A stretch of DNA of 61,490 bases, filler included, from Hausera hauseri (Eukaryota): the NCBI GenBank assembly GCA_046269625.1. It is 12 parts of 12 records of this genome, joined end to end, with 100 filler letters (N's around TTAATTAATTAA, not from the genome) between each part and the next. Parts side by side here need not be neighbours in the genome. Positions count along the whole stretch, not along the records: positions 9,048 to 14,267 come from JBJURY010304722.1; 11 more parts are not named here. One strand, 5' to 3'. How positions within the stretch are numbered: position 1 is the stretch's first letter; the number at the start of each line of letters is the position of its first letter. The notes beneath the pieces were generated by a model. It saw only the letters and a list, made by a program, of their open reading frames with translations, searched no databases and was not told the DNA's origin. Shown one piece after another: positions 1 through 61,490 of this stretch. The position numbers were made by a program, and so were the translations under genes.

Positions 1-39
1 TCTACGTATCGTCAGGTGCTGTGTACGGGTAGTGGCTCA

Positions 40-385
40 TGAAAGGGTCATATTTTGCTGTTAATGTCGCGGTTCACAAAGATGTTGGCAGTGGTGTAGG
101 GCGTCTTGTTCGTGTTTACAGACATGGAAGGGTGATATTTTCTGTAAAGGGCGTGTTTCTCAATGATGCAGGCGGTGGTTTCGGTTGGCTTCTTCGTGTT
201 AAGGGACATGTAAGTGGTGTATTTTCTGTTAAGGTCGAGGTTCTCAAGGATGCGGGCGGTGGTTTAAGTGGAATTCTTCGTGATTAGCGACATATAAGTG
301 GTGAATATTCTGTTAAGGTTGTGTTTTTTACGGCTGCGGGCGGTGGTTTAGGGCGGCTTCATTGTGTTTTGGGACAGGTGGAGGC
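40..385. repeat. Degenerate 84-bp tandem repeat, about 4 units
   Basis: GATGYNGGCRGTGGT-like motif starts at 81, 165, 249 and 333 (period 84). Confidence 0.85.
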
Positions 386-793
386 ATTCAATGGTCATAT
401 TTTTGTGGTCTTAGGCAGGCGGAAGAGCGCGGAACAGGATGCAGAGTCATGTGACAGCAGAAGGGCAACTCAGAGGGCAAAGTCAAGTGAAATCAAGATG
501 GCGAATTAATGGTCCACGTGTGCAAAGTCAAGCAGAAGAAGGCGGAACAGGAAGCAGGGTCATGTGAGCCAGAGGCGGCAAGTGGAATCAAGATGACCGC
601 TGACGTGTACTCGAGTAGATAGGATAGGAGAAAGTAGATAACGTGTAGTTGACCTAATTGTAACTACACACATTTTTTATTATATTCACATTTCATAAGA
701 ACATTACACACAACACATGGCATGTTTTTATTATAACTTTATTCAATAAAGCACGTTTAAAATAATTCATAGAAAGTATACAATATGTGTCAT

Positions 794-1602
794 TCAACTT
801 ATGGGAAAGCCATTCAAGTGGTAAATATAAAAACTGGATGATGGAATGGCTTCTACGCTGTACTTAGTATTTGGTCTATTATGTACGGCAAAACTAATCG
901 GAGAACTGTTTTCTAAATCCCTGACGACATCTACAAAGTCCTTTCTATTATTGATGAGTTTCAGTTTCTCTAGAACAGTTGCGTTGTTTGACGACGTGTG
1001 GTAAAATCTAAGTTCACCTGTCGCCCAGTGTCAGAGTATAAAGTGATGGCTGTAGTTGATCTTGAAGAGTCTTGTTTGGTTCTTGAAAATATTATCTAAA
1101 AGACCGCTCCAATCCAAACAGTGATCAGTATCTGGTCTGTGGAAATATGTATAAGTGGAAATGAATTTTCCAATGTTACTGTGCATTTTTATGGCTGTCC
1201 AGTTTTCTTTGTATAATTTGTAGACGTCTTCTGGTAAAGAAGTCAAAGTGTCAAATACATCTTGCTGCTGGTTAGAATCAGTCGTTGTTTTTCATCTAAT
1301 TTAGACTCTACGAAACTTGTAGGGCTTTGATCTAGTTTACATTTTTTACCTTCACTTGAGGTCGAAGATCTCGGTTTCTTCTCTTGTGAAGCAGAATCAT
1401 TCGAATAAGCTGGTCTCTTTAGGGTGTCGTCATGATCCCTCTTTACATGTACCTTCAAGTTGTTACGTCGAGTGAATGTTCTGCCGCACACATCACATGG
1501 ATGAAATATTTTCCCATGTACATTTTCCTTATGATGACGAACATCACCAACTCGGGTAAAACTTCTACCGCATTCATTACAACTGTGTTTATTCGAAGGC
1601 AT
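794..1602 (-). pseudogene. C2H2 zinc-finger protein of Polinton type, disrupted
   Basis: Two fingers (CNECGRSF...HKENVH, CDVCGRTF...HVKRDH), then FKINYSHHFILxHWATGELRFYHTSSNN...RPNTKY...FPIS*; frameshift near 1270 and stop at 1031. Confidence 0.85.
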
Positions 1603-1852
1603 CTGTGGAGTATAACAAGAACGATTAACACTAAACCATAAATTCTTTAACAAATATACATTTTTTTAATTCTTATTCTTAACATTTTTTGTTCTTAACA
1701 ACATTACATTTCACTAACCTTGAATGTTCAAATTGTTTGTAAATTGTTTCGTAAGTAACAGAGTTTTCAGACAAAGCTGAGTCGGTGTTTTGTACACGAC
1801 ACACCACGTTTCCCGACGTGACCGATGACCTTTGACCTGTTTGTCTCATGAC
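908..1852. repeat. Left arm of a ~0.95-kb inverted repeat (partner 3215-4135)
   Basis: Reverse complement aligns colinearly with 3215-4135, with scattered substitutions and indels. Confidence 0.92.
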
Positions 1853-1979
1853 CTTTGTCACGTTGCGTTGACCTGTTTATCTCGTCACTTTTGTCTGTGG
1901 CCCGTATCAGAAACCATGAGCAAAAGACTTGACCTTTGTCAGCAAGCATAAAACAATTGACCTATTTGGCTCGTGACCT

Positions 1980-3060
1980 TTACCACGAGGAAAAGACGTG
2001 ATTTGTTTGTCACTACTAAGTTTAACGACCAGTAATCGTTAACGACATCCAAAATTACTCTATACGAACACATGGCAGCACTAAGGGGCAAGCCGCTCGC
2101 AATATGCGGGCAACATGCCCGTTGTTAAAGGGCAACCCGTTCGTACTATAAGAACATGACATCCTTTGTTAAAGGGATACATTTTGCACTATACGTCCAA
2201 CACGCCCGTTGCTTACATATATGGACACTACGTTCCCACTATACGGACATGAAGTCCGTCGTTAAAGCGTTAGATTTTCCACTATGCGGACATGAATTAT
2301 GTTGTTAAAGGGAAACAAATATGTCTTTTACAGATATGAAGTCCGTTTGTTTACAGACACAAATCTACCTTACACAACAACACCACGTGATGATGATTAC
2401 TAATGAAACATTTCCTCTATACAAAATGTCACTACACCTTTACCTCGACACACGATAGTGTTGACTGACAGATCAACAAAACACAATAAAATTTCCACTT
2501 TCCAACCTTTCCCCAATACAACTACAAGTCCAATCTTACCAAGATACATGAACAACAAGACACAAAACAACCAACAACATGTCCCCAATCAGCGAACTTC
2601 CGCTAACTTTCCGACCAAAAGACGCATCTTAGTGTTGACTAACAGAACAAGCGACATTTCCCCAACACAACTACAAGTCCAACTTTACCAAGAAACATGA
2701 ACAAGATGACACAATACAACCAACATTTCACCAAACCCATCGAACTTCCATTAAGTTTCCGACCAAAAGACACCTGATAATGATGATGATTATTAACAGA
2801 GCAAGCGACATTTCCCCAACACCACATTTCCCTACCACTACAACATTACCAAGACACATGTCCTAAACACTAAATTTCTCCTATATAACTATCACTACAA
2901 CACTACAAGTCCGAGGTGTCCACCAAAGACACACGATGATGATGATGGTTTGAGACAAAACGATGAGTACCAACAGACAAAACGATGATGATGATGATAG
3001 AACAAAACAAGAAACATGCCCCCTATACAACTACAAGTCCAAGATTACCAAGATATATGA
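1980..3060. repeat. Two arrays of short degenerate direct repeats between the inverted arms
   Basis: ~40-bp unit GTYGTTAAAG...CACTATACGGACAT (about 2030-2350), then CAACTACAAGTCCAA...TTACCAAGAWACATGA units (about 2510-3060). Confidence 0.7.
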
Positions 3061-3214
3061 TAAAACAAATTGACTTCACCGACGCAGAAGAAGGAAAGGC
3101 CACAATGGGCCCAAATAACCACTTGACTAGCTTAATTAAGCCCCATAGCAAGTATTGACCCACTTTGGACAAGAAAAAACAACCAAGAACTCGCAAAATT
3201 ATGCACCTCTAATT

Positions 3215-4135
3215 GTCACGAGACAAACAGGTCAAAGGTCATCGGTCACGTCGGGAAACGTGTTGTGTCGTGTACAAAATGGCGACTCGGCTTTGTCTGA
3301 AAACGCTGTTAATTGCGAAACAATTTACAAACCTGCTGTACATCCAAGGTTAGCGAAATTTAATATTGTTAAGAACAAAAAATGTTAAAAATGAGAATGA
3401 AAAAAAATGTATATTTGTAAAAGAATTTAATTTTTAGTGTTAATGGTTCTTGTTATACTACGCAGATGGCTTCGAATGAATGCGGTAAAAGTTGTACCCG
3501 AATTGGTGATGTTCATCATCATAAAGAAAATTTACACGAGAAAATACTTCATCCATGTGATGTGTGCGGCAGAACATCCATTCGACGTGACAACTTGAAG
3601 TTACATGTAAAAAGGGATCATGTCGACACCCTAAAGAGACCAGCTCATTCGAATGATTCTGCTTCACAAGAGATCTGCGACCTCAAGTAAAGGTAAAAAA
3701 CGTAAACTAGATCAAAGCCCTACAAGTTTCGTCGAGTCTAAACGAGATGAAAAAACAACGACTGATTCTATCCAGCAACAAGATGAAGCTGACACTTTGA
3801 CTTCTTTACCAGAAGACGTCTACAAATTATACAAAGAAAACTGGACAGCCATAAAAACGTACAGTAACATTGGAAAATACATTTCCACTTACACATATTT
3901 CCACAGACCAGATACTGATCACTGTTTGGATTGGAGCGGTTTTTTAGATAATATTTTCAAGAATCAAACAAAACGCTTCAAGATCAACTACAGCCATCAC
4001 TTTATACTCAGACACTGGGCGACAGGTGAACTTAGATTTTACCACGCGTCGTCAAACAACTCAACTGTACTAGAGAAACCGAAACTCATCAACAATAGAA
4101 AAAACTTTGTAGATTTCGTCAGGGATTTAGAAAAC
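3215..4135. repeat. Right arm of the inverted repeat, cut by the contig end
   Basis: Mirror of 908-1852. Confidence 0.92.
3466..4135 (+). pseudogene. Second C2H2 zinc-finger gene copy, frameshifted and truncated
   Basis: ORFs 3466-3690 and 3653-4183 match the minus-strand copy; first finger lacks its first Cys through a small deletion. Confidence 0.85.
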
Positions 4136-4235
4136 NNNNNNNNNNNNNNNNNNNNNNNNNNNNNNNNNNNNNNNNNNNNTTAATTAATTAANNNNNNNNN
4201 NNNNNNNNNNNNNNNNNNNNNNNNNNNNNNNNNNN
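4136..4235. other. Artificial contig spacer (first of 11 identical 100-bp linkers)
   Basis: 44 N + TTAATTAATTAA (stops in all six frames) + 44 N, recurring at 8948, 14268, 18470, 22701, 28077, 32451, 39533, 45478, 52006 and 57232. Confidence 0.98.
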
Positions 4236-4471
4236 AAGAAGATGGTGCATGTGCCTCGCCCCACATACCCACGTTACTGTACTTGTAAAGTGCATGACGT
4301 TTTTGGTTGCCGTAGTGTAATGGAGCAGTACTGTCACCACAACGGTGCACGGTAAACCGAGTCTACGTTTGTCCCGGTTGTACTATAGTTGATGAATTCA
4401 AATATAAACAATTCTACAACATTCACAAATACCATTTGAACCAGTTTCAGCGGTCCAAAAAGGAAATATTA

Positions 4472-7400
4472 ATGGACGCAGCAAGAAGTAGCAGGAAACG
4501 TCAAGCATCAGCAAGCTTTGACGAATACTTTCAAAACAACTGAAGTCAGAAACAGCAGCAGCAGCAGAAACGTGAACCACCCATTACTGTCAAGTACGAC
4601 CTGAACAGATCGTACGTGGACACGAAGATGGACATGTTGGCGAAAACAGAAACGCAATTGAAGGATGTACCCGTTAATGTGCTTAACCGGTTGGAATCAA
4701 AGGTGGCCAAATTTCAACAATAACACCACTGCAAAGTGTAATATTATGCACTAGTACAATGGTACCTGTCACATCAAGCCGTACCATACTTTGAGGATTT
4801 TATTGCCCATGTAGGCGAAAAGCTTGACGAAAAAATTCCCAACTACACCAAAAAGGGCAGTGGTTGGCGAATTGTAAAGATTGTCACTCGCGGCTTTATT
4901 GTGATCAAGACGAGTGACATGATTTACCTGTCTGGACGTTCATTCATACCGACACCTGCATCCTTGAAGCAGTCTCTGGCAGTAGTGAATGTACAAAATA
5001 CTAAAGACGAATACTGCTTTATTTACAGTATTCTGGCCATATTGAAATATGATAAAGTGTCCAGACATCATGCAAATTGTCCAAAGCCGTAGAGTAAGTG
5101 TTTCACAGAATTGGACTGCGATGAGTGTTCGATGCTGATGAAACTCAAAACCATTGTGGCTTTTGAACGGCGTAATCCGACACTGGCAATCAACGTGTTC
5201 CGTTACAATACAATAGTAGAAATACCAGCAGACGAAGAGATATACAAAAACCCACACGTGGATATAATTTATCGCAGTCGGAACCCGAATGGACGCTCGA
5301 TAAATTTGCTGCCGTTGGAGCAAGAAGGTAAATTTCACTACGTGGCAGTAACCAATTTGACAGAGTGCTGAACGTGAATCACCACCAATTCACCAAAATG
5401 CGTATAAATTTTAAATGGTGCCCTACATGTCTTCATGATTTCAGGTCAAAAATGACATGGTAAAAATATGTGGCGCTGTGCAGACAAGATTCATCAGGGA
5501 CAACAATGTACGTCATGCCAGTAAAAAAGGAGCTTATATTCAGTGATTGGTCGAAAATAGACAGTCCAGCATATGTGGCATATGCCGATATTGAGGCAAT
5601 CATGCTGCGGCTAAACGTATACGACCAATAGTACATTCAAATCTCCGTCGGTGTGTTGGTTGTTCCAATAAAAGCCGCCAGACAACTGCAATATTACGTT
5701 TTTCATGGCTGGAACTGTATACACGATTTCCTACAACAATTGGAAACGATAGTGGAAACGCAAATTGCACTTTGGTACAGTAACAATAGCACTAAGCCTT
5801 GATATGGACAGACGATTATGAACCGCTGATTTTCGCTGCCATCAAAGAATGTTACCTCTGCCACATAATATTGCCTTTTGATGCACAAAAACGGCTCGTA
5901 CCGGACCATAATCATTTCACTGGTCGATGCTTGGGAGCTATTTAAGAAGGCGTGTGTGGCCATTCCTACTGGTGATCTTTCATAATTTCCGAGGTTATGA
6001 TTGTTACCATATACTAAAATGGGCCATTAACGGATTTCCGCACTGGGAACTGTCCATAATCCCAACAACAATGGATAAGTACCTGTCCCTGTAAGCACGC
6101 ATAAACCGGTTTTAGGTACGCTTCCTTGATTCATTGCAATTTCTCAATGAATCATTGGCGAAGCTGGTAAATGCCTTGCCGGATGTGCCGATAACGCTGA
6201 CGCAATTCCCTGCGCATACTGCACGCAGCAAAGGCATATTCCCACACGACTTTGCTGTGTCGTACGAGTGGCTTCAGACAACAGATGAATTACCCCCACA
6301 GTGGGCCGGAATCACAGAGGACGAGTACCACAGAACACAGGAAGCGTGGACAGAGCTCGGCTGCGGAACATGTTGGAGTACATGCTCCAGTACCTGAAAC
6401 TGGACGTGTACTTGTTAGCCGATGTATTTCAGACATTTCGTGCTAAGGCGTTGGTAGAAGATAGGCTGGAGCAGCTAAACGTTTACTCCATACTGGGGAT
6501 GAGTTTGGCATTGGCACTAATGTCGCTGTACAGGGAAATTGAGCTGTTGCAAGACTCGGAAATGTACCGACTATTTGATGCTGGTATTCGTGACGGCATG
6601 ACATTTTGTCAACAAGCATCATGTAACCAGTGATGACGATGATACGACGTCAATGTTGTACATCGATATTAATAACCTGTACGGCTGGGCGATTTCGCAA
6701 CCCTTGCTCTTTGGTTCATTTGAATGGATAATGGACAAACAGGAAATGGATACATTGTTGGACAGTATGTCAGCAGCTGCAGCAAATACGACAAAAAGCA
6801 GCTCAGTCTGCTACGTAATGGAAGTCGATCTTTTAGTACCCGATGAGCTGCATGACGCTGTGGACGAATTACCCGTGGCACCAATCAGTCAATGTCCGCC
6901 CGGCTCAAAAGTAAAGAAACTGCTCATGACACATAAACCCAAATTGAATTACATGGTTCATTGGCGTCTACTGCAATTTTACATGCAGCTCGGTGTACAC
7001 GTCACACAACTGCATCGCGCAATCCGCTTCAATCATGCGCCGATATTCAAGGCATACACTGACGGAAATTCGGAGAAACAAGCTGCAGCTTGTACAAAGT
7101 TCGAAAAGAACTATTACACGTTGAAAAATAATTCTTTCTACGGCAAAACTCTAAAGAACCTCAAAAAGTGACTCAATGTGCGCCTATGTAACAATAAAAA
7201 GCGCTGATTACGTACACCAACAAGGCTCAGTTCAGGCGGTCAATGCACATTACCGATTGATTGGTTGCGATACTGTTAAACCGGTAAGAAATCGTTCTGG
7301 ACCGGAAAAGTTACATCGAACAAGTGGTATTGGACCTGAGCAAGTTGCGAATGTACGAGCTCCAGTATCGCGACTTGGTACGTTACTGGCAAATGTTCGA

Positions 7401-7935
7401 CGGCTGTAAGATCAGTATTGTTGCCGGTGACACAGAGAGCTTTTCCTTGAGCTAAAAAACGTCAATCGCGACCAACTGCTCCGGCAAATGATGGCAGATA
7501 GACTACTGGACACGTCCAATTACCCGGAGAATCATCCGCTGTATAGCAACACCATCACGAACAAAATCGGCAGCTTAAAGGACGAAAGCAAAGGCCGTGT
7601 TCAGTTCCAAGAATGGATATTCCTGCGCCCAAAGTGCTTCAATCTCCTTACGAACTGTAGACCGAAAATGAGTGTAAAAGGCGTTCAGCTGCCCCAGACG
7701 GAAATAAAGCACGGTGATTATCGCCGTATCTATCAAGCAGCAGCAGTAGCAGAAGACGGTGGACAACAAGGAGGAAGAGGACAATCAATGGCTGTGTCAA
7801 ACGATCATACGATCGATTGAGCACCAGCTGTATACTATAATAAATACAAAAATCGCTTTGCCATGTAATGATGATAAGCGAAAGAGGGTGGAGTGAAATA
7901 AGAGTTTGGCATATAGGCATTGGCGTTTGAAATAA
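4472..7935 (+). pseudogene. polB: Protein-primed family B DNA polymerase (Polinton pPolB, EndoVII-containing type), heavily disrupted
   Basis: Ordered motifs: KGSGW, SFIPTP...VVNVQN..DEYCF, YADIE, CYLC...DHNHFTG, FHNFRGYD, FLDSLQFLNESL, KGIFP, YLKLDVYLLADVF, YIDINNLYG, KNNSFYGK, GDTES, LDTSNYP, KDE, LRPKCF, KGV, DDKR, AYRHWR*. Confidence 0.95.
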
Positions 7936-8222
7936 CACACGTAATTCCTTATGTGCTCCGACGATTCGAGGCAGACAGTTACAGTCATTTGTACATCGTG
8001 ACAATTACTGACATCTTGTGATTTTTATTGCTTATTGTTGTTGTCACAATAATGTATTTTTGTTCACCGACTTTTTTCGTTGTTTTATATAGTTATTTAA
8101 TTTTCTTCATATTAAATGATGACTAAGAAAACGTTAGTTATAATTAAATTTTGATAGTATTAAGAAGTCAATTTCACAATACAAATGCAAATAAGTTTAT
8201 TAAGCATCAATCACAAATCACA

Positions 8223-8663
8223 TCAAATCAAACTGAATTTTGCCAGTTTCCACATTGGGGATTTCACGAACATCATCTTGTAGCCTTTTATCTTCAGAGT
8301 TAAGTAGCCTTTAGCTCCTTCAGCTGGCAATACTGCTGGTGCTTCTCCATTTGAACGGACAATTTTCCGCATATTGGCCTTGAGAAAAAATAAGGTATTT
8401 CGGATATCTTTAAACAATTCCAAGTCATTGTCGAGTTTTTTCATTGTTTCCTCCATCGCGTACAAATCACTGCAATTGAATTTCTTGGCCAGCAGACCAT
8501 TCTTCACTTGTTTGAGTTTTATCGGTTGCGCCAACGTCAATTGAACAGGCGTTCGTAGAAAGATCAACTTGTACCAATTGTACAACCGGGCCAGTCTAAC
8601 CGAATATTCGTTGTATCTGGACTGACTCGCAGAACTCAAATTGTTTGCTTCATAAGAATTCAT
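8223..8663 (-). CDS. Intact 146-aa Polinton accessory protein, possibly an OB-fold ssDNA-binding protein
   Basis: Clean ATG-to-stop ORF, TATATAA about 60 bp upstream, AATAAA just downstream, degenerate paralog at 11483-11797; product call is inference. Confidence 0.6.
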   Translation of the reverse strand: MNSYEANNLSSASQSRYNEYSVRLARLYNWYKLIFLRTPVQLTLAQPIKLKQVKNGLLAKKFNCSDLYAMEETMKKLDNDLELFKDIRNTLFFLKANMRKIVRSNGEAPAVLPAEGAKGYLTLKIKGYKMMFVKSPMWKLAKFSLI

Positions 8664-9047
8664 TGTCGGAGAGAGATGTAGAGACAGAGCGAAATGAAAT
8701 TATACCTGTCTAACACGTTCTGTTTATATAACAAACGTGTCAACATTGAGTATTTACATAGAGTCATTGTAATAAATTGCCCCAATAAACTCCACGAAGC
8801 TGTTGAATTACACATTACAAAGTCAATGTATTCATTTATTCATAATTACAGTACACACATAAATTGACAGTCTCGTACTTTGTCCATTATTTTCTCTTTC
8901 AAGTTCGTTAATTCACCGCGTACCTTTTCAACAGTATTAAAGTAATTNNNNNNNNNNNNNNNNNNNNNNNNNNNNNNNNNNNNNNNNNNNNTTAATTAAT
9001 TAANNNNNNNNNNNNNNNNNNNNNNNNNNNNNNNNNNNNNNNNNNNN

Positions 9048-9162
9048 ACTGTTTCCCGAGCCAACGTTGGGTCTGTTGTCGAGTCTGTTTGACAGTCTTT
9101 GCCAGTTTGTCGACGCCAGTATACCCGACAGGATGACGTGGATCGAATAACACGTCGCCCAT
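9048..9162 (-). CDS. Polinton retroviral-like integrase, N-terminus only (runs into spacer)
   Basis: MGDVLFDPRHPVGYTGVDKLAK...QRWLGKQ fits the YxDPxxPxxFxGxxKL...WLxxQ start of Polinton integrases; position after ATPase is the expected order. Confidence 0.75.
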
Positions 9163-9305
9163 CGTTGTCGTCGATGGTGTCGGTTTTGCTTGCATTACAA
9201 CAATTAGAACGAAACATAGATGAAAGATTCGGTAAACTGGGATAGAAAAATGAAAACCATGCACCCATATCGCAAATCATCATATATGTACCGTCATTGT
9301 TTATA

Positions 9306-9625
9306 CTATGATGCTGTTGCAAAACCAATGAGTCCACCCAGTAATAACGTGACAATCGGTAGAATTGCACAAAGGAATCCGCCGTCTTGCTGGTATATGA
9401 CCTCTCGTTTCAGTCGTTGACTACGGACGTTGGCAAGGCCAATGAGTCGTTTTCAATACTTTAGTAAATTTTGTTTTCCACTACCAATGTCAACGTGACT
9501 GACAACGATATTGTATAAAATTTCAATCAAATCGTCTAATACAAATTGCGGGAATGATCGCAGCATGTTTCGTTTATGTCTCGTAGGTGCCTTGAGCAAA
9601 GCAATAAAGTACGTCTGACTACATT
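9306..9625 (-). pseudogene. Small Polinton virion/core protein with GG-FL motif and hydrophobic C-terminus
   Basis: Manual translation YFIALLKAP...LIEILYNIV...LLKY*KRLIGLA...QQDGGFLCAILPIVTLLLGGLIGFATAS*; one in-frame stop at 9453. Confidence 0.7.
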
Positions 9626-9879
9626 AAATTCACATGTTTTTTGTGGACTTGTTGATGCTGATGAGACGTAGTTGTTTATAATCGTTGCCACTGAGACGGT
9701 AGTTTGAGTCTAGTTGCTGCTGTTGTTGTTCGAAGCACAGAACTGATTAATCGCTTGACTGTAGCGGTTCGTTTTTATACACGTTTCTTGCCAAACATCC
9801 GCTTGGTAGGTTTACGTTTAATAATTGTTCTTCAAAAATTCTTCATTTTTATCATAATCAAGTCGATTTTCGAATTTGT

Positions 9880-10528
9880 TTATAGACACACACCTTTCTG
9901 ATTGAAAATGTCTGTTTGTACACGCATATCATTGGGACACTGTTGCGCAAAGTCAATGAACAAGTATCCGTGTGGCTCGATCGTAGCATCATGATATGCA
10001 TCTATCAAGTAGGCCCAGTTGTGAGGAAATGCCTGTCGCGCAACATAATCTATCGCGGTCTGATCAGGGAGGTTTTTGAACAACATCAAATAGTGTACGT
10101 TGAGATTTCGTGTTTGGTGCTGGCCGCCCTGATGGAACATCTTTTGCGTAATGAAAATTACAGTTACACCACGGTGCCGTGCAATCTTCGAGAACAGGTT
10201 GTTGAAGTCCGATTGTTTTGTTGCTTCTTAAAATAAATCGTCAATGACAATAATGCACCGTTGCGTAATCGTCCAAACCAGTTCACATCAAAGCCATCTA
10301 TTACCGTTACGGATTTTAATTTACAGAATTCCCGTCGTGTCAGACCGGAATCTCTATCATCACCACTGCTCTGATGTCAGTAAATGTGATTGAACAGCGG
10401 AAATTGGAATATGTCACGGTAGTTCTGCAGCAATTTGCAAACAAAGTGCCTTTTGCCACTTCCACTGCGGCCTACAATATGGAAAATGGCATTATTCTGC
10501 CGCTTCGCGTTGTTAATGCATTTCTCAT
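9880..10528 (-). pseudogene. A32/FtsK-like genome-packaging ATPase
   Basis: Walker A IVGRSGSGK (about 10450-10478), Walker B IIVIDD, then ARHRGVTVIFITQ, LNVHYLMLFKN, AYHDAT..PHGYLFID; frameshifted. Confidence 0.92.
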
Positions 10529-10562
10529 ACATTTTGTTTATAATCACATAAATAGGCGCAGC

Positions 10563-11060
10563 ATGAACACTGTTTCAATCAATCAATCATTATAGCGAAT
10601 ATCAACTACCTCGGACATGTTACCGAGTGTATTAATGCACTGTCGTTTAATCAATGGAAGCCGAGTCAGTATGTCCACAAATGTCCACCGGATATTACAT
10701 GCATCATATTTCCATCGGGAAAGTATCGTATTATAGGTTGTCGCAAACCAATCACAAATGACAGACATCTACCATTTGGAATTGTCATTAACCAAATTCA
10801 ATCAATAACGTAACGACTCAGTAAGATTGCTCACCATCACCACCACTACCATCACGATCAATTAATCTGCACAAATTAGCAGTGGCTACCGAATGTATTT
10901 ATGAGCCCGAACGGTTTCCTGCACTGCGACTAACACTGTTCCCCCCGCTTTGTGTCAATGTGTTTAGCGGTGGAAAAATTGTCGTATTGTGGATTTGGTA
11001 AATCAACTATGAAACGTCTATTAACCAAATTAAACGCCATATAAGTGTTTTACCGAATCA
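10563..11060 (+). pseudogene. TATA-box binding protein (TBP)-like gene
   Basis: Manual translation across frameshifts: IANINY...ITCIIFPSGKYRIIG (repeat 1) and IQSIT...INLHKL...YEPERFPALRL...LCVNVFSGGKIVVL (repeat 2), matching TBP TALIFxSGK and YEPELFPGL...IFVSGKIVL. Confidence 0.8.
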
Positions 11061-11482
11061 AAGTAATATACTCTGGTCAATTGACTATAAATATCATTCT
11101 CATATTCATTCAGACATTACTACGATTTAAAATGACGATAAAACGATTCTGCGCAACAATAATACATCTGACAATGACGAAAGTACAGATTGGTAATGGC
11201 TGTTTTGTAACAAAAATGACAATATCAATTGTCTGGAACCGAAACCTGTCCAACAATTAGTAAAACCGGTATTAAAACGCAAGGGAAAATTATTGGTGGT
11301 AAATGCATATCAGACAAAGATAGAGAGGCAATACTCAGTGGTGATGGTTATGATGATGAAAGTTCCAATTTGTCACGAGAGCTTGGTGGCAACAATTCTA
11401 ATGTCAACTGTCTCGTACCGAAAATAGAACCTGCCCAACAATTAGAAAAACCCAAATTAAAACGACAAGCGTGAATGACTAA

Positions 11483-11797
11483 TGGAATACAGAAACAAAA
11501 ATTAAATTCCTCGCATCAAACACTGACATTTTACCGACATTTTTATGTTGCGAAACTTGGTGATGCTTGAAGTCAATTAAATCTGGACTTAAAGTTGAAC
11601 GAAACGGCCTTACAACAACAATATTTTGTTTAACCTGCCGCAAAGTCTAAACTGATTGATTTTATCGGTTGTGAAATGTCTAATGTGCCCGATGATTTAA
11701 AGTTTCGACTCAACATTTAATTGCAGGGATACAAAAAAAGGACGGTGTCAAAAGCCCAATTTGGCGTTTATCCGAAGCACTTTTTGATTATCAATAA
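11483..11797 (+). pseudogene. Degenerate paralog of the 8223-8663 protein
   Basis: LKSIKSGL...NILF...KFRLNI*LQGYKK..VKSPIWRL versus LKQVKNGL...NTLFF...YLTLKIKGYK..VKSPMWKL. Confidence 0.6.
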
Positions 11798-11824
11798 ATA
11801 TTGCTTTAATTTTCTTCTAGTGTA

Positions 11825-12300
11825 ATGGGCATTTCACTAATAATAATGATAATGAATGATGTAAAGTTTATCTTAACAGATGAAAATGCCTCTGTACCGA
11901 GACGTGTTACAGCAAACAGTGCAGGCCAAGATGGCAATGTGACAATTTCTGACAGCACAATCAAATGTATAACGACCAGGATTCTATTGGCGATTCAACC
12001 CGGTTACTACGGCCAGCTGTTATCGAAAAGCGGATTGGCAAAGCTCGAACTGACGGTTGTGGGTGGTGTCACTGATTCGGACTTTCGTAGTGAAATTACG
12101 TTGCTGCTGAAAAACCAATCGGGGAACTGTATACTTTTCTGAAAGGCAGTACAATCGCACAAATCGTTTTTCTTCGATATGAAGAAGCGGAATTCAGTGC
12201 AATGTCACCGGAACAATGGGGATTGTTTTGCGTCATTGAAGCTACACGAAATGAACGCAAATAATTCTGTTTCGGTGAATTGGACAAAACCACTCATGTA
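11825..12300 (+). pseudogene. dut: Trimeric dUTPase
   Basis: Motifs I SAGQD, II SKSGLA, III GVTDSDFRSEI, IV GSTIAQ (after frameshift near 12130) and degenerate motif V. Confidence 0.9.
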
Positions 12301-12396
12301 TAATTATTGTCATGATAATAATAATTAGTTGTTGTTGTTTTTGTTTTTGTTTTGTGTTATAAACAAAATAATGATTTTGCACATAAATATTGAGTA

Positions 12397-12855
12397 ATGG
12401 AGACTGGATTTATAAATATTGAGGCATTCCAAGACAACAGTGCTCGGTACATAATAAAGGAATTATGCATTGTGGATATCTGTAATGTTTTCCACCCATT
12501 TGTGTACGTATTCGAGCCAGACATTATGTGGAAAAACCTGAGGAAAAGGCGAAAATTACCAATGCGTTTCTCATACAACATCGCAATTGACTTTATAGGC
12601 ACATAGGCATTTCAAAATTGTGCGTAACATGCATTCATGAGCGACATGTGTAGTCGCTTCGATATTCTAAATACAATGTTTTACGTCAGAGATCAAGTTG
12701 GCGGTCAAAAGTTTACGCAACTGCACTCGCAATTTTCCGACCTGCAAATGACGACGTATTCAACATCGATCAACTCTAAAATAATAGTGGTACCTGACAA
12801 TATTACGTGTCCCTATCGTGAACATGGACCGCATTGTGCCTACAAAAATGTTTAG
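12397..12855 (+). pseudogene. DnaQ/DEDD-like accessory protein of the kind common in Polintons
   Basis: INIEAF...YIIKELC...FEP..W and C-terminal CPYREH..HCAYKNV; split over two frames. Confidence 0.55.
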
Positions 12856-13010
12856 CGCTTTGTGTAGACTATGTTTCATTCAAATAAATGTATATGTACG
12901 TGTGTATTTTGTTTGTCGTTTATTTAAACATGTTTCGAACGCAATTTGATTGATTGGTTGGTTTGTTCAAAACTATAAATACAGGTAGGTTGTAATGGTA
13001 AATAATAGTA

Positions 13011-13330
13011 ATGGGAATTGTAAATCAATTGAAACAAATGCAAAATTTTAATAGATTATCACTTCCGGAATTAATACGATGGTGTCAAGTACTTGACAGT
13101 GATTTTGAATTTAAAGAAGATTTAGCATCAATAGCATTGATGACAACAAAATCAGCAGTAGCAGACTGTAACTCTAGAAAATCTAATTACTGCGATAAAT
13201 CAAATGTACAATAACCGATTGTGTAATACAAAGTACTTTAATACAGTGGAAAGGTTACGCGGTGAATTAAAAAACATGAAAGAAAAATAGCGAACAAAGT
13301 ACAGAACTCTCAGTTTATGTGTTATTTTAA
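13011..13330 (+). pseudogene. Unknown Polinton accessory ORF
   Basis: TATAAATA at about 12975 then ATG; the 3' part is homologous to 8850-8947 on the opposite strand. Confidence 0.4.
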
Positions 13331-14367
13331 GAATGAAAAGTGGATACTGTATTTTTAATGTGTGGTCATGTCATTGTGTATCAAAAATTTTCCAACGTAA
13401 CCCACTGCCCAGAATGTAAATACGCTATAACGGAAATTGTACACGTTTATTATGAATAAATGGAAACGAATTTTAATTGACTTGGATGTAATGTGAACAT
13501 GATGATGATAATGTCAGTTTTCCAATACCGATAGAAAGTATAAATAAAGTTAACATTTGCATTTATTTTCCCCAAACATTTTGTTTATTGAGACAAAAAA
13601 CTCTGAAACATTTTCAAACTGCCATACATCAGTTTTATAAAACAAAATTAAACAACAATTCTGTGTAAAGTGTAAATATGCTTAGAAACAGAAGGTTCAA
13701 ATACAAAGTTAAAATATACACTCTGCAAGGCTTTCATCATAATATACACAGATACTTGAGAAAATAAAGCACATATGGACTTGTATGGAATGTCAGCTTA
13801 TAGCTTATTTGGAATGTCAGCTTATACCGTTTTACATCACTACTAAACCTTCCTAATGCATCGTAACGTTCGTAAACTAAAATCTAGATCATTCTGTTTA
13901 TCGACAATTTTCACCAAAATATTCTGCACCTTTAAGTGCTTGACCTTGCTGGAGAAGGAGATGTCCTTAAGCTTCGCATCATGTTCATCGCAAGATGTCC
14001 TTGACTTTCATACCTTGTTCATCCCATATTTCAGACAGAGATGATCTTGTTGACTACAAAAAACTACCTTCACCTTGGGGAATGTCAGGATTCAGGTTAT
14101 GATGGCAGATATGGATAGAGTTTCTGCAATTTCTTCTTAGAGTTCTATCTGGTGACAAAAAATGAAAACATCTTTAAGTATCCAGTATAAGATTACAGGG
14201 TAGAATCACAGTATAGCGTTATTGTGTTATCTAGACACAAGTAATTATAAACTCCACTTGTTAAACANNNNNNNNNNNNNNNNNNNNNNNNNNNNNNNNN
14301 NNNNNNNNNNNTTAATTAATTAANNNNNNNNNNNNNNNNNNNNNNNNNNNNNNNNNNNNNNNNNNNN

Positions 14368-14433
14368 GACGGTGAGGCCGGAGAGGATATCGTTCTTGAC
14401 GCAGGTCTTGCCCGGGCAGGTCAGTTCAAACAT
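14368..14433 (-). CDS. Start of a bacterial-type SulP (SLC26) anion transporter at the contig edge
   Basis: MFELTCPGKTCVKNDILSGLTV matches the KNDxLSGLTVA start of bacterial SulP; AAGGA ribosome site just upstream; GC-rich patch. Confidence 0.6.
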
Positions 14434-15423
14434 GGGTTTCCTTGGAGCGGGGAGGGAGGATGAGCCGGCGGACTATATCAGAATCTATTAATATTTGTAT
14501 ATAGACTCGATCCAGAAAATGGCGTGACCCGTTGTTTTACCGCTGATGATTCGCGTGTGCAGTGTCGCCTGTGGGTCTGCGTTTCCCTAGGGAACCTCTG
14601 ATTAACTTTTCGGCTTTTCGTCATCATCCCCCCACCAAACGATCATACAACGATTTGTTTACAATTTTTTAAATTTTCATCCATTTTATCACGTTTCAAT
14701 TGTCCTTAGTAGGTAGAAGTGCCTCTCTACAGTACTTCTCTGATTGATCGGCAAACCACTTTTTCCCAACTGATTAGCTATAACGATCATTTCACTAAAA
14801 ATTTCTCACGATCTCTCTCCTGGCCGAAAAAGAGATCGATCAATGGACTTTGGACCAAGTGATATTGATAGCGCGTGACGAGGTGAGCGAAAGGTATTAT
14901 ATATGGGGTGTACCTAAAATGTAAGGGAGAGGTGCTAGAAGAGGAAGAAGCAAAACAGGAAATGTGTCAGGTATTGCGCGAAACATGTTGCTAGTACTCA
15001 GAAAATGTGTACAAGGGGTAAATCGATATTGGCTATTGCAATGGACACGGTTGCAACGTTGTCGGATCATGGGAACATGGGGAAAAACACATGAGAAAAT
15101 TTCAAACGGGAAAATTTTTTCCTTGCACAAGTCAGGCGGTGGTGGAGATAGATTGCGCACGTAGCCCGTCATTAGTTGAACATTTCACATTATAGCCGCC
15201 TCACGATGAGACGATTGTAAGTCAGAGAAAAACATCTTTGAAGATCATCATTATCATCATCATGATCATTATTGTAAAAATTCCAGTTTCAATCTGTTTT
15301 TGCCTTCAAAACCAACGTAAACCGATAATCGGTTATCGTAACAGAATTTCACTACACGAACCAAAAGCATTATCAACAACAACAACAAAATAAAATATAT
15401 TTCACAAAACAAAAAACGTTTTT

Positions 15424-15716
15424 TCACAAAAGTGATTGTAATGTAAACCACAATAAACAGTAATGTCCACATAGTATAGTCATTGGATGTTGATNNNNNN
15501 NNNNGAATACATTTACAACGGTCGGATGGACGTACACAGCAATCCAATGTTCGCCCAGCAACGATGAAGTGCATGTATTGACAATAAAACTGCCGGTTTG
15601 TCGTAAATCACGCGGTACATAGTCCACTGGAAACACCACGAAATTTCACACCCAAGAGCAGTTTTTCGTAGTGACTGGGCTCAATGGAGCTATATGTAAA
15701 ATGTGATTTAAGCATA
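15424..15716 (-). pseudogene. Adenain-like cysteine maturation protease
   Basis: GVFPVD...FIVNT...GEHWIAV (catalytic His) and CGHYCL (catalytic Cys); internal 10-N gap and frameshift. Confidence 0.9.
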
Positions 15717-15789
15717 ATAGTAGTAATCAGAATAAATTACTTCATAGTACGACGAAGAAGACTGTAAGATGAGACACAGCGGATTTTAT

Positions 15790-17004
15790 TTATACAATGA
15801 CGGTTATGTTTTTCGTTATTTCAATCTCGACATCAAATACACCGTAAATGTGCATTACGTCAGAATGCTCCAACGCTTTAGCAAAGTGAACCTCCAGTCT
15901 CAAGTTTCCCTGCTGTGGTAGTTGAGTCTGTTCAACGTCATATTCTGGAGCCAGGACAAAGGTGGAGAATGGATAGACGGACTTGAACAGATCCATCGAT
16001 ATGCCATTGTTGATACTTTTGTTCAGCAAAACAATGTTGCGCACAATAGATTGAATATATGTGCAAACATAATCGCTGGTCTCGAAATCCTGCTTGATGG
16101 CTCAACGAAATCCGCATTCTTGTCCAAACTGATGTAAATCACTTTGCTATGGGTAAACGTTTCCGAATCGATTGTATAACTGCCCGTTTGTTGAGCAGTG
16201 GTTTGAAATGTAACAAGCACAAATTTCGGCAATCGCATGTTGCTAAACAGTGTATCTTTGTAAAATTTAGTTGAATCATAGTTCTGTGCATTGTAATGGG
16301 TAACAGGCATTTTGTGTTTCCAGGCCCAGTCAATGTCCCATGAGCTCAAATTATTCTACCTTTACACGACGTACGTATAATCGTGCCTCGGTAATTTTCA
16401 GTATGAATTTAAGATTTGCAACTGCAGTTTTCAAACAAAAGACATTGTCGCTGCGTTTTTGCCGAATCATGGCTTTAACACCAGGCAGTAGGCATTTCGG
16501 CTGATCGAAAAAGTCAAAGTACACCAGTCCACACACTGTGAGCGCTTTTGATTCTGCCAGCCATGCCTGACGGTTTGTTGCAGTGGCGTCATATCCAATG
16601 GTTTTCGTCAAATGAGTCGTTTTTGTTTCTGTGCTGTAATTCAGAGCCGTTTCAGTAAATGCTTTGATACTGTATTGACTGGTGTTGCCTTCGATTTTGA
16701 CGCTGTTTAGAGTCAGTGAAGCCTCCTGGAACAGTGTGAGGAAAAAGTAATTGGCCGGTGTGACAGTGTCTGTTGCATCGAGAATTGTTGCCGCATCCTT
16801 TTTAACAATGACTTTTACATAGAGTAGCATATCGTTCAAATCCACGTATTCATTGTCCGATGCCATAATGTTAAATTCAATGTCAATGTTATCGTCCGTT
16901 GAAACCGAATCAACGTGGTAGATTGTGTCAAATGCCGCATTGTCAATAACAACTTGTGGCTCGCCTTTGTCAAATATACTCAATTCAGATTTTGCAGATG
17001 CCAT
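15790..17004 (-). pseudogene. Double jelly-roll major capsid protein (hexon, PY)
   Basis: KSELSIF...IEFNI...YVDLND.LLYVK, FFDQPKCLLPGV, ARLYVRRVKV, LFSNMRLPK, GNLRLEVHF...IYGVFD; stop at 16351 and frameshifts. Confidence 0.9.
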
Positions 17005-17007
17005 TAA

Positions 17008-17373
17008 TCAATCGAAAATCGTACGATGACGACGTTTGTTTATAGCTGATGAACTCGACGATGCTCTACGGCGTTTCCTCGTCATTAAGCCACTTCCAGC
17101 GATTTGTTTTTTGACTGATTTAACGACTGCCGGTGCAGCGCTTTTTATTTCTGACAAGGCGTGTTCCTTTAGTGATGGTAAAATCGATTTGTTTTCATAT
17201 AGTACGTCCTGTGCCGTTTTTGCTGCAACGACTCCAATACGCTTCAACATTGGAAATGCTAAACGTGCCAGTGTACGCAACCATCCAGAGCCATACGGTT
17301 TACCAACGAAATACGGCAGTTCACCGCCCTGCTGCGGTTTACTGTAAATGGATACGCTTTCGGAATTAATCAT
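17008..17373 (-). CDS. Polinton basic core/membrane-active virion protein located between penton and hexon
   Basis: Intact 121-aa ORF: QQGG.LPYF.G..YGSGWLRTLARLAFPMLK amphipathic segment, second GSG, R/K-rich tail ending TIFD. Confidence 0.8.
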   Translation of the reverse strand: MINSESVSIYSKPQQGGELPYFVGKPYGSGWLRTLARLAFPMLKRIGVVAAKTAQDVLYENKSILPSLKEHALSEIKSAAPAVVKSVKKQIAGSGLMTRKRRRASSSSSAINKRRHRTIFD

Positions 17374-18440
17374 GTTGGATTCGATGGAAATGAAAAGTTA
17401 GACCAGTTGTAGTACCGTACGGAAAATCAATAAAGAAGCCCGCGTCACATCGGATATTCACTTCAACATTGTTTATAGATGTAGATGCCACAAGTAGGTA
17501 CATTAGATTATCAAGCTTGACAGTGTCATTGTCGCCGGCAGTATACTTTCTGCGTTCCGAATAAATTGCACGGAGTAGCGGTACACGTACTCAACCGACC
17601 AAAATCGGTTCGGTGACGTTCACGTATATGTACATTTTACTTAGTCCCGTTTTCAGTTTGGGTTTAAGTGTTGCAACATGTGCCGCCACCGTCGTCTTCG
17701 TATTCGATGCGTCAAACCGCTGTTTTTCAAAACCCAATACCATGACCAAAGCTTTGTCCAATGAAATGTAGACAATATCCTTAGCCAGTTCAAATTTAAC
17801 GTACTCATTTGCATCTGACTAGAAAACTTTAAATATCGCCTTGTACGTTTGATTTGAAGAAGTGTTGACAGAGATGTGGTACAGATTCGCAATAGACATT
17901 GTCTCCAATCGATACGTATGACGTTGATACCTTGTCTGTTGTATAATTAAATTTCACAGTTGTCTGGTAATATACGGGACTTAATCTTGGACCAACTACA
18001 TATTCACTTTTAATATGATTACCTTTGTACTCTGTATTTTTGAATCCAAATTTCTGCGCCATATCAGAGGACTCAAAGGTAACAATAAATTCAAAATCTG
18101 CCATAAAAATTAAGTTTTGATCTAAAATAAAAACACCGATTTTGCCGCGTGAATCGTAGTTTGCTTCGGTCGTGCAAATGGCCGATTCTACAACTGTTAT
18201 TCTATTGTTAGTAAGTGCCAGAAGACAAGAATCTGTTTTGCTTTCAGTAACAATCTTGTACGTTATTTTCATAGTACCTTTCCATGTCACCGGTGTGTAG
18301 GGAAAGTTAAATTCTGTAAGTGCAACCTCCCATTTTCCAGATAAATCGAAAGGATTGTTCCAATCTACTACGTATTCACTGGCTTAATTGTTCGGACGAG
18401 TCGTCGGACAACTGTTGCTCGGAAACATTGTAATACTCAT
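17366..18440 (-). pseudogene. Single jelly-roll minor capsid protein (penton)
   Basis: N-terminal FPSNSC..RPNN...LSGKWEVALTEFNFP and C-terminal IDFPYGTTTGLTFHF; stop and frameshifts. Confidence 0.85.
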
Positions 18441-18569
18441 GATCTCGATGATGATGATGATGATAATGANNNNNNNNNNNNNNNNNNNNNNNNNNNNNNN
18501 NNNNNNNNNNNNNTTAATTAATTAANNNNNNNNNNNNNNNNNNNNNNNNNNNNNNNNNNNNNNNNNNNN

Positions 18570-21500
18570 TTAAGTAGACATTAGTTTCATCTACCTTTTA
18601 AATTATATATGGTCCTATATACGGTATATCCAGTTTTGGTGTCTTTCCTTTCTTACTTAAGGGTGTATGTAACATGACAATGTCTCCCGGTTTAAAACCA
18701 TGTGACTTAGCTTTTTCATCATATCTATCTTTATAATCTTTTTGGTATATTTTAATATGTCGGGAAGCTAGGTTCCGTACATATCCCAATTTTTCTGCCA
18801 GCAATTCTTTACATTCAATATCTTTTAGATGAGAAACAGACATTTTAAAATCTAAATCAATCGGCATATGAGCGTCTCTGAGGTACATTAAATAAAATGG
18901 GGTTTCTTTCGTTGCAGGGTGAATTTTATTCCTGACTACGAATAAAAATTTTAATATATTCATCCCAGTCGTCCTGTCGTTTATTAACCATAGTAACAGC
19001 ATGTTAGTTAAGGTTCCATGAAATCTTTCCACCGTTCCGTTTGTTTGTGGATGGTATGGGGTAATCTTTAATTGTGATATTCGAAATATTTTTGAAATTT
19101 CCACCATTACTTCTCCTGTAAAATTTGGAGCTTATCTCTTAATAATTTAGTAAGTACTCCATAATTAAATACAATTTCTTCAACAAATACTTCAGCAATA
19201 GTTTGAGCCTTTTGATCCGGTATTGGAACTACAACTGGCCATATTGCAAATAAGTCAACGAACACTAATATATACTTGTTTCCATTTATTGTCATCGGCA
19301 ACAGTCCTAGAATGTCCATCGCTGAAAATTCCATTGGAGCCGGTGGGAATTCTAATGGTTTAAGGGGGACTTTAATTCTTGTTCCTGTTTTTCCTCGTAG
19401 CACAAATTGGGTAACTTTTTCACCACTCCTCTACACCTCTAGGCATATTGTACAAATAATATTTTCTTTTCAGTCCGTCCAGGGTTCGCTTTTTTGATTG
19501 ATGACCTCCAAGCATACTATCATGGTATTGCGTTAGCAATAGTTTTACGTCTTTTTGCGAGACAAGAACGACCAACTTTCCTTTATAATTATAGTATAAT
19601 ATATCATCTTTTATTTCATAATTTTCAACAAACTTTGTCAAGTGAGTATGGCAATCAATGTATTTTGGTATGATTTTTTGAAGTTATTTATTCATTTGTT
19701 TTATTTGTTCGTCATTCTGCTATTTTTGTTGCATTGATTTTTCTTGTCCTATGATACTCCAAATAGCCGCTATAACACCTGGTTTATCCGTTATTGCATC
19801 CCCTTCTTGATTTGTATCCTCTGGTATCCTTGACATGTAATCAGCATTTGCATTAGCCTTCCCAGTTTTATACTCGAACTTTAAGTCATAGGGCTGAAGC
19901 AACATTGGCCATTTCATTAAGCGACTATTTGGGTTCTTATGATTCTTCAACCACTGTAGTGGTTCATGATCGGTGCAGATAACAACTGTTTTGGTCTCCG
20001 ACAAGTACTGTCCATACTGTTCCAATGCATATGCAATCGCGAATAATTCTCTCTCGATTGTAGAACAATTTTTCTCATGTTTTCTCAGCTTTCTTTCTCC
20101 AAACGATATCGGATGTTTTTGCTATTTATCATCTTTTTGTGACAAAAAAACCCCAATTCCAACTTTACTCGCATCTGTGTCCAGGAAATATGGTTTCGAC
20201 ATATTTGGATATATAGGTGGATAATATAGGTGGAGCCAATAAATTATCTTTTAGCTGCTAATATGATTTTTGGCATTCTTGAGTCCAAACAAGTTTGGAG
20301 TTTTCTTGCAGTAGCGAATGTAATTGAGACGCTATTTTCTAGTAATCTTTAACAAATTTTCTATGTTATCCTGTAAGATCAAAAAATTTACGGACTCCTC
20401 TGACTGTTTCTGGAACCGGAAATATAGTATTTTGTTGATTTTTTCTATCCGTGGACTAATACCTTCTCTACTAACCATATGACCTAAAAAGTCTACTTTG
20501 GTTGTAGCAAAGCAACATTTTTTAAACTTATTTTTATACCAAGAAGAGCGCACCTCTCCAACATGTCTTTGAGGTATTCTTTGTACTATTTATAATGAAT
20601 TGAAGCAATTATGACATTATCCACATAACACATTATGTGTAGAGCGTCCATTGTTATTATATCCATAGCTGTCTAAAACGCTGCGGGGGGATTTTTCATT
20701 CCGAATGCCATTTGGTTGAACTCATAATGTCCATATGCAGTTACAAAAGCTGTTTTTTGTTTACCTTCTTCCTGGACTTCTACTTGCAAAAGTCCTTTCC
20801 GTAGATCTAGAGTAACAAATAACATTTTATTTTTCAACTTATCCAGTATCTCATCGATTCTAGGCAACGGATAGGTATCGTCTATTGGTACTTCATTGAG
20901 AGCACGATAATCTACACACGTTCTGATAGAACCATCTTCCTTTTGTATTATTACAATTGGAGCTGCCCATGGAGAGTTACTAGGTCTAATTACATCATAT
21001 TTTCTCATTTCAGCTATTATCTCTAGCGTTTTCTCTTTTATAATAATTGCGTCTATACGGCCTCTTTTTTATGGGAGTCACCATTCCAGTTTTCCATTTA
21101 ATGTCATGTTTAATAACGGGTATTATACCCACATCATATTCATCCATTGCGAAGGTATCTTTGTACTGTTGTAGTACTTTAACTGTACCTTTTTTTCTAA
21201 ATCTGTCAGTACGCTATCCTTACCAAACAAGTTATAATCATTTCAATTAATGGGTGTCTTAACAAATTTTGTTATTTTTTTATCTTTTTCGAGATGACCT
21301 TTCAATTTATTTATTGATTCCTCTTCAAATTGTATTCTGCATTCTGTTCATGGTTTGTCCTTGTTTTTCCATAAATTCGGATAATTCCTGTAGTGAAAAT
21401 AATAGCTTCTGTTGCCTTATTATCTATGTCTTTTATAATATATACATAGGCAAACTGCGCCTTTCCTAAGAAATTTGGGCTTATTTGAAACGTTAGCTAT

Positions 21501-22200
21501 TCGATCAATTACTTGTACTCGAATGTTATGAACTGTGAGCTTACCATAGCTCATTCTTATCCATGAAGGTTATATTTGGTTCAGTGTAAACATCGTTTTC
21601 GTCTCGACCTTCTACTAGAGCTTTGAGCACAATCTCTGTTCTAGCTGTTATTAAAACGTCCTCCTTGATGGACACCGTGTCCTTTTTCTCGTTCCTTGTC
21701 TTTCGATATAGTCGGATTTGTTGGGTCTCTAAGTGTATACATGTCTTTTAATTTTGCTAACGCGTCACATCCGAGTATAGCTTCAGCCAATAATTCGTTG
21801 GCTATCCTGAACGCCTTCTCGAATTTTTGGTTAAGAACTTTTGTCTCGCATTTGATTATGTCCTTCACTTGTACTCTAATTCTGAATGCTCCAACGTTCG
21901 TAATATCCTCTGTCGGTTTGCATAACTTTTTCTTCAATTGTTCTGGTAATTGTTTCCGTTAAATCACTGAGGCTGATGCACCAGTATCCATTATTTCAGT
22001 AATACGATATTCATCTATCCAAATTACTGTTCTCGGTATTACTTTACCCCCATCTATGCTATTTATCAAAGCCTCTTTCTGGGCTGATGGATAAAACATC
22101 AACTTCCTGTGTTTTGGATCAAAATTGTCCATATCACTTGAACAGTGTATGTCTATATATTCATTAGGGGACGTAAAATGTGGTTGTTCCATTTGGTACT
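18570..22200 (-). mobile_element. Ty3/Gypsy LTR retrotransposon pol (PR-RT-RH-IN), decayed
   Basis: MDTGAS, SPWAAPIV...CVDYRALN, MAFGMKNPPA, YVDN, TDAS, TDHEPL, HDSMLGGH, MDILG, YHPQTNGTVERF, PYIGPY. Confidence 0.95.
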
Positions 22201-22800
22201 CTTTCTATCTTCTCATTTGAGGAATATGTGATAGTAAGGATCTCCGTTTGGTACTTCGAGCAGCAATCAGACTCCATGTCTTTTTATTATTCTCTACTGG
22301 TTTAGGTCTTATCTCCTTTATCTTGTTTACTGGACGTTTGTCCTCATCGTTATTAACATCTTCCTCATTTTTGAAGACTCAATATTCGCATCAGCAAACA
22401 CAAACACAACTCCATTGAAACGTCATTGCTGAACACACACACTGTTTGCTCTGCTGGTTTCTGTTAACATGGAGAGTAAAGCAGTGCCATTGAGCAATAG
22501 TGCAGCATGTCAGTGTACATACAGCACAGTTTTCTAGCCGCCGCTCCTAAGCTGGTAAATCTCAAATACGACTGCGTCGCTGCGACTCGACAATCCTCAC
22601 AAGTTCATTGGTGTGAGCATCTGAGCCCGATGTGAACTCTAGCCCAAATGTGACACAGTGGCTCTGGCCATATGCAGGCTTTTCACCCCTCCTCTCTGCG
22701 NNNNNNNNNNNNNNNNNNNNNNNNNNNNNNNNNNNNNNNNNNNNTTAATTAATTAANNNNNNNNNNNNNNNNNNNNNNNNNNNNNNNNNNNNNNNNNNNN

Positions 22801-23328
22801 CGTGTAATGCAATAGCCCTTTTCGTGATTATTCATTCCGTGTGATCCGTATGCAATCACTCTTTCATGTCCGGTGCTATCTTTCTGTGATAATACTGCTC
22901 CAATCGTATCAAAGCTAGCATCGATATCCAGAATAAATTCTTTCTTGAAGTCTTGGAACCATAGTATTGGTGGCGACGCCAAAGCCATCTTCATTGCTTC
23001 AAATGTTTCGTTGCAAGACTCGGTCCATACCAGTTTTTTGTTGTTTAGTCCGCGCATCTGTTCTAATGCCTTAGCTTTTGTGGCGTATCTTTGAATAAAT
23101 TTCTTGTATTAATTGAAAATTCCTAAAAAGCTTCTCGGGCTTTTTACACATTTTGGTTTCTCGAACGCTTTGATGGCATCCAATTTGCATGGATCCGTTT
23201 GTATGTCTTTGTTATTTACAATGTGTCCCAAGAATTTTACCTGTTTTCAAGATGTGGCATTTCTCTGGGTTTATTCTCAATCTCGCCTTTTTGATTTGAT
23301 CTAGTACTTTCTCTAGTATTATGTAGTC
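22801..23328 (-). mobile_element. Ty3/Gypsy RT-RNase H fragment
   Basis: VKFLGHIV, FLGIFN.Y.KFI, WTESCNETFEAMK, FILDIDAS..IGAVLSQ, VIAYGS. Confidence 0.9.
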
Positions 23329-24567
23329 TGTAAGGTTCCACCTTACAAAAAATTTTTACTAATAACGAAATATATCAAAAACAAAGTCTCAAAATTTAAA
23401 TCTTTCAAATAACTTAAAATACTTGAAATGAAATCAGCAGAAACAAAATTTAAAATTCACAAATCTCAAATAATTTTAAATTTCTCCAAATCACGGATTC
23501 ATGTACAATAAAGGGGAAACAAAAAATAAATATTAAATTATCAAAATAAAATTAAAATTTGAAAATAAATCACGGAATCACAAATTAAATCACAAAATTA
23601 CAGGTGCTGAAATAACCAGCACTTACAAAATAAAAAACAGTCAAGATCTGTGGATTTAATCCATTTGTTTAAATCCACAGATTAAGGATTGGACAGTATT
23701 TTCAAAAACAAAAAAGCGAAAACATTCAAAAAATATTCAACATGCCAGAAACATCGAAACCAGTGCGAACAAATATCACCAAAACATCTAAACCAGGAGA
23801 ACCGCTCGTTAGAGACGATGCTAGAGCCCGGACCGCCAACGTCGCCGTCATCGGAAGGAATATGTGGCTCGCCCCGAACTACTGGATTCCTAAGCGAACC
23901 CAACGTGATTCTACAACGACACGAGACCCGGACACCATCAAACCCGGCGAGCCAATTACCAAGCGAGACGCCGCCTCCAGCGGCAAACGCCGTCGCGACA
24001 CACAAGCGAGCCCCGTACCGGTCCTACTCGGACTTTCTGACGGTACGGGAACTCCTGCAAAAAAGTCGCTTTGTACGACACTTGGTCGGGTTGGAGAGAG
24101 AGGATCCATACTTTCTACCGGCAAGCACGCTCCATCGGTTTTACCAGGACAGGGATAACCGGCATCTCTTAGACTCGTCGATTTTCCTTCCGGTGTTCCT
24201 GCGACTGATGGCGGCAACCGATCGCCTGTACGAATCGCTGGTTCCATCGGAGAGCCAGTTGATCCCCGATCATCGCACAGTTTACAGACCACAAATTAGG
24301 AGCTCCGGCCCAGACCAGGTTCGAACACCGCGCCGTCGACGCCTGTTGGAGCCGATACGAAGAGAGCCAACTCCGACAGACTCGAGCTCGAATGACCTTC
24401 GAGCCCGCCCACACCGACTCCACAAGCTCGGATCGTCTCGTTCCACTACCGAAGAGTCGTATGTTTCTGCTGATGATAATTGTTGTAAAAATAAATGTTT
24501 CAACAATTACCCGGTTTTATTCATTTATTTCGTGGTTTCCGTGTTGTTTTATTGTTTTGACGCCACA
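23329..24567 (+). mobile_element. LTR-like element (TG...CA) containing an ORF
   Basis: Starts TGTAAGGTTCCACCTTACA (identical 19-mer at 26875), interrupts a Gypsy RT, AATAAA near 24490, ends GCCACA; right end uncertain and no TSD found. Confidence 0.6.
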
Positions 24568-24636
24568 AGGATTTGGGACCGAGTCAAGGTTTGCTTTAAG
24601 GCACCGACTTATAAACCGCCGTTCCAAGATGAGTAA
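23689..24636 (+). CDS. LTR-encoded protein of unknown function
   Basis: Open frame whose core RSYSDFLTVRELLQKSRFVRHL...LMAATDRLYESLVPSESQ is conserved in the diverged copy at 26990-27240. Confidence 0.55.
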   Translation: MDSIFKNKKAKTFKKYSTCQKHRNQCEQISPKHLNQENRSLETMLEPGPPTSPSSEGICGSPRTTGFLSEPNVILQRHETRTPSNPASQLPSETPPPAANAVATHKRAPYRSYSDFLTVRELLQKSRFVRHLVGLEREDPYFLPASTLHRFYQDRDNRHLLDSSIFLPVFLRLMAATDRLYESLVPSESQLIPDHRTVYRPQIRSSGPDQVRTPRRRRLLEPIRREPTPTDSSSNDLRARPHRLHKLGSSRSTTEESYVSADDNCCKNKCFNNYPVLFIYFVVSVLFYCFDATRIWDRVKVCFKAPTYKPPFQDE

Positions 24637-25430
24637 AGCTAAAAAGGGTAACAATCGAGAGGCAATTGGGAAATGTCTAATTATGGATATTATGACAACA
24701 AATATGGATACCTTGTCGGAGTTTTCTGAAGATAAGTGTGACATTATGATGAAAAAACTGACGACACATATGGAGAACAGAAAGTTAATCGTTAATGAAA
24801 TAAGATGTTTTGCTAATATTATGCTTTATGGTAGTTATTTCCCTTTTGTTCCCGTGGGTGTTGTTGGGAGTTGTGTGGCTGTTAAAATCAGTGTGCTTGA
24901 GTTGACACAAATGCCTAAAGGTGGAGATACTTCCCCGCGGAAAGGCACCGCGAAAACAAAGGCCAGGAATGTTTGGAGAAGTAATGTTAATGTATTTTCA
25001 TATTTTTACATATTGAATAAGGGAACTTGGGGATTTAAATGGATTTATAAATTGAATCTCGTAAAGCTTAGGTTAAATTTAAGGATGCTTGGATCAAGAA
25101 AAAATACATATAGTCCTAAAACGAGTATATGTGCGTACGGTAACTTGACGAAAAAGGAAATTTACTTTATAGATAATGTACGTAACCTTGAAATGAGTGT
25201 ATGTTTAAACGGTTGTTTGACACTAAGTTCTTCAAGTAAGAATAATGGAATATATACCTTGAGAGAAATTTCGTATGGGCCCAGAGAAGAGATGGTAAAA
25301 ATTACATTAGGAGATGGTATCGAAGACAAATCAATCATTCATCTGGAAGTTTATGTGTATAATTCACTTTATCTATTTCATATAAAATCTCTATTTTATG
25401 ATGACACGTTAGATAATGTCTATATAAAAC
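24630..25430 (+). CDS. Unidentified captured coding segment (~270 aa) fused in frame to a Gypsy protease
   Basis: MSKAKKG...NVYIKL open without stops; G/T-rich composition switches to C/A-rich at the PPDVSAHTG junction. Confidence 0.5.
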
Positions 25431-26874
25431 TTCCACCACCAGATGTTTCGGCACATACTGGCACATGCAAACGTCTTCCATCTAATAGCCGTACCTACGC
25501 TGTTTTCACATTTAAAGCCTCCTTAACATCCAAACCCAATCAATCAATTAACTTCCTCATTGACTCAGGGGCTGCTGTTGCTTTGTTACCACCATCCATC
25601 AAAACACCATACATCTTACCATCTAACACTAAATTATACACAGCTAATGGTCAAGCTTTACGCATTTGCGGTACTTCCAAAGTTTCATTCACTTTACCAC
25701 CATTTTCAGACATTTTCAATTGGACATTCACCGTTGCCGACACATGATCTCCAATACTTGGGTCTAATTTCTTATCTTTCTACAACCTCCTAGTAAATTG
25801 TAGACAACGTCGGATCATCAAGAGTAGTTCAACAAAACCTACTTTTACGAATAACCAACAAATCACGCAACCTAACTCGCATATAAAATCAATATTAAAA
25901 GAACCATCAGACAATGCAACTAACAACGTCATTAATGTCAGTATAAATAACCCAACGTTTTCGTTGCAGTCCGGTAATAGAGGAACAAAAGGCGTTTACT
26001 CAATCTCTAGCATTTCACACATTAAGTCCAGTCAAACCACTGTCGCGACAACAACATCCTTTACTATGCTTAGCCAAGAAATGCAGCAATATCTAACCAA
26101 GTCTTGTTTCCATACAATTAAAAAAGACCCAGCATTTCGACCGACTAACACGACGTTTCATCATATTGTCACAGAAAACCTTAGGCCCGTTAGGCAGAAA
26201 CTCAGTCCACTTTTACCACGCCGTCGACATGCAGTACAAGCGGAATTCTCTGCCCTCGAGCAAGCCGGAATCATAAAGCGTTCTAAATCACCATGGGAAT
26301 CACCACTCCACGTCCTCCCAAAGAAAGATGGCACATTCCGTCCATGAGGCGACTATTGACAACTTAATAATGTCACAACCATGGACACATCCTCTACCGT
26401 TGATTAAGGATATATTGCATTCTTTACACAAGACTACGATTTATTCAACTATAGATCTTGAAAAAGTTTACCACCAAATACCGGTAGCACCAGAAAACAT
26501 CCCTAAAACAGCCATAATAACACCGTTTGGTCTTTTCGAGTACGCATTCATACCGTTTGGTTTAAAGAACGCAGCACAAACTTTCCAACGGTACATCGAT
26601 TCAGTTCTTTCAGGCTTGTCATTTGCATATCCATACATTGATGACATACTAGTCGCATCAGCATCACCAAAACAACACGAAGGACATCTCAGACTAGTTT
26701 TCCAAGGCTTGCACAACTACAATTTACAAGTGAACTTTTCTAAATGTGCCTTCTTTCAGAAAAAGGTAAATTTCCTTGGCCACATCATCAAACTTCACGG
26801 CCACAGTCCAGAGCCTTATAGAATCCATTAACTACGAAACATTGAGCTACCAAAACTACTACCGATATGCGTAG
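25431..26874 (+). mobile_element. Ty3/Gypsy (CsRn1-like) PR-RT fragment
   Basis: FLIDSGA, SPWESPLH, KTAIITPFGLFEY, FGLKNAAQTFQR, YIDD; same family as 32600-34600. Confidence 0.92.
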
Positions 26875-27480
26875 TGTAAGGTTCCACCTTACAAAAAAAT
26901 AAATAAAATCAAAAAGAAACCACGAATTTAAAATTTATTGTCCTTGAAATTTGAAAAAAATCGTCCGAGAAGCCGTTAAGCTACGTGCCGTTCATATTCA
27001 GATTATATGACGGTGCGAGGGCTACTGCAACCGAGTAGATTCGTGCGGCATCTCACCCGGTTGTCCGAGAACGATCCGTATTGCCTCCCTCACGGACATC
27101 TCTGAAGATTTTATGCCGACTGAGACAGCCGACGGCTGTTAGACTCCTCCGCCTTCGTATCGGTCTTTATAAGATTGATGGCGGCTGCAGACCGGATGTT
27201 CAAATCATTCGTTCCCTCTGAGAGCCAGTTTATTCTCAACCAAAGAATCTCCGAATCACGACGAGTCATGGCGTACTGCTCCGGCTCTAATGGTCAGCCG
27301 GCTCCACCTCGTCGACTCATCAGGACGAAACCGTCCCTATCCAGTACGGACGAATCATACGCTTCGATGAATGAGTTTGACATGAAACAAAATAAATGTT
27401 CTGAATTTTATTTGATCTTTATTTTGCTTGTTTTACATTGTGTTTTATTCAGTAACTTTTTGAAAACCAAACTCACTATA
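26875..27480 (+). mobile_element. Second, shorter and diverged LTR of the same family
   Basis: Same 5' 19-mer, homologous ORF remnant, AATAAA near 27390, followed directly by a PBS-like sequence. Confidence 0.65.
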
Positions 27481-27481
27481 A

Positions 27482-27495
27482 TAGTGGCAGTGGTT
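27482..27495 (+). promoter_or_regulatory. Degenerate primer-binding site (tRNA-Leu type)
   Basis: TAGTGGCAGTGGT resembles TGGTGGCAGCGGT and lies 1 nt after the LTR end. Confidence 0.5.
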
Positions 27496-30400
27496 ACCGC
27501 ATTCACGCCCTATAACTCAAACGCAGCCGTTGAAATAAATCCGGCTCAAACACTTCACACAGCCATTGATAGCAGTCAGGCTCAAATTCACACAAGTGCC
27601 GTCGAAATTAATCCGGTCACACATTCATGCATCACCAAACATGATTACGTAATACCCACTGACAGTTGTATCACCAAAACCAACTGAAACCAGAAAATTA
27701 CAACGCGTGATATTGAACAAGTGCCAATATATTCTAGCACTAACACATGCGTCAACACCATCAAATAGGAATACAAACCCGATTACACGAACCGTGCCAA
27801 AATAGCACACAAAACAAGCGAAAATTCGCTACTCAACAATTCATCCAATCGTTAGTCGATTGACATAACCAACAAAATTTACTATGGTGAAACAACATCG
27901 ACCGATTGTACGCCAAACGAAGTACAACTCATTGTACAAAATTGGCGTCATACAAAAACTTATCGCTTTCCATTTACTCTAGCTATGTCGGGAATGTTGT
28001 GTTAGGATCTCTTAATTACCCAAAAATCTGAATCAAAAAATCAAAAAATCGATCAGAATTCCAAATTGACCTTTTTNNNNNNNNNNNNNNNNNNNNNNNN
28101 NNNNNNNNNNNNNNNNNNNNTTAATTAATTAANNNNNNNNNNNNNNNNNNNNNNNNNNNNNNNNNNNNNNNNNNNNATAGTTTGCGCAGTTTTACGCATA
28201 TTAATTTCGATCATTTCGTATGTGTTGAAAACAAGAGGTGAAAAATTCCAATATACATTACAGACTTCCAGCTTCTCACAACGAATTTTATAAGTGTATC
28301 AAAATCAAAATATGCAAAACGTCTATATAAAAATAAATCATTCATAGTTCAGTAATATTGACATCAAAAACTAATCACAAAGTATGATGAAGACAAACCT
28401 GATTGAGAAACTGATGGTTGCAGCACAACGACAGATCTATAGTAAAAATAATTTTTCCAGTTAAAGAGTACTTATTACGAATGTGACCATAGCGGCTGAT
28501 TGAGGCTGGAAACAATTTGGACATCAATTCTTATCATATTCTAAATGCAAGGAAAAGTCAAGCTGTGCTATGATGAATTTTTAATGGCTTGCCAAAATTT
28601 TATAAGAACAAATGCCCCTTAAGACCAATTATATCCTTTGTAGAAGCACCTCAGTATGAAGTACAGAAGCAATTAACGAGATCTTGCAATCCTGATATCA
28701 AAATAAATCAATTATACACGTCTTGATGTGGTGCATCTGGAGTGTTGGGGCACATAGGCCTTTTGGGGCTTGAACTCATTAAATTACGTAATCTATATAC
28801 AATCTCTATTCTGATGTCTGGTGGCCACACTTGCGATGTTACTTGATCATTTATCCCACCAATCAACTCCATACGCTGAACACCTAAATAAAACTTACAA
28901 AGGAACATTTCTAACTATCACACAGAGAATTTTGTAAAAAAAATTTCAGAAACGTGCACTATATACGTGTGTTTAAGGATACGTGAAAACATTTTGCCAA
29001 TGAATGATTTTAAATATGACGGCATTTGCACTTGTTCAAGTCTCCCCAATTACGTATAGGAATTTTGAACTTTGACAAAATTTTCGTTCCCTTTCTTCAG
29101 CTAATGTTTTATTAATATGCGATTAATAATTTTTCTTGATTTTCAGTTGGCATAAAAAATCCATCTAATATTTGGGCTATAGTTTGTGGTCGGGCATGTG
29201 TACGGTCAAAATTTATACGAGAAATATGCAATTGATAATCTGACAAATACATTTTAGATTGACAAAAGATCCAAAAACGTTATAAATCATATACTAAAAA
29301 ACATTAGCTCGAGAAAAGGAAAATTTAACGAAGTTTAAATTTTCTAAACGTAGTGTGGATAAATTTGAACAAGTGCAAAAGGCTATCAAATTTAATACCT
29401 CCAATTACGTTAAAATTGAATTGGTTGGCAAAACGTTTTTTCATATTATTAATCAGCATTACATTTTCCACGTTTCTGACAATTTCTTATATAAATCCTT
29501 GTTTTTTCAGTTAGAAATGTTTCCTTGTTAATATATTTTTTTATTTCTTCAATAGCTATTAGTCCAGGTGTGCATTCTCCTGATTTCAGTGATACATTTT
29601 TGGAATGTTGGGAAAATACCGAATACAATAATAACACATCAAGAACACATTCATCGTCACAAATTTTGATCAGGTAATGCACCGTTTAAAGCCCAAAAGT
29701 TTAACAATTAGAATCAAATAGCTGTAAATGTTATTGGTCATTTAATACGGCAAATTACTGATGAAATTTACGTCAATGTATGTGATCTGTCGATTTGGTC
29801 CAGTAACATGCAATGCCAACGAAGGAATAGTCCGTTTGAACATGTCGAATAAAATGGAAATTATTCTGTTTCAGTTGTGTACAAGAATTTGACTCACATG
29901 ATCGATATCTGCTGGAATTTTTTATCGTTGATCATTTGTAAATTTTTAATGGCTTTACCTCTGCAAATATTTAATTAATATTTATTATACGCTAAGTCTT
30001 TTAGAGGACAATAATGTTGCGAGTTATTTGGTTCTAATATTTCGATCTTTCTAAAATCTTACTTGTGGTGCCCACCGTTTACACGCCCGCGGCCGGATGG
30101 TTGGGCGACGTCGGGCGCCTGTTATCGCCTTAATGGCGTCCCAGGCCTCGAATCGTACCGGTCTCTTGCGTCGGGTCCCGATTTTCCGCTTTGAAAATGT
30201 CAACGTCCAAAAGACCGAATTCCGAAGTTTCATTCGAATATGCCTAATTTCATACCTATCTAATATGAAGATTTATCCCCAGTTTCAGACAGAAATCAAA
30301 CTAATCACAAATTGTCTTTCGTTCAGATAAGTTTCCAAGATAATTCAAATCGTTCAGAAACGTAACCCAATCTAAATATTCAAGCTGAACCCGATAAAAA

Positions 30401-31269
30401 TTCTTCCCAAATCTAAAATTCAATTTAGCCAACAGCACCTCATTTTTATTTCAGTAAACTTCAATTCTTACACGAACCAGAAGATCAACACCATGTTTTC
30501 TAATTTTGAAGATTTTTCCCGATACCTTTATTCGTTGAATATTATTTTTTTCATGCTTCAATATTTCACATTATATATTAGTGTCTTTCAACCAAAGACT
30601 TTTTTTGATAAAGGTGCTAATCAATCATCCCGCAAAAATGTGTTGGCCAGTTTAATTTTAACGATGGTATTGTAATTTGCTGAACCAATTATAGTGTCAA
30701 TGATGCTCGGTGATTCGCCTATGTCCGTTTTTTTACCAATTATCCAGTTTCAGTCCATTGTTTGATTTACCGGTATCATATTCAATTCAATCCAGAAAAC
30801 TTTTGTTTTACACACTTTAATTGGATGCCGATCTTTGTGATAGTTTGTTAAAAAAAGAAAACTTTTTTTGTTTAAATATTGTAGATAAAATAAATACTTT
30901 TTTGCGGGTTACTTCAATAAGAAATTCTGTTATTCAGCCATTTTGAAAGATTTTGTTGTTTCTTTTAAAGCTTTTCAATTATCAGTAACAAATTTATTTA
31001 TCTATTTGCCTATCGATTTCTAATTGTAAATCTTCCAGTTACAGACGAAATTTTGTGATTACAAGAACATTTGTCGTATATGTCTCATTTGATCTGACAG
31101 TTCAAGAACTTTTGTTTTTTTCTTTGGTTTTTTATTCGGATTTACCAATACAATCAAAACTTATATTCCTCAGAATTTGGGCTTTTTGATTTTGGTGTTT
31201 GCATATCAGTTCATTTTTGTTGTTATTTATCTTTTTGTTCGTTTTTATTGAATCCTCAGAACAATATGC

Positions 31270-32450
31270 TGTTTATGTCACAGATTTCTTGTTCGACGTT
31301 CCGTTGAGGTTTGAATCTTCTTATGTGGATTACCTCTTTGATTCTTAGATTAATTTGGTCTCCTTCCGTGTCCAATATCTCCGCCCAGAACCTCGAGTCT
31401 CATTCTGTTGGTGTTCGAACACTGAGCTTCTTTCGTCTTTGAGGTGTTCGGTTATTCTGGTGTGTAGTTCCCTTATTGTGCTGCCTACATACATTTTGCT
31501 GCATTTGTTGCAAACTACATTCTTCCTGAGGCATATGTCGTTGTTGAGGGGGCGGTTCTTCAGTCTACATGGTTCCTTGATAGTCTTGCTGAGGAGATTT
31601 CTAATGGTCAATTTTCTATCGTACAGTCGTACGTCGAATCCCTCTTTTCTGAAGATTGATCCGATCTTCTTGTTCACTTGGTTGGATATGAAAGGGAAGT
31701 TNNNNNNNNNNAACACTTTTCATTCGTTTTCGTCTTTCTTTTCTGTTCTGTTTTTGTTTCCTTTCTTCTTCTTCCTCGGGTTGGTTTTTCGCATTGTTCT
31801 TCGATATAGTTTCTCTGGTATACGTTCACGGTTAGACTTTTTCGGAGCTACTGTAGGTTGTCTTTGAATTCCTGTTCTCTGCTACAGTGTTCCTTGATTC
31901 TAGCGATCTCTTCCTTGACCACGTTTACTTTGGTCTTCTGGGGATTGCTGAGTTATAGTTTATGAAGATGTCCTTCAGAGCTGGTTTCCTGTAAAAGTTC
32001 AGGTCGTGGATTTCGTTTCCGTAGACCGTGACAGTGAAGTCTAGCTGGCTCAGCGAGTTGACATCTGTTGGATGTTCTATTTCGAGTTTGATGTTTCTGT
32101 GTAAGGCTTTCATATCCATGTATATTTTCTCGGCCTCTTCCTTGTTCTTGTATATCATAAACATGTCGTCAACGAATCGCTTGTAGAGGGCGATGTTATT
32201 ATCCAGGATGGCTTTTCGTTCGATCTGGTCCATGAAGAGGATGACTAGTGTTCCTGATAGGCAGTTCCCCATCGGTAATCCTGTGGTTTGTTTGAATATT
32301 TCTCTGTTGAATGCGAAGTATGTCGTGTCGACGACGGATTCTAGGAGTTTTCTTATGTTCTCGACGTTTATGCCGTGGTAGTTGGGGTTCCCGCTGTTTA
32401 ATCGTCGGCATACGTTCTGTATTGCATCTTGGTAGGGTATAAAAGTGTAT
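31270..32450 (-). mobile_element. Penelope-like retroelement (RT + GIY-YIG endonuclease), 5' truncated
   Basis: GLPMGNCLSG, YKRFVDD, LDFTV, FYRKP, then CNKCSKMYVGSTIRELHTRITEH. Confidence 0.92.
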
Positions 32451-32599
32451 NNNNNNNNNNNNNNNNNNNNNNNNNNNNNNNNNNNNNNNNNNNNTTAATT
32501 AATTAANNNNNNNNNNNNNNNNNNNNNNNNNNNNNNNNNNNNNNNNNNNNTCTCAAAGAGAAAAGAAATTGTATATGAGATGTATGAATACATGTGAAA

Positions 32600-34600
32600 T
32601 TATATTCTCATCACAAGAATCTGCTGCCGATAATCACCGCATGGTCTGTATGTGTCATCTTTCTTCGTCACAACATGCAAAAGCGAAGCCCATTGTGATT
32701 TGGATCGTCGAATAATGCACGCCTTTTCGAGTTCATTGAACTCTGATTCAACAGCTTTTCGTCTGCGCGGTGAAAGTGGCCTCATCTTTTGTCTTATAAG
32801 TCTTCGGTGTTCGGTGTCTACGTGGTGATATTTTGTAGAATGTGCATTAAAATTGATGGCCTTCTTAAGAGTGCGGGAACAAAAAGTTTTAATGTAGGAT
32901 TTAATATCAGAACCCAACGATAAGAATGATGAGGGCATATCATTATAAGAGTCAGTGGCTGTAATTGATGTAGAATGACTAAATGCTTCATTAACGACAT
33001 TTGGTTCAGGATTGATTTGTTCCCACTTGACTAGATTGAAAATATTGATGAATTGTTAAGCTTGTTGTTATCAGCCGATGAACAGGATGTCAAATTGACA
33101 TTTGAATGAACAGAGGAAGACAAAGTGTACGATTGGTCATCTGATGAGCATTTGTTAATATTTGTAACTGAGTTTCTGTGCAGGAAGCATTTATGCTTGC
33201 AGTCGACTAACAAATCGTATGCAGAAAGGAAATCGGAGCCTATTATGGATGATCTGATGTTGGCTATGTGAAATTTCCAGGAGAATTTCCCTGGTAGGTT
33301 GGAGAATGTGAAAGTCAGTTTTGTAGTACCTACAATGTTCAAAGGTTGAACACAGGCAGTGAAGAGTGATGGAGAGAAAACTGTGTTAGACGTAGAACCG
33401 AAAGAAAAAGGAAGAAGTGAAAAGGCAGCTCCTGAATCGATAAGGAAATCTATTTGTGATGTGTCTCCAAATAACATTTCAGCTTTCAACAGAAAGACTG
33501 CACAGGCGGTGTTGAAACGGCCAGAAGATTGAATGATATTGCCTGTACCAGAATGTGCCGTGACATCTGGTGGCATTATTGGTTCTTTGAAACTTGTTGA
33601 GGAAAAGAAGAATAATGAGTACGAGGAGGCGAAGATGATGGAGAAAAATTAGAATTCCTTTTATAATATTTCCATACTGGCACGCACGACCTAGCCTGGG
33701 ACTGGTACTTTGTGTGATAGATGCAGATTAAATTGTCTACTGAATATCGTTCATCGTAGAATTAACAGCCTAAAACACTTTTTTGCGTCTTTTCGAAATT
33801 TATTGTGATAAAACACGTCATTTTACCATCTCTAGATTTGGAACGAGAAGAGTGCCTGGAAAAACTGCGATTGCGTAAAATACTATTTTCGCTTCTTCAG
33901 GACACGGATAAGTGACTGAGTTGGGCTGTGATCGCAGAAATTGCTTGTTGGAGTGTGTCGAACTGCTTCTGCAACATATAGAGTTGTTGTGCAAATAGAG
34001 TGTTTTCTGAAAATGTGTCAGCGGTTGCTGCGGCTACTGGCTGTAAATTATTAAACTGCAAAATATCAAAACTGTCTGCCAACGAGGCGAGTTTTTCAAG
34101 GGCAGTAGAGTCGTCTACTACAGTGAGCAGCGCTCGGATGGAGGTTGGCAAAGATAAAAGAAAATACTGACGAAGAAGATGGGCATTGTTTGTGGGACTG
34201 ACGCCCAAGGAGCTTAATTGCGAGATGGCAGTTTTAAGGAAATCCGATGGTTTTTGATTTCCGATGGCGCATTCATTAAAATATTTCTGAATTATGCTGT
34301 CGATGGAAGGGTCGGTGATATGTAGAACTGATTCATACAGCATATCATACGGGCTTGAAGAAGAGAGTATGTCAGCCAGATTATTGATTTGCTGCTTAAT
34401 GTTAGCTGGAAGTAATATCAGCAAACTGTTAGCCCGCAGAAAGTAATCTGTAATGTGATTGGCTTTGAGCCATTGCAAATGAAACTGTAACCAAGTGCTG
34501 TTCGAGTTCGTTTTATCTAGGAAAAATCTGTGCAGGGGAGATTTGGAGATGTAGATGGTGTGGGGTCGACAGGACAACGACCAGACCTGGTTTTGGTTAG
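32600..34600 (-). mobile_element. Ty3/Gypsy (CsRn1-like) gag-PR-RT start
   Basis: Gag (IGNQKPSDFL, LRQYFLLSLP), CHCC-type motifs, FLIDSGA, SQWASLLHVVTKKDDTYRPCGDYR. Confidence 0.9.
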
Positions 34601-34874
34601 AATTTTGGCAGAAGGGTCAAGGTCTGATCCATCACGGATACGAAAATGGACAGTAAGAGTCATGGCATGTTTCCCGGATGTAAAAGATGACAGATTCGTA
34701 AGGTAGCAAAGTTAGACCATTGTGCATACAATAAAAATCGGAGGAACCGAAAAAGGAGGATAATTCAGAATAAAGAATATGTGCCGTTTGTTTGTGCGTA
34801 ACCCTTAATGCTTAGACATGTTTATTATTAAAAAAAGAAAAAGGGAACGTGGCGCAGCGGGGGCGGTGACACTC

Positions 34875-37800
34875 GATCTCTCACCCAAATCAACGATAGA
34901 TCTTTCATTAATAATGTAATGTCGTATTATAAATGACGGAGTAGCGATATGTATGTGTATCATAATTTGATAGAGGTAATTCGGGCAATCCTTCTTTTGT
35001 GCATTGGTTAGTATCAATGGCGAAACGTTCATTACAGTTTGTGGTGACTGGCACTGTTTTGTCGTTACAAAAATTCTTGTCACCAGACGTTGCCGAAAGT
35101 GTCCGACTTCATGGGCGAAAGGCATAACGATAATAGTAGGATTTTTATTCAAATTTATAGATAGCGCTCGTTTATCTTCAAAGTAATTATACATAGTACC
35201 TGTATAGACGTATCCTAAGCTGTCTTTAAATCTGGAGATGGAAATTGACGATGTACAATATTTAGTATCTGCAATATGAGGAGCCATTCCCGTCACATTC
35301 AGGGACCTGATTTGTAAAGTAGTTGAGAAAACCAATTATTCGGTTTGTCATTTTATGTTTTTGGAAGAATTGGTGTCGAAAATCAGTAATATTGATTTTA
35401 TCGATTGGCACGGCTGTTAAACGGTTTGATTCTCGAGACATTTTTTCCATAGACTCAATTGTGGTTCACCGAAAGTATTGGGATGATATACAACTTTGCC
35501 ATACAATTGTTTTCTTAAAAGTAACAGATTCTGATTGTTCAAACTGAATAACTGAGTTGATGCACATTTCTCATCTGGTTTACAATTTGCACAACGTACA
35601 ATGAGTCTCCTCAATTTTGGTGCAGAACATTCTATTATAAATCCACGCAAATGATATTTGACTTTCCATGGAGGGTTCTTGTACAAAATATCGATTTCTG
35701 ATGATTCATCTCCCCATCGAACTTTTACTACTCGGCTCCAACGAAATTCTGTATCATATGGCTTACGGCACCAAATGTATATTTCATTTTCAATGGGATG
35801 TGGTTCTAATTTTTTGTCATAATTAAAATTCGGTAAATAATAATTGCCTTGTGTAATCATAATAAAGTCTTCATCTTGATAGTCCATTCTTCCTAGGTAA
35901 CATTTAAAAAGCAATGCTCTATCATCGATGCCTTCAGGTATTTCAAATAAATCTACATCTATTGCAATTTATTTGTTTTTTATATCATTTACCGTCAGTT
36001 TACCCGTATATAAAGTGCAATGAAAAATGGACGCATTTTGTCTAAACGATCTTATTGTTGCAAGTTATTTTTTTTCCGTAGTCATATTCGTTAGCTGGTC
36101 TTGTACCATAATTGTAAGATGGTGCTATGATGCTACCATAAATTGTATCTGGTATTCGTGTTGTGATGTGGACAAAACGTTCAGACAATGTTACAGTTGA
36201 GAGTTAATAATAATGCTTCCTTTACATTTATAATTGTACAAGTATATCCTTTACATTTAGCTGCGGTTTCCGGACTTATTTCTATAGTAGGGAATGATCC
36301 AATGCAATTTGACACACATTTGACAACTTGTGTGGGCAATACCATATGCGTCATTGTAATCATTAATAAATCCATATCGGTAAATTGAATTCTTGAATGT
36401 TCGACAAAATATTCCTGTTTCATCGAACTACAAAACAGGACGTAATGATCAAGCGGACGAAGGGTCGCCTTTACGAATTTTTCGCTTCCATCAGTAGACA
36501 ATAGTTTACATTTGTTATCAGTCGGCTTTACCCATTTACCGGCTGAGAAACAAGAAACGATCGTCATACCGTCATCGCTAACTTCCAAGACTCCAAGGCT
36601 TATTTCACTGTATTGCATGTCAGTGAAACATCCATAGTAACCTTCATTTTTATGGAAATATTTAGAATTTTTCGTAAAATCCATCTTCGTACAGAGTTCC
36701 AAAGCTCTTGAACTGTAAATGACCGATTTATATTCGGGATTTATTCCCCTCTAAGATGTTTCAAGTTGCAATGCAAGTTGTATAACACTTTCCATATTCC
36801 CTTGAGTATCATACATTGTAAAAGGATGTGTTGCAGTTCTGTTATCTATCATGGCGTTCAGAATATTTCTATCAGAAAACCAAACAAATGTAGGGATACC
36901 TGAAGAATTATCGACGGAATGATTGTCCTGATTACTTTGTTCTCAAGAAGATCCAATATCAGAAAGTTGATGTTGACGAACTTCTTCTAAACCGAAAGTA
37001 CGTAGAAAAGTACTGAGAGAACTGATTGCTGAATTTCGAATAAACGATTCATTATAGACTGAATTGTTAACTTGCCTGAAGTTTGTGAATGGATTATGCA
37101 GAACATTTGCAAACTCATTAATAAAGTGATTGTTGTTGGACTGTCGAGGATTAGGAGCTCTGAATAATCCAGAAGAAGACCGTTCATTGGAAGCAGAAAA
37201 TGGATAAACATTAAACTGACCCTGTGATAATGCATTTTCATTAATGCGAGGTAGATTCGGAGGATTTCTCTGTTGTACAGTTACATAATCGTTTGTAAGC
37301 TGTGAACGATTTCTGTTTCGCAATTGCGGCATTAGTACGTGTCGGAAATAATCAGACACACGAGGTAGAGGATATCGAACCTCTGGACAGTGATCAATCA
37401 AAGTGAATGATTGGAAAAAAATGCACGTCTTCGTATGAAATTTGAGTTTTGGAAGAAATTTTATCGGGTTCAGATTGAACATTTAGATTGGATTGCATTT
37501 CTGAATGATTTGAATTATCTTGGAAACTTACCTGAACGGGAGACAATCCATGATTGGTTTGATTTCTGTCTGAAACTGGAGATAAATCTCCAGATGAGGT
37601 AGATATAAATTCAGGCGTATTCGGATGAAACTGAACAACGGGATCAATTTGGGTGGTTAATAAATTATTATTATTATTATTATTGTTATTGTTACAAGAC
37701 CTTTTGATATGACACCATTTATAACGACGTGTTGAAAGCTCTGGAGTTAGTCTGGAGTTACCGAAAGGTGAGTTATTTCCTGCATTATTTTTATTTAGTG

Positions 37801-38715
37801 CTGATCCAAAGGATAAATCGCCAACAGAAATATTACCAAGATTCAGAAGAGAATTGAGAGTTAGATTATATTCACTATTAAGACTAACAGTATTTTTACG
37901 TTTCAAATCTTTTCTGGAACGAACTGAATGAGAAGTATTTTGATGATAACCAATTTCTCGATTTCCTTATGGAATTCTTCGTCGTCTTCGCCTTAATATG
38001 GGCAGATCGTTCGAGGATGAAGAATTATTAAAGGAATGTCATTTGAGTTGAGAATGAGCAAGGTCTGTTGTAAAACTGCCGGTCTTTACGCAAAGTTCCT
38101 GTTTAACCCAATCAACATTAGCTTGTGTAAAAGCCGGATTATGGACGGAATTGGCGAACCCTTGAAAATCATCGTTCAACATTCCATGTCGAAACAACGT
38201 ATTTCTACTAGTAGGACTCAATCGAATTAATGGAGGATCAAGAATGGAAAAATGTGGTGATTCTGATGTACTGAAGAAATTATTTTCATTTCCAGAATTA
38301 GATTTGTAACTATCCTCTGACGAAATAGAATTAACTGCAGCAGCTGCCGAGTGAATCATAAGATGTTCATGAGAATTATTAATAGCGTCTGTTCCAGCAA
38401 AATTATGGTCGGGTTGAACATAAATTGATCCATTTGGTGATACAGTATTTGTTCCATGAAAATACGATGAATGAAGATTTTTGTTATCAAATAACTCATA
38501 AAACGGTTCCTCTAAATCACCGTGGTCACCATCACTACATTCAGTACCTAATCGGTTGTTGATTACAAACCATATATACTGAAAGCCCTTTGCAACGTTT
38601 GTGAATATTAACAGTTGACCTTCATATGCCGGAAGTTGCTTCTCGATATTATTAACGAATTTGTCCACGCAATAAATAACAATAAATCTTGAGGTAAGAG
38701 AGGTATGATATACTG
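34875..38715 (-). pseudogene. About 3.8 kb of unidentified, intronless, co-oriented coding DNA between two gag copies
   Basis: Chain of long minus-strand ORFs (38039-38668, 37394-37906, 36943-37482, 36181-36702, 35417-35914, 34805-35335) linked by single stops or frameshifts; no retroelement motifs. Confidence 0.55.
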
Positions 38716-39532
38716 TAGGAATCAGTTCTACATATCACCGACCCTTCCATCGACAGCATAATTCAGAAATATTTTAATGAACACGCCATTGGAAATTAAA
38801 AACCATCGGATTTCCTCAAAACTGACATCTCGCAATTGGACTCTTTAGGCATGACTCCTATAAACAATGCCGATCTTCTTTGTCGGTATTTTCTTTCGTA
38901 TTTGCCAACCTCCATCTGAGCGCTGCGTACTGTAGTAGACGACTCTACTGCCCTTGAAAAACTCCCTTTGTTGGCAGAAAAAAGCTTTGATATTCTGCAG
39001 TCTAATAACTCACAGCCAGTAGCCGCAGCAAATGTCACACACTGTCAGACAACACCTTATTTACACAACAACTGCACATGATGCAGAAACAGTTCGACAC
39101 ACTCAAACAAGCAATTTCTGCAATCATAGCCCAACTCAGTGACTTATCTGTGTCCCGAGGAAGCGAAAATCGTATTACTCGCAATCGCAGTTTTTCTAGG
39201 CACTCTTCTTGTTATAAATCTAGAGATGGTAAAATGAAGTGTTTCTATCACAAAAAATTCTGCATAGATGCAAGGAAATGTGTTTTAGGCTGTCGATTCT
39301 ACGATGCACGATATGCCGTAGACAATCCAATCTGCATCTGTCACGCAAAGTGCCAGTCCAAGGCTAGGTCGTGAGTGCCAGGATGTAAACACTATAAAAG
39401 GAAATCTAGTTCTTTTCCATCTTCTTCGCCTCCGAGCACTTATCATTCCTCCTAGTTCTACCAACAAGTCTCAAAAAACCAATAATGCCACCAGATGCCA
39501 CGGCACATTCTGGTACAGGCAATATCATTCAA
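38716..39532 (+). mobile_element. Second CsRn1-like gag fragment, inverted relative to 33530-34330
   Basis: DNA closely matches the reverse complement of 33530-34330; CFYHKKFCIDARKCVLGC. Confidence 0.9.
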
Positions 39533-39632
39533 NNNNNNNNNNNNNNNNNNNNNNNNNNNNNNNNNNNNNNNNNNNNTTAATTAATTAANNNNNNNNNNNN
39601 NNNNNNNNNNNNNNNNNNNNNNNNNNNNNNNN

Positions 39633-40832
39633 GAATCGGAGATGCGAGTACAGAAAGTAATGTTACATAGCGTCACCAAACTATATACCGAGAATCAAAA
39701 ATGCCACTTACAAGACTAAACCTGTGCCTTCAGAAGTTACGTTATAATATGGAAACCTCCCTCTGGAAAAAACTGTAACTTTATCAAAATTAAGGAATTG
39801 AAATTTAGCGAAACTAACGGAAAACGATATGTATATAAATCCGATACCACCTCAAGGACACCCGAGGACGTAGCAGAACACCCTACGCCTACTATGTTGA
39901 TCTCTCACCAGCATGGACTAAAATTTATTAAGAAAGAAATGATCTCGCGTGGCGAAGTGGTGATGTTCGCCACTAATTATGAAGCATTTTTCGTTGCAGA
40001 AAAGGAAATAAATGCGAAAAGGTATAAGCTAGAAACGCAGGATATTCGGATTGAGGATTACCTTAAAAACCGAGACGATTATTTTTATTACAAAAGACAA
40101 GTTGGAATAACAGAATTATACCACAAAATGACAACAAATGATTGTAAATTGGATATAGAAATTATGAGGACAAAATAACCCTGAGTTAGCCTCTCCAATA
40201 ATTTCTATGAGAGAAAGAATTTTCGGTCGAGTTACTGGTGAAGTACTATTGACTTATGAACGTGAGAAAACAAACGTACCAATCAACGTTGAAGAAAAGT
40301 TTTGTATACAGGAACTTCCTGTTATTTAACAGAATACTCCAACATTAGCCACGCCGCTAGCTAGAGTGTTGTTAGACAATGCAACTGAACCCGTGTTTAG
40401 GCGTAGTGAAAGGGATTGGGTTAGTTTGCCAAATAGAGGTATTACTGCCGCTCCAAATAAATTAACGGTAATAAACCTCGCAAAAGGAATTACCTACAAT
40501 AAGTTTAAAGACACTTCGTCAAAGGGCTTATATAGGCCTAAGGAAATTGAAGCCTTCAGGCAGTTTCTCGCTTGATATAATCTAAATGGGAATCATTGCT
40601 TGCCGTAAACCATTACCAGCGAGTAACCACAGAAATACTCTACAAAATTTGGGGAAGAATTTTAATTTTTGGACAAGCCGCATCTGTATTTATTGATATA
40701 TTTCCTAATAAAATGATTAAGGTCGTCATCCAAGCAGTAATAAATGGGTATAAAATATTTACATTAACCGGATTTTCATGTAAAATACTGACTGCAATCA
40801 TAACGCCTTTTGGAAAGTTCATGAAAGCATAG
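39633..40832 (+). pseudogene. Chuvirus-like class III fusion glycoprotein, C-terminal half (copy A)
   Basis: FATNY, YLKNRDDYFY, GRVTGEVL, CIQELPV, KGLY, then hydrophobic IFGQAAS...VINGY.IF.LTGFSCKILTAI. Confidence 0.75.
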
Positions 40833-41469
40833 GAAGAAAGTAGATGGAAATCGGACGTAGAACGTCATGTCGCTTACCATAATCGTAAACAAAAAGGAAA
40901 ACCTATGTTCTTGTACAAGTGGAAATTCACAAAACTTAATACGTAAAGAAATAGGAGGAGAAGTACTCCCAAGAATATACAGACATAAGACGCATTCCAT
41001 CATTAAAGAACCATTGCCTATGCTACCCCCTACTGCTCCAGTCTATAAAGACTGTAACAAACGATTAATGAGCCCATATCAGACAGAAATCTATAAAAAT
41101 ACAATCAGTTTAGAAGACTTCTACGAAGGAACGAAACGTTATGTAGTCCCACGGAAAATGTGTTACCGACAGCCCGTTGAATACCCTAGAATATTGTATT
41201 CCCCGAGAGAACCTAGGAATATAGAAACTAAATCGCCTATCTGGGAAAATCCAAGGTTAAAAAGTTTCCGGAGTATAGAGAGAACCATTAATTAGTACTC
41301 ATGAAACGGAAGAATTAAACATCGAAATCAATGAATTATTTACAAACGGAGAAATAAGACAATTATCGGAAAACATAGTATCCTCCCCCGGAAATCCGAA
41401 TCAACGGACATAAAATATCGGCGACTAAATGCCCAAAAGTTGCGTCAAACTGTTTTGGAACAGTGCTAG

Positions 41470-44029
41470 AAGGAAGACCCTTCGCCAAAATCATTATTAA
41501 AGACTGGGAAATTTATGCATTAATCGATACAGGTTCTGAGATGTCTTACATTAAAAATGATTCAAGACCTCAACACTGAGAGGACAATTATGCCCACCAT
41601 CTACAAAGCATCCCGCAAGTACAGGAGCTTTTGGCCAAATGTCGAAACCGATGTTCGAATGGAACCTAGAAGTTTAAATAGTTGGACAGTTTTTCCGTCA
41701 TGAATTTGTAGTTGTGGAACAATTGACTGACGACGTAGTTTTAGGATATGATCTACTTAAAAGACTACCAAATATAGCAATTGATTTGCAGACAGGAAAA
41801 TTAATAGAAATCAGACCCAATAAAGGCGTAAAAAACACCGAGGATAGGAAATTTGGAGAAGTGTAGATACCAGTAGATGGAAATATTCCACCGAGAACAG
41901 AGATAATAATTTATGCTCAAATTCAGCAAGACGACGATCAACCGGCATATTTTGAACCAAAGGAGACATTAAATATGAATATAATACTCAGTAACGTACC
42001 GACAAGAGTACACTCCGGTCGTGTAGCGATCAGAATAGAAAATAATGCACAAATCCCCGTCAAGCTTTATGCTTATACTACTTTAGGAAATACGTATAGT
42101 GTCGTCTATAACTATTGAGGAAGAGCCTTATAAGTATGCCGAATTCCCACCTCATGTTGAAACTAAGTTTTCACCTGAATCTTACTGATGATTTTATGAA
42201 TTGTTGTGTCGCTATAAATCAATCATTGCTAAAGACGACGGGCAAAAGCGTTAAAGTTGACTATTCCGCTTAAGAAAAAGCTAGGTTCAAATAAAGAAAT
42301 AGATATTGAGGATCAAAAGATGCCGAATTGGTATCCTCCGCCACATTCATTATGGCCTGAGATAAAAAAGGACGTCGAACGGATGGTTAAGGCCGATATA
42401 ATTAAATCCAGCTATAGATCTTGGTATTCACCAGTTCTCATGGTTAAAAAGAAGGGTACTACAAAACATCGATTCTGTATTTAGTACATAGCATTACATA
42501 ATATTATGACGAAAGATTCTTTTCCATTGCAGTCAGTAAAAAAGGCTCTAGACAGACTGTCAGAAGCAAAATGGTTCACCACTCTGGACTTACAATCTAG
42601 GTATTGGCAAATAGAAATCGAGGACGAAGATCGGTATAAAACCGCATTCAAAACACACGATGGCGTTTAAGAATTCAACGTCATGCCATTCGGTATTACT
42701 GCCGGACCAGCTATTTTTACAAGAATGATGAAAAAGGCGCTAATGGGACAAGACCATGCTTTTGCATATTTAGACGACGTAATGATTGCGTCAAAGACAG
42801 AAGAGGAACACTTAAAAGATAGTGAACACACGCTGATGCGACTGGAACAGGCCGGACTAAAACTAAATTCGAAGAAATGTAAATTGGCTCAAAACGCAGT
42901 ATTTTGCGTTGGCCATATAGTTGGAGAAGGAGGATCTAAACCAGACAAATCGTTATTGAACAAAATATCAGATTGCATGGAGCCACAAAATCAGAAGGAG
43001 TTGAGACATGGGCTAGGTCTCTGTGATGTAAAGAACTGGGTAAATGCTTGTGAAGTATGCGCGACTAAAGAAAAGAAGAAAAAAATTAAATGGCGGAACT
43101 GAAACCAATCGACGTACCGGAGAGACCCATGCAGGCCATGTCAGTGGATATCGTAGGACCACTACCTACGACCAATAAAAATAATAAATATATCTTAACT
43201 TGATTTGACCGACTAAGTATTTTGTCGAGTTGATAGCGTTAATTGATCAAAAGGTGGAAACATTTGCCGAAGCTGTAGTAAGAAGAATAATTTGCCGATA
43301 TGGGCTGCCAGACCAAATACTAATAGATCGAAAAAGAAATTTTACCGGTGAACTATTCGAGAAGATTAGCAAAATATTTGAAATCGAAAGGTTTACCACT
43401 ACCGCGTATTATCTCCAGTGTAATGGAATGGTTGAACTGATGAATGCAACTGTCATACGCATACTATCAACAGTAGTAGCTAAAAACCAAAAAGATTGGG
43501 ACAAATTTTTAAAAGGAACTCAATTTGAGATTAATACCACCCCACAGCCGGAAACAGGGTTCATGCCATTTTTCATGATGTACGGACGTGAAGCCGTGTT
43601 ACCCACAGACTTAGGAATGACACCATACATGGTCAATACCGAAGATCTAGAACAAAACTTCGCAGAAGTATTACAGACGCGACTACAAAACTGTTGGGAA
43701 ATCGCCAAGGAGAATACCAAGAATATCAAGAACAGTTTAAAAAGAAATATGATAAGAAAGCAAAACCGCATGCTTGAGAACGTGGAAATTGGGTTTATGT
43801 ACATTATCCATTAGCCAAGAAGGGCTCCTCATTAAAACTGACTCGGACGGGCCGAGAACCGTACGAAATTACTAGAGTTACGCCAACTACGGTGTATATT
43901 AACAAGAATGGAAAGGAAGAAGTCATATAAGTACAAAGAGATGTTAAGACGGAGATACAGCCCAATAAACGTTACAATTTACGCCAACGCGAGAAAAAAA
44001 CTTCTTCAATAATTGCTAGACAGATATAA
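41470..44029 (+). mobile_element. Ty3/Gypsy pol, copy A (PR-RT-IN; RNase H deleted)
   Basis: LIDTGS at 41526, WYSPVLMV, MPFGIT, YLDD, jump to CEVC at about 43024, VDIVGPLP, CNGMVE, ends RYNLR. Confidence 0.93.
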
Positions 44030-45433
44030 TACTTTCAGATACTTTTAGCACTAACATTAATTGCTTCTTATATCCCAAGAACACAAACTCAATGGTGGGA
44101 CAATGAAACTACGGTAGAAGACGTATATGGAATAAGGAAGAGCAGACTAAAAGAGAAAAATACCATAGCGGAGAAGAAACCAACGGTTGAAGAGATCCAA
44201 AATCGAGAAGACACTATTTTGTTACAATCAATGAAGGTTTATTATGTTTGCCAGACGCCGTGTGCGTCGGATTTAAAACTTGGAGACCGCATCATGATTT
44301 CGGAAGATTTCAAATTGTCCTATACTATGTAACATCAAAGGAAGCGAAAAACTGTGATTTTGAACCTGGATATTATACACAATGCTGCGAAATAGATTCT
44401 GGACACATCTAAGACCTTACTTATCGATTTTACTTACCGGACTCAACGGAACATTATGTCGCAATAAACCCACAACTTCAGTTAGTTATTCCTGCTTGGA
44501 TTAAACGATTTGAAGTGAAAACAGACGAAATGCTACAATCTATCGACCCAAAAATAAGGCCATTAGATGAAAATATCAAAAGGATCTTAAAAAATAAAGA
44601 AAAACAATGCATCCAAGTAGAAGCTGGAACAGGATTAACTCGTAGTCAAGAAATTAGTATCGTTTTCGAAGCAGTAAACGGAAAAACTCCGAGAATAAAT
44701 TACAGTTCTATTCATGCCGGTATGTAACACACATGTTGTAAGCTACCTGTAAACCAAGAATTCAAAATAAAATTTGACCTATATGAGGTATGACCGAACA
44801 AACCAAGAAAACATTTGCGAACTTATTACCCAACGAATAGAATATGGAGGATTCCAATAGAAACGACAACCGAAAGGCCGACTACTCGAGTCAGTACCAT
44901 TACGAAATCCGTTACATCAAACAGTGTGCTTAAAAGAAAATTAGAAAGTATACATATTAAATATTTGGCATATCGATTTAAAATTGTGTTCTTTGTAGAC
45001 GAAAAACTAAATTACGATATACATATAAGCTGCCGAACAAAGTATAATCATCAAATTGTAACACTACTTAACAACACTTGCCAGACAGAATGCAATTTGC
45101 TAAAGCCACTATCCGATTACATAGTAAAAGTATATGCAAAGGATAAACAAAATAAAACAATTACATTGCGTACCTTAGATAAAATTCATGCAGAATCGTA
45201 TATATGAAAATATAGACGATGAAATCACAACTCCACTCACCACGCAAGCACCAATGGAATTAACCACTTTACCGATCATATCCGTTGTCGTACTATAAAC
45301 GTTTGTTCTCACCATCTTAATTGCGACTTTTTGATTAGTTGCCAAAAATTGTCATTTTAAGCGTCCTAAAACTACCGAATGGGAACTAAGGGAATTGGAA
45401 ACCCTTAGTGATCCGTATGATAAAATAACCTGA
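44030..45433 (+). pseudogene. Type I membrane glycoprotein with FN3-like domain downstream of integrase
   Basis: Signal-like FQILLALTLIASY, paired-Cys ectodomain, T-rich linkers, LKPLSDYIVKVYAKD, TM PIISVVVL.TFVLTILIATF.LV, short tail. Confidence 0.65.
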
Positions 45434-45577
45434 CAACTACAGAGCGGGTTATTCTATCATCTAACAAAGAATTGGTTNNNNNNNNNNNNNNNNNNNNNNN
45501 NNNNNNNNNNNNNNNNNNNNNTTAATTAATTAANNNNNNNNNNNNNNNNNNNNNNNNNNNNNNNNNNNNNNNNNNNN

Positions 45578-48260
45578 CACTAGTGACACAAGTTCAACAA
45601 AATGAGTCAAGCGATCTATACATGTCAGAATGTATTTATTATTCTTATGAGTTGCAGGTAACGGTCATACAATATCTATGGACATTGCTTGCATTGGTCT
45701 GTCCGATACGTTTATTGGCCTGAGTTCGGGAATGTAGTTTTTCACTTTCTTCTTGGTTGCGCATACTTCGCAAGCATTTACCCAATTCTTCACATCGATG
45801 TATACGCTTGACCAGTAATATTTAGTACCATTCCTAATGTCTTTGTCCATGACATGTCCGGCTAAGTATGAGTCATGTTCGGCCATTAGTATTGCCGTGC
45901 GTAACCCTTTTGGTATGACTACCAACTTTCGTCCTTTCTACTCATAATACAGTACATTTTCATGGCTCGTGTTTCCTGTTACGGAGTATTTGTGACCATG
46001 TTTTTGCAAATGTTTCCGTAACTGGTGTCCTTTCGGTGTTATTTCCCTTTCTACAAACTCAATGATTTGTACAACCTTGTCCTTCCTTTGTTCAACAGAA
46101 ATTTTAATTGCTTTATCCAATATTAGAGCTCGTTGTCTGTCTAATAGTTCATTGAGCTGAGCTTTTCTCATTACAGTAATTGCGCTCGTTTTAGTTTTAA
46201 GCCTTGATGGTGCATCAGCATCGACATGTTTGCTTCCGGGTTTGTATTGAAATTCAATGTTATACCGTTAGATCTCTTCGATCTATCGGTTGAGTCTACC
46301 TTTCAAAGTTGTAACTGCCTTGTGATCCGTAACAATTATAATCTGTCCGTAGACGTATACGCTAAAGTGTCGTAGAGCTTCTTTTACAGCTAACGTTTCT
46401 AATTCCGTGACCGAGTAATTCTTTTCAGCCTTCTTTAGTGATCACCATCTGTATACGATTGGATGTTTTAGTTTTTCATCCTCTTGTTTTTGAGCTAACT
46501 CATCCGATGCCGTCTTTACTGGCATCCGTTTTAATTATAAACGATAGGTTAAAATCGGAATACCTTAAAACAGGTTCGTTAATTAAGATTTTCTTCATTT
46601 TGTCGAAAGCTTTTTGTTCGACGTCCGTCCATTTCCATTTAATTCCCTTTTAAGTAAACGATACAAAGGCGCATTTATTTTTGAATTATCCGGTACAAGT
46701 GGCGTAATACCCACATAAACCTAACCAGTGTCGCAACTCCTTTTGGTTCTGGGGTTCCATACAATCTGATATCTTAACAACGATTTATCAGGTTTCGACC
46801 CTACTCCAACTATATGTTCGAGATAGGATACAGCGTTTTGAGCCCATTTACATTTCTTGGGATTCAATTTCAATCCAGCTTGGTCCTCTCTCATGAGCGT
46901 GTCCTCAATATCCTTTAAATGTTCTGTCTTCGATGTAATCATTACGTCGTCCAGATATGCGAACGCGTTTTTCAATCCCATTAGCATCTTGTTCATCATT
47001 CGCGTAAAAATGGCGGGTCCAGTAGTTATCCCGAATGGCATGACATTAAATTCGTATACACCATCGTGCGTTGTAAGCGCAGTTTTGTAGCGATCTATTT
47101 CTTCTTGCCAATATCCGGATTGTAGATCGAGTGTGGTACACCATTTTGCTCCGGAAAGTCTATCGAGGGCTTCTTTTACTGATGGTAAAGGAAAGGAATC
47201 TTTCATCATAAGTGTTTAACGCTCTATAATCGATACAAAATCGATGCTTTGTAGTACCTTTTTTCTTGACCATGAGTATAGGTGAGTACCAAGATCTATA
47301 GGTTGGTCTAATTATGTGGGGCTTTAGCATGCATTCGACTTTTGTTATCTCCGGCCTTAAAGAGTGCGGAGGGGATACCATTTCGGCATTTTTTGATCCT
47401 CGAAGTCTATTTCATTTTTGGAGCCAGGATTTTTAAGTGGAATTGTTAGTCTCAGGGCTTTGGCTCTGCCAATGTCTTCGTCTCTTGCGATGACTGAGCT
47501 ATAATGATAACGTAATTCGTAAAATCGACAGTATGCTTCTGGCGAAAATTTAGTTTCAACGTTGAAGTGGGAATTCGGCACATTTGTAAGGTTTTTCTTC
47601 AATAGTTATTGACGATACTCTATATGTATGACCCAAGGTGGTATTGGTATACATATACATATTGGTATATATATTGATCGGGGTTTGCATTATTAGCTAT
47701 TCTGATGGGCACACGGCTCGTCGATACTCTTGTTAATATGTTGCTGAGTACGATACTTGGGCTTAACGATATCTTTGGTTCAAAATACACTGGTTGGCCG
47801 TCGTCTTGACGCATCTGAGCATATATTAACACCTCGGTTCTAGGTGGAATGTTCTCGTCCATTGGAATCCATACTTCTCCGAATTGTCTATCTTTGGTGG
47901 TTTTAACTCCCTTTATCGTACCGAGCTCTATTAATTTCCCTGCATGAAAGTCTATTGCTATATTGGGTAATTGTCTCAACAGATCACATCCTAAGACTAC
48001 ATCGTTTGTTAACTGTTTCATTACTGAAAATTCGTGATGAAATGACTGTCCCATTATGCGAATTTCTGGCTTCCATCGGAATTTGCTTTTCGACGACTGT
48101 TCAAAAGCTCCAGTACTTCCTGGATCTGTTGTTGGAGGTGGATATAGTTGTTTCCTCAGAAACTGCGGTATTGAGTTGTTTTATCAGTCATATCTCCGAT
48201 CCTGTGTCTATGAATGCGTAAACTTCCCAATCTTCTAACTGAATTTTCGCGAAGGGTCTA
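45578..48260 (-). mobile_element. Ty3/Gypsy pol, copy B (PR-RT-RH-IN start)
   Basis: FIDTGS, CIDYRALN, TLDLQSGYWQ, YLDD, KTDASK.GIG, TDHK, HDSYLAGH, CEVC. Confidence 0.95.
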
Positions 48261-48949
48261 CCTTCGATTACCGTATCATAGTTATTTGGCCCTATCTTGG
48301 GATGCTGAACCGTTGACACCTTATAGTTGTTAATTCTAACTTCGGTGGTTGCAACTGGCTCGGCGATTAACTGTTTTAGTACTCCATTTGGGTACAGTTC
48401 ATTGTTTGTGCAATTGACGTTTTCCATTTCCTGGCTTATAACTGGCAGCTGTATTTCTTGGTTCCTGAAACTCTGCGTCTCATGGTCTCTTGAGAATGTT
48501 GATCGTATTTCGTTCGGCCTGGGTACTCTAGGTGAATAAATTATTCCATGGTTATCGACTGCTGAGCGACGATATGGGGCAGATGTTCTTTTCGTTTCGT
48601 GTACTTTACGCAATATTCCGTAGTGTTTTGTTCCCTCATAGGGATCCTCAAGGCTGAACGGTTTTTTATAGATATCCGTTTGGTATAAGCTCGCAGATTG
48701 TTTCTCAGTCTTCATATATAGGTGCAGTGGGCGGTAGTATTGGTAAGGGTGGTTTCATAACGGAATAGTCTTTGTGTCTATTTATCTTCGAGATGACGTC
48801 TCCTCCCTTAGGCTCGTCATCGCCAAAGTTATCTCGTCGTGTCTTGACATTCACGAATTGACGTTTGTAACTGAATGTCTCCTTTCACGTTTTCTATTAT
48901 GATAGCGAACATGTCGTTCCGCATCCGCTTTCCATCTACTTCGTAAGGC

Positions 48950-50700
48950 TTTAAGAATTTGCCGAAAGGTGTCATAATAGCCGTTAAAATTTTGCATGAG
49001 AATCCTGTCAAAGTGAATATTTCATATCCATTTATAATCGATTGAATTATCTCTTTAACCAGTTGAATTAAGAAATAGATTGCTAAGAATCCAGATGCGG
49101 CTTGTCCGAATATCAGAAATCTTCTCCAGATTTTATACAGTATTTCTGTGGTCACTGATAGTAGTTGATACCAATTACGATTCCCATTTTGCTTGATAAC
49201 GCGAGTCTTCTAGTATTATATGCATTGCTCTGTTTAATTCATGTGTGCGTTGGCGTGGAAAAGCGAGAAATTGTCCAAATGCCTCTACTTCTTTTGGTCC
49301 GTAAATACCCTTTGCTGCAGTATCTTGAAACCTATCGATTAATCCCCTTATTAAATTCGTTCCCGTTAGCTTGACGGGCGGCGTTATTATACAACCATTT
49401 GGTAAACTTACCCTATCTGTTTCACTACGTATAAACATGGGTTCTTCTACACTGGTCTTACAATCCTTCAGAATCGTGGGTTGGGTGGAGATTGCCAGTA
49501 ACACTGGTAATTGACATCACTAATTTCGGTATGTCCTGATATATTACGGGAAGTCCTTGAATGCACCTCTTCTCTTCCACGTTAATAGGTACATTCTTCT
49601 CAGCAGAACCTCCCCGGTCACCCGTCCAAAAACGCCTTCTTTCATCGGAATTATTGGTGACAATAGCTAGGGATTGGTATATATTAAAGCCAGTTTGGTT
49701 CTCATGACTTTACAGTCATTTACAGTCATTTTGTGGTATAACTCAGCTATTCCGGCGTGCCCTTTGTAGTATAAATAGTCGTCTCTATTTTTCAAATAAT
49801 CCTCAATTCGGATATCTTGAGTCTCAAGCTTGAATGTTTTGGCATTTATCTCAGTCTCAGCTACAAGGAACGCTTCATAATTAGTGGCATACATTACTAC
49901 ATCGCATCTTCACAAATTTTAACCCGAGAGTATAGGAAATTAATATTGTGGGTGTGGGATGTTCAGATACATCCTCTCGCGTTTTTGAGTTTGTATCCGT
50001 TTTACTTACGTAGCGTTTTTCTGTTGTTTCGTTGAACTTAAGTTCTTTAATTTTAATAAAATTGTAATCGGTCTTGGCTGAAGGTTCCCAAATTACTACT
50101 GAACTTCTAAAAACACAGGTGCCATCTTGTATGTGGCACTTGGTTTTCCGTATAGAGCTTAGCAACGCTATGAAACATCACTTTCTGTGAATGCATCTCG
50201 GTTTCGTAGAAATCCACAACCACTATGTTTGACTCTAATCCCTTTCCAGTATCGTATTCTGCGCCATTACAGTGACCCGTAAGCATATTTAATCTTCCTG
50301 CTGTTACTTTGTATACTCTGATTATTTTCCATTGCTGCATTTCTAATTCTTGCCGTCCCATTTCAGCCTGCCTGTTTCTCTAGCCTGTTTACAATGTTGG
50401 AGTTCTAAATTCATTGGAATTAGTGGGGTCGTCGGCTTAATTATAGATGAATGTCCGTGTATTAATCCACAATGGAAAATACTGCGAGATCGTCGTAACT
50501 TGCATTCTATCCCGTCCAATGAAACTGACTCTCGTTGCTGATACAGTACGTATCTTCTTTCTTTTGTTTCTAATTTATGTGGCCTCGCATCTTCGCACAT
50601 GTCCAAATCCATCGAATCTGAATTTGTCAAAGTCATATATTGTAACTTCTCCCATTTGTCTTATTAACATCATCACGGTCAGGAAATTGAGTAGCCAGTT
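48950..50700 (-). pseudogene. Full-length chuvirus-like class III fusion glycoprotein (copy B), upstream of PR
   Basis: Signal WLLNFLTVMMLI, ECKLRRSRSIFHCGLIHGHSS, CKQARETG, GHCNGAEY, CHIQDGTC...W, GEVL, CIQGLPV, GIY, FGQAASGFLAIYFLIQLVK. Confidence 0.8.
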
Positions 50701-52005
50701 GGGCTCGTTTCCCCGATTATTTGCCATTGAATTCCGTAACATATCTTCTAATCTACTATTACCCGTTTTGTTCTTCTTTTTCGAATAGTTTGGATCAATT
50801 TACTTCTCGGGGTAACTTCCTGGCAGTCCTTCGCGCTAGTCTAGTGGCCTTATTAAGTTCATTTTCTCCGGCAGGGTTTGTTTTAATGGCTAAATATAGT
50901 AAATCTTCTATGGTGTTCTCTACCATAATTTTTTCGATCACCGATTCATCGCTTAAGGTGCTTCTCGATAATTTACATCGGAAATTTCGTATTGTTTTGG
51001 CTGCATTGTATAAAGATTTCTCTTCATATAATACATCGCCACAGAGACTAGAGTGGTTTACTATGCGTATCAAGTTCTTCATAAGTTAATTCAGCTCTTC
51101 GTTTTCTGCACTATAGGTTGGTATGGACATTTTCCTCAACTCCCTAATTAAATCTCCGTTAAAATCAGTCTCCTCTCGTGTGTTCCGCGGACTGCCAACA
51201 GGATGCTTCTGTTTCACCATATCTGGTGCGGTTTTGTTGGATGGTACTAGATTATTATCATACTGTTCCTTGTCTTCGTCCGTTTGCAAGTATTCGAAGT
51301 ACATTGCTGTATCTCGAACTCCCACGATTCATCCTACGCACTTATTTGTTTTTAGCTTTCCTTGTGGCCTCTTTTTGTCTCCTGTAGCGACCGTTACTAC
51401 TATTTGATTCGTTTCGCCTGGGATAATTCCGACGTCTATTGCTCCAGTTCATCCAATATTCTACCTCTAAAGTAAAGTCTATAGTTCAGTTGGCTTGCGT
51501 AACCATTACCCATTATTCCCTGTACCACGTATCTCACACAGGAGTGCGTCGTAAATTCGCACTTTTTCGTCCATCCTGTCCGACGTTATATTTACCTTAA
51601 TCGACTCTTCGGGTCTAGCCCTTAAGATTTTAGCATACTCCTTTATCAAAAGCTTTGGCGCGGCACTGTATATTGTACCCTCGCTAGATAGTTTAGTCAG
51701 AATATGTACTAAGTGTCTCAACTGATTTTCAGTAAGGTTTACATTAATTAACTTAATTAGATTTTTTTTTCAGTTTGTGCTGAGTCTAGAAGCATTTCCA
51801 CACTGAATCTCCGATCCTGCGGACATGTCTCCGCTACGTACAAACGTACAGGGGTTTTTGGCTTCTCAGACATTATTGCGTCTAAGTATGCATCCAATTC
51901 TGGTTCGTTCTCACTGTTTGGCAGTCTGTAATCAACCGTTGACATGTCCTCTGGTTGAGCCGTTTCCACATTCCGTGCTGATTTTCTTAAATCGCGTAAA
52001 CTCCG
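50701..52005 (-). pseudogene. N-terminal polyprotein region of copy B, including a ubiquitin-like domain (about 51390-51603)
   Basis: Colinear with 58990-60260; NYRLYFRGRILDELEQ.DVGIIPGETNQIVVTV. Confidence 0.7.
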
Positions 52006-53758
52006 NNNNNNNNNNNNNNNNNNNNNNNNNNNNNNNNNNNNNNNNNNNNTTAATTAATTAANNNNNNNNNNNNNNNNNNNNNNNNNNNNNNNNNNNNNNN
52101 NNNNNTGAAATTTAGTTTTGGACAATAGTAAGTCAAATCACTATCACAGTCAGACCCTCCAAAGTAATGATATGCACCCCCAAAATGAATTTCTGTGTAG
52201 ACCACTGGTTATATCTGCTGTAATATCTCTATACAACTTTGAAAAGTGATTGCAAATCACACACATCTTAAATAATGTGGCCCAGACAAAATCCTTACCT
52301 GGCAGCAGTTTCTCATCTTTAGGCATATTCCTGTAATTCAGCATACATTTACTCTTAATTAAGAAAACCATTCAGGATATTGGATAGTCAGCTTCAGTGG
52401 TTCCATCTAAATGAACTGTACCAAAAAAGTACCCTGCATTTATGTTAATTTATATAAAATAACACAAAAGAAACAGAGCACTCATTTGGATGTATCATCA
52501 GATGAATTGTTCTTCAAGAATACCTCTCATTCAGCAAGCGAAATGAAATTTTCACTTAATAGCATAAACACTAGGAGAAAAAGAAAAAAGTCAACTAATG
52601 AAAGTTATTCCATTTATAATATTAATTTAATAAAAAGTGAGTAACTCTTAACTGACAGCTTATGCACGTGTATAATTTCATATTTCGGAAAGCGATAATA
52701 AAAAATGCACATTATTATCAAAATACCCTTCCTACGATGCTTTTTTAATACATATTTTTTACATGAAATTACATGCATTTAAAAAAAGTTGCTTAAATAG
52801 CAAAATTACTTTTAAAAGTAATAACAGGAATATCATGTCAAGTATAAAAGTTAAATGTGCATTAACCTAATGTTTGTTTACACCAAGTAAATGTTTAAGC
52901 CTAGAATTTGTCTGACAAATGCACAAATATTCTATAGTTATCAAATCCAATATTGTGTAATAACATCCACAGTATGAAACTTCTTGGTGATATACATACT
53001 TTATTATAATAATAAAGGTTCTGTAAAACATCTAAATAAAGGTTTTACATAAAATATGAAATAGCAAATCATGAAGTATCTCTTAATCCGCATCCCAATT
53101 TTTTTCTGACAACTATTGTGGATTCTTTTTTATTTCCAATGACTGGTAAACTTGGTTCGGTTGCTATAGTGCAATGTAAACATGTCAGTATTAATCATGT
53201 TTGTCATACAATAAATACTGTATTTAAAGAGTACTGTATTGTAAAAGTTAATATGATTAAAATCAGGTATCAAGCACTTAAGACAGTAATTATTTTAAGC
53301 AGCAGATCTTAGTTTACCCAGCTGCCATGTGCCTAAAAAATTGAAATATGATAAACAAACAAGTATTTCAAGCAGAAAAAAAGATGTAAAAGTTACCAAA
53401 GCTACATCTATTGAACACTAAAAAGGAAAAATATACTATTGAATAATTGATGTAAACACGAAAAAAGCTTACTAATATTTGTTCGGATTTTTTTTTCCTT
53501 TTAAGTTTCTCTGATTTATAAGATGTTCTTATAAAACATTACATACTTATTTTTTCGTAAACTATCTGATTTGGCTTTAATTTAATCTTCATGATATTCT
53601 CTCCAACAATATATTAAAGATCTAATCTCTTCGTCATTAATTCATTTTTTGAAATCATATCAAAACACTATCAAAAATCCCGCGCAATACTCAACATTGA
53701 AAAAACAAGATGTCTGCAGGCTACCAGATGCGAGCTCGACGTCATCACCGAACATCTA

Positions 53759-54000
53759 GGCCGGGATCCAGGTGAACACTTACTAAATTAGTAGCTACGA
53801 GATTTATTGTTCTCCCTGCTAAAAGTTAGTAGCTACTAAATTGTGCGATCCAGATGGCAAGTGAAGGCGGAGCTTTTTTAGTAGGAGGCGGAGCCTATTT
53901 AGCAGAATTACTAAATTTAGTAGCTACTAACTTTTTGGGATCCAGATGCGCCGTTTGAGCAGTCAGAAGTTAGTAACTACTAAATGAATGCTGCTAAAAA
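53759..54000 (+). mobile_element. PIF/Harbinger transposon 5' end with subterminal repeats
   Basis: Begins GGCCGGGATCCAG; repeated TTAGTAGCTACTAA and GATCCAGRTG motifs; lies upstream of the transposase exon. Confidence 0.55.
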
Positions 54001-54045
54001 CTTCCATCACTCGTAAGTCTGCTAAATACATTGAAATCATTAAAG

Positions 54046-54249
54046 ATGGCGGAAGTTTTGGCGATTAGATGCGTTAAACGAAATTTAAGGATGACCTGGA
54101 GATTAAAGGACAGGTCAAATCCATTCGAAATGGATGAATCTCATTTCCAACATCGTTTTCGGCTCTCAAGAGAAGCAATTAAATATTTATGTGAGGAACT
54201 CAGACCAGTAGTGAAAGTCTATCATACTGGATATTCACTAGAAATTCAG
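54046..54249 (+). CDS. Harbinger (HARBI1-like) transposase, first exon
   Basis: DRSNPFEMDESHFQHRFRLSREAIKYLCEEL...SLEIQ followed by a CAG/GTATG splice donor. Confidence 0.75.
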
Positions 54250-54894
54250 GTATGTTGTATACACTGAATTGTTTTTACAAGATTCTTTAACACAAGCTGA
54301 ATATTTTTAAAAATCTATTACACTGTTATATAAATTATTATATATGTAAATATTTATGTTTACTGATAAATTTGAACATTCAATTTTCTGTTCCTTGTTT
54401 TTTTGCTAGAATTTTCCTTTTCATGTTGATTTTGAATTCTTCAGCAAGGCTGAATGAATACTGTTTGGCATTGTGAGTATTTCTGATTCACAATAGTCAA
54501 ACAGTACTTTTCCGGCCATGTATTTAAATTTTGGCATTTTTCTGGCCATCTATTGCTGATCTGGATGCTCCTGAACAACTCTGTACTGTAAGTATGCATC
54601 CAATATATAGTGTCGCATAGATCATTTGGGTGAAATGCATTTTAAGGGACTGCTTGGCGAAAAAAAAATTTCTGTGTGCGATAAAGCGCCAATTCTGGTT
54701 GCCTCTGTATTTACCGTTACGGTACGGCCGGCCTAGCTGTTGACGTTCTAAGTCTCGGAACTCGCGCATGCGTAGTTTATCTTTTTGGAACTTCGCTTTC
54801 GGCGTTGGTTTCGGTTTAATTTTTGAGGTGATAATTGAGAATGCGATGTAACTTTCTTAAAATTCTGTTTGTTATTCAGATTATTTAGAAGTTT

Positions 54895-55320
54895 TTAGCA
54901 GACATTGAGATCACAATTTACATTTTATTTTAAATACTTCGGGGATTTTTAAAACTTTTGAGATGCGTGTTGAGCGTGCGATGTAAAGTTTTTTTTTTTT
55001 TTATTCTGTTTGTTTTTGAGATTATTTTAAAAGTTTGTAGCAAGCATTTAAATCGCAATTTATATTTTATTTTAAATGCTTCGGGGATTTTTAAAATTTT
55101 TGAGCTGTGTGGGAGGAGATTTTTCTTAGCGTTTTGTTTCAGTAATGTAAACATTGTTTTATTCTATTTGTTATTAGGATTATTTTTAAGTTTTTATGCA
55201 AGCATTGAGATCGCAATTTATATTCTATTTTAAATATTTCGTGGATTCTTAAAATTTTCGAGGCGAGTGGGACGGGATTTTTCTCGGCAGTTTGTTTCAG
55301 TAATGTAACATTTTTTTTTT
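54895..55320. repeat. ~150-bp tandem repeat, 3 degenerate units
   Basis: GCATTGAGATCRCAATTTA...TTTTAAATRYTTCGGGGATT recurs near 54900, 55045 and 55200. Confidence 0.75.
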
Positions 55321-55549
55321 CTTAATTTGTTATTTTGATTATTTTAAAATGTTTTCTAAGCATTGAAAGGTAAGTGAAAAAATATTTACCTTTCATTGTG
55401 ACAAAATGTACTGGAAATAATCGCTTTTATAGGAAAAAAAAAATTAATTGATATTTTATTTTAAATGCTTTTTTTTTTTTAATTTGAGCCTGTAGTATAT
55501 ATCTTTTATTGGTTCAAGAGTGATTGTGCATGTATTCTGTGTTTGTTCA

Positions 55550-56215
55550 GAAAAACAACAGGCCAGTGGTGTACAGGTTCCAAGTAGAAGAGAAGATGAG
55601 AGATTTTTTAGTTTTTTTTCGTGGGGGGGGGGGGGAGCATTTTTTTTTCTTCTTTTTTTAGGAAAACAATGGATCAGTGGTACATGTGCACCACAGTTTC
55701 AATGGTCACTGGAACACATATTTTAGACATTCTACAGCCAGTGTGGTGCATGAACTCTGTAAAGCAACGGCCAGCAGTACATATATATTTGTGATTCAAC
55801 AATTAGCGGTGCATGCGTTCTGTGATGTTTTTTTAGGGTAGCAACGACCAGTGGTACATATATTTTTCTGATTCAACAATCAGTTGTGCCTGTGCTCTGT
55901 GATGTTTTTTTAAGAAAGCAACAGCCAGTGGAATATATAGAGATTCTACAGCCAGCAGTGCCTGTGCTCCATGATGTTTTTTTTAGAGTAACAACGGCCA
56001 GCAGTACATAATATTTTTCCAATTCAACAATCAGTGGTGCATGTGCTCTATGGTTTTTTTTTTTTTTTTTTTTTTAAGAAAACAATGGCATGTGGTACAT
56101 ATAATTTTCTGATTCAACAATCAGCGGTGCATACATTGTGATGTTTTTTTTTAAGAAAGCAACAATTAGCAGTACAAGTATTTCAGATTCTACAGCTAGC
56201 AGTGCATGCACTGTC
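55550..56215. repeat. Minisatellite of ~60-80-bp degenerate units
   Basis: CAACRGCCAGYRGTACATA...ATTCAACAATCAGYGGTGCA repeated. Confidence 0.75.
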
Positions 56216-57331
56216 ATTTTTTTTTAGGAAAACTGATCAGCAATGTGTGTGAGAATGGGAGAATATCATTTTCTTCATTAATTTTTTTTTGTTTGGGGGC
56301 GGGGGGGGGCTGATTTAAATACTTAATGTACTGGAAATGAACCCGAGGTGGATGGACGGAGTGGGAGAGTGGTGCAACACTTACGTAACTTTCAACATAA
56401 AGACTAAAATGCACAACATGGAAACGATCTAACAAAAGCAAGCGATGAATAAGAAGAAAGTGAAAATGTCAAAGAAGAAAAGCGAATATGATAATTTCCA
56501 CATCTAATGTATGAACAATCAGAGCGACCAGCGGAAATGTCGCACATATTCTTCACGACAAACCAAATTTGTGTAACATTCCCTACCGAGGCAAGGGTTA
56601 ATATTCCGTTAATATGTTTGTCCGTTTCTGACTTCATTCTGACAGCGGCAAACAGCATGCCCACGATCTGACGCTCAACCATCATCACCGGTCCCCGGCT
56701 TTGGTTTTTTTTTTTTAGCGTGTTGTGCTCGAGTCATGTCCCTGAGGCTGTGGGTTATTTTATCAACCACATGTTGACCTGCCCAGAGCGACCAGCCCGA
56801 TCTGTTCTTGTCTCAGCTTCTTCATTAAGAGAACTAGTGAATGCAAAGTTACGATATTTCTTGACGAGGAAACTGGGCTACAAAATTTTATTATCGCCAA
56901 TATTTGTAAATATACATGCACCCATGCATTAACCCATTAACGCCATAAATAGATATTATGGCAATTTTACTTTTTACCACCCGAAATTGAAGTACGATTC
57001 TATGGGGTTTGTAGCAAATTAAATACAATCGACATTTAAACGGCGTTCTTAATTCATATGAATTTCTTTAAAACAATTATATTTGTTTTGTGTTACAAAT
57101 GCAACCCTACTTAATAAAGTAAGTGAAGATTAAAAATCCATATTTTTATTTCCGGTTGATGTACATTAGCAACATGGCTAATAACTTCTAAAATCACTAA
57201 AAATATTCAATCAAATAACCGAAAAAATACANNNNNNNNNNNNNNNNNNNNNNNNNNNNNNNNNNNNNNNNNNNNTTAATTAATTAANNNNNNNNNNNNN
57301 NNNNNNNNNNNNNNNNNNNNNNNNNNNNNNN

Positions 57332-58985
57332 AAATTAAGAAATGAATTGCTAAAAATCCAGATGCGGCTTGTTCAAAAATTAAAAATCTTTTGTAAATTT
57401 TAAACAAGATATCTGTGCTTACTCCTTGGTAAAGATTAAAGCCAAATACTGATTCCAGTTTCGCCTGGTATGGAATATCTTCTAATATCGTATGCATAGC
57501 CCGGTTTAGTTTATGCGTACGCTGACGTGTAAAAGTAAGAAATTATCTAAATGCTTTAACTTCCTTTGGTCTGGTAATACCTTTGACTGCGATGNNNNNN
57601 NNNNTATCGTCGGTTATTTCTTTTACTAAGTTTGCTCCTGTTAGCTTAATTGGCGGAGTGATTAAATCTCCGTTTGGTAAACTTACCTAATCAGTTTCGT
57701 TACGTCTAAACATTGGTTCTCCTAAACTCGTTTTACAATCCTTCAAAATTGTTGACTAAGTTGAGTTTGTCAGCAAAATTCTAGTAATCGACGTCACTAA
57801 TCTCGGCATATCTTGATACATCTCTTTTCTTAAACATTAATAGGTACCTCGCTTTTTTCGCATTCATAGGTCAGTAAAACTTCTCCAGTCACTCGGACAA
57901 AAACATCTTCCTTCATTGGAATTATCGGTGATGTTAGCTCGGGGTTGGCATATATCAAAACAAACTTAGTTCTCATAATCTTTAAGTCTAATTTACAGTG
58001 GTTCTTTATCATTTTTTGGTATTGTTCAGTTATTCCGGCCTGTCCCTTGAAATATAAATAGCCATCTCTATTTTTCAGATAATCCGCAATTCGTATATAT
58101 TGAGTCTCAAGCTTGAATGTTTTGGCATTTATCTCCGTTTCAGCTACGAAAAATGCTTCTTAGTTAGTAGCATACCTCACCGCATCGCATCCTATGAGTA
58201 CGTCCCTTTTTCACAAATTTTAATCCATGAGTATCGGAAATTAATATAGTAGGTGTGGGTTGTTCAGCTATGTCTTCCGTGTTGTCGAGTTAGAATCTAT
58301 ACTATTCACATATCGTTTTACTGTCGTTTCATTAAAGTTTAGTTCTTTAATTTTGATAAAATTGCAATCTGTCTTGACTGGAGGTTCCAAAATTACTACC
58401 GAACTTCTAAAAGCACAAGTGCCGTCTTGTATATGGCACTTTTGGTTTCAGTTCAAAATTTTTTAACGCTATAAAACATCACTTTTTTGTTCGCATTTCG
58501 GTTTCATAGAAGTCCACAACCAATATGTTTGATTCTGTTCCTTTACCAGTATCATATTCTGCACCGTTACAATGTCCGTTGTGCATATCTAGTTTTCCTG
58601 CTGCCATTTTAAATCCTATGATTATTTTTCCTTCCTGCATTTCAAGTTTCATGCCATCCCATTGTAATCTACCTGTTTCTCTAGCTTGCTTACAATGCTG
58701 GAGTTCCAAGTTCATTGGAACTGGTAGGGTTGTAGGCTTAATTATGTATTAATGTCCGTGTATTAGTCTACAATGGAAAATACTGCGGGACCCTTGCAAA
58801 ATGCATTCTATTCAACCTAATTTTTCTCTTTTGTTTCTAATTTATATGGTCTTGCACCTTTACACATTTCTAGATCCATTAATGAATACTTTCGGCCAAG
58901 TTTAAATTTGTCGCAGTTATATATTGTAACAGCTCCCATTTGCTTTATTAACATCATCACAGTTAGAAGGTTAATTAGCCCATTT
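57332..58985 (-). pseudogene. Chuvirus-like class III fusion glycoprotein (copy C)
   Basis: LINLLTVMMLIKQMGAVTIYNCD, CKQARETG, GHCNGAEY, VRVTGEVLLTYEC, FEQAASGFLAIHFLI. Confidence 0.8.
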
Positions 58986-58989
58986 AAGT

Positions 58990-61481
58990 CGTTTACTAGA
59001 TCATTCCCAATTAAATTTCGTACCATGTCTTCGAAGCTACTATTGCTATTGTTAGAGGATGGCCTATTTTAATGTTCTTCTTTTTTAAATAGCTTGAACC
59101 AATTTACATATCGAGGTAATTTTTTGGCGGCTTTCCGCGCTAGGCTACTGGCTCCGTTAAATTCATTTTCTCGAGTCGGATTTGTTTTAATGGCCAAATA
59201 TAGTAATAATTTTCTTAATTCTTCTATGGTATTTTCTACCATAATTTTCTCGATCACTGTCTGATCAGTTAGAGTGCTTTTTGGTATTTTAAAACGGAAA
59301 TTTCTCATCGTTCTGGCTGCATTATATAGCTTTTTCTTTCTCATCTGGTATATCGCTGTGGAAACTAGAATGATTTAATATGCATATTAAATTTTTCATG
59401 AGTTCATTTAATTCTTCGTTCTCAGCATTGAATGTAGGTATGGATTTCTTCTCGTATTTTACATGGTCAACCGACAGGATGTTTCTGTTTCGTCGTAATT
59501 GATATGGTTTCACTAGGTGGTACTATATTTTTATCATAATGTTTTTTGTCTTCATCTGTTTGCAAGTTTTCGAAGTGTACTGCTGCGTCTCGAACTCCCA
59601 TTATTCGTTCTACACACTGATCAGTTTTAGCTTTTCGCGTGGCTTCTTTTGTTTCCTCAGTTGTCACTATAGCCACTATACGATTTGCTTCATCTGGGAT
59701 AATCCAAACGTCTGTTAAGTGTTACAGTTCATTTAGTATTCTACCTTTAAAGTAGAGTTTATAATTCATTTCGTTTCCGCCACCATTGCTTATTAGCCAC
59801 TGATTCACGTCTCTTACGGAGGAGCGCGTAGTGAACTCGCATTATTTTTCGTCCATCCATTCAGACGATATCCTTATTTTAGTCATCGCTTTCGGCTTAG
59901 TCCTTAAGATTTTAGCATACGCCTTTATTAAAAGTTTCCGCACGGCGCTATAAATTGTATTTTCGTTAGATAATTTAGTCATGATAGGAAGTAACTGTCT
60001 TAACTTAATTTCGGTGATTTTTACATTAATTAATTTAATTAAACCTTTTTCAGTTTGCGCCGAATCCAGAAGCATCTCCACACTGAATCTCCGATCCTGT
60101 GGGCACCTCTCCGTTTCGTAAAATGTACATGAGTTTTCTCATTATGGGCAACAATTGCATCCAAATACTCATCCCATTCTGGATCGTTTTCATTCGCTGG
60201 TAGTCCGTAATAAATTACTGGCACATCTGCTTGTTGGATTGCGTTTGTATTGCGCATCATTTCTCTTCGCGTAATTATTGTTGCATTTTAACCATTTGTG
60301 TCGTTCGGAATCAACATCCGTTTCCGAAAGTTTTATCCAATAATTTTAACAACTAGCAAAATTCGTGGACCTGGATTAATCCTTTTCTTTGTAATTAGTT
60401 AGTTCACAGGCTACGTCTCTTTGCCATCTTTACAAAAATTGTAATTTGTCAGCTATTTCTGTATCCGTAATAGCATATTTATTTCCAAGTCTTGAATTAA
60501 TTCATCTACTACTGCTTTTCTTTGGTCAATGCGAATTTGCATTTTCCGAACTTGGCTTCTTCGGGTCTGTAGCTATCTCATGTTTTCACCACTCTTTTCG
60601 GCCATTTTGACTAACAGTTGGACCAACTGACTTATCTCTTCTAATATTTTATAGTCTAAATCGATTTCTGCAATTGGTTTCTTTACGAAACTTGTTTTTT
60701 CAATTGCAAATAGGCGGTCTTTCATTATTTCCGTTAATCTGGTGTTCCATTTTTGATCCCATCCACGTATCCAATTATCTGGGTTTTGCAAGAACTTTTA
60801 ACACATCTACAATAGAGTTCTCATGATCTAAACAAATCTCTAACGTTTTCCGTTCTTGCGTTGTAATCCTATTAGGCGAAACCTTTAAATGCATGGGTAG
60901 GTTTCGCATGTCAAGTTTCGTTTCAACTTAAAGCCTGTTTCTTCGATAATTTTATATATTTTCTCCAGGGCTGTCATCTCTTCAGTTTCACTCATAATTT
61001 CTAACTGTTTCAATTAAGTGAAATGCATTCGAATATCTACCTTTGCCCTCATAGTGTCTAAATTTCTCGAAGTTTCTCCCAATTGTTGTTTCACTATTGG
61101 TACACTTTCTGGGAACTTTTTTATTCCGTTTCCCGTGAGTAGACTCAGTCTGGATATTAATTCGAACCATTCCTTTAGTTGATTGGCTATTAAAGGTTTC
61201 GCCATTATTGCATTATGTAGCGTTTTGTAAGTGTCTTCCATTTTGTCATTATCGCCTTTAATAAAATCCATTATCTGGTTGGCATACTTGAATTCACCTT
61301 TATACTCATCAAATTCAAGGATATAAGCCTTAATTATACTCAATGTTTCCTCATTATTCATATACATAATTCTGTTCCTTGAGTTGTATATTTTCGATCT
61401 TTTTTCGTTTTCGATCTTAATACGATTTTCTAGATTTGTATATTGTTTTGATGCGGTGGAAGCGATTTTTATCATTTCCAT
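58990..61481 (-). pseudogene. Long N-terminal polyprotein region of copy C, including a ubiquitin-like domain (about 59665-59885)
   Basis: Chain of ORFs over 2.5 kb, helical and charged; 59069-59344 and 58817-59026 share a frame and are separated by one stop. Confidence 0.7.
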
Positions 61482-61490
61482 TAGGGAGGG

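Follow-up and report, generated by a model that had tools for sequence, protein, structure and literature searches.

A candidate specificity-switched TATA-binding protein of one Polinton clade and a (T/C)ATAAAC(A/G) box upstream of its virion and packaging genes

One clade of Polintons (adintoviruses) carries a family of short TATA-binding protein (TBP) homologs, and we consider it probable, from residue substitutions, a structural model and promoter counts, that the intact protein is a specificity-switched TBP that would read a (T/C)ATAAAC(A/G) box and turn on capsid and packaging genes late. The window (the whole stretch of Hausera hauseri DNA that was analyzed, 61,490 nucleotides including filler, from assembly GCA_046269625.1) contains a broken copy of the gene. 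This copy is a pseudogene and cannot make protein, because it has no start codon and is interrupted by a frame break and a stop. The family bears on whether Polintons run a real infection program, and on how capsid expression could be timed without an RNA polymerase of their own. A dedicated TBP with a matching box is a concrete candidate for an early-to-late switch that would need no helper virus. In addition, such a protein would amount to a minimal TBP of natural origin with switched specificity, which would inform the residue-to-base reading of the TATA box and possibly provide an orthogonal promoter tool.

The broken gene and the element around it

The window consists of short contigs chained by N44-TTAATTAATTAA-N44 spacers, one at 4136-4235 and 10 further. 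These are artificial linkers, so that features flanking a spacer are not true neighbors. The piece that holds the TBP-like gene, 9048-14267 (5.2 kb), is only part of an element. A packaging ATPase, which is broken, a core-like gene and the beginning of an integrase lie on its minus strand; on its plus strand, the TBP-like gene is accompanied by genes for a dUTPase and an exonuclease-like protein (Table 1). Of the two adjoining pieces, one has pPolB and the other has capsid and protease genes, and the Polinton hallmark genes of the window are divided among three contig pieces. In one public run, 18,614 contigs matched the stretch, with a summed depth of 46,000-150,000 across the TBP-like gene, which points to a much-repeated element, though depth is not a copy number. 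In the same contigs the depth is 0-5 past 13572, the fall to single-copy level occurring at about 13570. The remainder of the window is mainly retrotransposon debris, which makes an animal host probable; from 18570 to 61490 there are fragments of Gypsy-like and other retrotransposons, including parts of reverse transcriptase and integrase. The first contig piece holds two diverged C2H2 zinc-finger gene copies in inverted orientation (1034-1665 and 3421-4180), which weakly resemble Polinton accessory zinc fingers.

Table 1. Coordinates of features in the window.
Feature	Position	Strand	Evidence or remark
TATAAACA box before ORF 8226-8699	8721..8728	-	another contig piece, with pPolB
Start of retroviral-type integrase, cut by the contig edge	9049..9189	-	tblastn E 2e-8; relative matches Pfam rve
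TATAAACA box upstream of integrase region	9298..9305	-	
Small basic protein gene, presumably core-like	9324..9641	-	tblastn E 8e-30; no Pfam match
TATAAACA box upstream of core-protein gene	9673..9680	-	
TATAAACA box in ATPase 3' end	9877..9884	-	38 bases before ATG of a small broken ORF
Broken A32-like packaging ATPase	9883..10514	-	tblastn E 4e-57 to L011 ATPase; weak Pox_A32 match, E 0.029
TATAAACA box upstream of packaging ATPase	10535..10542	-	~28 bases before the ATPase homologous start
CATAAATA	10547..10554	+	42 bases upstream of the homologous TBP start
Broken short TBP-like gene, Polinton family (homology extent)	10589..11064	+	tblastn with intact relatives; Pfam PF00352
Piece 1: N-terminal repeat, eroded, plus strand 1 of the second repeat	10589..10810	+	76% identical to residues 1-74 of P0001
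Break: stop codon, frame change, low-complexity CAC/CAT-rich stretch (flagged repeat)	10811..10860	+	
Piece 2: C-terminal repeat including stirrup motif	10861..11058	+	Pfam 31.4 bits
Canonical TATAAATA before ORF near 11132	11086..11093	+	
Broken dUTPase	11861..12195	+	Pfam dUTPase E 1.9e-9
TATAAACA box before exonuclease-like gene	12358..12365	+	39 bases before the ATG
Broken gene, presumably exonuclease-like	12394..12846	+	tblastn E 3e-16; no Pfam match
Canonical TATAAATA	12974..12981	+	37 bases before an ATG
TATAAACA box before major capsid gene	17037..17044	-	40 bases before the ATG; another contig piece

The initial annotation described two TBP half-repeats recoverable across frameshifts, and both of the peptides that it quoted are present, in two different plus-strand frames. 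Its proposal of TBP homology holds on the Pfam TBP family (PF00352, cut-off 22.9 bits) for the second piece (10825-10998; 31.4 bits, E 1.7e-7), the first piece (10556-10810) alone falling below the cut-off (14.1 bits, E 0.044). A THO-complex match of the first piece (E 0.004) was discarded because the intact relative folds as a TBP. This relative, P0001 (160 aa), matches the window with 76% identity over 10589-10810 and 67% over 10861-11091 (E 6e-54). The gene had also been described as intronless, and indeed no intron-sized gap separates the two pieces. Its start had been placed at 10563, where an ATG opens a frame of only 10 codons; the start of the relatives aligns instead at 10589, a position at which the window copy has no ATG. 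The reading frame of the second piece is interrupted by a stop at 10999-11001, and its stirrup motif is altered non-conservatively. Strong erosion of the first half-repeat is found in intact relatives as well and not in the window copy alone. The CATAAATA sequence upstream of the gene is likely a decayed canonical TATA box. As previously noted, the gene lies head to head with the packaging ATPase, but the homology of the latter begins near 10511-10514, which gives a spacing of ~75 bp and not ~35 bp.

A family of short TBPs in one Polinton clade

A search with the second window piece returned 7 relatives among 20 candidates, the best being P0001. With a profile of 7 sequences, 840 proteins were found among 2,541 candidates, and the best 120 of these are mostly 144-165 aa long. 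A profile of 120 sequences, run against 1.84 billion representatives, yielded 66 clusters at E 1e-30 and 1,083 at 1e-10, the latter number including cellular TBPs at lower ranks. Intact relatives score 54-64 bits with the Pfam TBP family. An Atlas search returned TBP-named clusters only, and a viral contig collection contained one distant TBP locus and, as far as we could find, no relative of the ATPase.

Of 77 metagenome loci, 58 belong to the family. A Polinton hallmark gene is present in 29 of these 58, and in 17 of the 20 family loci that are at least 4 kb long; in one locus (L013) the ATPase, integrase, capsid-like genes and a polymerase-like gene occur together with the TBP. Pfam matches in the relatives' loci include rve (integrase), DNA_pol_B_2 (pPolB), Peptidase_C5 (protease) and PLA2. 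The capsid, core, ATPase and exonuclease labels are our presumption from motifs, and the capsid has no Pfam match. The recurrence of the short TBP in many Polintons agrees with the earlier view that the gene belongs to the element. In 17 of the 19 loci with both genes the ATPase lies downstream in tandem. The head-to-head layout of the window is not a conserved feature, since the two genes are on opposite strands in only 1 of the 19. Among the 40 + 96 locus proteins scanned there was no match to the TFIIB family, a scan that a divergent TFIIB could escape, and none to an RNA polymerase family. In one sub-branch, a conserved gene of 110-128 aa adjoins the TBP (L013:1788-2135 and relatives in 19 loci); this gene has no Pfam match and no Atlas match above 0.86, and it was not found in the window.

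The main tree (78 rows, LG+G4, bootstrap not fully settled) represents large-virus TBPs by three unnamed rows and the family by a minority of its rows, and it contains neither TRF2/TBPL1 nor three long rows that lacked a label. In it, 39 family rows form one clade (100/99) outside the sampled cellular TBPs. A quick tree of 117 rows agrees, with lower support for the family (86). The ATPases of family loci also form one clade (21 rows, SH-aLRT 97), in which 20 rows come with a TBP and the remaining one, a contig of 845 bases, is too short for its TBP status to be judged. The short and the long type of TBP occupy separate ATPase branches, and the TBP sub-branches mirror those of the ATPase. By this agreement between the ATPase clade, TBP carriage and the sub-branches, the TBP gene travels with the element. 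Judging from these trees, the TBP-like gene of the window is inherited within one Polinton/adintovirus clade.

The window gene is intronless and broken, as a recent retrocopy of host TBP that had fallen into the element might be. We regard this origin as extremely improbable, given the 67-76% identity to intact short proteins, the nesting within the Polinton family and the sub-branches that mirror those of the ATPase. A retrocopy would be expected to nest within host TBP; instead both window pieces join P0001 and P0008 inside the family clade (100/99), apart from the three animal TBPs, which form a separate group in this tree without TRF2/TBPL1. A canonical host TBP as the source of a retrocopy is refuted by this placement and by the identity.

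DNA-facing residues and the (T/C)ATAAAC(A/G) box

The model of P0001 (pLDDT 95) has the saddle-shaped, two-repeat TBP fold. Its top structure matches are to TBP only (Z 13.2, rmsd 2.6, 145 residues aligned) and the first non-TBP match has a Z of 6.3. Two complete repeats with two helices each, as in canonical TBP, are not present: the model has no helix of at least 4 residues within residues 1-84, and both helices of the N-terminal repeat (H1 and H2) are absent. A longer sub-branch of the family keeps helix 1 and a short helix 2, which indicates that the erosion is graded.

Residue positions are given in yeast TBP numbering and were scored in 182 family rows, of which 141 are of the short type. 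F116, F190, F207 and E188 are retained in 95-100% of the family rows, and F99, the remaining one of the four canonical intercalating phenylalanines, is replaced by P in 99% of the short-type rows. V122 has become R in 99-100% and L205 has become N in 100%, I194 is R in 96% of the short-type rows, and V71 is N in 97%. Further changes in the family are T124 to M, N159 to S or T, and V203 to C, with N69 kept; V122R, T124M and L205N are common to all three row groups. The acidic C-terminal stirrup, which in TBP binds TFIIB, is retained (E186 in 96% and E188 in 100% of short-type rows). In TBP generally, the N-terminal repeat lies over the 3' half of the box. The altered-specificity mutant TBPm3 of yeast is changed at three positions, I194, V203 and L205, which face the second base pair (PMC1636458), and TBP is described as kinking the DNA at base steps 1-2 and 7-8, by two phenylalanines each (PMC10005294).

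This pattern of residues on the DNA face led us to search for a promoter motif in the upstream regions of family loci (214 after dereplication, from 230). ATAAAC is found in 104 of the 214, compared with 17.4 in shuffles. The base before it is T or C and the base after it A or G, which gives (T/C)ATAAAC(A/G), as in TATAAACA, against the canonical TATAAATA. The box is one-stranded, with 117 sense and 7 antisense sites, and it peaks at -40 to -31 from the ATG, where 45 sites lie. We found no initiator at a constant distance from the box (4 of 85 contexts). Of 63 box sites, 37 are outside coding frames, and the remainder occur in two frames in which the codons are spelled to fit, the fitting spelling being used in 21/25 vs 9/25 and in 18/36 vs 19/145 cases. 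Because most sites are non-coding and the rest show box-fitting codon choice, the box is a signal at the level of DNA; an origin as a by-product of conserved peptides is ruled out by these frame and codon counts.

The box stands before 62 of 91 virion and packaging genes and before 13 of 123 other genes, the "late" class having been drawn by gene identity after the per-gene counts were seen and including the integrase and the exonuclease-like gene. For individual genes the counts of ATAAAC are 18/19 for the ATPase, 11/15 for the core protein, 7/8 for the major capsid, 8/10 for the penton, 7/8 for PLA2, 7/12 for the integrase, 6/9 for the exonuclease-like gene, 3/5 for the protease and 1/5 for a small virion-protein gene. 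A canonical TATA is also present before 20 of the 91 late genes. The TBP genes themselves have the box in 0 of 49 cases and a canonical TATA in 27 of 49 (0/42 and 24/42 with corrected starts). The late-gene role proposed in the initial annotation gains a specific correlate, a box at promoter position that marks virion and packaging genes; binding of DNA and recruitment of Pol II by the intact protein are predicted. The box allows Polinton genes to be sorted into likely early and late classes from sequence alone. Outside the late class, an LRR gene with a hydrophobic N-terminus (L027, L028, L037, L042 and L043) has ATAAAC upstream in 4 of 5 cases, and is possibly a late host-interaction protein.

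In the window, the distance from box to ATG is 38-45 bases for the major capsid gene, the exonuclease-like gene, the small ORF and the core gene. Counted across all of the window, boxes are at chance (18 vs 16.3 expected), and they are clearly enriched only in the contig piece of the TBP-like gene (6 vs 1.3 expected). Two TATA-like boxes had been pointed out near neighboring genes. The one at 12975 is a canonical TATAAATA, and the broken frame that follows it ends in a RING-like Cys/His pattern, read by eye, near 13360-13420. The other, assigned to 8724-8730 on the minus strand, is in fact the non-canonical TATAAACA and belongs to another contig piece.

The enrichment was compared among Polintons with different TBPs. 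Box sites numbered 131 in 21 family loci against 40.4 expected, 8 against 13.7 in 5 Polintons with full-length TBPs, and 26 against 28.6 in 16 in which no TBP was seen. A control set of 25 Polinton loci chosen by ATPase alone, which are partial and include some near-copies, had a family TBP in two cases and a full-length TBP of another type in three. The proportion of late genes with the box in ATPase-chosen loci was 7/12 with a family TBP, 1/21 with a full-length TBP (a figure that includes L060 and L063, which were found by TBP) and 0/70 with no TBP seen. Since the elements with a family TBP make up one ATPase clade, the co-occurrence of protein and box amounts to roughly one event and not many, and any clade-specific or host factor would yield the same pattern.

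The main alternative, to which we assign a minor share of the probability, is that host TBP/TFIID uses the box as a weak variant of TATA, with a delay of late genes as the result, or that its reader is some other host or element factor. The viral TBP would then be otherwise employed, for example in soaking up TFIIB or NC2 to damp host transcription. Such a role is in keeping with the confinement of box and TBP to one clade and with a stirrup that is kept while F99 is lost. Moreover, host TBP is reported to have been crystallized on the C(-25) variant (PDB 1qn3), and TATAAACG to retain 27% of the activity of TATAAATA with plant host machinery (PMC10005294). However, a decoy need not retain three intercalating phenylalanines nor fix new polar residues across the DNA face. 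Also against this alternative are the constancy of a single non-canonical spelling across the two TBP sub-branches and the avoidance of the box at the TBP gene itself. A further point concerns F99. TRF2/TBPL1, a cellular paralog of full length, has also lost an intercalating phenylalanine and is reported not to bind TATA boxes; by analogy, the resemblance counts against the reading of a TATA-like box by the viral TBP.

The commonest spelling of the box, ATAAACA (82 of 117 sense sites), fits the forkhead core RYAAAYA, and the box might serve host forkhead (Fox) factors and have no connection with the TBP gene. We find this very improbable, in that GTAAACA (5 sense, 2 antisense) and GTAAATA (4 and 6) are not enriched and ATAAACG (24 and 1) is, and in that the sites are one-stranded and peak at the distance of a TATA box. 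It is also improbable, if a little less so, that the viral TBP, in binding the box, does not activate genes but represses them or serves genome packaging or replication. The loss of both N-terminal helices, the lack of a TFIIB-like gene among the 136 locus proteins scanned and the frequent position of the TBP gene just before the packaging ATPase are compatible with such a function; the retained acidic stirrup and the location of the box at core-promoter distance from start codons argue for activation.

A possible transcription cascade and its relation to known systems

In the activator mechanism that we favor, early genes, among them the viral TBP gene, would be transcribed by host TBP from canonical TATA boxes. 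The rewired saddle of the viral TBP would bind the variant box, with the remodelled N-terminal repeat reading the C at position 7, and the kept stirrup would recruit host TFIIB and Pol II to a box that is predicted to be poorly used by the host machinery. The loss of helices would shed contacts with host regulators such as TFIIA, Brf1, TAF1 and Mot1, which have their contact surfaces on TBP. We put at roughly even chances the broader proposition that transcription in this clade of animal Polintons is an autonomous cascade of two stages, which uses one orthogonal TBP of 150 residues, its regulatory lobe shed, and a private (T/C)ATAAAC(A/G) box. Since other Polinton lineages have different TBPs with different changes on the DNA face, orthogonal TBP-promoter pairs may have evolved repeatedly in Polintons.

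The family may be compared with cellular TBPs (yeast 1ytb, human 1cdw, archaeal 2z8u), with which it shares the saddle fold (Z ~13), three of the four intercalating phenylalanines, N69 and the acidic stirrup. It differs from them in a first repeat that is ~23 residues shorter (66 vs 89), in the absence of H1 and H2, in the replacement of F99, V71, V122, N159, I194 and L205, and in an identity of only 21-26%. TBP-like proteins also occur in large DNA viruses (HaV01, klosneuviruses, asfarvirus B263R) and have a viral TBP fold, with 8-19% identity to the sequence of the P0001 model; viruses of this kind usually bring their own RNA polymerase.

Beta- and gammaherpesviruses encode TATT-binding proteins (EBV BcRF1, KSHV and MHV68 ORF24, HCMV UL87) that belong to a viral pre-initiation complex (vPIC; PMC4893493). 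As in that system, a virus-encoded protein with a TBP fold is accompanied by a non-canonical TATA variant at late genes, the pairing in Polintons being a predicted one. The herpesvirus protein, as described in the same paper, is large and acts with five other viral factors, whereas the Polinton TBP has ~150 aa and the box is (T/C)ATAAAC(A/G). The two resemble each other in fold alone (BcRF1 row E 2e-3, 15% identity), and no shared vPIC partner gene was seen among the scanned locus proteins. By size, box and partner genes, the family is not a member of the herpesvirus system.

In a literature search, outside of which lay subscription papers and Repbase reports, we found neither a published account of the short-TBP family or the box nor a mention of TATAAAC, and the Polinton papers searched in text contained no TBP or TATA. 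"TBP" is used for MELD viruses with adintovirus-like PolB as an abbreviation in the legend of Fig. 5 of Starrett 2021 (PMC8502044), and only there in the portions available. This is likewise a TBP-like gene on a Polinton-type genome and may or may not be of the short-TBP family; the available text (PMC8502044) names no virus, family, structure or promoter for it, and the supplement, to the same extent, gave no match.

Several other Polintons carry TBPs of different kinds, and their sequences suggest that TBP capture by Polintons may have been repeated. Full-length TBPs of other types are encoded at L084:10652-11200, L089:2446-2976 and L100:4714-5232, each with changes at yeast positions 122, 203 and 205 or nearby. 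The Polinton contigs L079-L103, 25 in number, are within bacterial genome bins and are probably host contamination. In L060 (2065-3582), a full-length TBP is adjoined by a second, divergent TBP-domain gene, and the changes on the DNA face (L114 to N, V213 to N and T215 to M) are in part a mirror image, on the opposite repeat, of those in the short-TBP family. A different Polinton lineage (L063:1302-2728, L065, L068, L069 and L072) has a full two-repeat TBP beside a gene for a PC4 coactivator. This lineage is without the TATAAAC box; GTAAGAA recurs at its gene junctions, often overlapping a stop codon, and is present 10 times in L063, and the ATPase sister of the lineage, L098, has ATAAGAA.

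Follow-up and report, generated by a model that had tools for sequence, protein, structure and literature searches.

Env-bearing Ty3/gypsy elements are usually described as gag, pol and one fusogen. As set out in the available portions of the published accounts, planarian Burro elements have env in frame between gag and pol (PMC6431247), and env before pol is the layout of the gB-type errantiviruses of flatworms, nematodes and bryozoans (PMC13524379). In Atlas virus (Belpaoviridae), GN- and GC-like glycoproteins lie in frame behind Pol in a single Gag-Pol-Env polyprotein (PMC9094657), while CrocERV31 captured nectin3, an adhesion protein replacing env, and CrocERV29 captured KIT-ligand (PMC4299795).

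The locus compared with these systems here comes from Hausera hauseri (assembly GCA_046269625.1) and lies in a stretch of 61,490 nucleotides that we call the window. The window consists of 12 contigs joined by N runs with a TTAATTAATTAA linker, so only neighbours within a contig count as neighbours. The gene under study is on the contig at 39633-45477 (JBJURY010180750.1), directly behind the integrase of a retroelement. Two sister copies of this element, on the minus strand of contigs 45578-52005 and 57332-61490 (about 70-77% DNA identity), both stop short of the gene, neither extending beyond the integrase start. Since the contig ends at an assembly linker 44 nt past the gene's stop, the 3' LTR is not visible; in addition, the 17-mer behind the stop is found just once in the window, and thus no LTR is identifiable.

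The retroelement and the gene behind its integrase

The contig at 39633-45477 is a decayed Ty3/gypsy (Metaviridae) element with the order class III fusogen, protease, reverse transcriptase, integrase (Table 1). The fusogen family PF24664 matches at 40623-40826 above the Pfam cut-off (E 5.9e-9) and at 39720-40175 below it (E 5e-4), and it matches the sister copies with E 1.4e-13 and 5.5e-8; by Pfam, then, a Monjiviricetes-type class III fusion glycoprotein is present in 3/3 window copies and lies upstream of the protease wherever both are present. The order expected of Pol is found as well, with RVP, RVT_1 and rve in this contig and reverse transcriptase, RNase H and an integrase zinc finger in the sister; the latter keeps the RNase H (RT_RNaseH, E 1.2e-14) that our copy has lost, and alignment of the two skips from 46712 to 45796 at the deletion. 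By tblastn the integrase region matches its counterparts in two other gypsy-type contigs, and we take its GPY/F-like motif and RYNLR end to be integrase C-terminal motifs. The PTAP behind Env, presumably a late-domain motif, also occurs in a sister copy at 48731 (minus strand), so that both copies covering the site carry it. No Gag family match was found in the three sense frames of either sister copy; these copies extend 1.4 and 2.5 kb upstream of env. Of the window copies, the two covering env to reverse transcriptase are 71% identical, with differences mostly at third codon positions, and of their aligned blocks of at least 90 nt, which are separated by gaps in two frameshifted copies, 10/10 contain no coding-frame stop common to both. 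The third-position bias and the lack of common stops fit one long frame that would have diverged under selection and then decayed.

Table 1. Features of the retroelement copy and of its post-integrase gene, in window positions; P0003 and P0004 are the protein relatives described in the text.
Feature	Position	Strand	Evidence
Class III (gB/chuvirus-like) fusion glycoprotein gene, 3' part, decayed, cut by contig start	39633..40830	+	PF24664
PTAP motif between Env anchor and protease	41029..41040	+	Sequence motif
Retroviral-type aspartic protease, frameshifted	41469..41760	+	Pfam RVP E 0.005, below cut-off; DTG motif
Reverse transcriptase	42446..42919	+	RVT_1 E 1.5e-27
Site of ~0.9 kb deletion, RNase H lost in this copy	43020..43030	+	Alignment to sister copy
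Integrase, core then C-terminal part with GPY/F-like motif and RYNLR end	43050..44011	+	rve E 0.026, below cut-off; tblastn
Predicted signal peptide in integrase frame, broken by stop at 44027	44012..44089	+	P0003 alignment, hydropathy
Ectodomain N-terminal segment, charged, predicted helical; first frameshift near end	44090..44255	+	P0003 model
Predicted FN3-like domain 1 with Cys-Cys (TQCCEI, 44377)	44257..44460	+	Model, fold matches; duplicate of domain 2
Predicted FN3-like domain 2 with Cys-Cys (HTCCKL, 44728)	44575..44853	+	pLDDT about 66-84
Thr/Ser-rich linker	44863..44925	+	Sequence; present too in P0003 and P0004
Predicted FN3-like domain 3	44950..45180	+	Seven strands in P0003 model; 47% identical to P0004, ungapped
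Short Thr-rich stalk after second frameshift	45203..45271	+	Sequence
Predicted transmembrane helix, two stops in window copy	45272..45343	+	Hydropathy
Short basic cytoplasmic tail ending Y-x-(R/K)-I-T-stop, DPYDKIT* (stop 45431-45433)	45344..45433	+	
Purine-rich run, possible polypurine tract, weak	45441..45448	+	Sequence

Behind integrase, all of the motifs named in the original prediction are where it placed them: TQCCEI, HTCCKL, the T-rich linker, LKPLSDYIVKVYAKD, the Thr-rich stalk, the TM helix and DPYDKIT*. Signal peptide and TM helix were judged by Kyte-Doolittle hydropathy windows. The signal-peptide region is 47% identical to P0003 residues 10-87 and ends at a likely signal-peptidase site, with small residues at -3 and -1 (by eye); the TM window at 45275 scores 2.86, and P0003 and P0004 each have a single hydrophobic helix at the equivalent position. 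The window copy of the gene is split over two frames by frameshifts near 44240 and 45200. Its roughly 470 codons contain 6 internal stops and the 651 codons of four Pol segments of the same copy contain 7, so that gene and Pol have decayed alike.

A phmmer search over 1.84 billion representatives gave four matches. Two are true relatives, each a single-member cluster, namely P0003 (479 aa, intact, E 1.5e-46) and P0004 (a 189-aa fragment, E 7e-25), with 34-48% identity to the window gene; the other two, P0005 and P0006, are bacterial repeat proteins of Ig-like or cadherin type, and we set them aside as matches of composition. P0003 is collinear with the window gene over residues 10-479 (summed E 8e-61), and its best segment scores 203 bits; since none of 100 base-shuffled versions of the contig scored above 27.3 bits, this match is not due to chance. 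The two sequences share 198 gapless columns across domains 1-2, with 9/10 ectodomain cysteines kept. The tail ending Y-x-(R/K)-I-T-stop, which we take to be a YxxPhi-type sorting motif, is common to the window copy, P0003 and P0004; a PDZ-binding tail was considered and dropped, all three tails ending in Thr. As judged from these alignments, the predicted protein is conserved across three lineages in its cysteines, TM helix and tail. Other searches returned little: a word-index search of proteins gave no match to the window piece and P0003 alone for a P0003 query, and it found no relative among longer proteins of 840-2395 aa, which is weak evidence; there was no related locus in the viral or metagenome contigs searched, no phage match and no PDB sequence match.

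Membership of the element and route of expression

Evidence from further copies comes from one public run (X1), whose short contigs may stem from the population of the host itself. X1 contains 26% of the words of contig 39633-45477, and its contigs were mapped at 80% likeness; no RNA run was listed as sharing those words, an outcome that bears neither way on expression. In all, 16,685 X1 contigs cover 30/30 bins of the contig; 7,987 are less than 90% alike to it and 531 at least 99% alike. There are 44-56 X1 contigs at three listed sites within the post-integrase gene and 489 at the 151-nt junction of integrase and signal peptide, and among the matches listed (of 493), 8/8 pieces span this junction in register at 81-87% identity. 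Other copies thus carry the ORF behind integrase, and since many diverged copies join the two, this is no host gene that lies next to a single insertion. We consider it almost certainly a part of the element. The X1 depth over the gene, 957-2011, is mostly below that over env and pol (1728-33855), which reflects either faster divergence or some copies without the gene. Summed contig depth, which is no copy number, climbs from 957 to 15860 in the last bin.

That a host gene or retrocopy flanks one insertion by chance, or that neutral DNA was captured, is very improbable. No LTR is visible behind the gene, where the contig ends, and this would suit such an origin; however, the diverged contigs that span integrase and signal peptide in register are many, the gene is multicopy, in frame, intronless and decayed like Pol, and its cysteines, TM helix and tail are kept in three lineages. 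As the gene belongs to the element family, neither of the outcomes that the original prediction had named as contrary to it, an ORF absent elsewhere or a flanking host gene, was found. Its proposal that the element carries a fusogen and a separate membrane protein is borne out by the PF24664 match on the same contig and by the family copies that span the junction.

In the window copy, a single frame runs through the integrase end KRYNLRQR...RQI, the TAA at 44027 and the stretch resembling a signal peptide, with no ATG in frame from 43900 to 44100, just as had been described. The TAA is a break peculiar to this copy, not the stop codon of integrase: it falls within the stretch that aligns with the P0003 signal peptide, and the codon differs from the window copy in 1701.5 of 1781.2 units of X1 depth (about 95%, 71 contigs), so conservation of the stop, which the original prediction had set out as a point to check, was not found. 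At the junction, the variants listed at a share of 20% or more include no indel, and 0/10 of the other listed differences give an in-frame stop or ATG (by eye); a stop-start overlap at the integrase end was dropped, no indel or ATG variant being listed at that level. Because the TAA is not shared, the protein likely continues Pol in frame in the window subfamily, and on the sequence evidence we regard in-frame expression with Pol there as probable.

The env of gypsy is made from a spliced subgenomic mRNA. Expression of the present gene from such an mRNA or from its own start codon, with the open frame from integrase being incidental, is an unlikely alternative. P0003 does have its own Met where the signal peptide begins, preceded by 9 residues unlike the integrase end, and the P0003 lineage may therefore use a separate ORF. 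The window copy, moreover, has a YAG at 44017-44019, preceded by a short stretch of pyrimidines; it is a possible splice acceptor, and no variant is listed there. Against this, the pyrimidine stretch is weak, most copies have no listed stop or ATG between integrase and signal peptide, and integrase requires some end. Continuation of the Pol frame into the gene thus remains the reading that we prefer for the window subfamily.

Predicted fold of the ectodomain

AlphaFold2 models were made of P0003 and of domains 1-2 of the window copy; they are weak to moderate (mean pLDDT 56 and 64, from alignments of 3 and 2 rows). The P0003 model has a helix at 32-74 (pLDDT about 47-68), and the models have three beta-sandwiches, in which the seven-stranded beta-sandwich of FN3 is seen with moderate confidence. 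The top Foldseek matches are triple-FN3 fragments, from fibronectin 10-12 (E 5e-9), contactin, gp130 and Dscam, and the matches in BFVD are generic FN3 proteins; across the fold searches most matches are to FN3 entries. In VIA the scores to FN3 domains are Z 7-9, near background, and bacterial beta-sandwiches score alike; domain 2 aligns to FN3 domains with Z 7-8.5 and an rmsd of about 3 A over about 85 residues. Pfam fn3 does not reach its gathering score in these proteins, the best match being 13 bits for P0004 (E 0.12) against a cut-off of 25, with no match for P0003 or P0001. Paramyxovirus H/HN/G and herpesvirus gD are absent among the listed fold matches. Domains 1 and 2 are an internal tandem duplicate (0/1000 shuffles reach the score), whereas domain 3 is barely related to domain 2 (19/1000) and unrelated to domain 1 (832/1000).

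The models thus make an FN3-like fold of the ectodomain very likely. The proposed fold check with AlphaFold and Foldseek accordingly came out in favour of FN3, with triple-FN3 fragments on top, if from weak models. Of the description as an FN3/mucin type I membrane protein, the FN3-like and type I parts hold, but at about 20-30 residues the S/T-rich stretches are short linkers and not long mucin domains. The protein had also been divided into separate Cys-Cys modules and one FN3 segment; the modules are present, but both are themselves predicted to be FN3-like.

Proposed role and comparison with known systems

Viral attachment proteins such as paramyxovirus H/HN/G and herpesvirus gD are in the virion, bind a receptor and trigger the fusogen, while among class III fusogens several, such as VSV G and baculovirus GP64, work without a partner. 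For the protein behind integrase, we tentatively suggest the following: the window copy is a dead env-pol Ty3/gypsy element, likely of a flatworm, with a three-FN3-domain type I protein as its Pol-frame tail, likely an attachment aid for Env spread. One polyprotein would thread the ER membrane, with the Env ectodomain lumenal and protease, reverse transcriptase and integrase cytosolic. A second, internal signal would send the FN3 ectodomain into the lumen, where signal peptidase would free a type I glycoprotein, while integrase would be cleaved from the signal anchor by the protease of the element. Env and the FN3-like protein would in this way be produced in a 1:1 ratio, and the YxxPhi tail of the latter would direct it to the sites at which Env and capsids collect. 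The YxxPhi-type tail and the PTAP behind Env do point to membrane sorting and budding.

For the protein we favour a putative adhesion or attachment role, to which we give an even chance, over the less probable view that it is host-modulating cargo, that is, a decoy or dominant-negative receptor with a cytokine-receptor-like FN3 pair and no signalling tail, or a survival or adhesion signal on the element-bearing cell, and not for entry. The model of domains 1-2 matches cytokine-receptor FN3 pairs first, if weakly (IL-2Rgamma, E 1.4e-4; IL-23R; IL-17RA), and the tail is short. However, fibronectin scores as well or better (Z 9.2, against 8.5 for the IL-20 receptor complex), and thus the fold matches do not single out cytokine receptors. 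Class I cytokine receptors have a WSXWS motif in their second FN3 domain; this motif is absent from P0003 and from the window copy. The conserved endocytosis-type tail and the co-production with Env suit a role in the particle equally. Cargo does have precedents in Burro elements, which in the available text carry BIR, BCL2-like, MATH and ankyrin cargo (PMC6431247). For the window element, no Pfam match to a dUTPase-like, BIR, BCL2, MATH or ankyrin domain was found at E of 0.5 or less on 41699-42115 and five upstream segments, all from decayed partial copies.

A bolder version of the attachment role, which we regard as doubtful, is that of a flatworm LTR lineage with a two-part entry machine of unrelated parts: a fusogen of class III ahead of Pol and a triple-FN3 receptor-binder of host origin behind it, in one polyprotein with four ER crossings, which would hold Pol tethered between two anchors at the budding site. 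If true, this would be a herpes- or paramyxovirus-like division of labour that arose independently in a retrotransposon. A conserved second surface protein is in any case a candidate for tropism, that is, for target-cell choice of gB-type elements, or for host manipulation. Surveys that end at the integrase end miss a gene, and the locus would be a natural example of Pol lying between two membrane proteins within a single frame.

The element-borne FN3-like surface protein is real, conserved and apparently undescribed. In the full-text literature searched we found no FN3 membrane protein in an LTR element, or paired with a gB-type env, though the Burro annotation may already show one. The errantiviruses of Platyhelminthes C1a (Smed_errantivirus_1-6) have, like the window element, Env before Pol and a class III Env, and by eye the window Env resembles six Smed errantivirus Env rows in its motif order; this likeness, together with gene order, is the ground on which we propose a flatworm host. 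The available text of that study annotates GAG, ENV and POL only, and its main text nowhere uses 'fibronectin', 'accessory' or 'fourth ORF' (PMC13524379). In Burro/GYPSM1, too, the fusion glycoprotein lies ahead of protease, on its gag side, and apparently shares a frame with Pol, and the element has in common with the window element a long coding region upstream of env and a protease-RT insert; in contrast to the window element, the portions of the account that are available mention no membrane or FN3 protein behind integrase (PMC6431247).

CrocERV31 and CrocERV29 are alike in having a host-type surface-protein gene after pol, there with purifying selection, but they are vertebrate retroviruses with still recognisable host genes, whereas the window protein is without a named relative (PMC4299795, as far as its available text goes). 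The sORF2 of MDG1-group retrotransposons is likewise an accessory transmembrane protein aiding cell-to-cell spread; according to the available part of its description, it is tiny, FAST-like and found in elements without Env (PMC11952523). The statement in the original prediction that no LTR retroelement has this pairing was too strong in view of Atlas virus, which is also an LTR element with a fusogen and a second glycoprotein. In what is available of its description, Atlas GN and GC are adjacent, of a joint phenuivirus-like donor, and class II (PMC9094657), whereas the window element has a class III Env before Pol and an unrelated FN3-like protein after it.

Composition of the window and the end of the main element

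The window comprises 12 contigs joined by runs of N with TTAATTAATTAA (eleven linkers, among them 4136-4235 and 8948-9047), and neighbourhood across these linkers is artificial. In the contig that carries the main element, the decayed Ty3/gypsy copy with both an Env and a predicted FN3-like membrane protein, summed depth of the run X1 contigs rises about 16-fold from the preceding bin to 45288-45477. A purine run begins within this same segment, 7 nt past the stop codon of the FN3-like gene, and the 3' LTR may start here.

Other contigs

Contig 1-4135 opens with an 84-nt tandem repeat and contains a 947-bp inverted duplication (908-1852 and 3215-4135, 89% identity). Three contigs at 4236-18469 carry ORFs that we take to resemble Polinton/adintovirus parts; a Pfam search gave no match backing the polymerase-like, ATPase-like or capsid-like labels.

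Features located in the window
Feature	Position	Remark
C2H2 zinc-finger ORF	1243-1665	
Polymerase-like ORF	6602-7171	putative
ATPase-like ORF	9880-10227	putative
dUTPase	11810-12142	E 1.9e-9 (Pfam)
Capsid-like ORF	16351-17007	putative
Coding sequence upstream of env	50600-52005 (-) and 58970-61490 (-)	sister copies; decayed, helix-rich, up to 2.5 kb

Long ORFs (23686-25747) precede a gypsy-type RT in contig 22801-28076; by eye, a module near 24000-24400 reappears on the far side of the RT, around 27000-27300, with hydrophobic and Thr-rich stretches behind it. Contig 32551-39532, which ends in an 831-bp inverted duplicate, has gypsy-like gag/protease fragments preceded by about 4 kb of long ORFs (minus strand, 34805-38734). 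At 31345-32450 (minus strand) an RT (E 2.9e-9) is followed by a GIY-YIG-like stretch, a combination that is presumably Penelope-like.

Sequences flanking Env

Behind the Env anchor, a proline-rich stretch contains a PTAP motif in the main copy (41029, plus strand) and in a sister copy on another contig (48731, minus strand), which we take to be a possible ESCRT late domain lying outside Gag. Pfam profile searches of the decayed coding sequence upstream of env returned no match at E up to 0.5. The segment directly before env in the sister copies appears to occupy the place of the BCL2-like domain in Burro, the giant gypsy-like elements of planarians.
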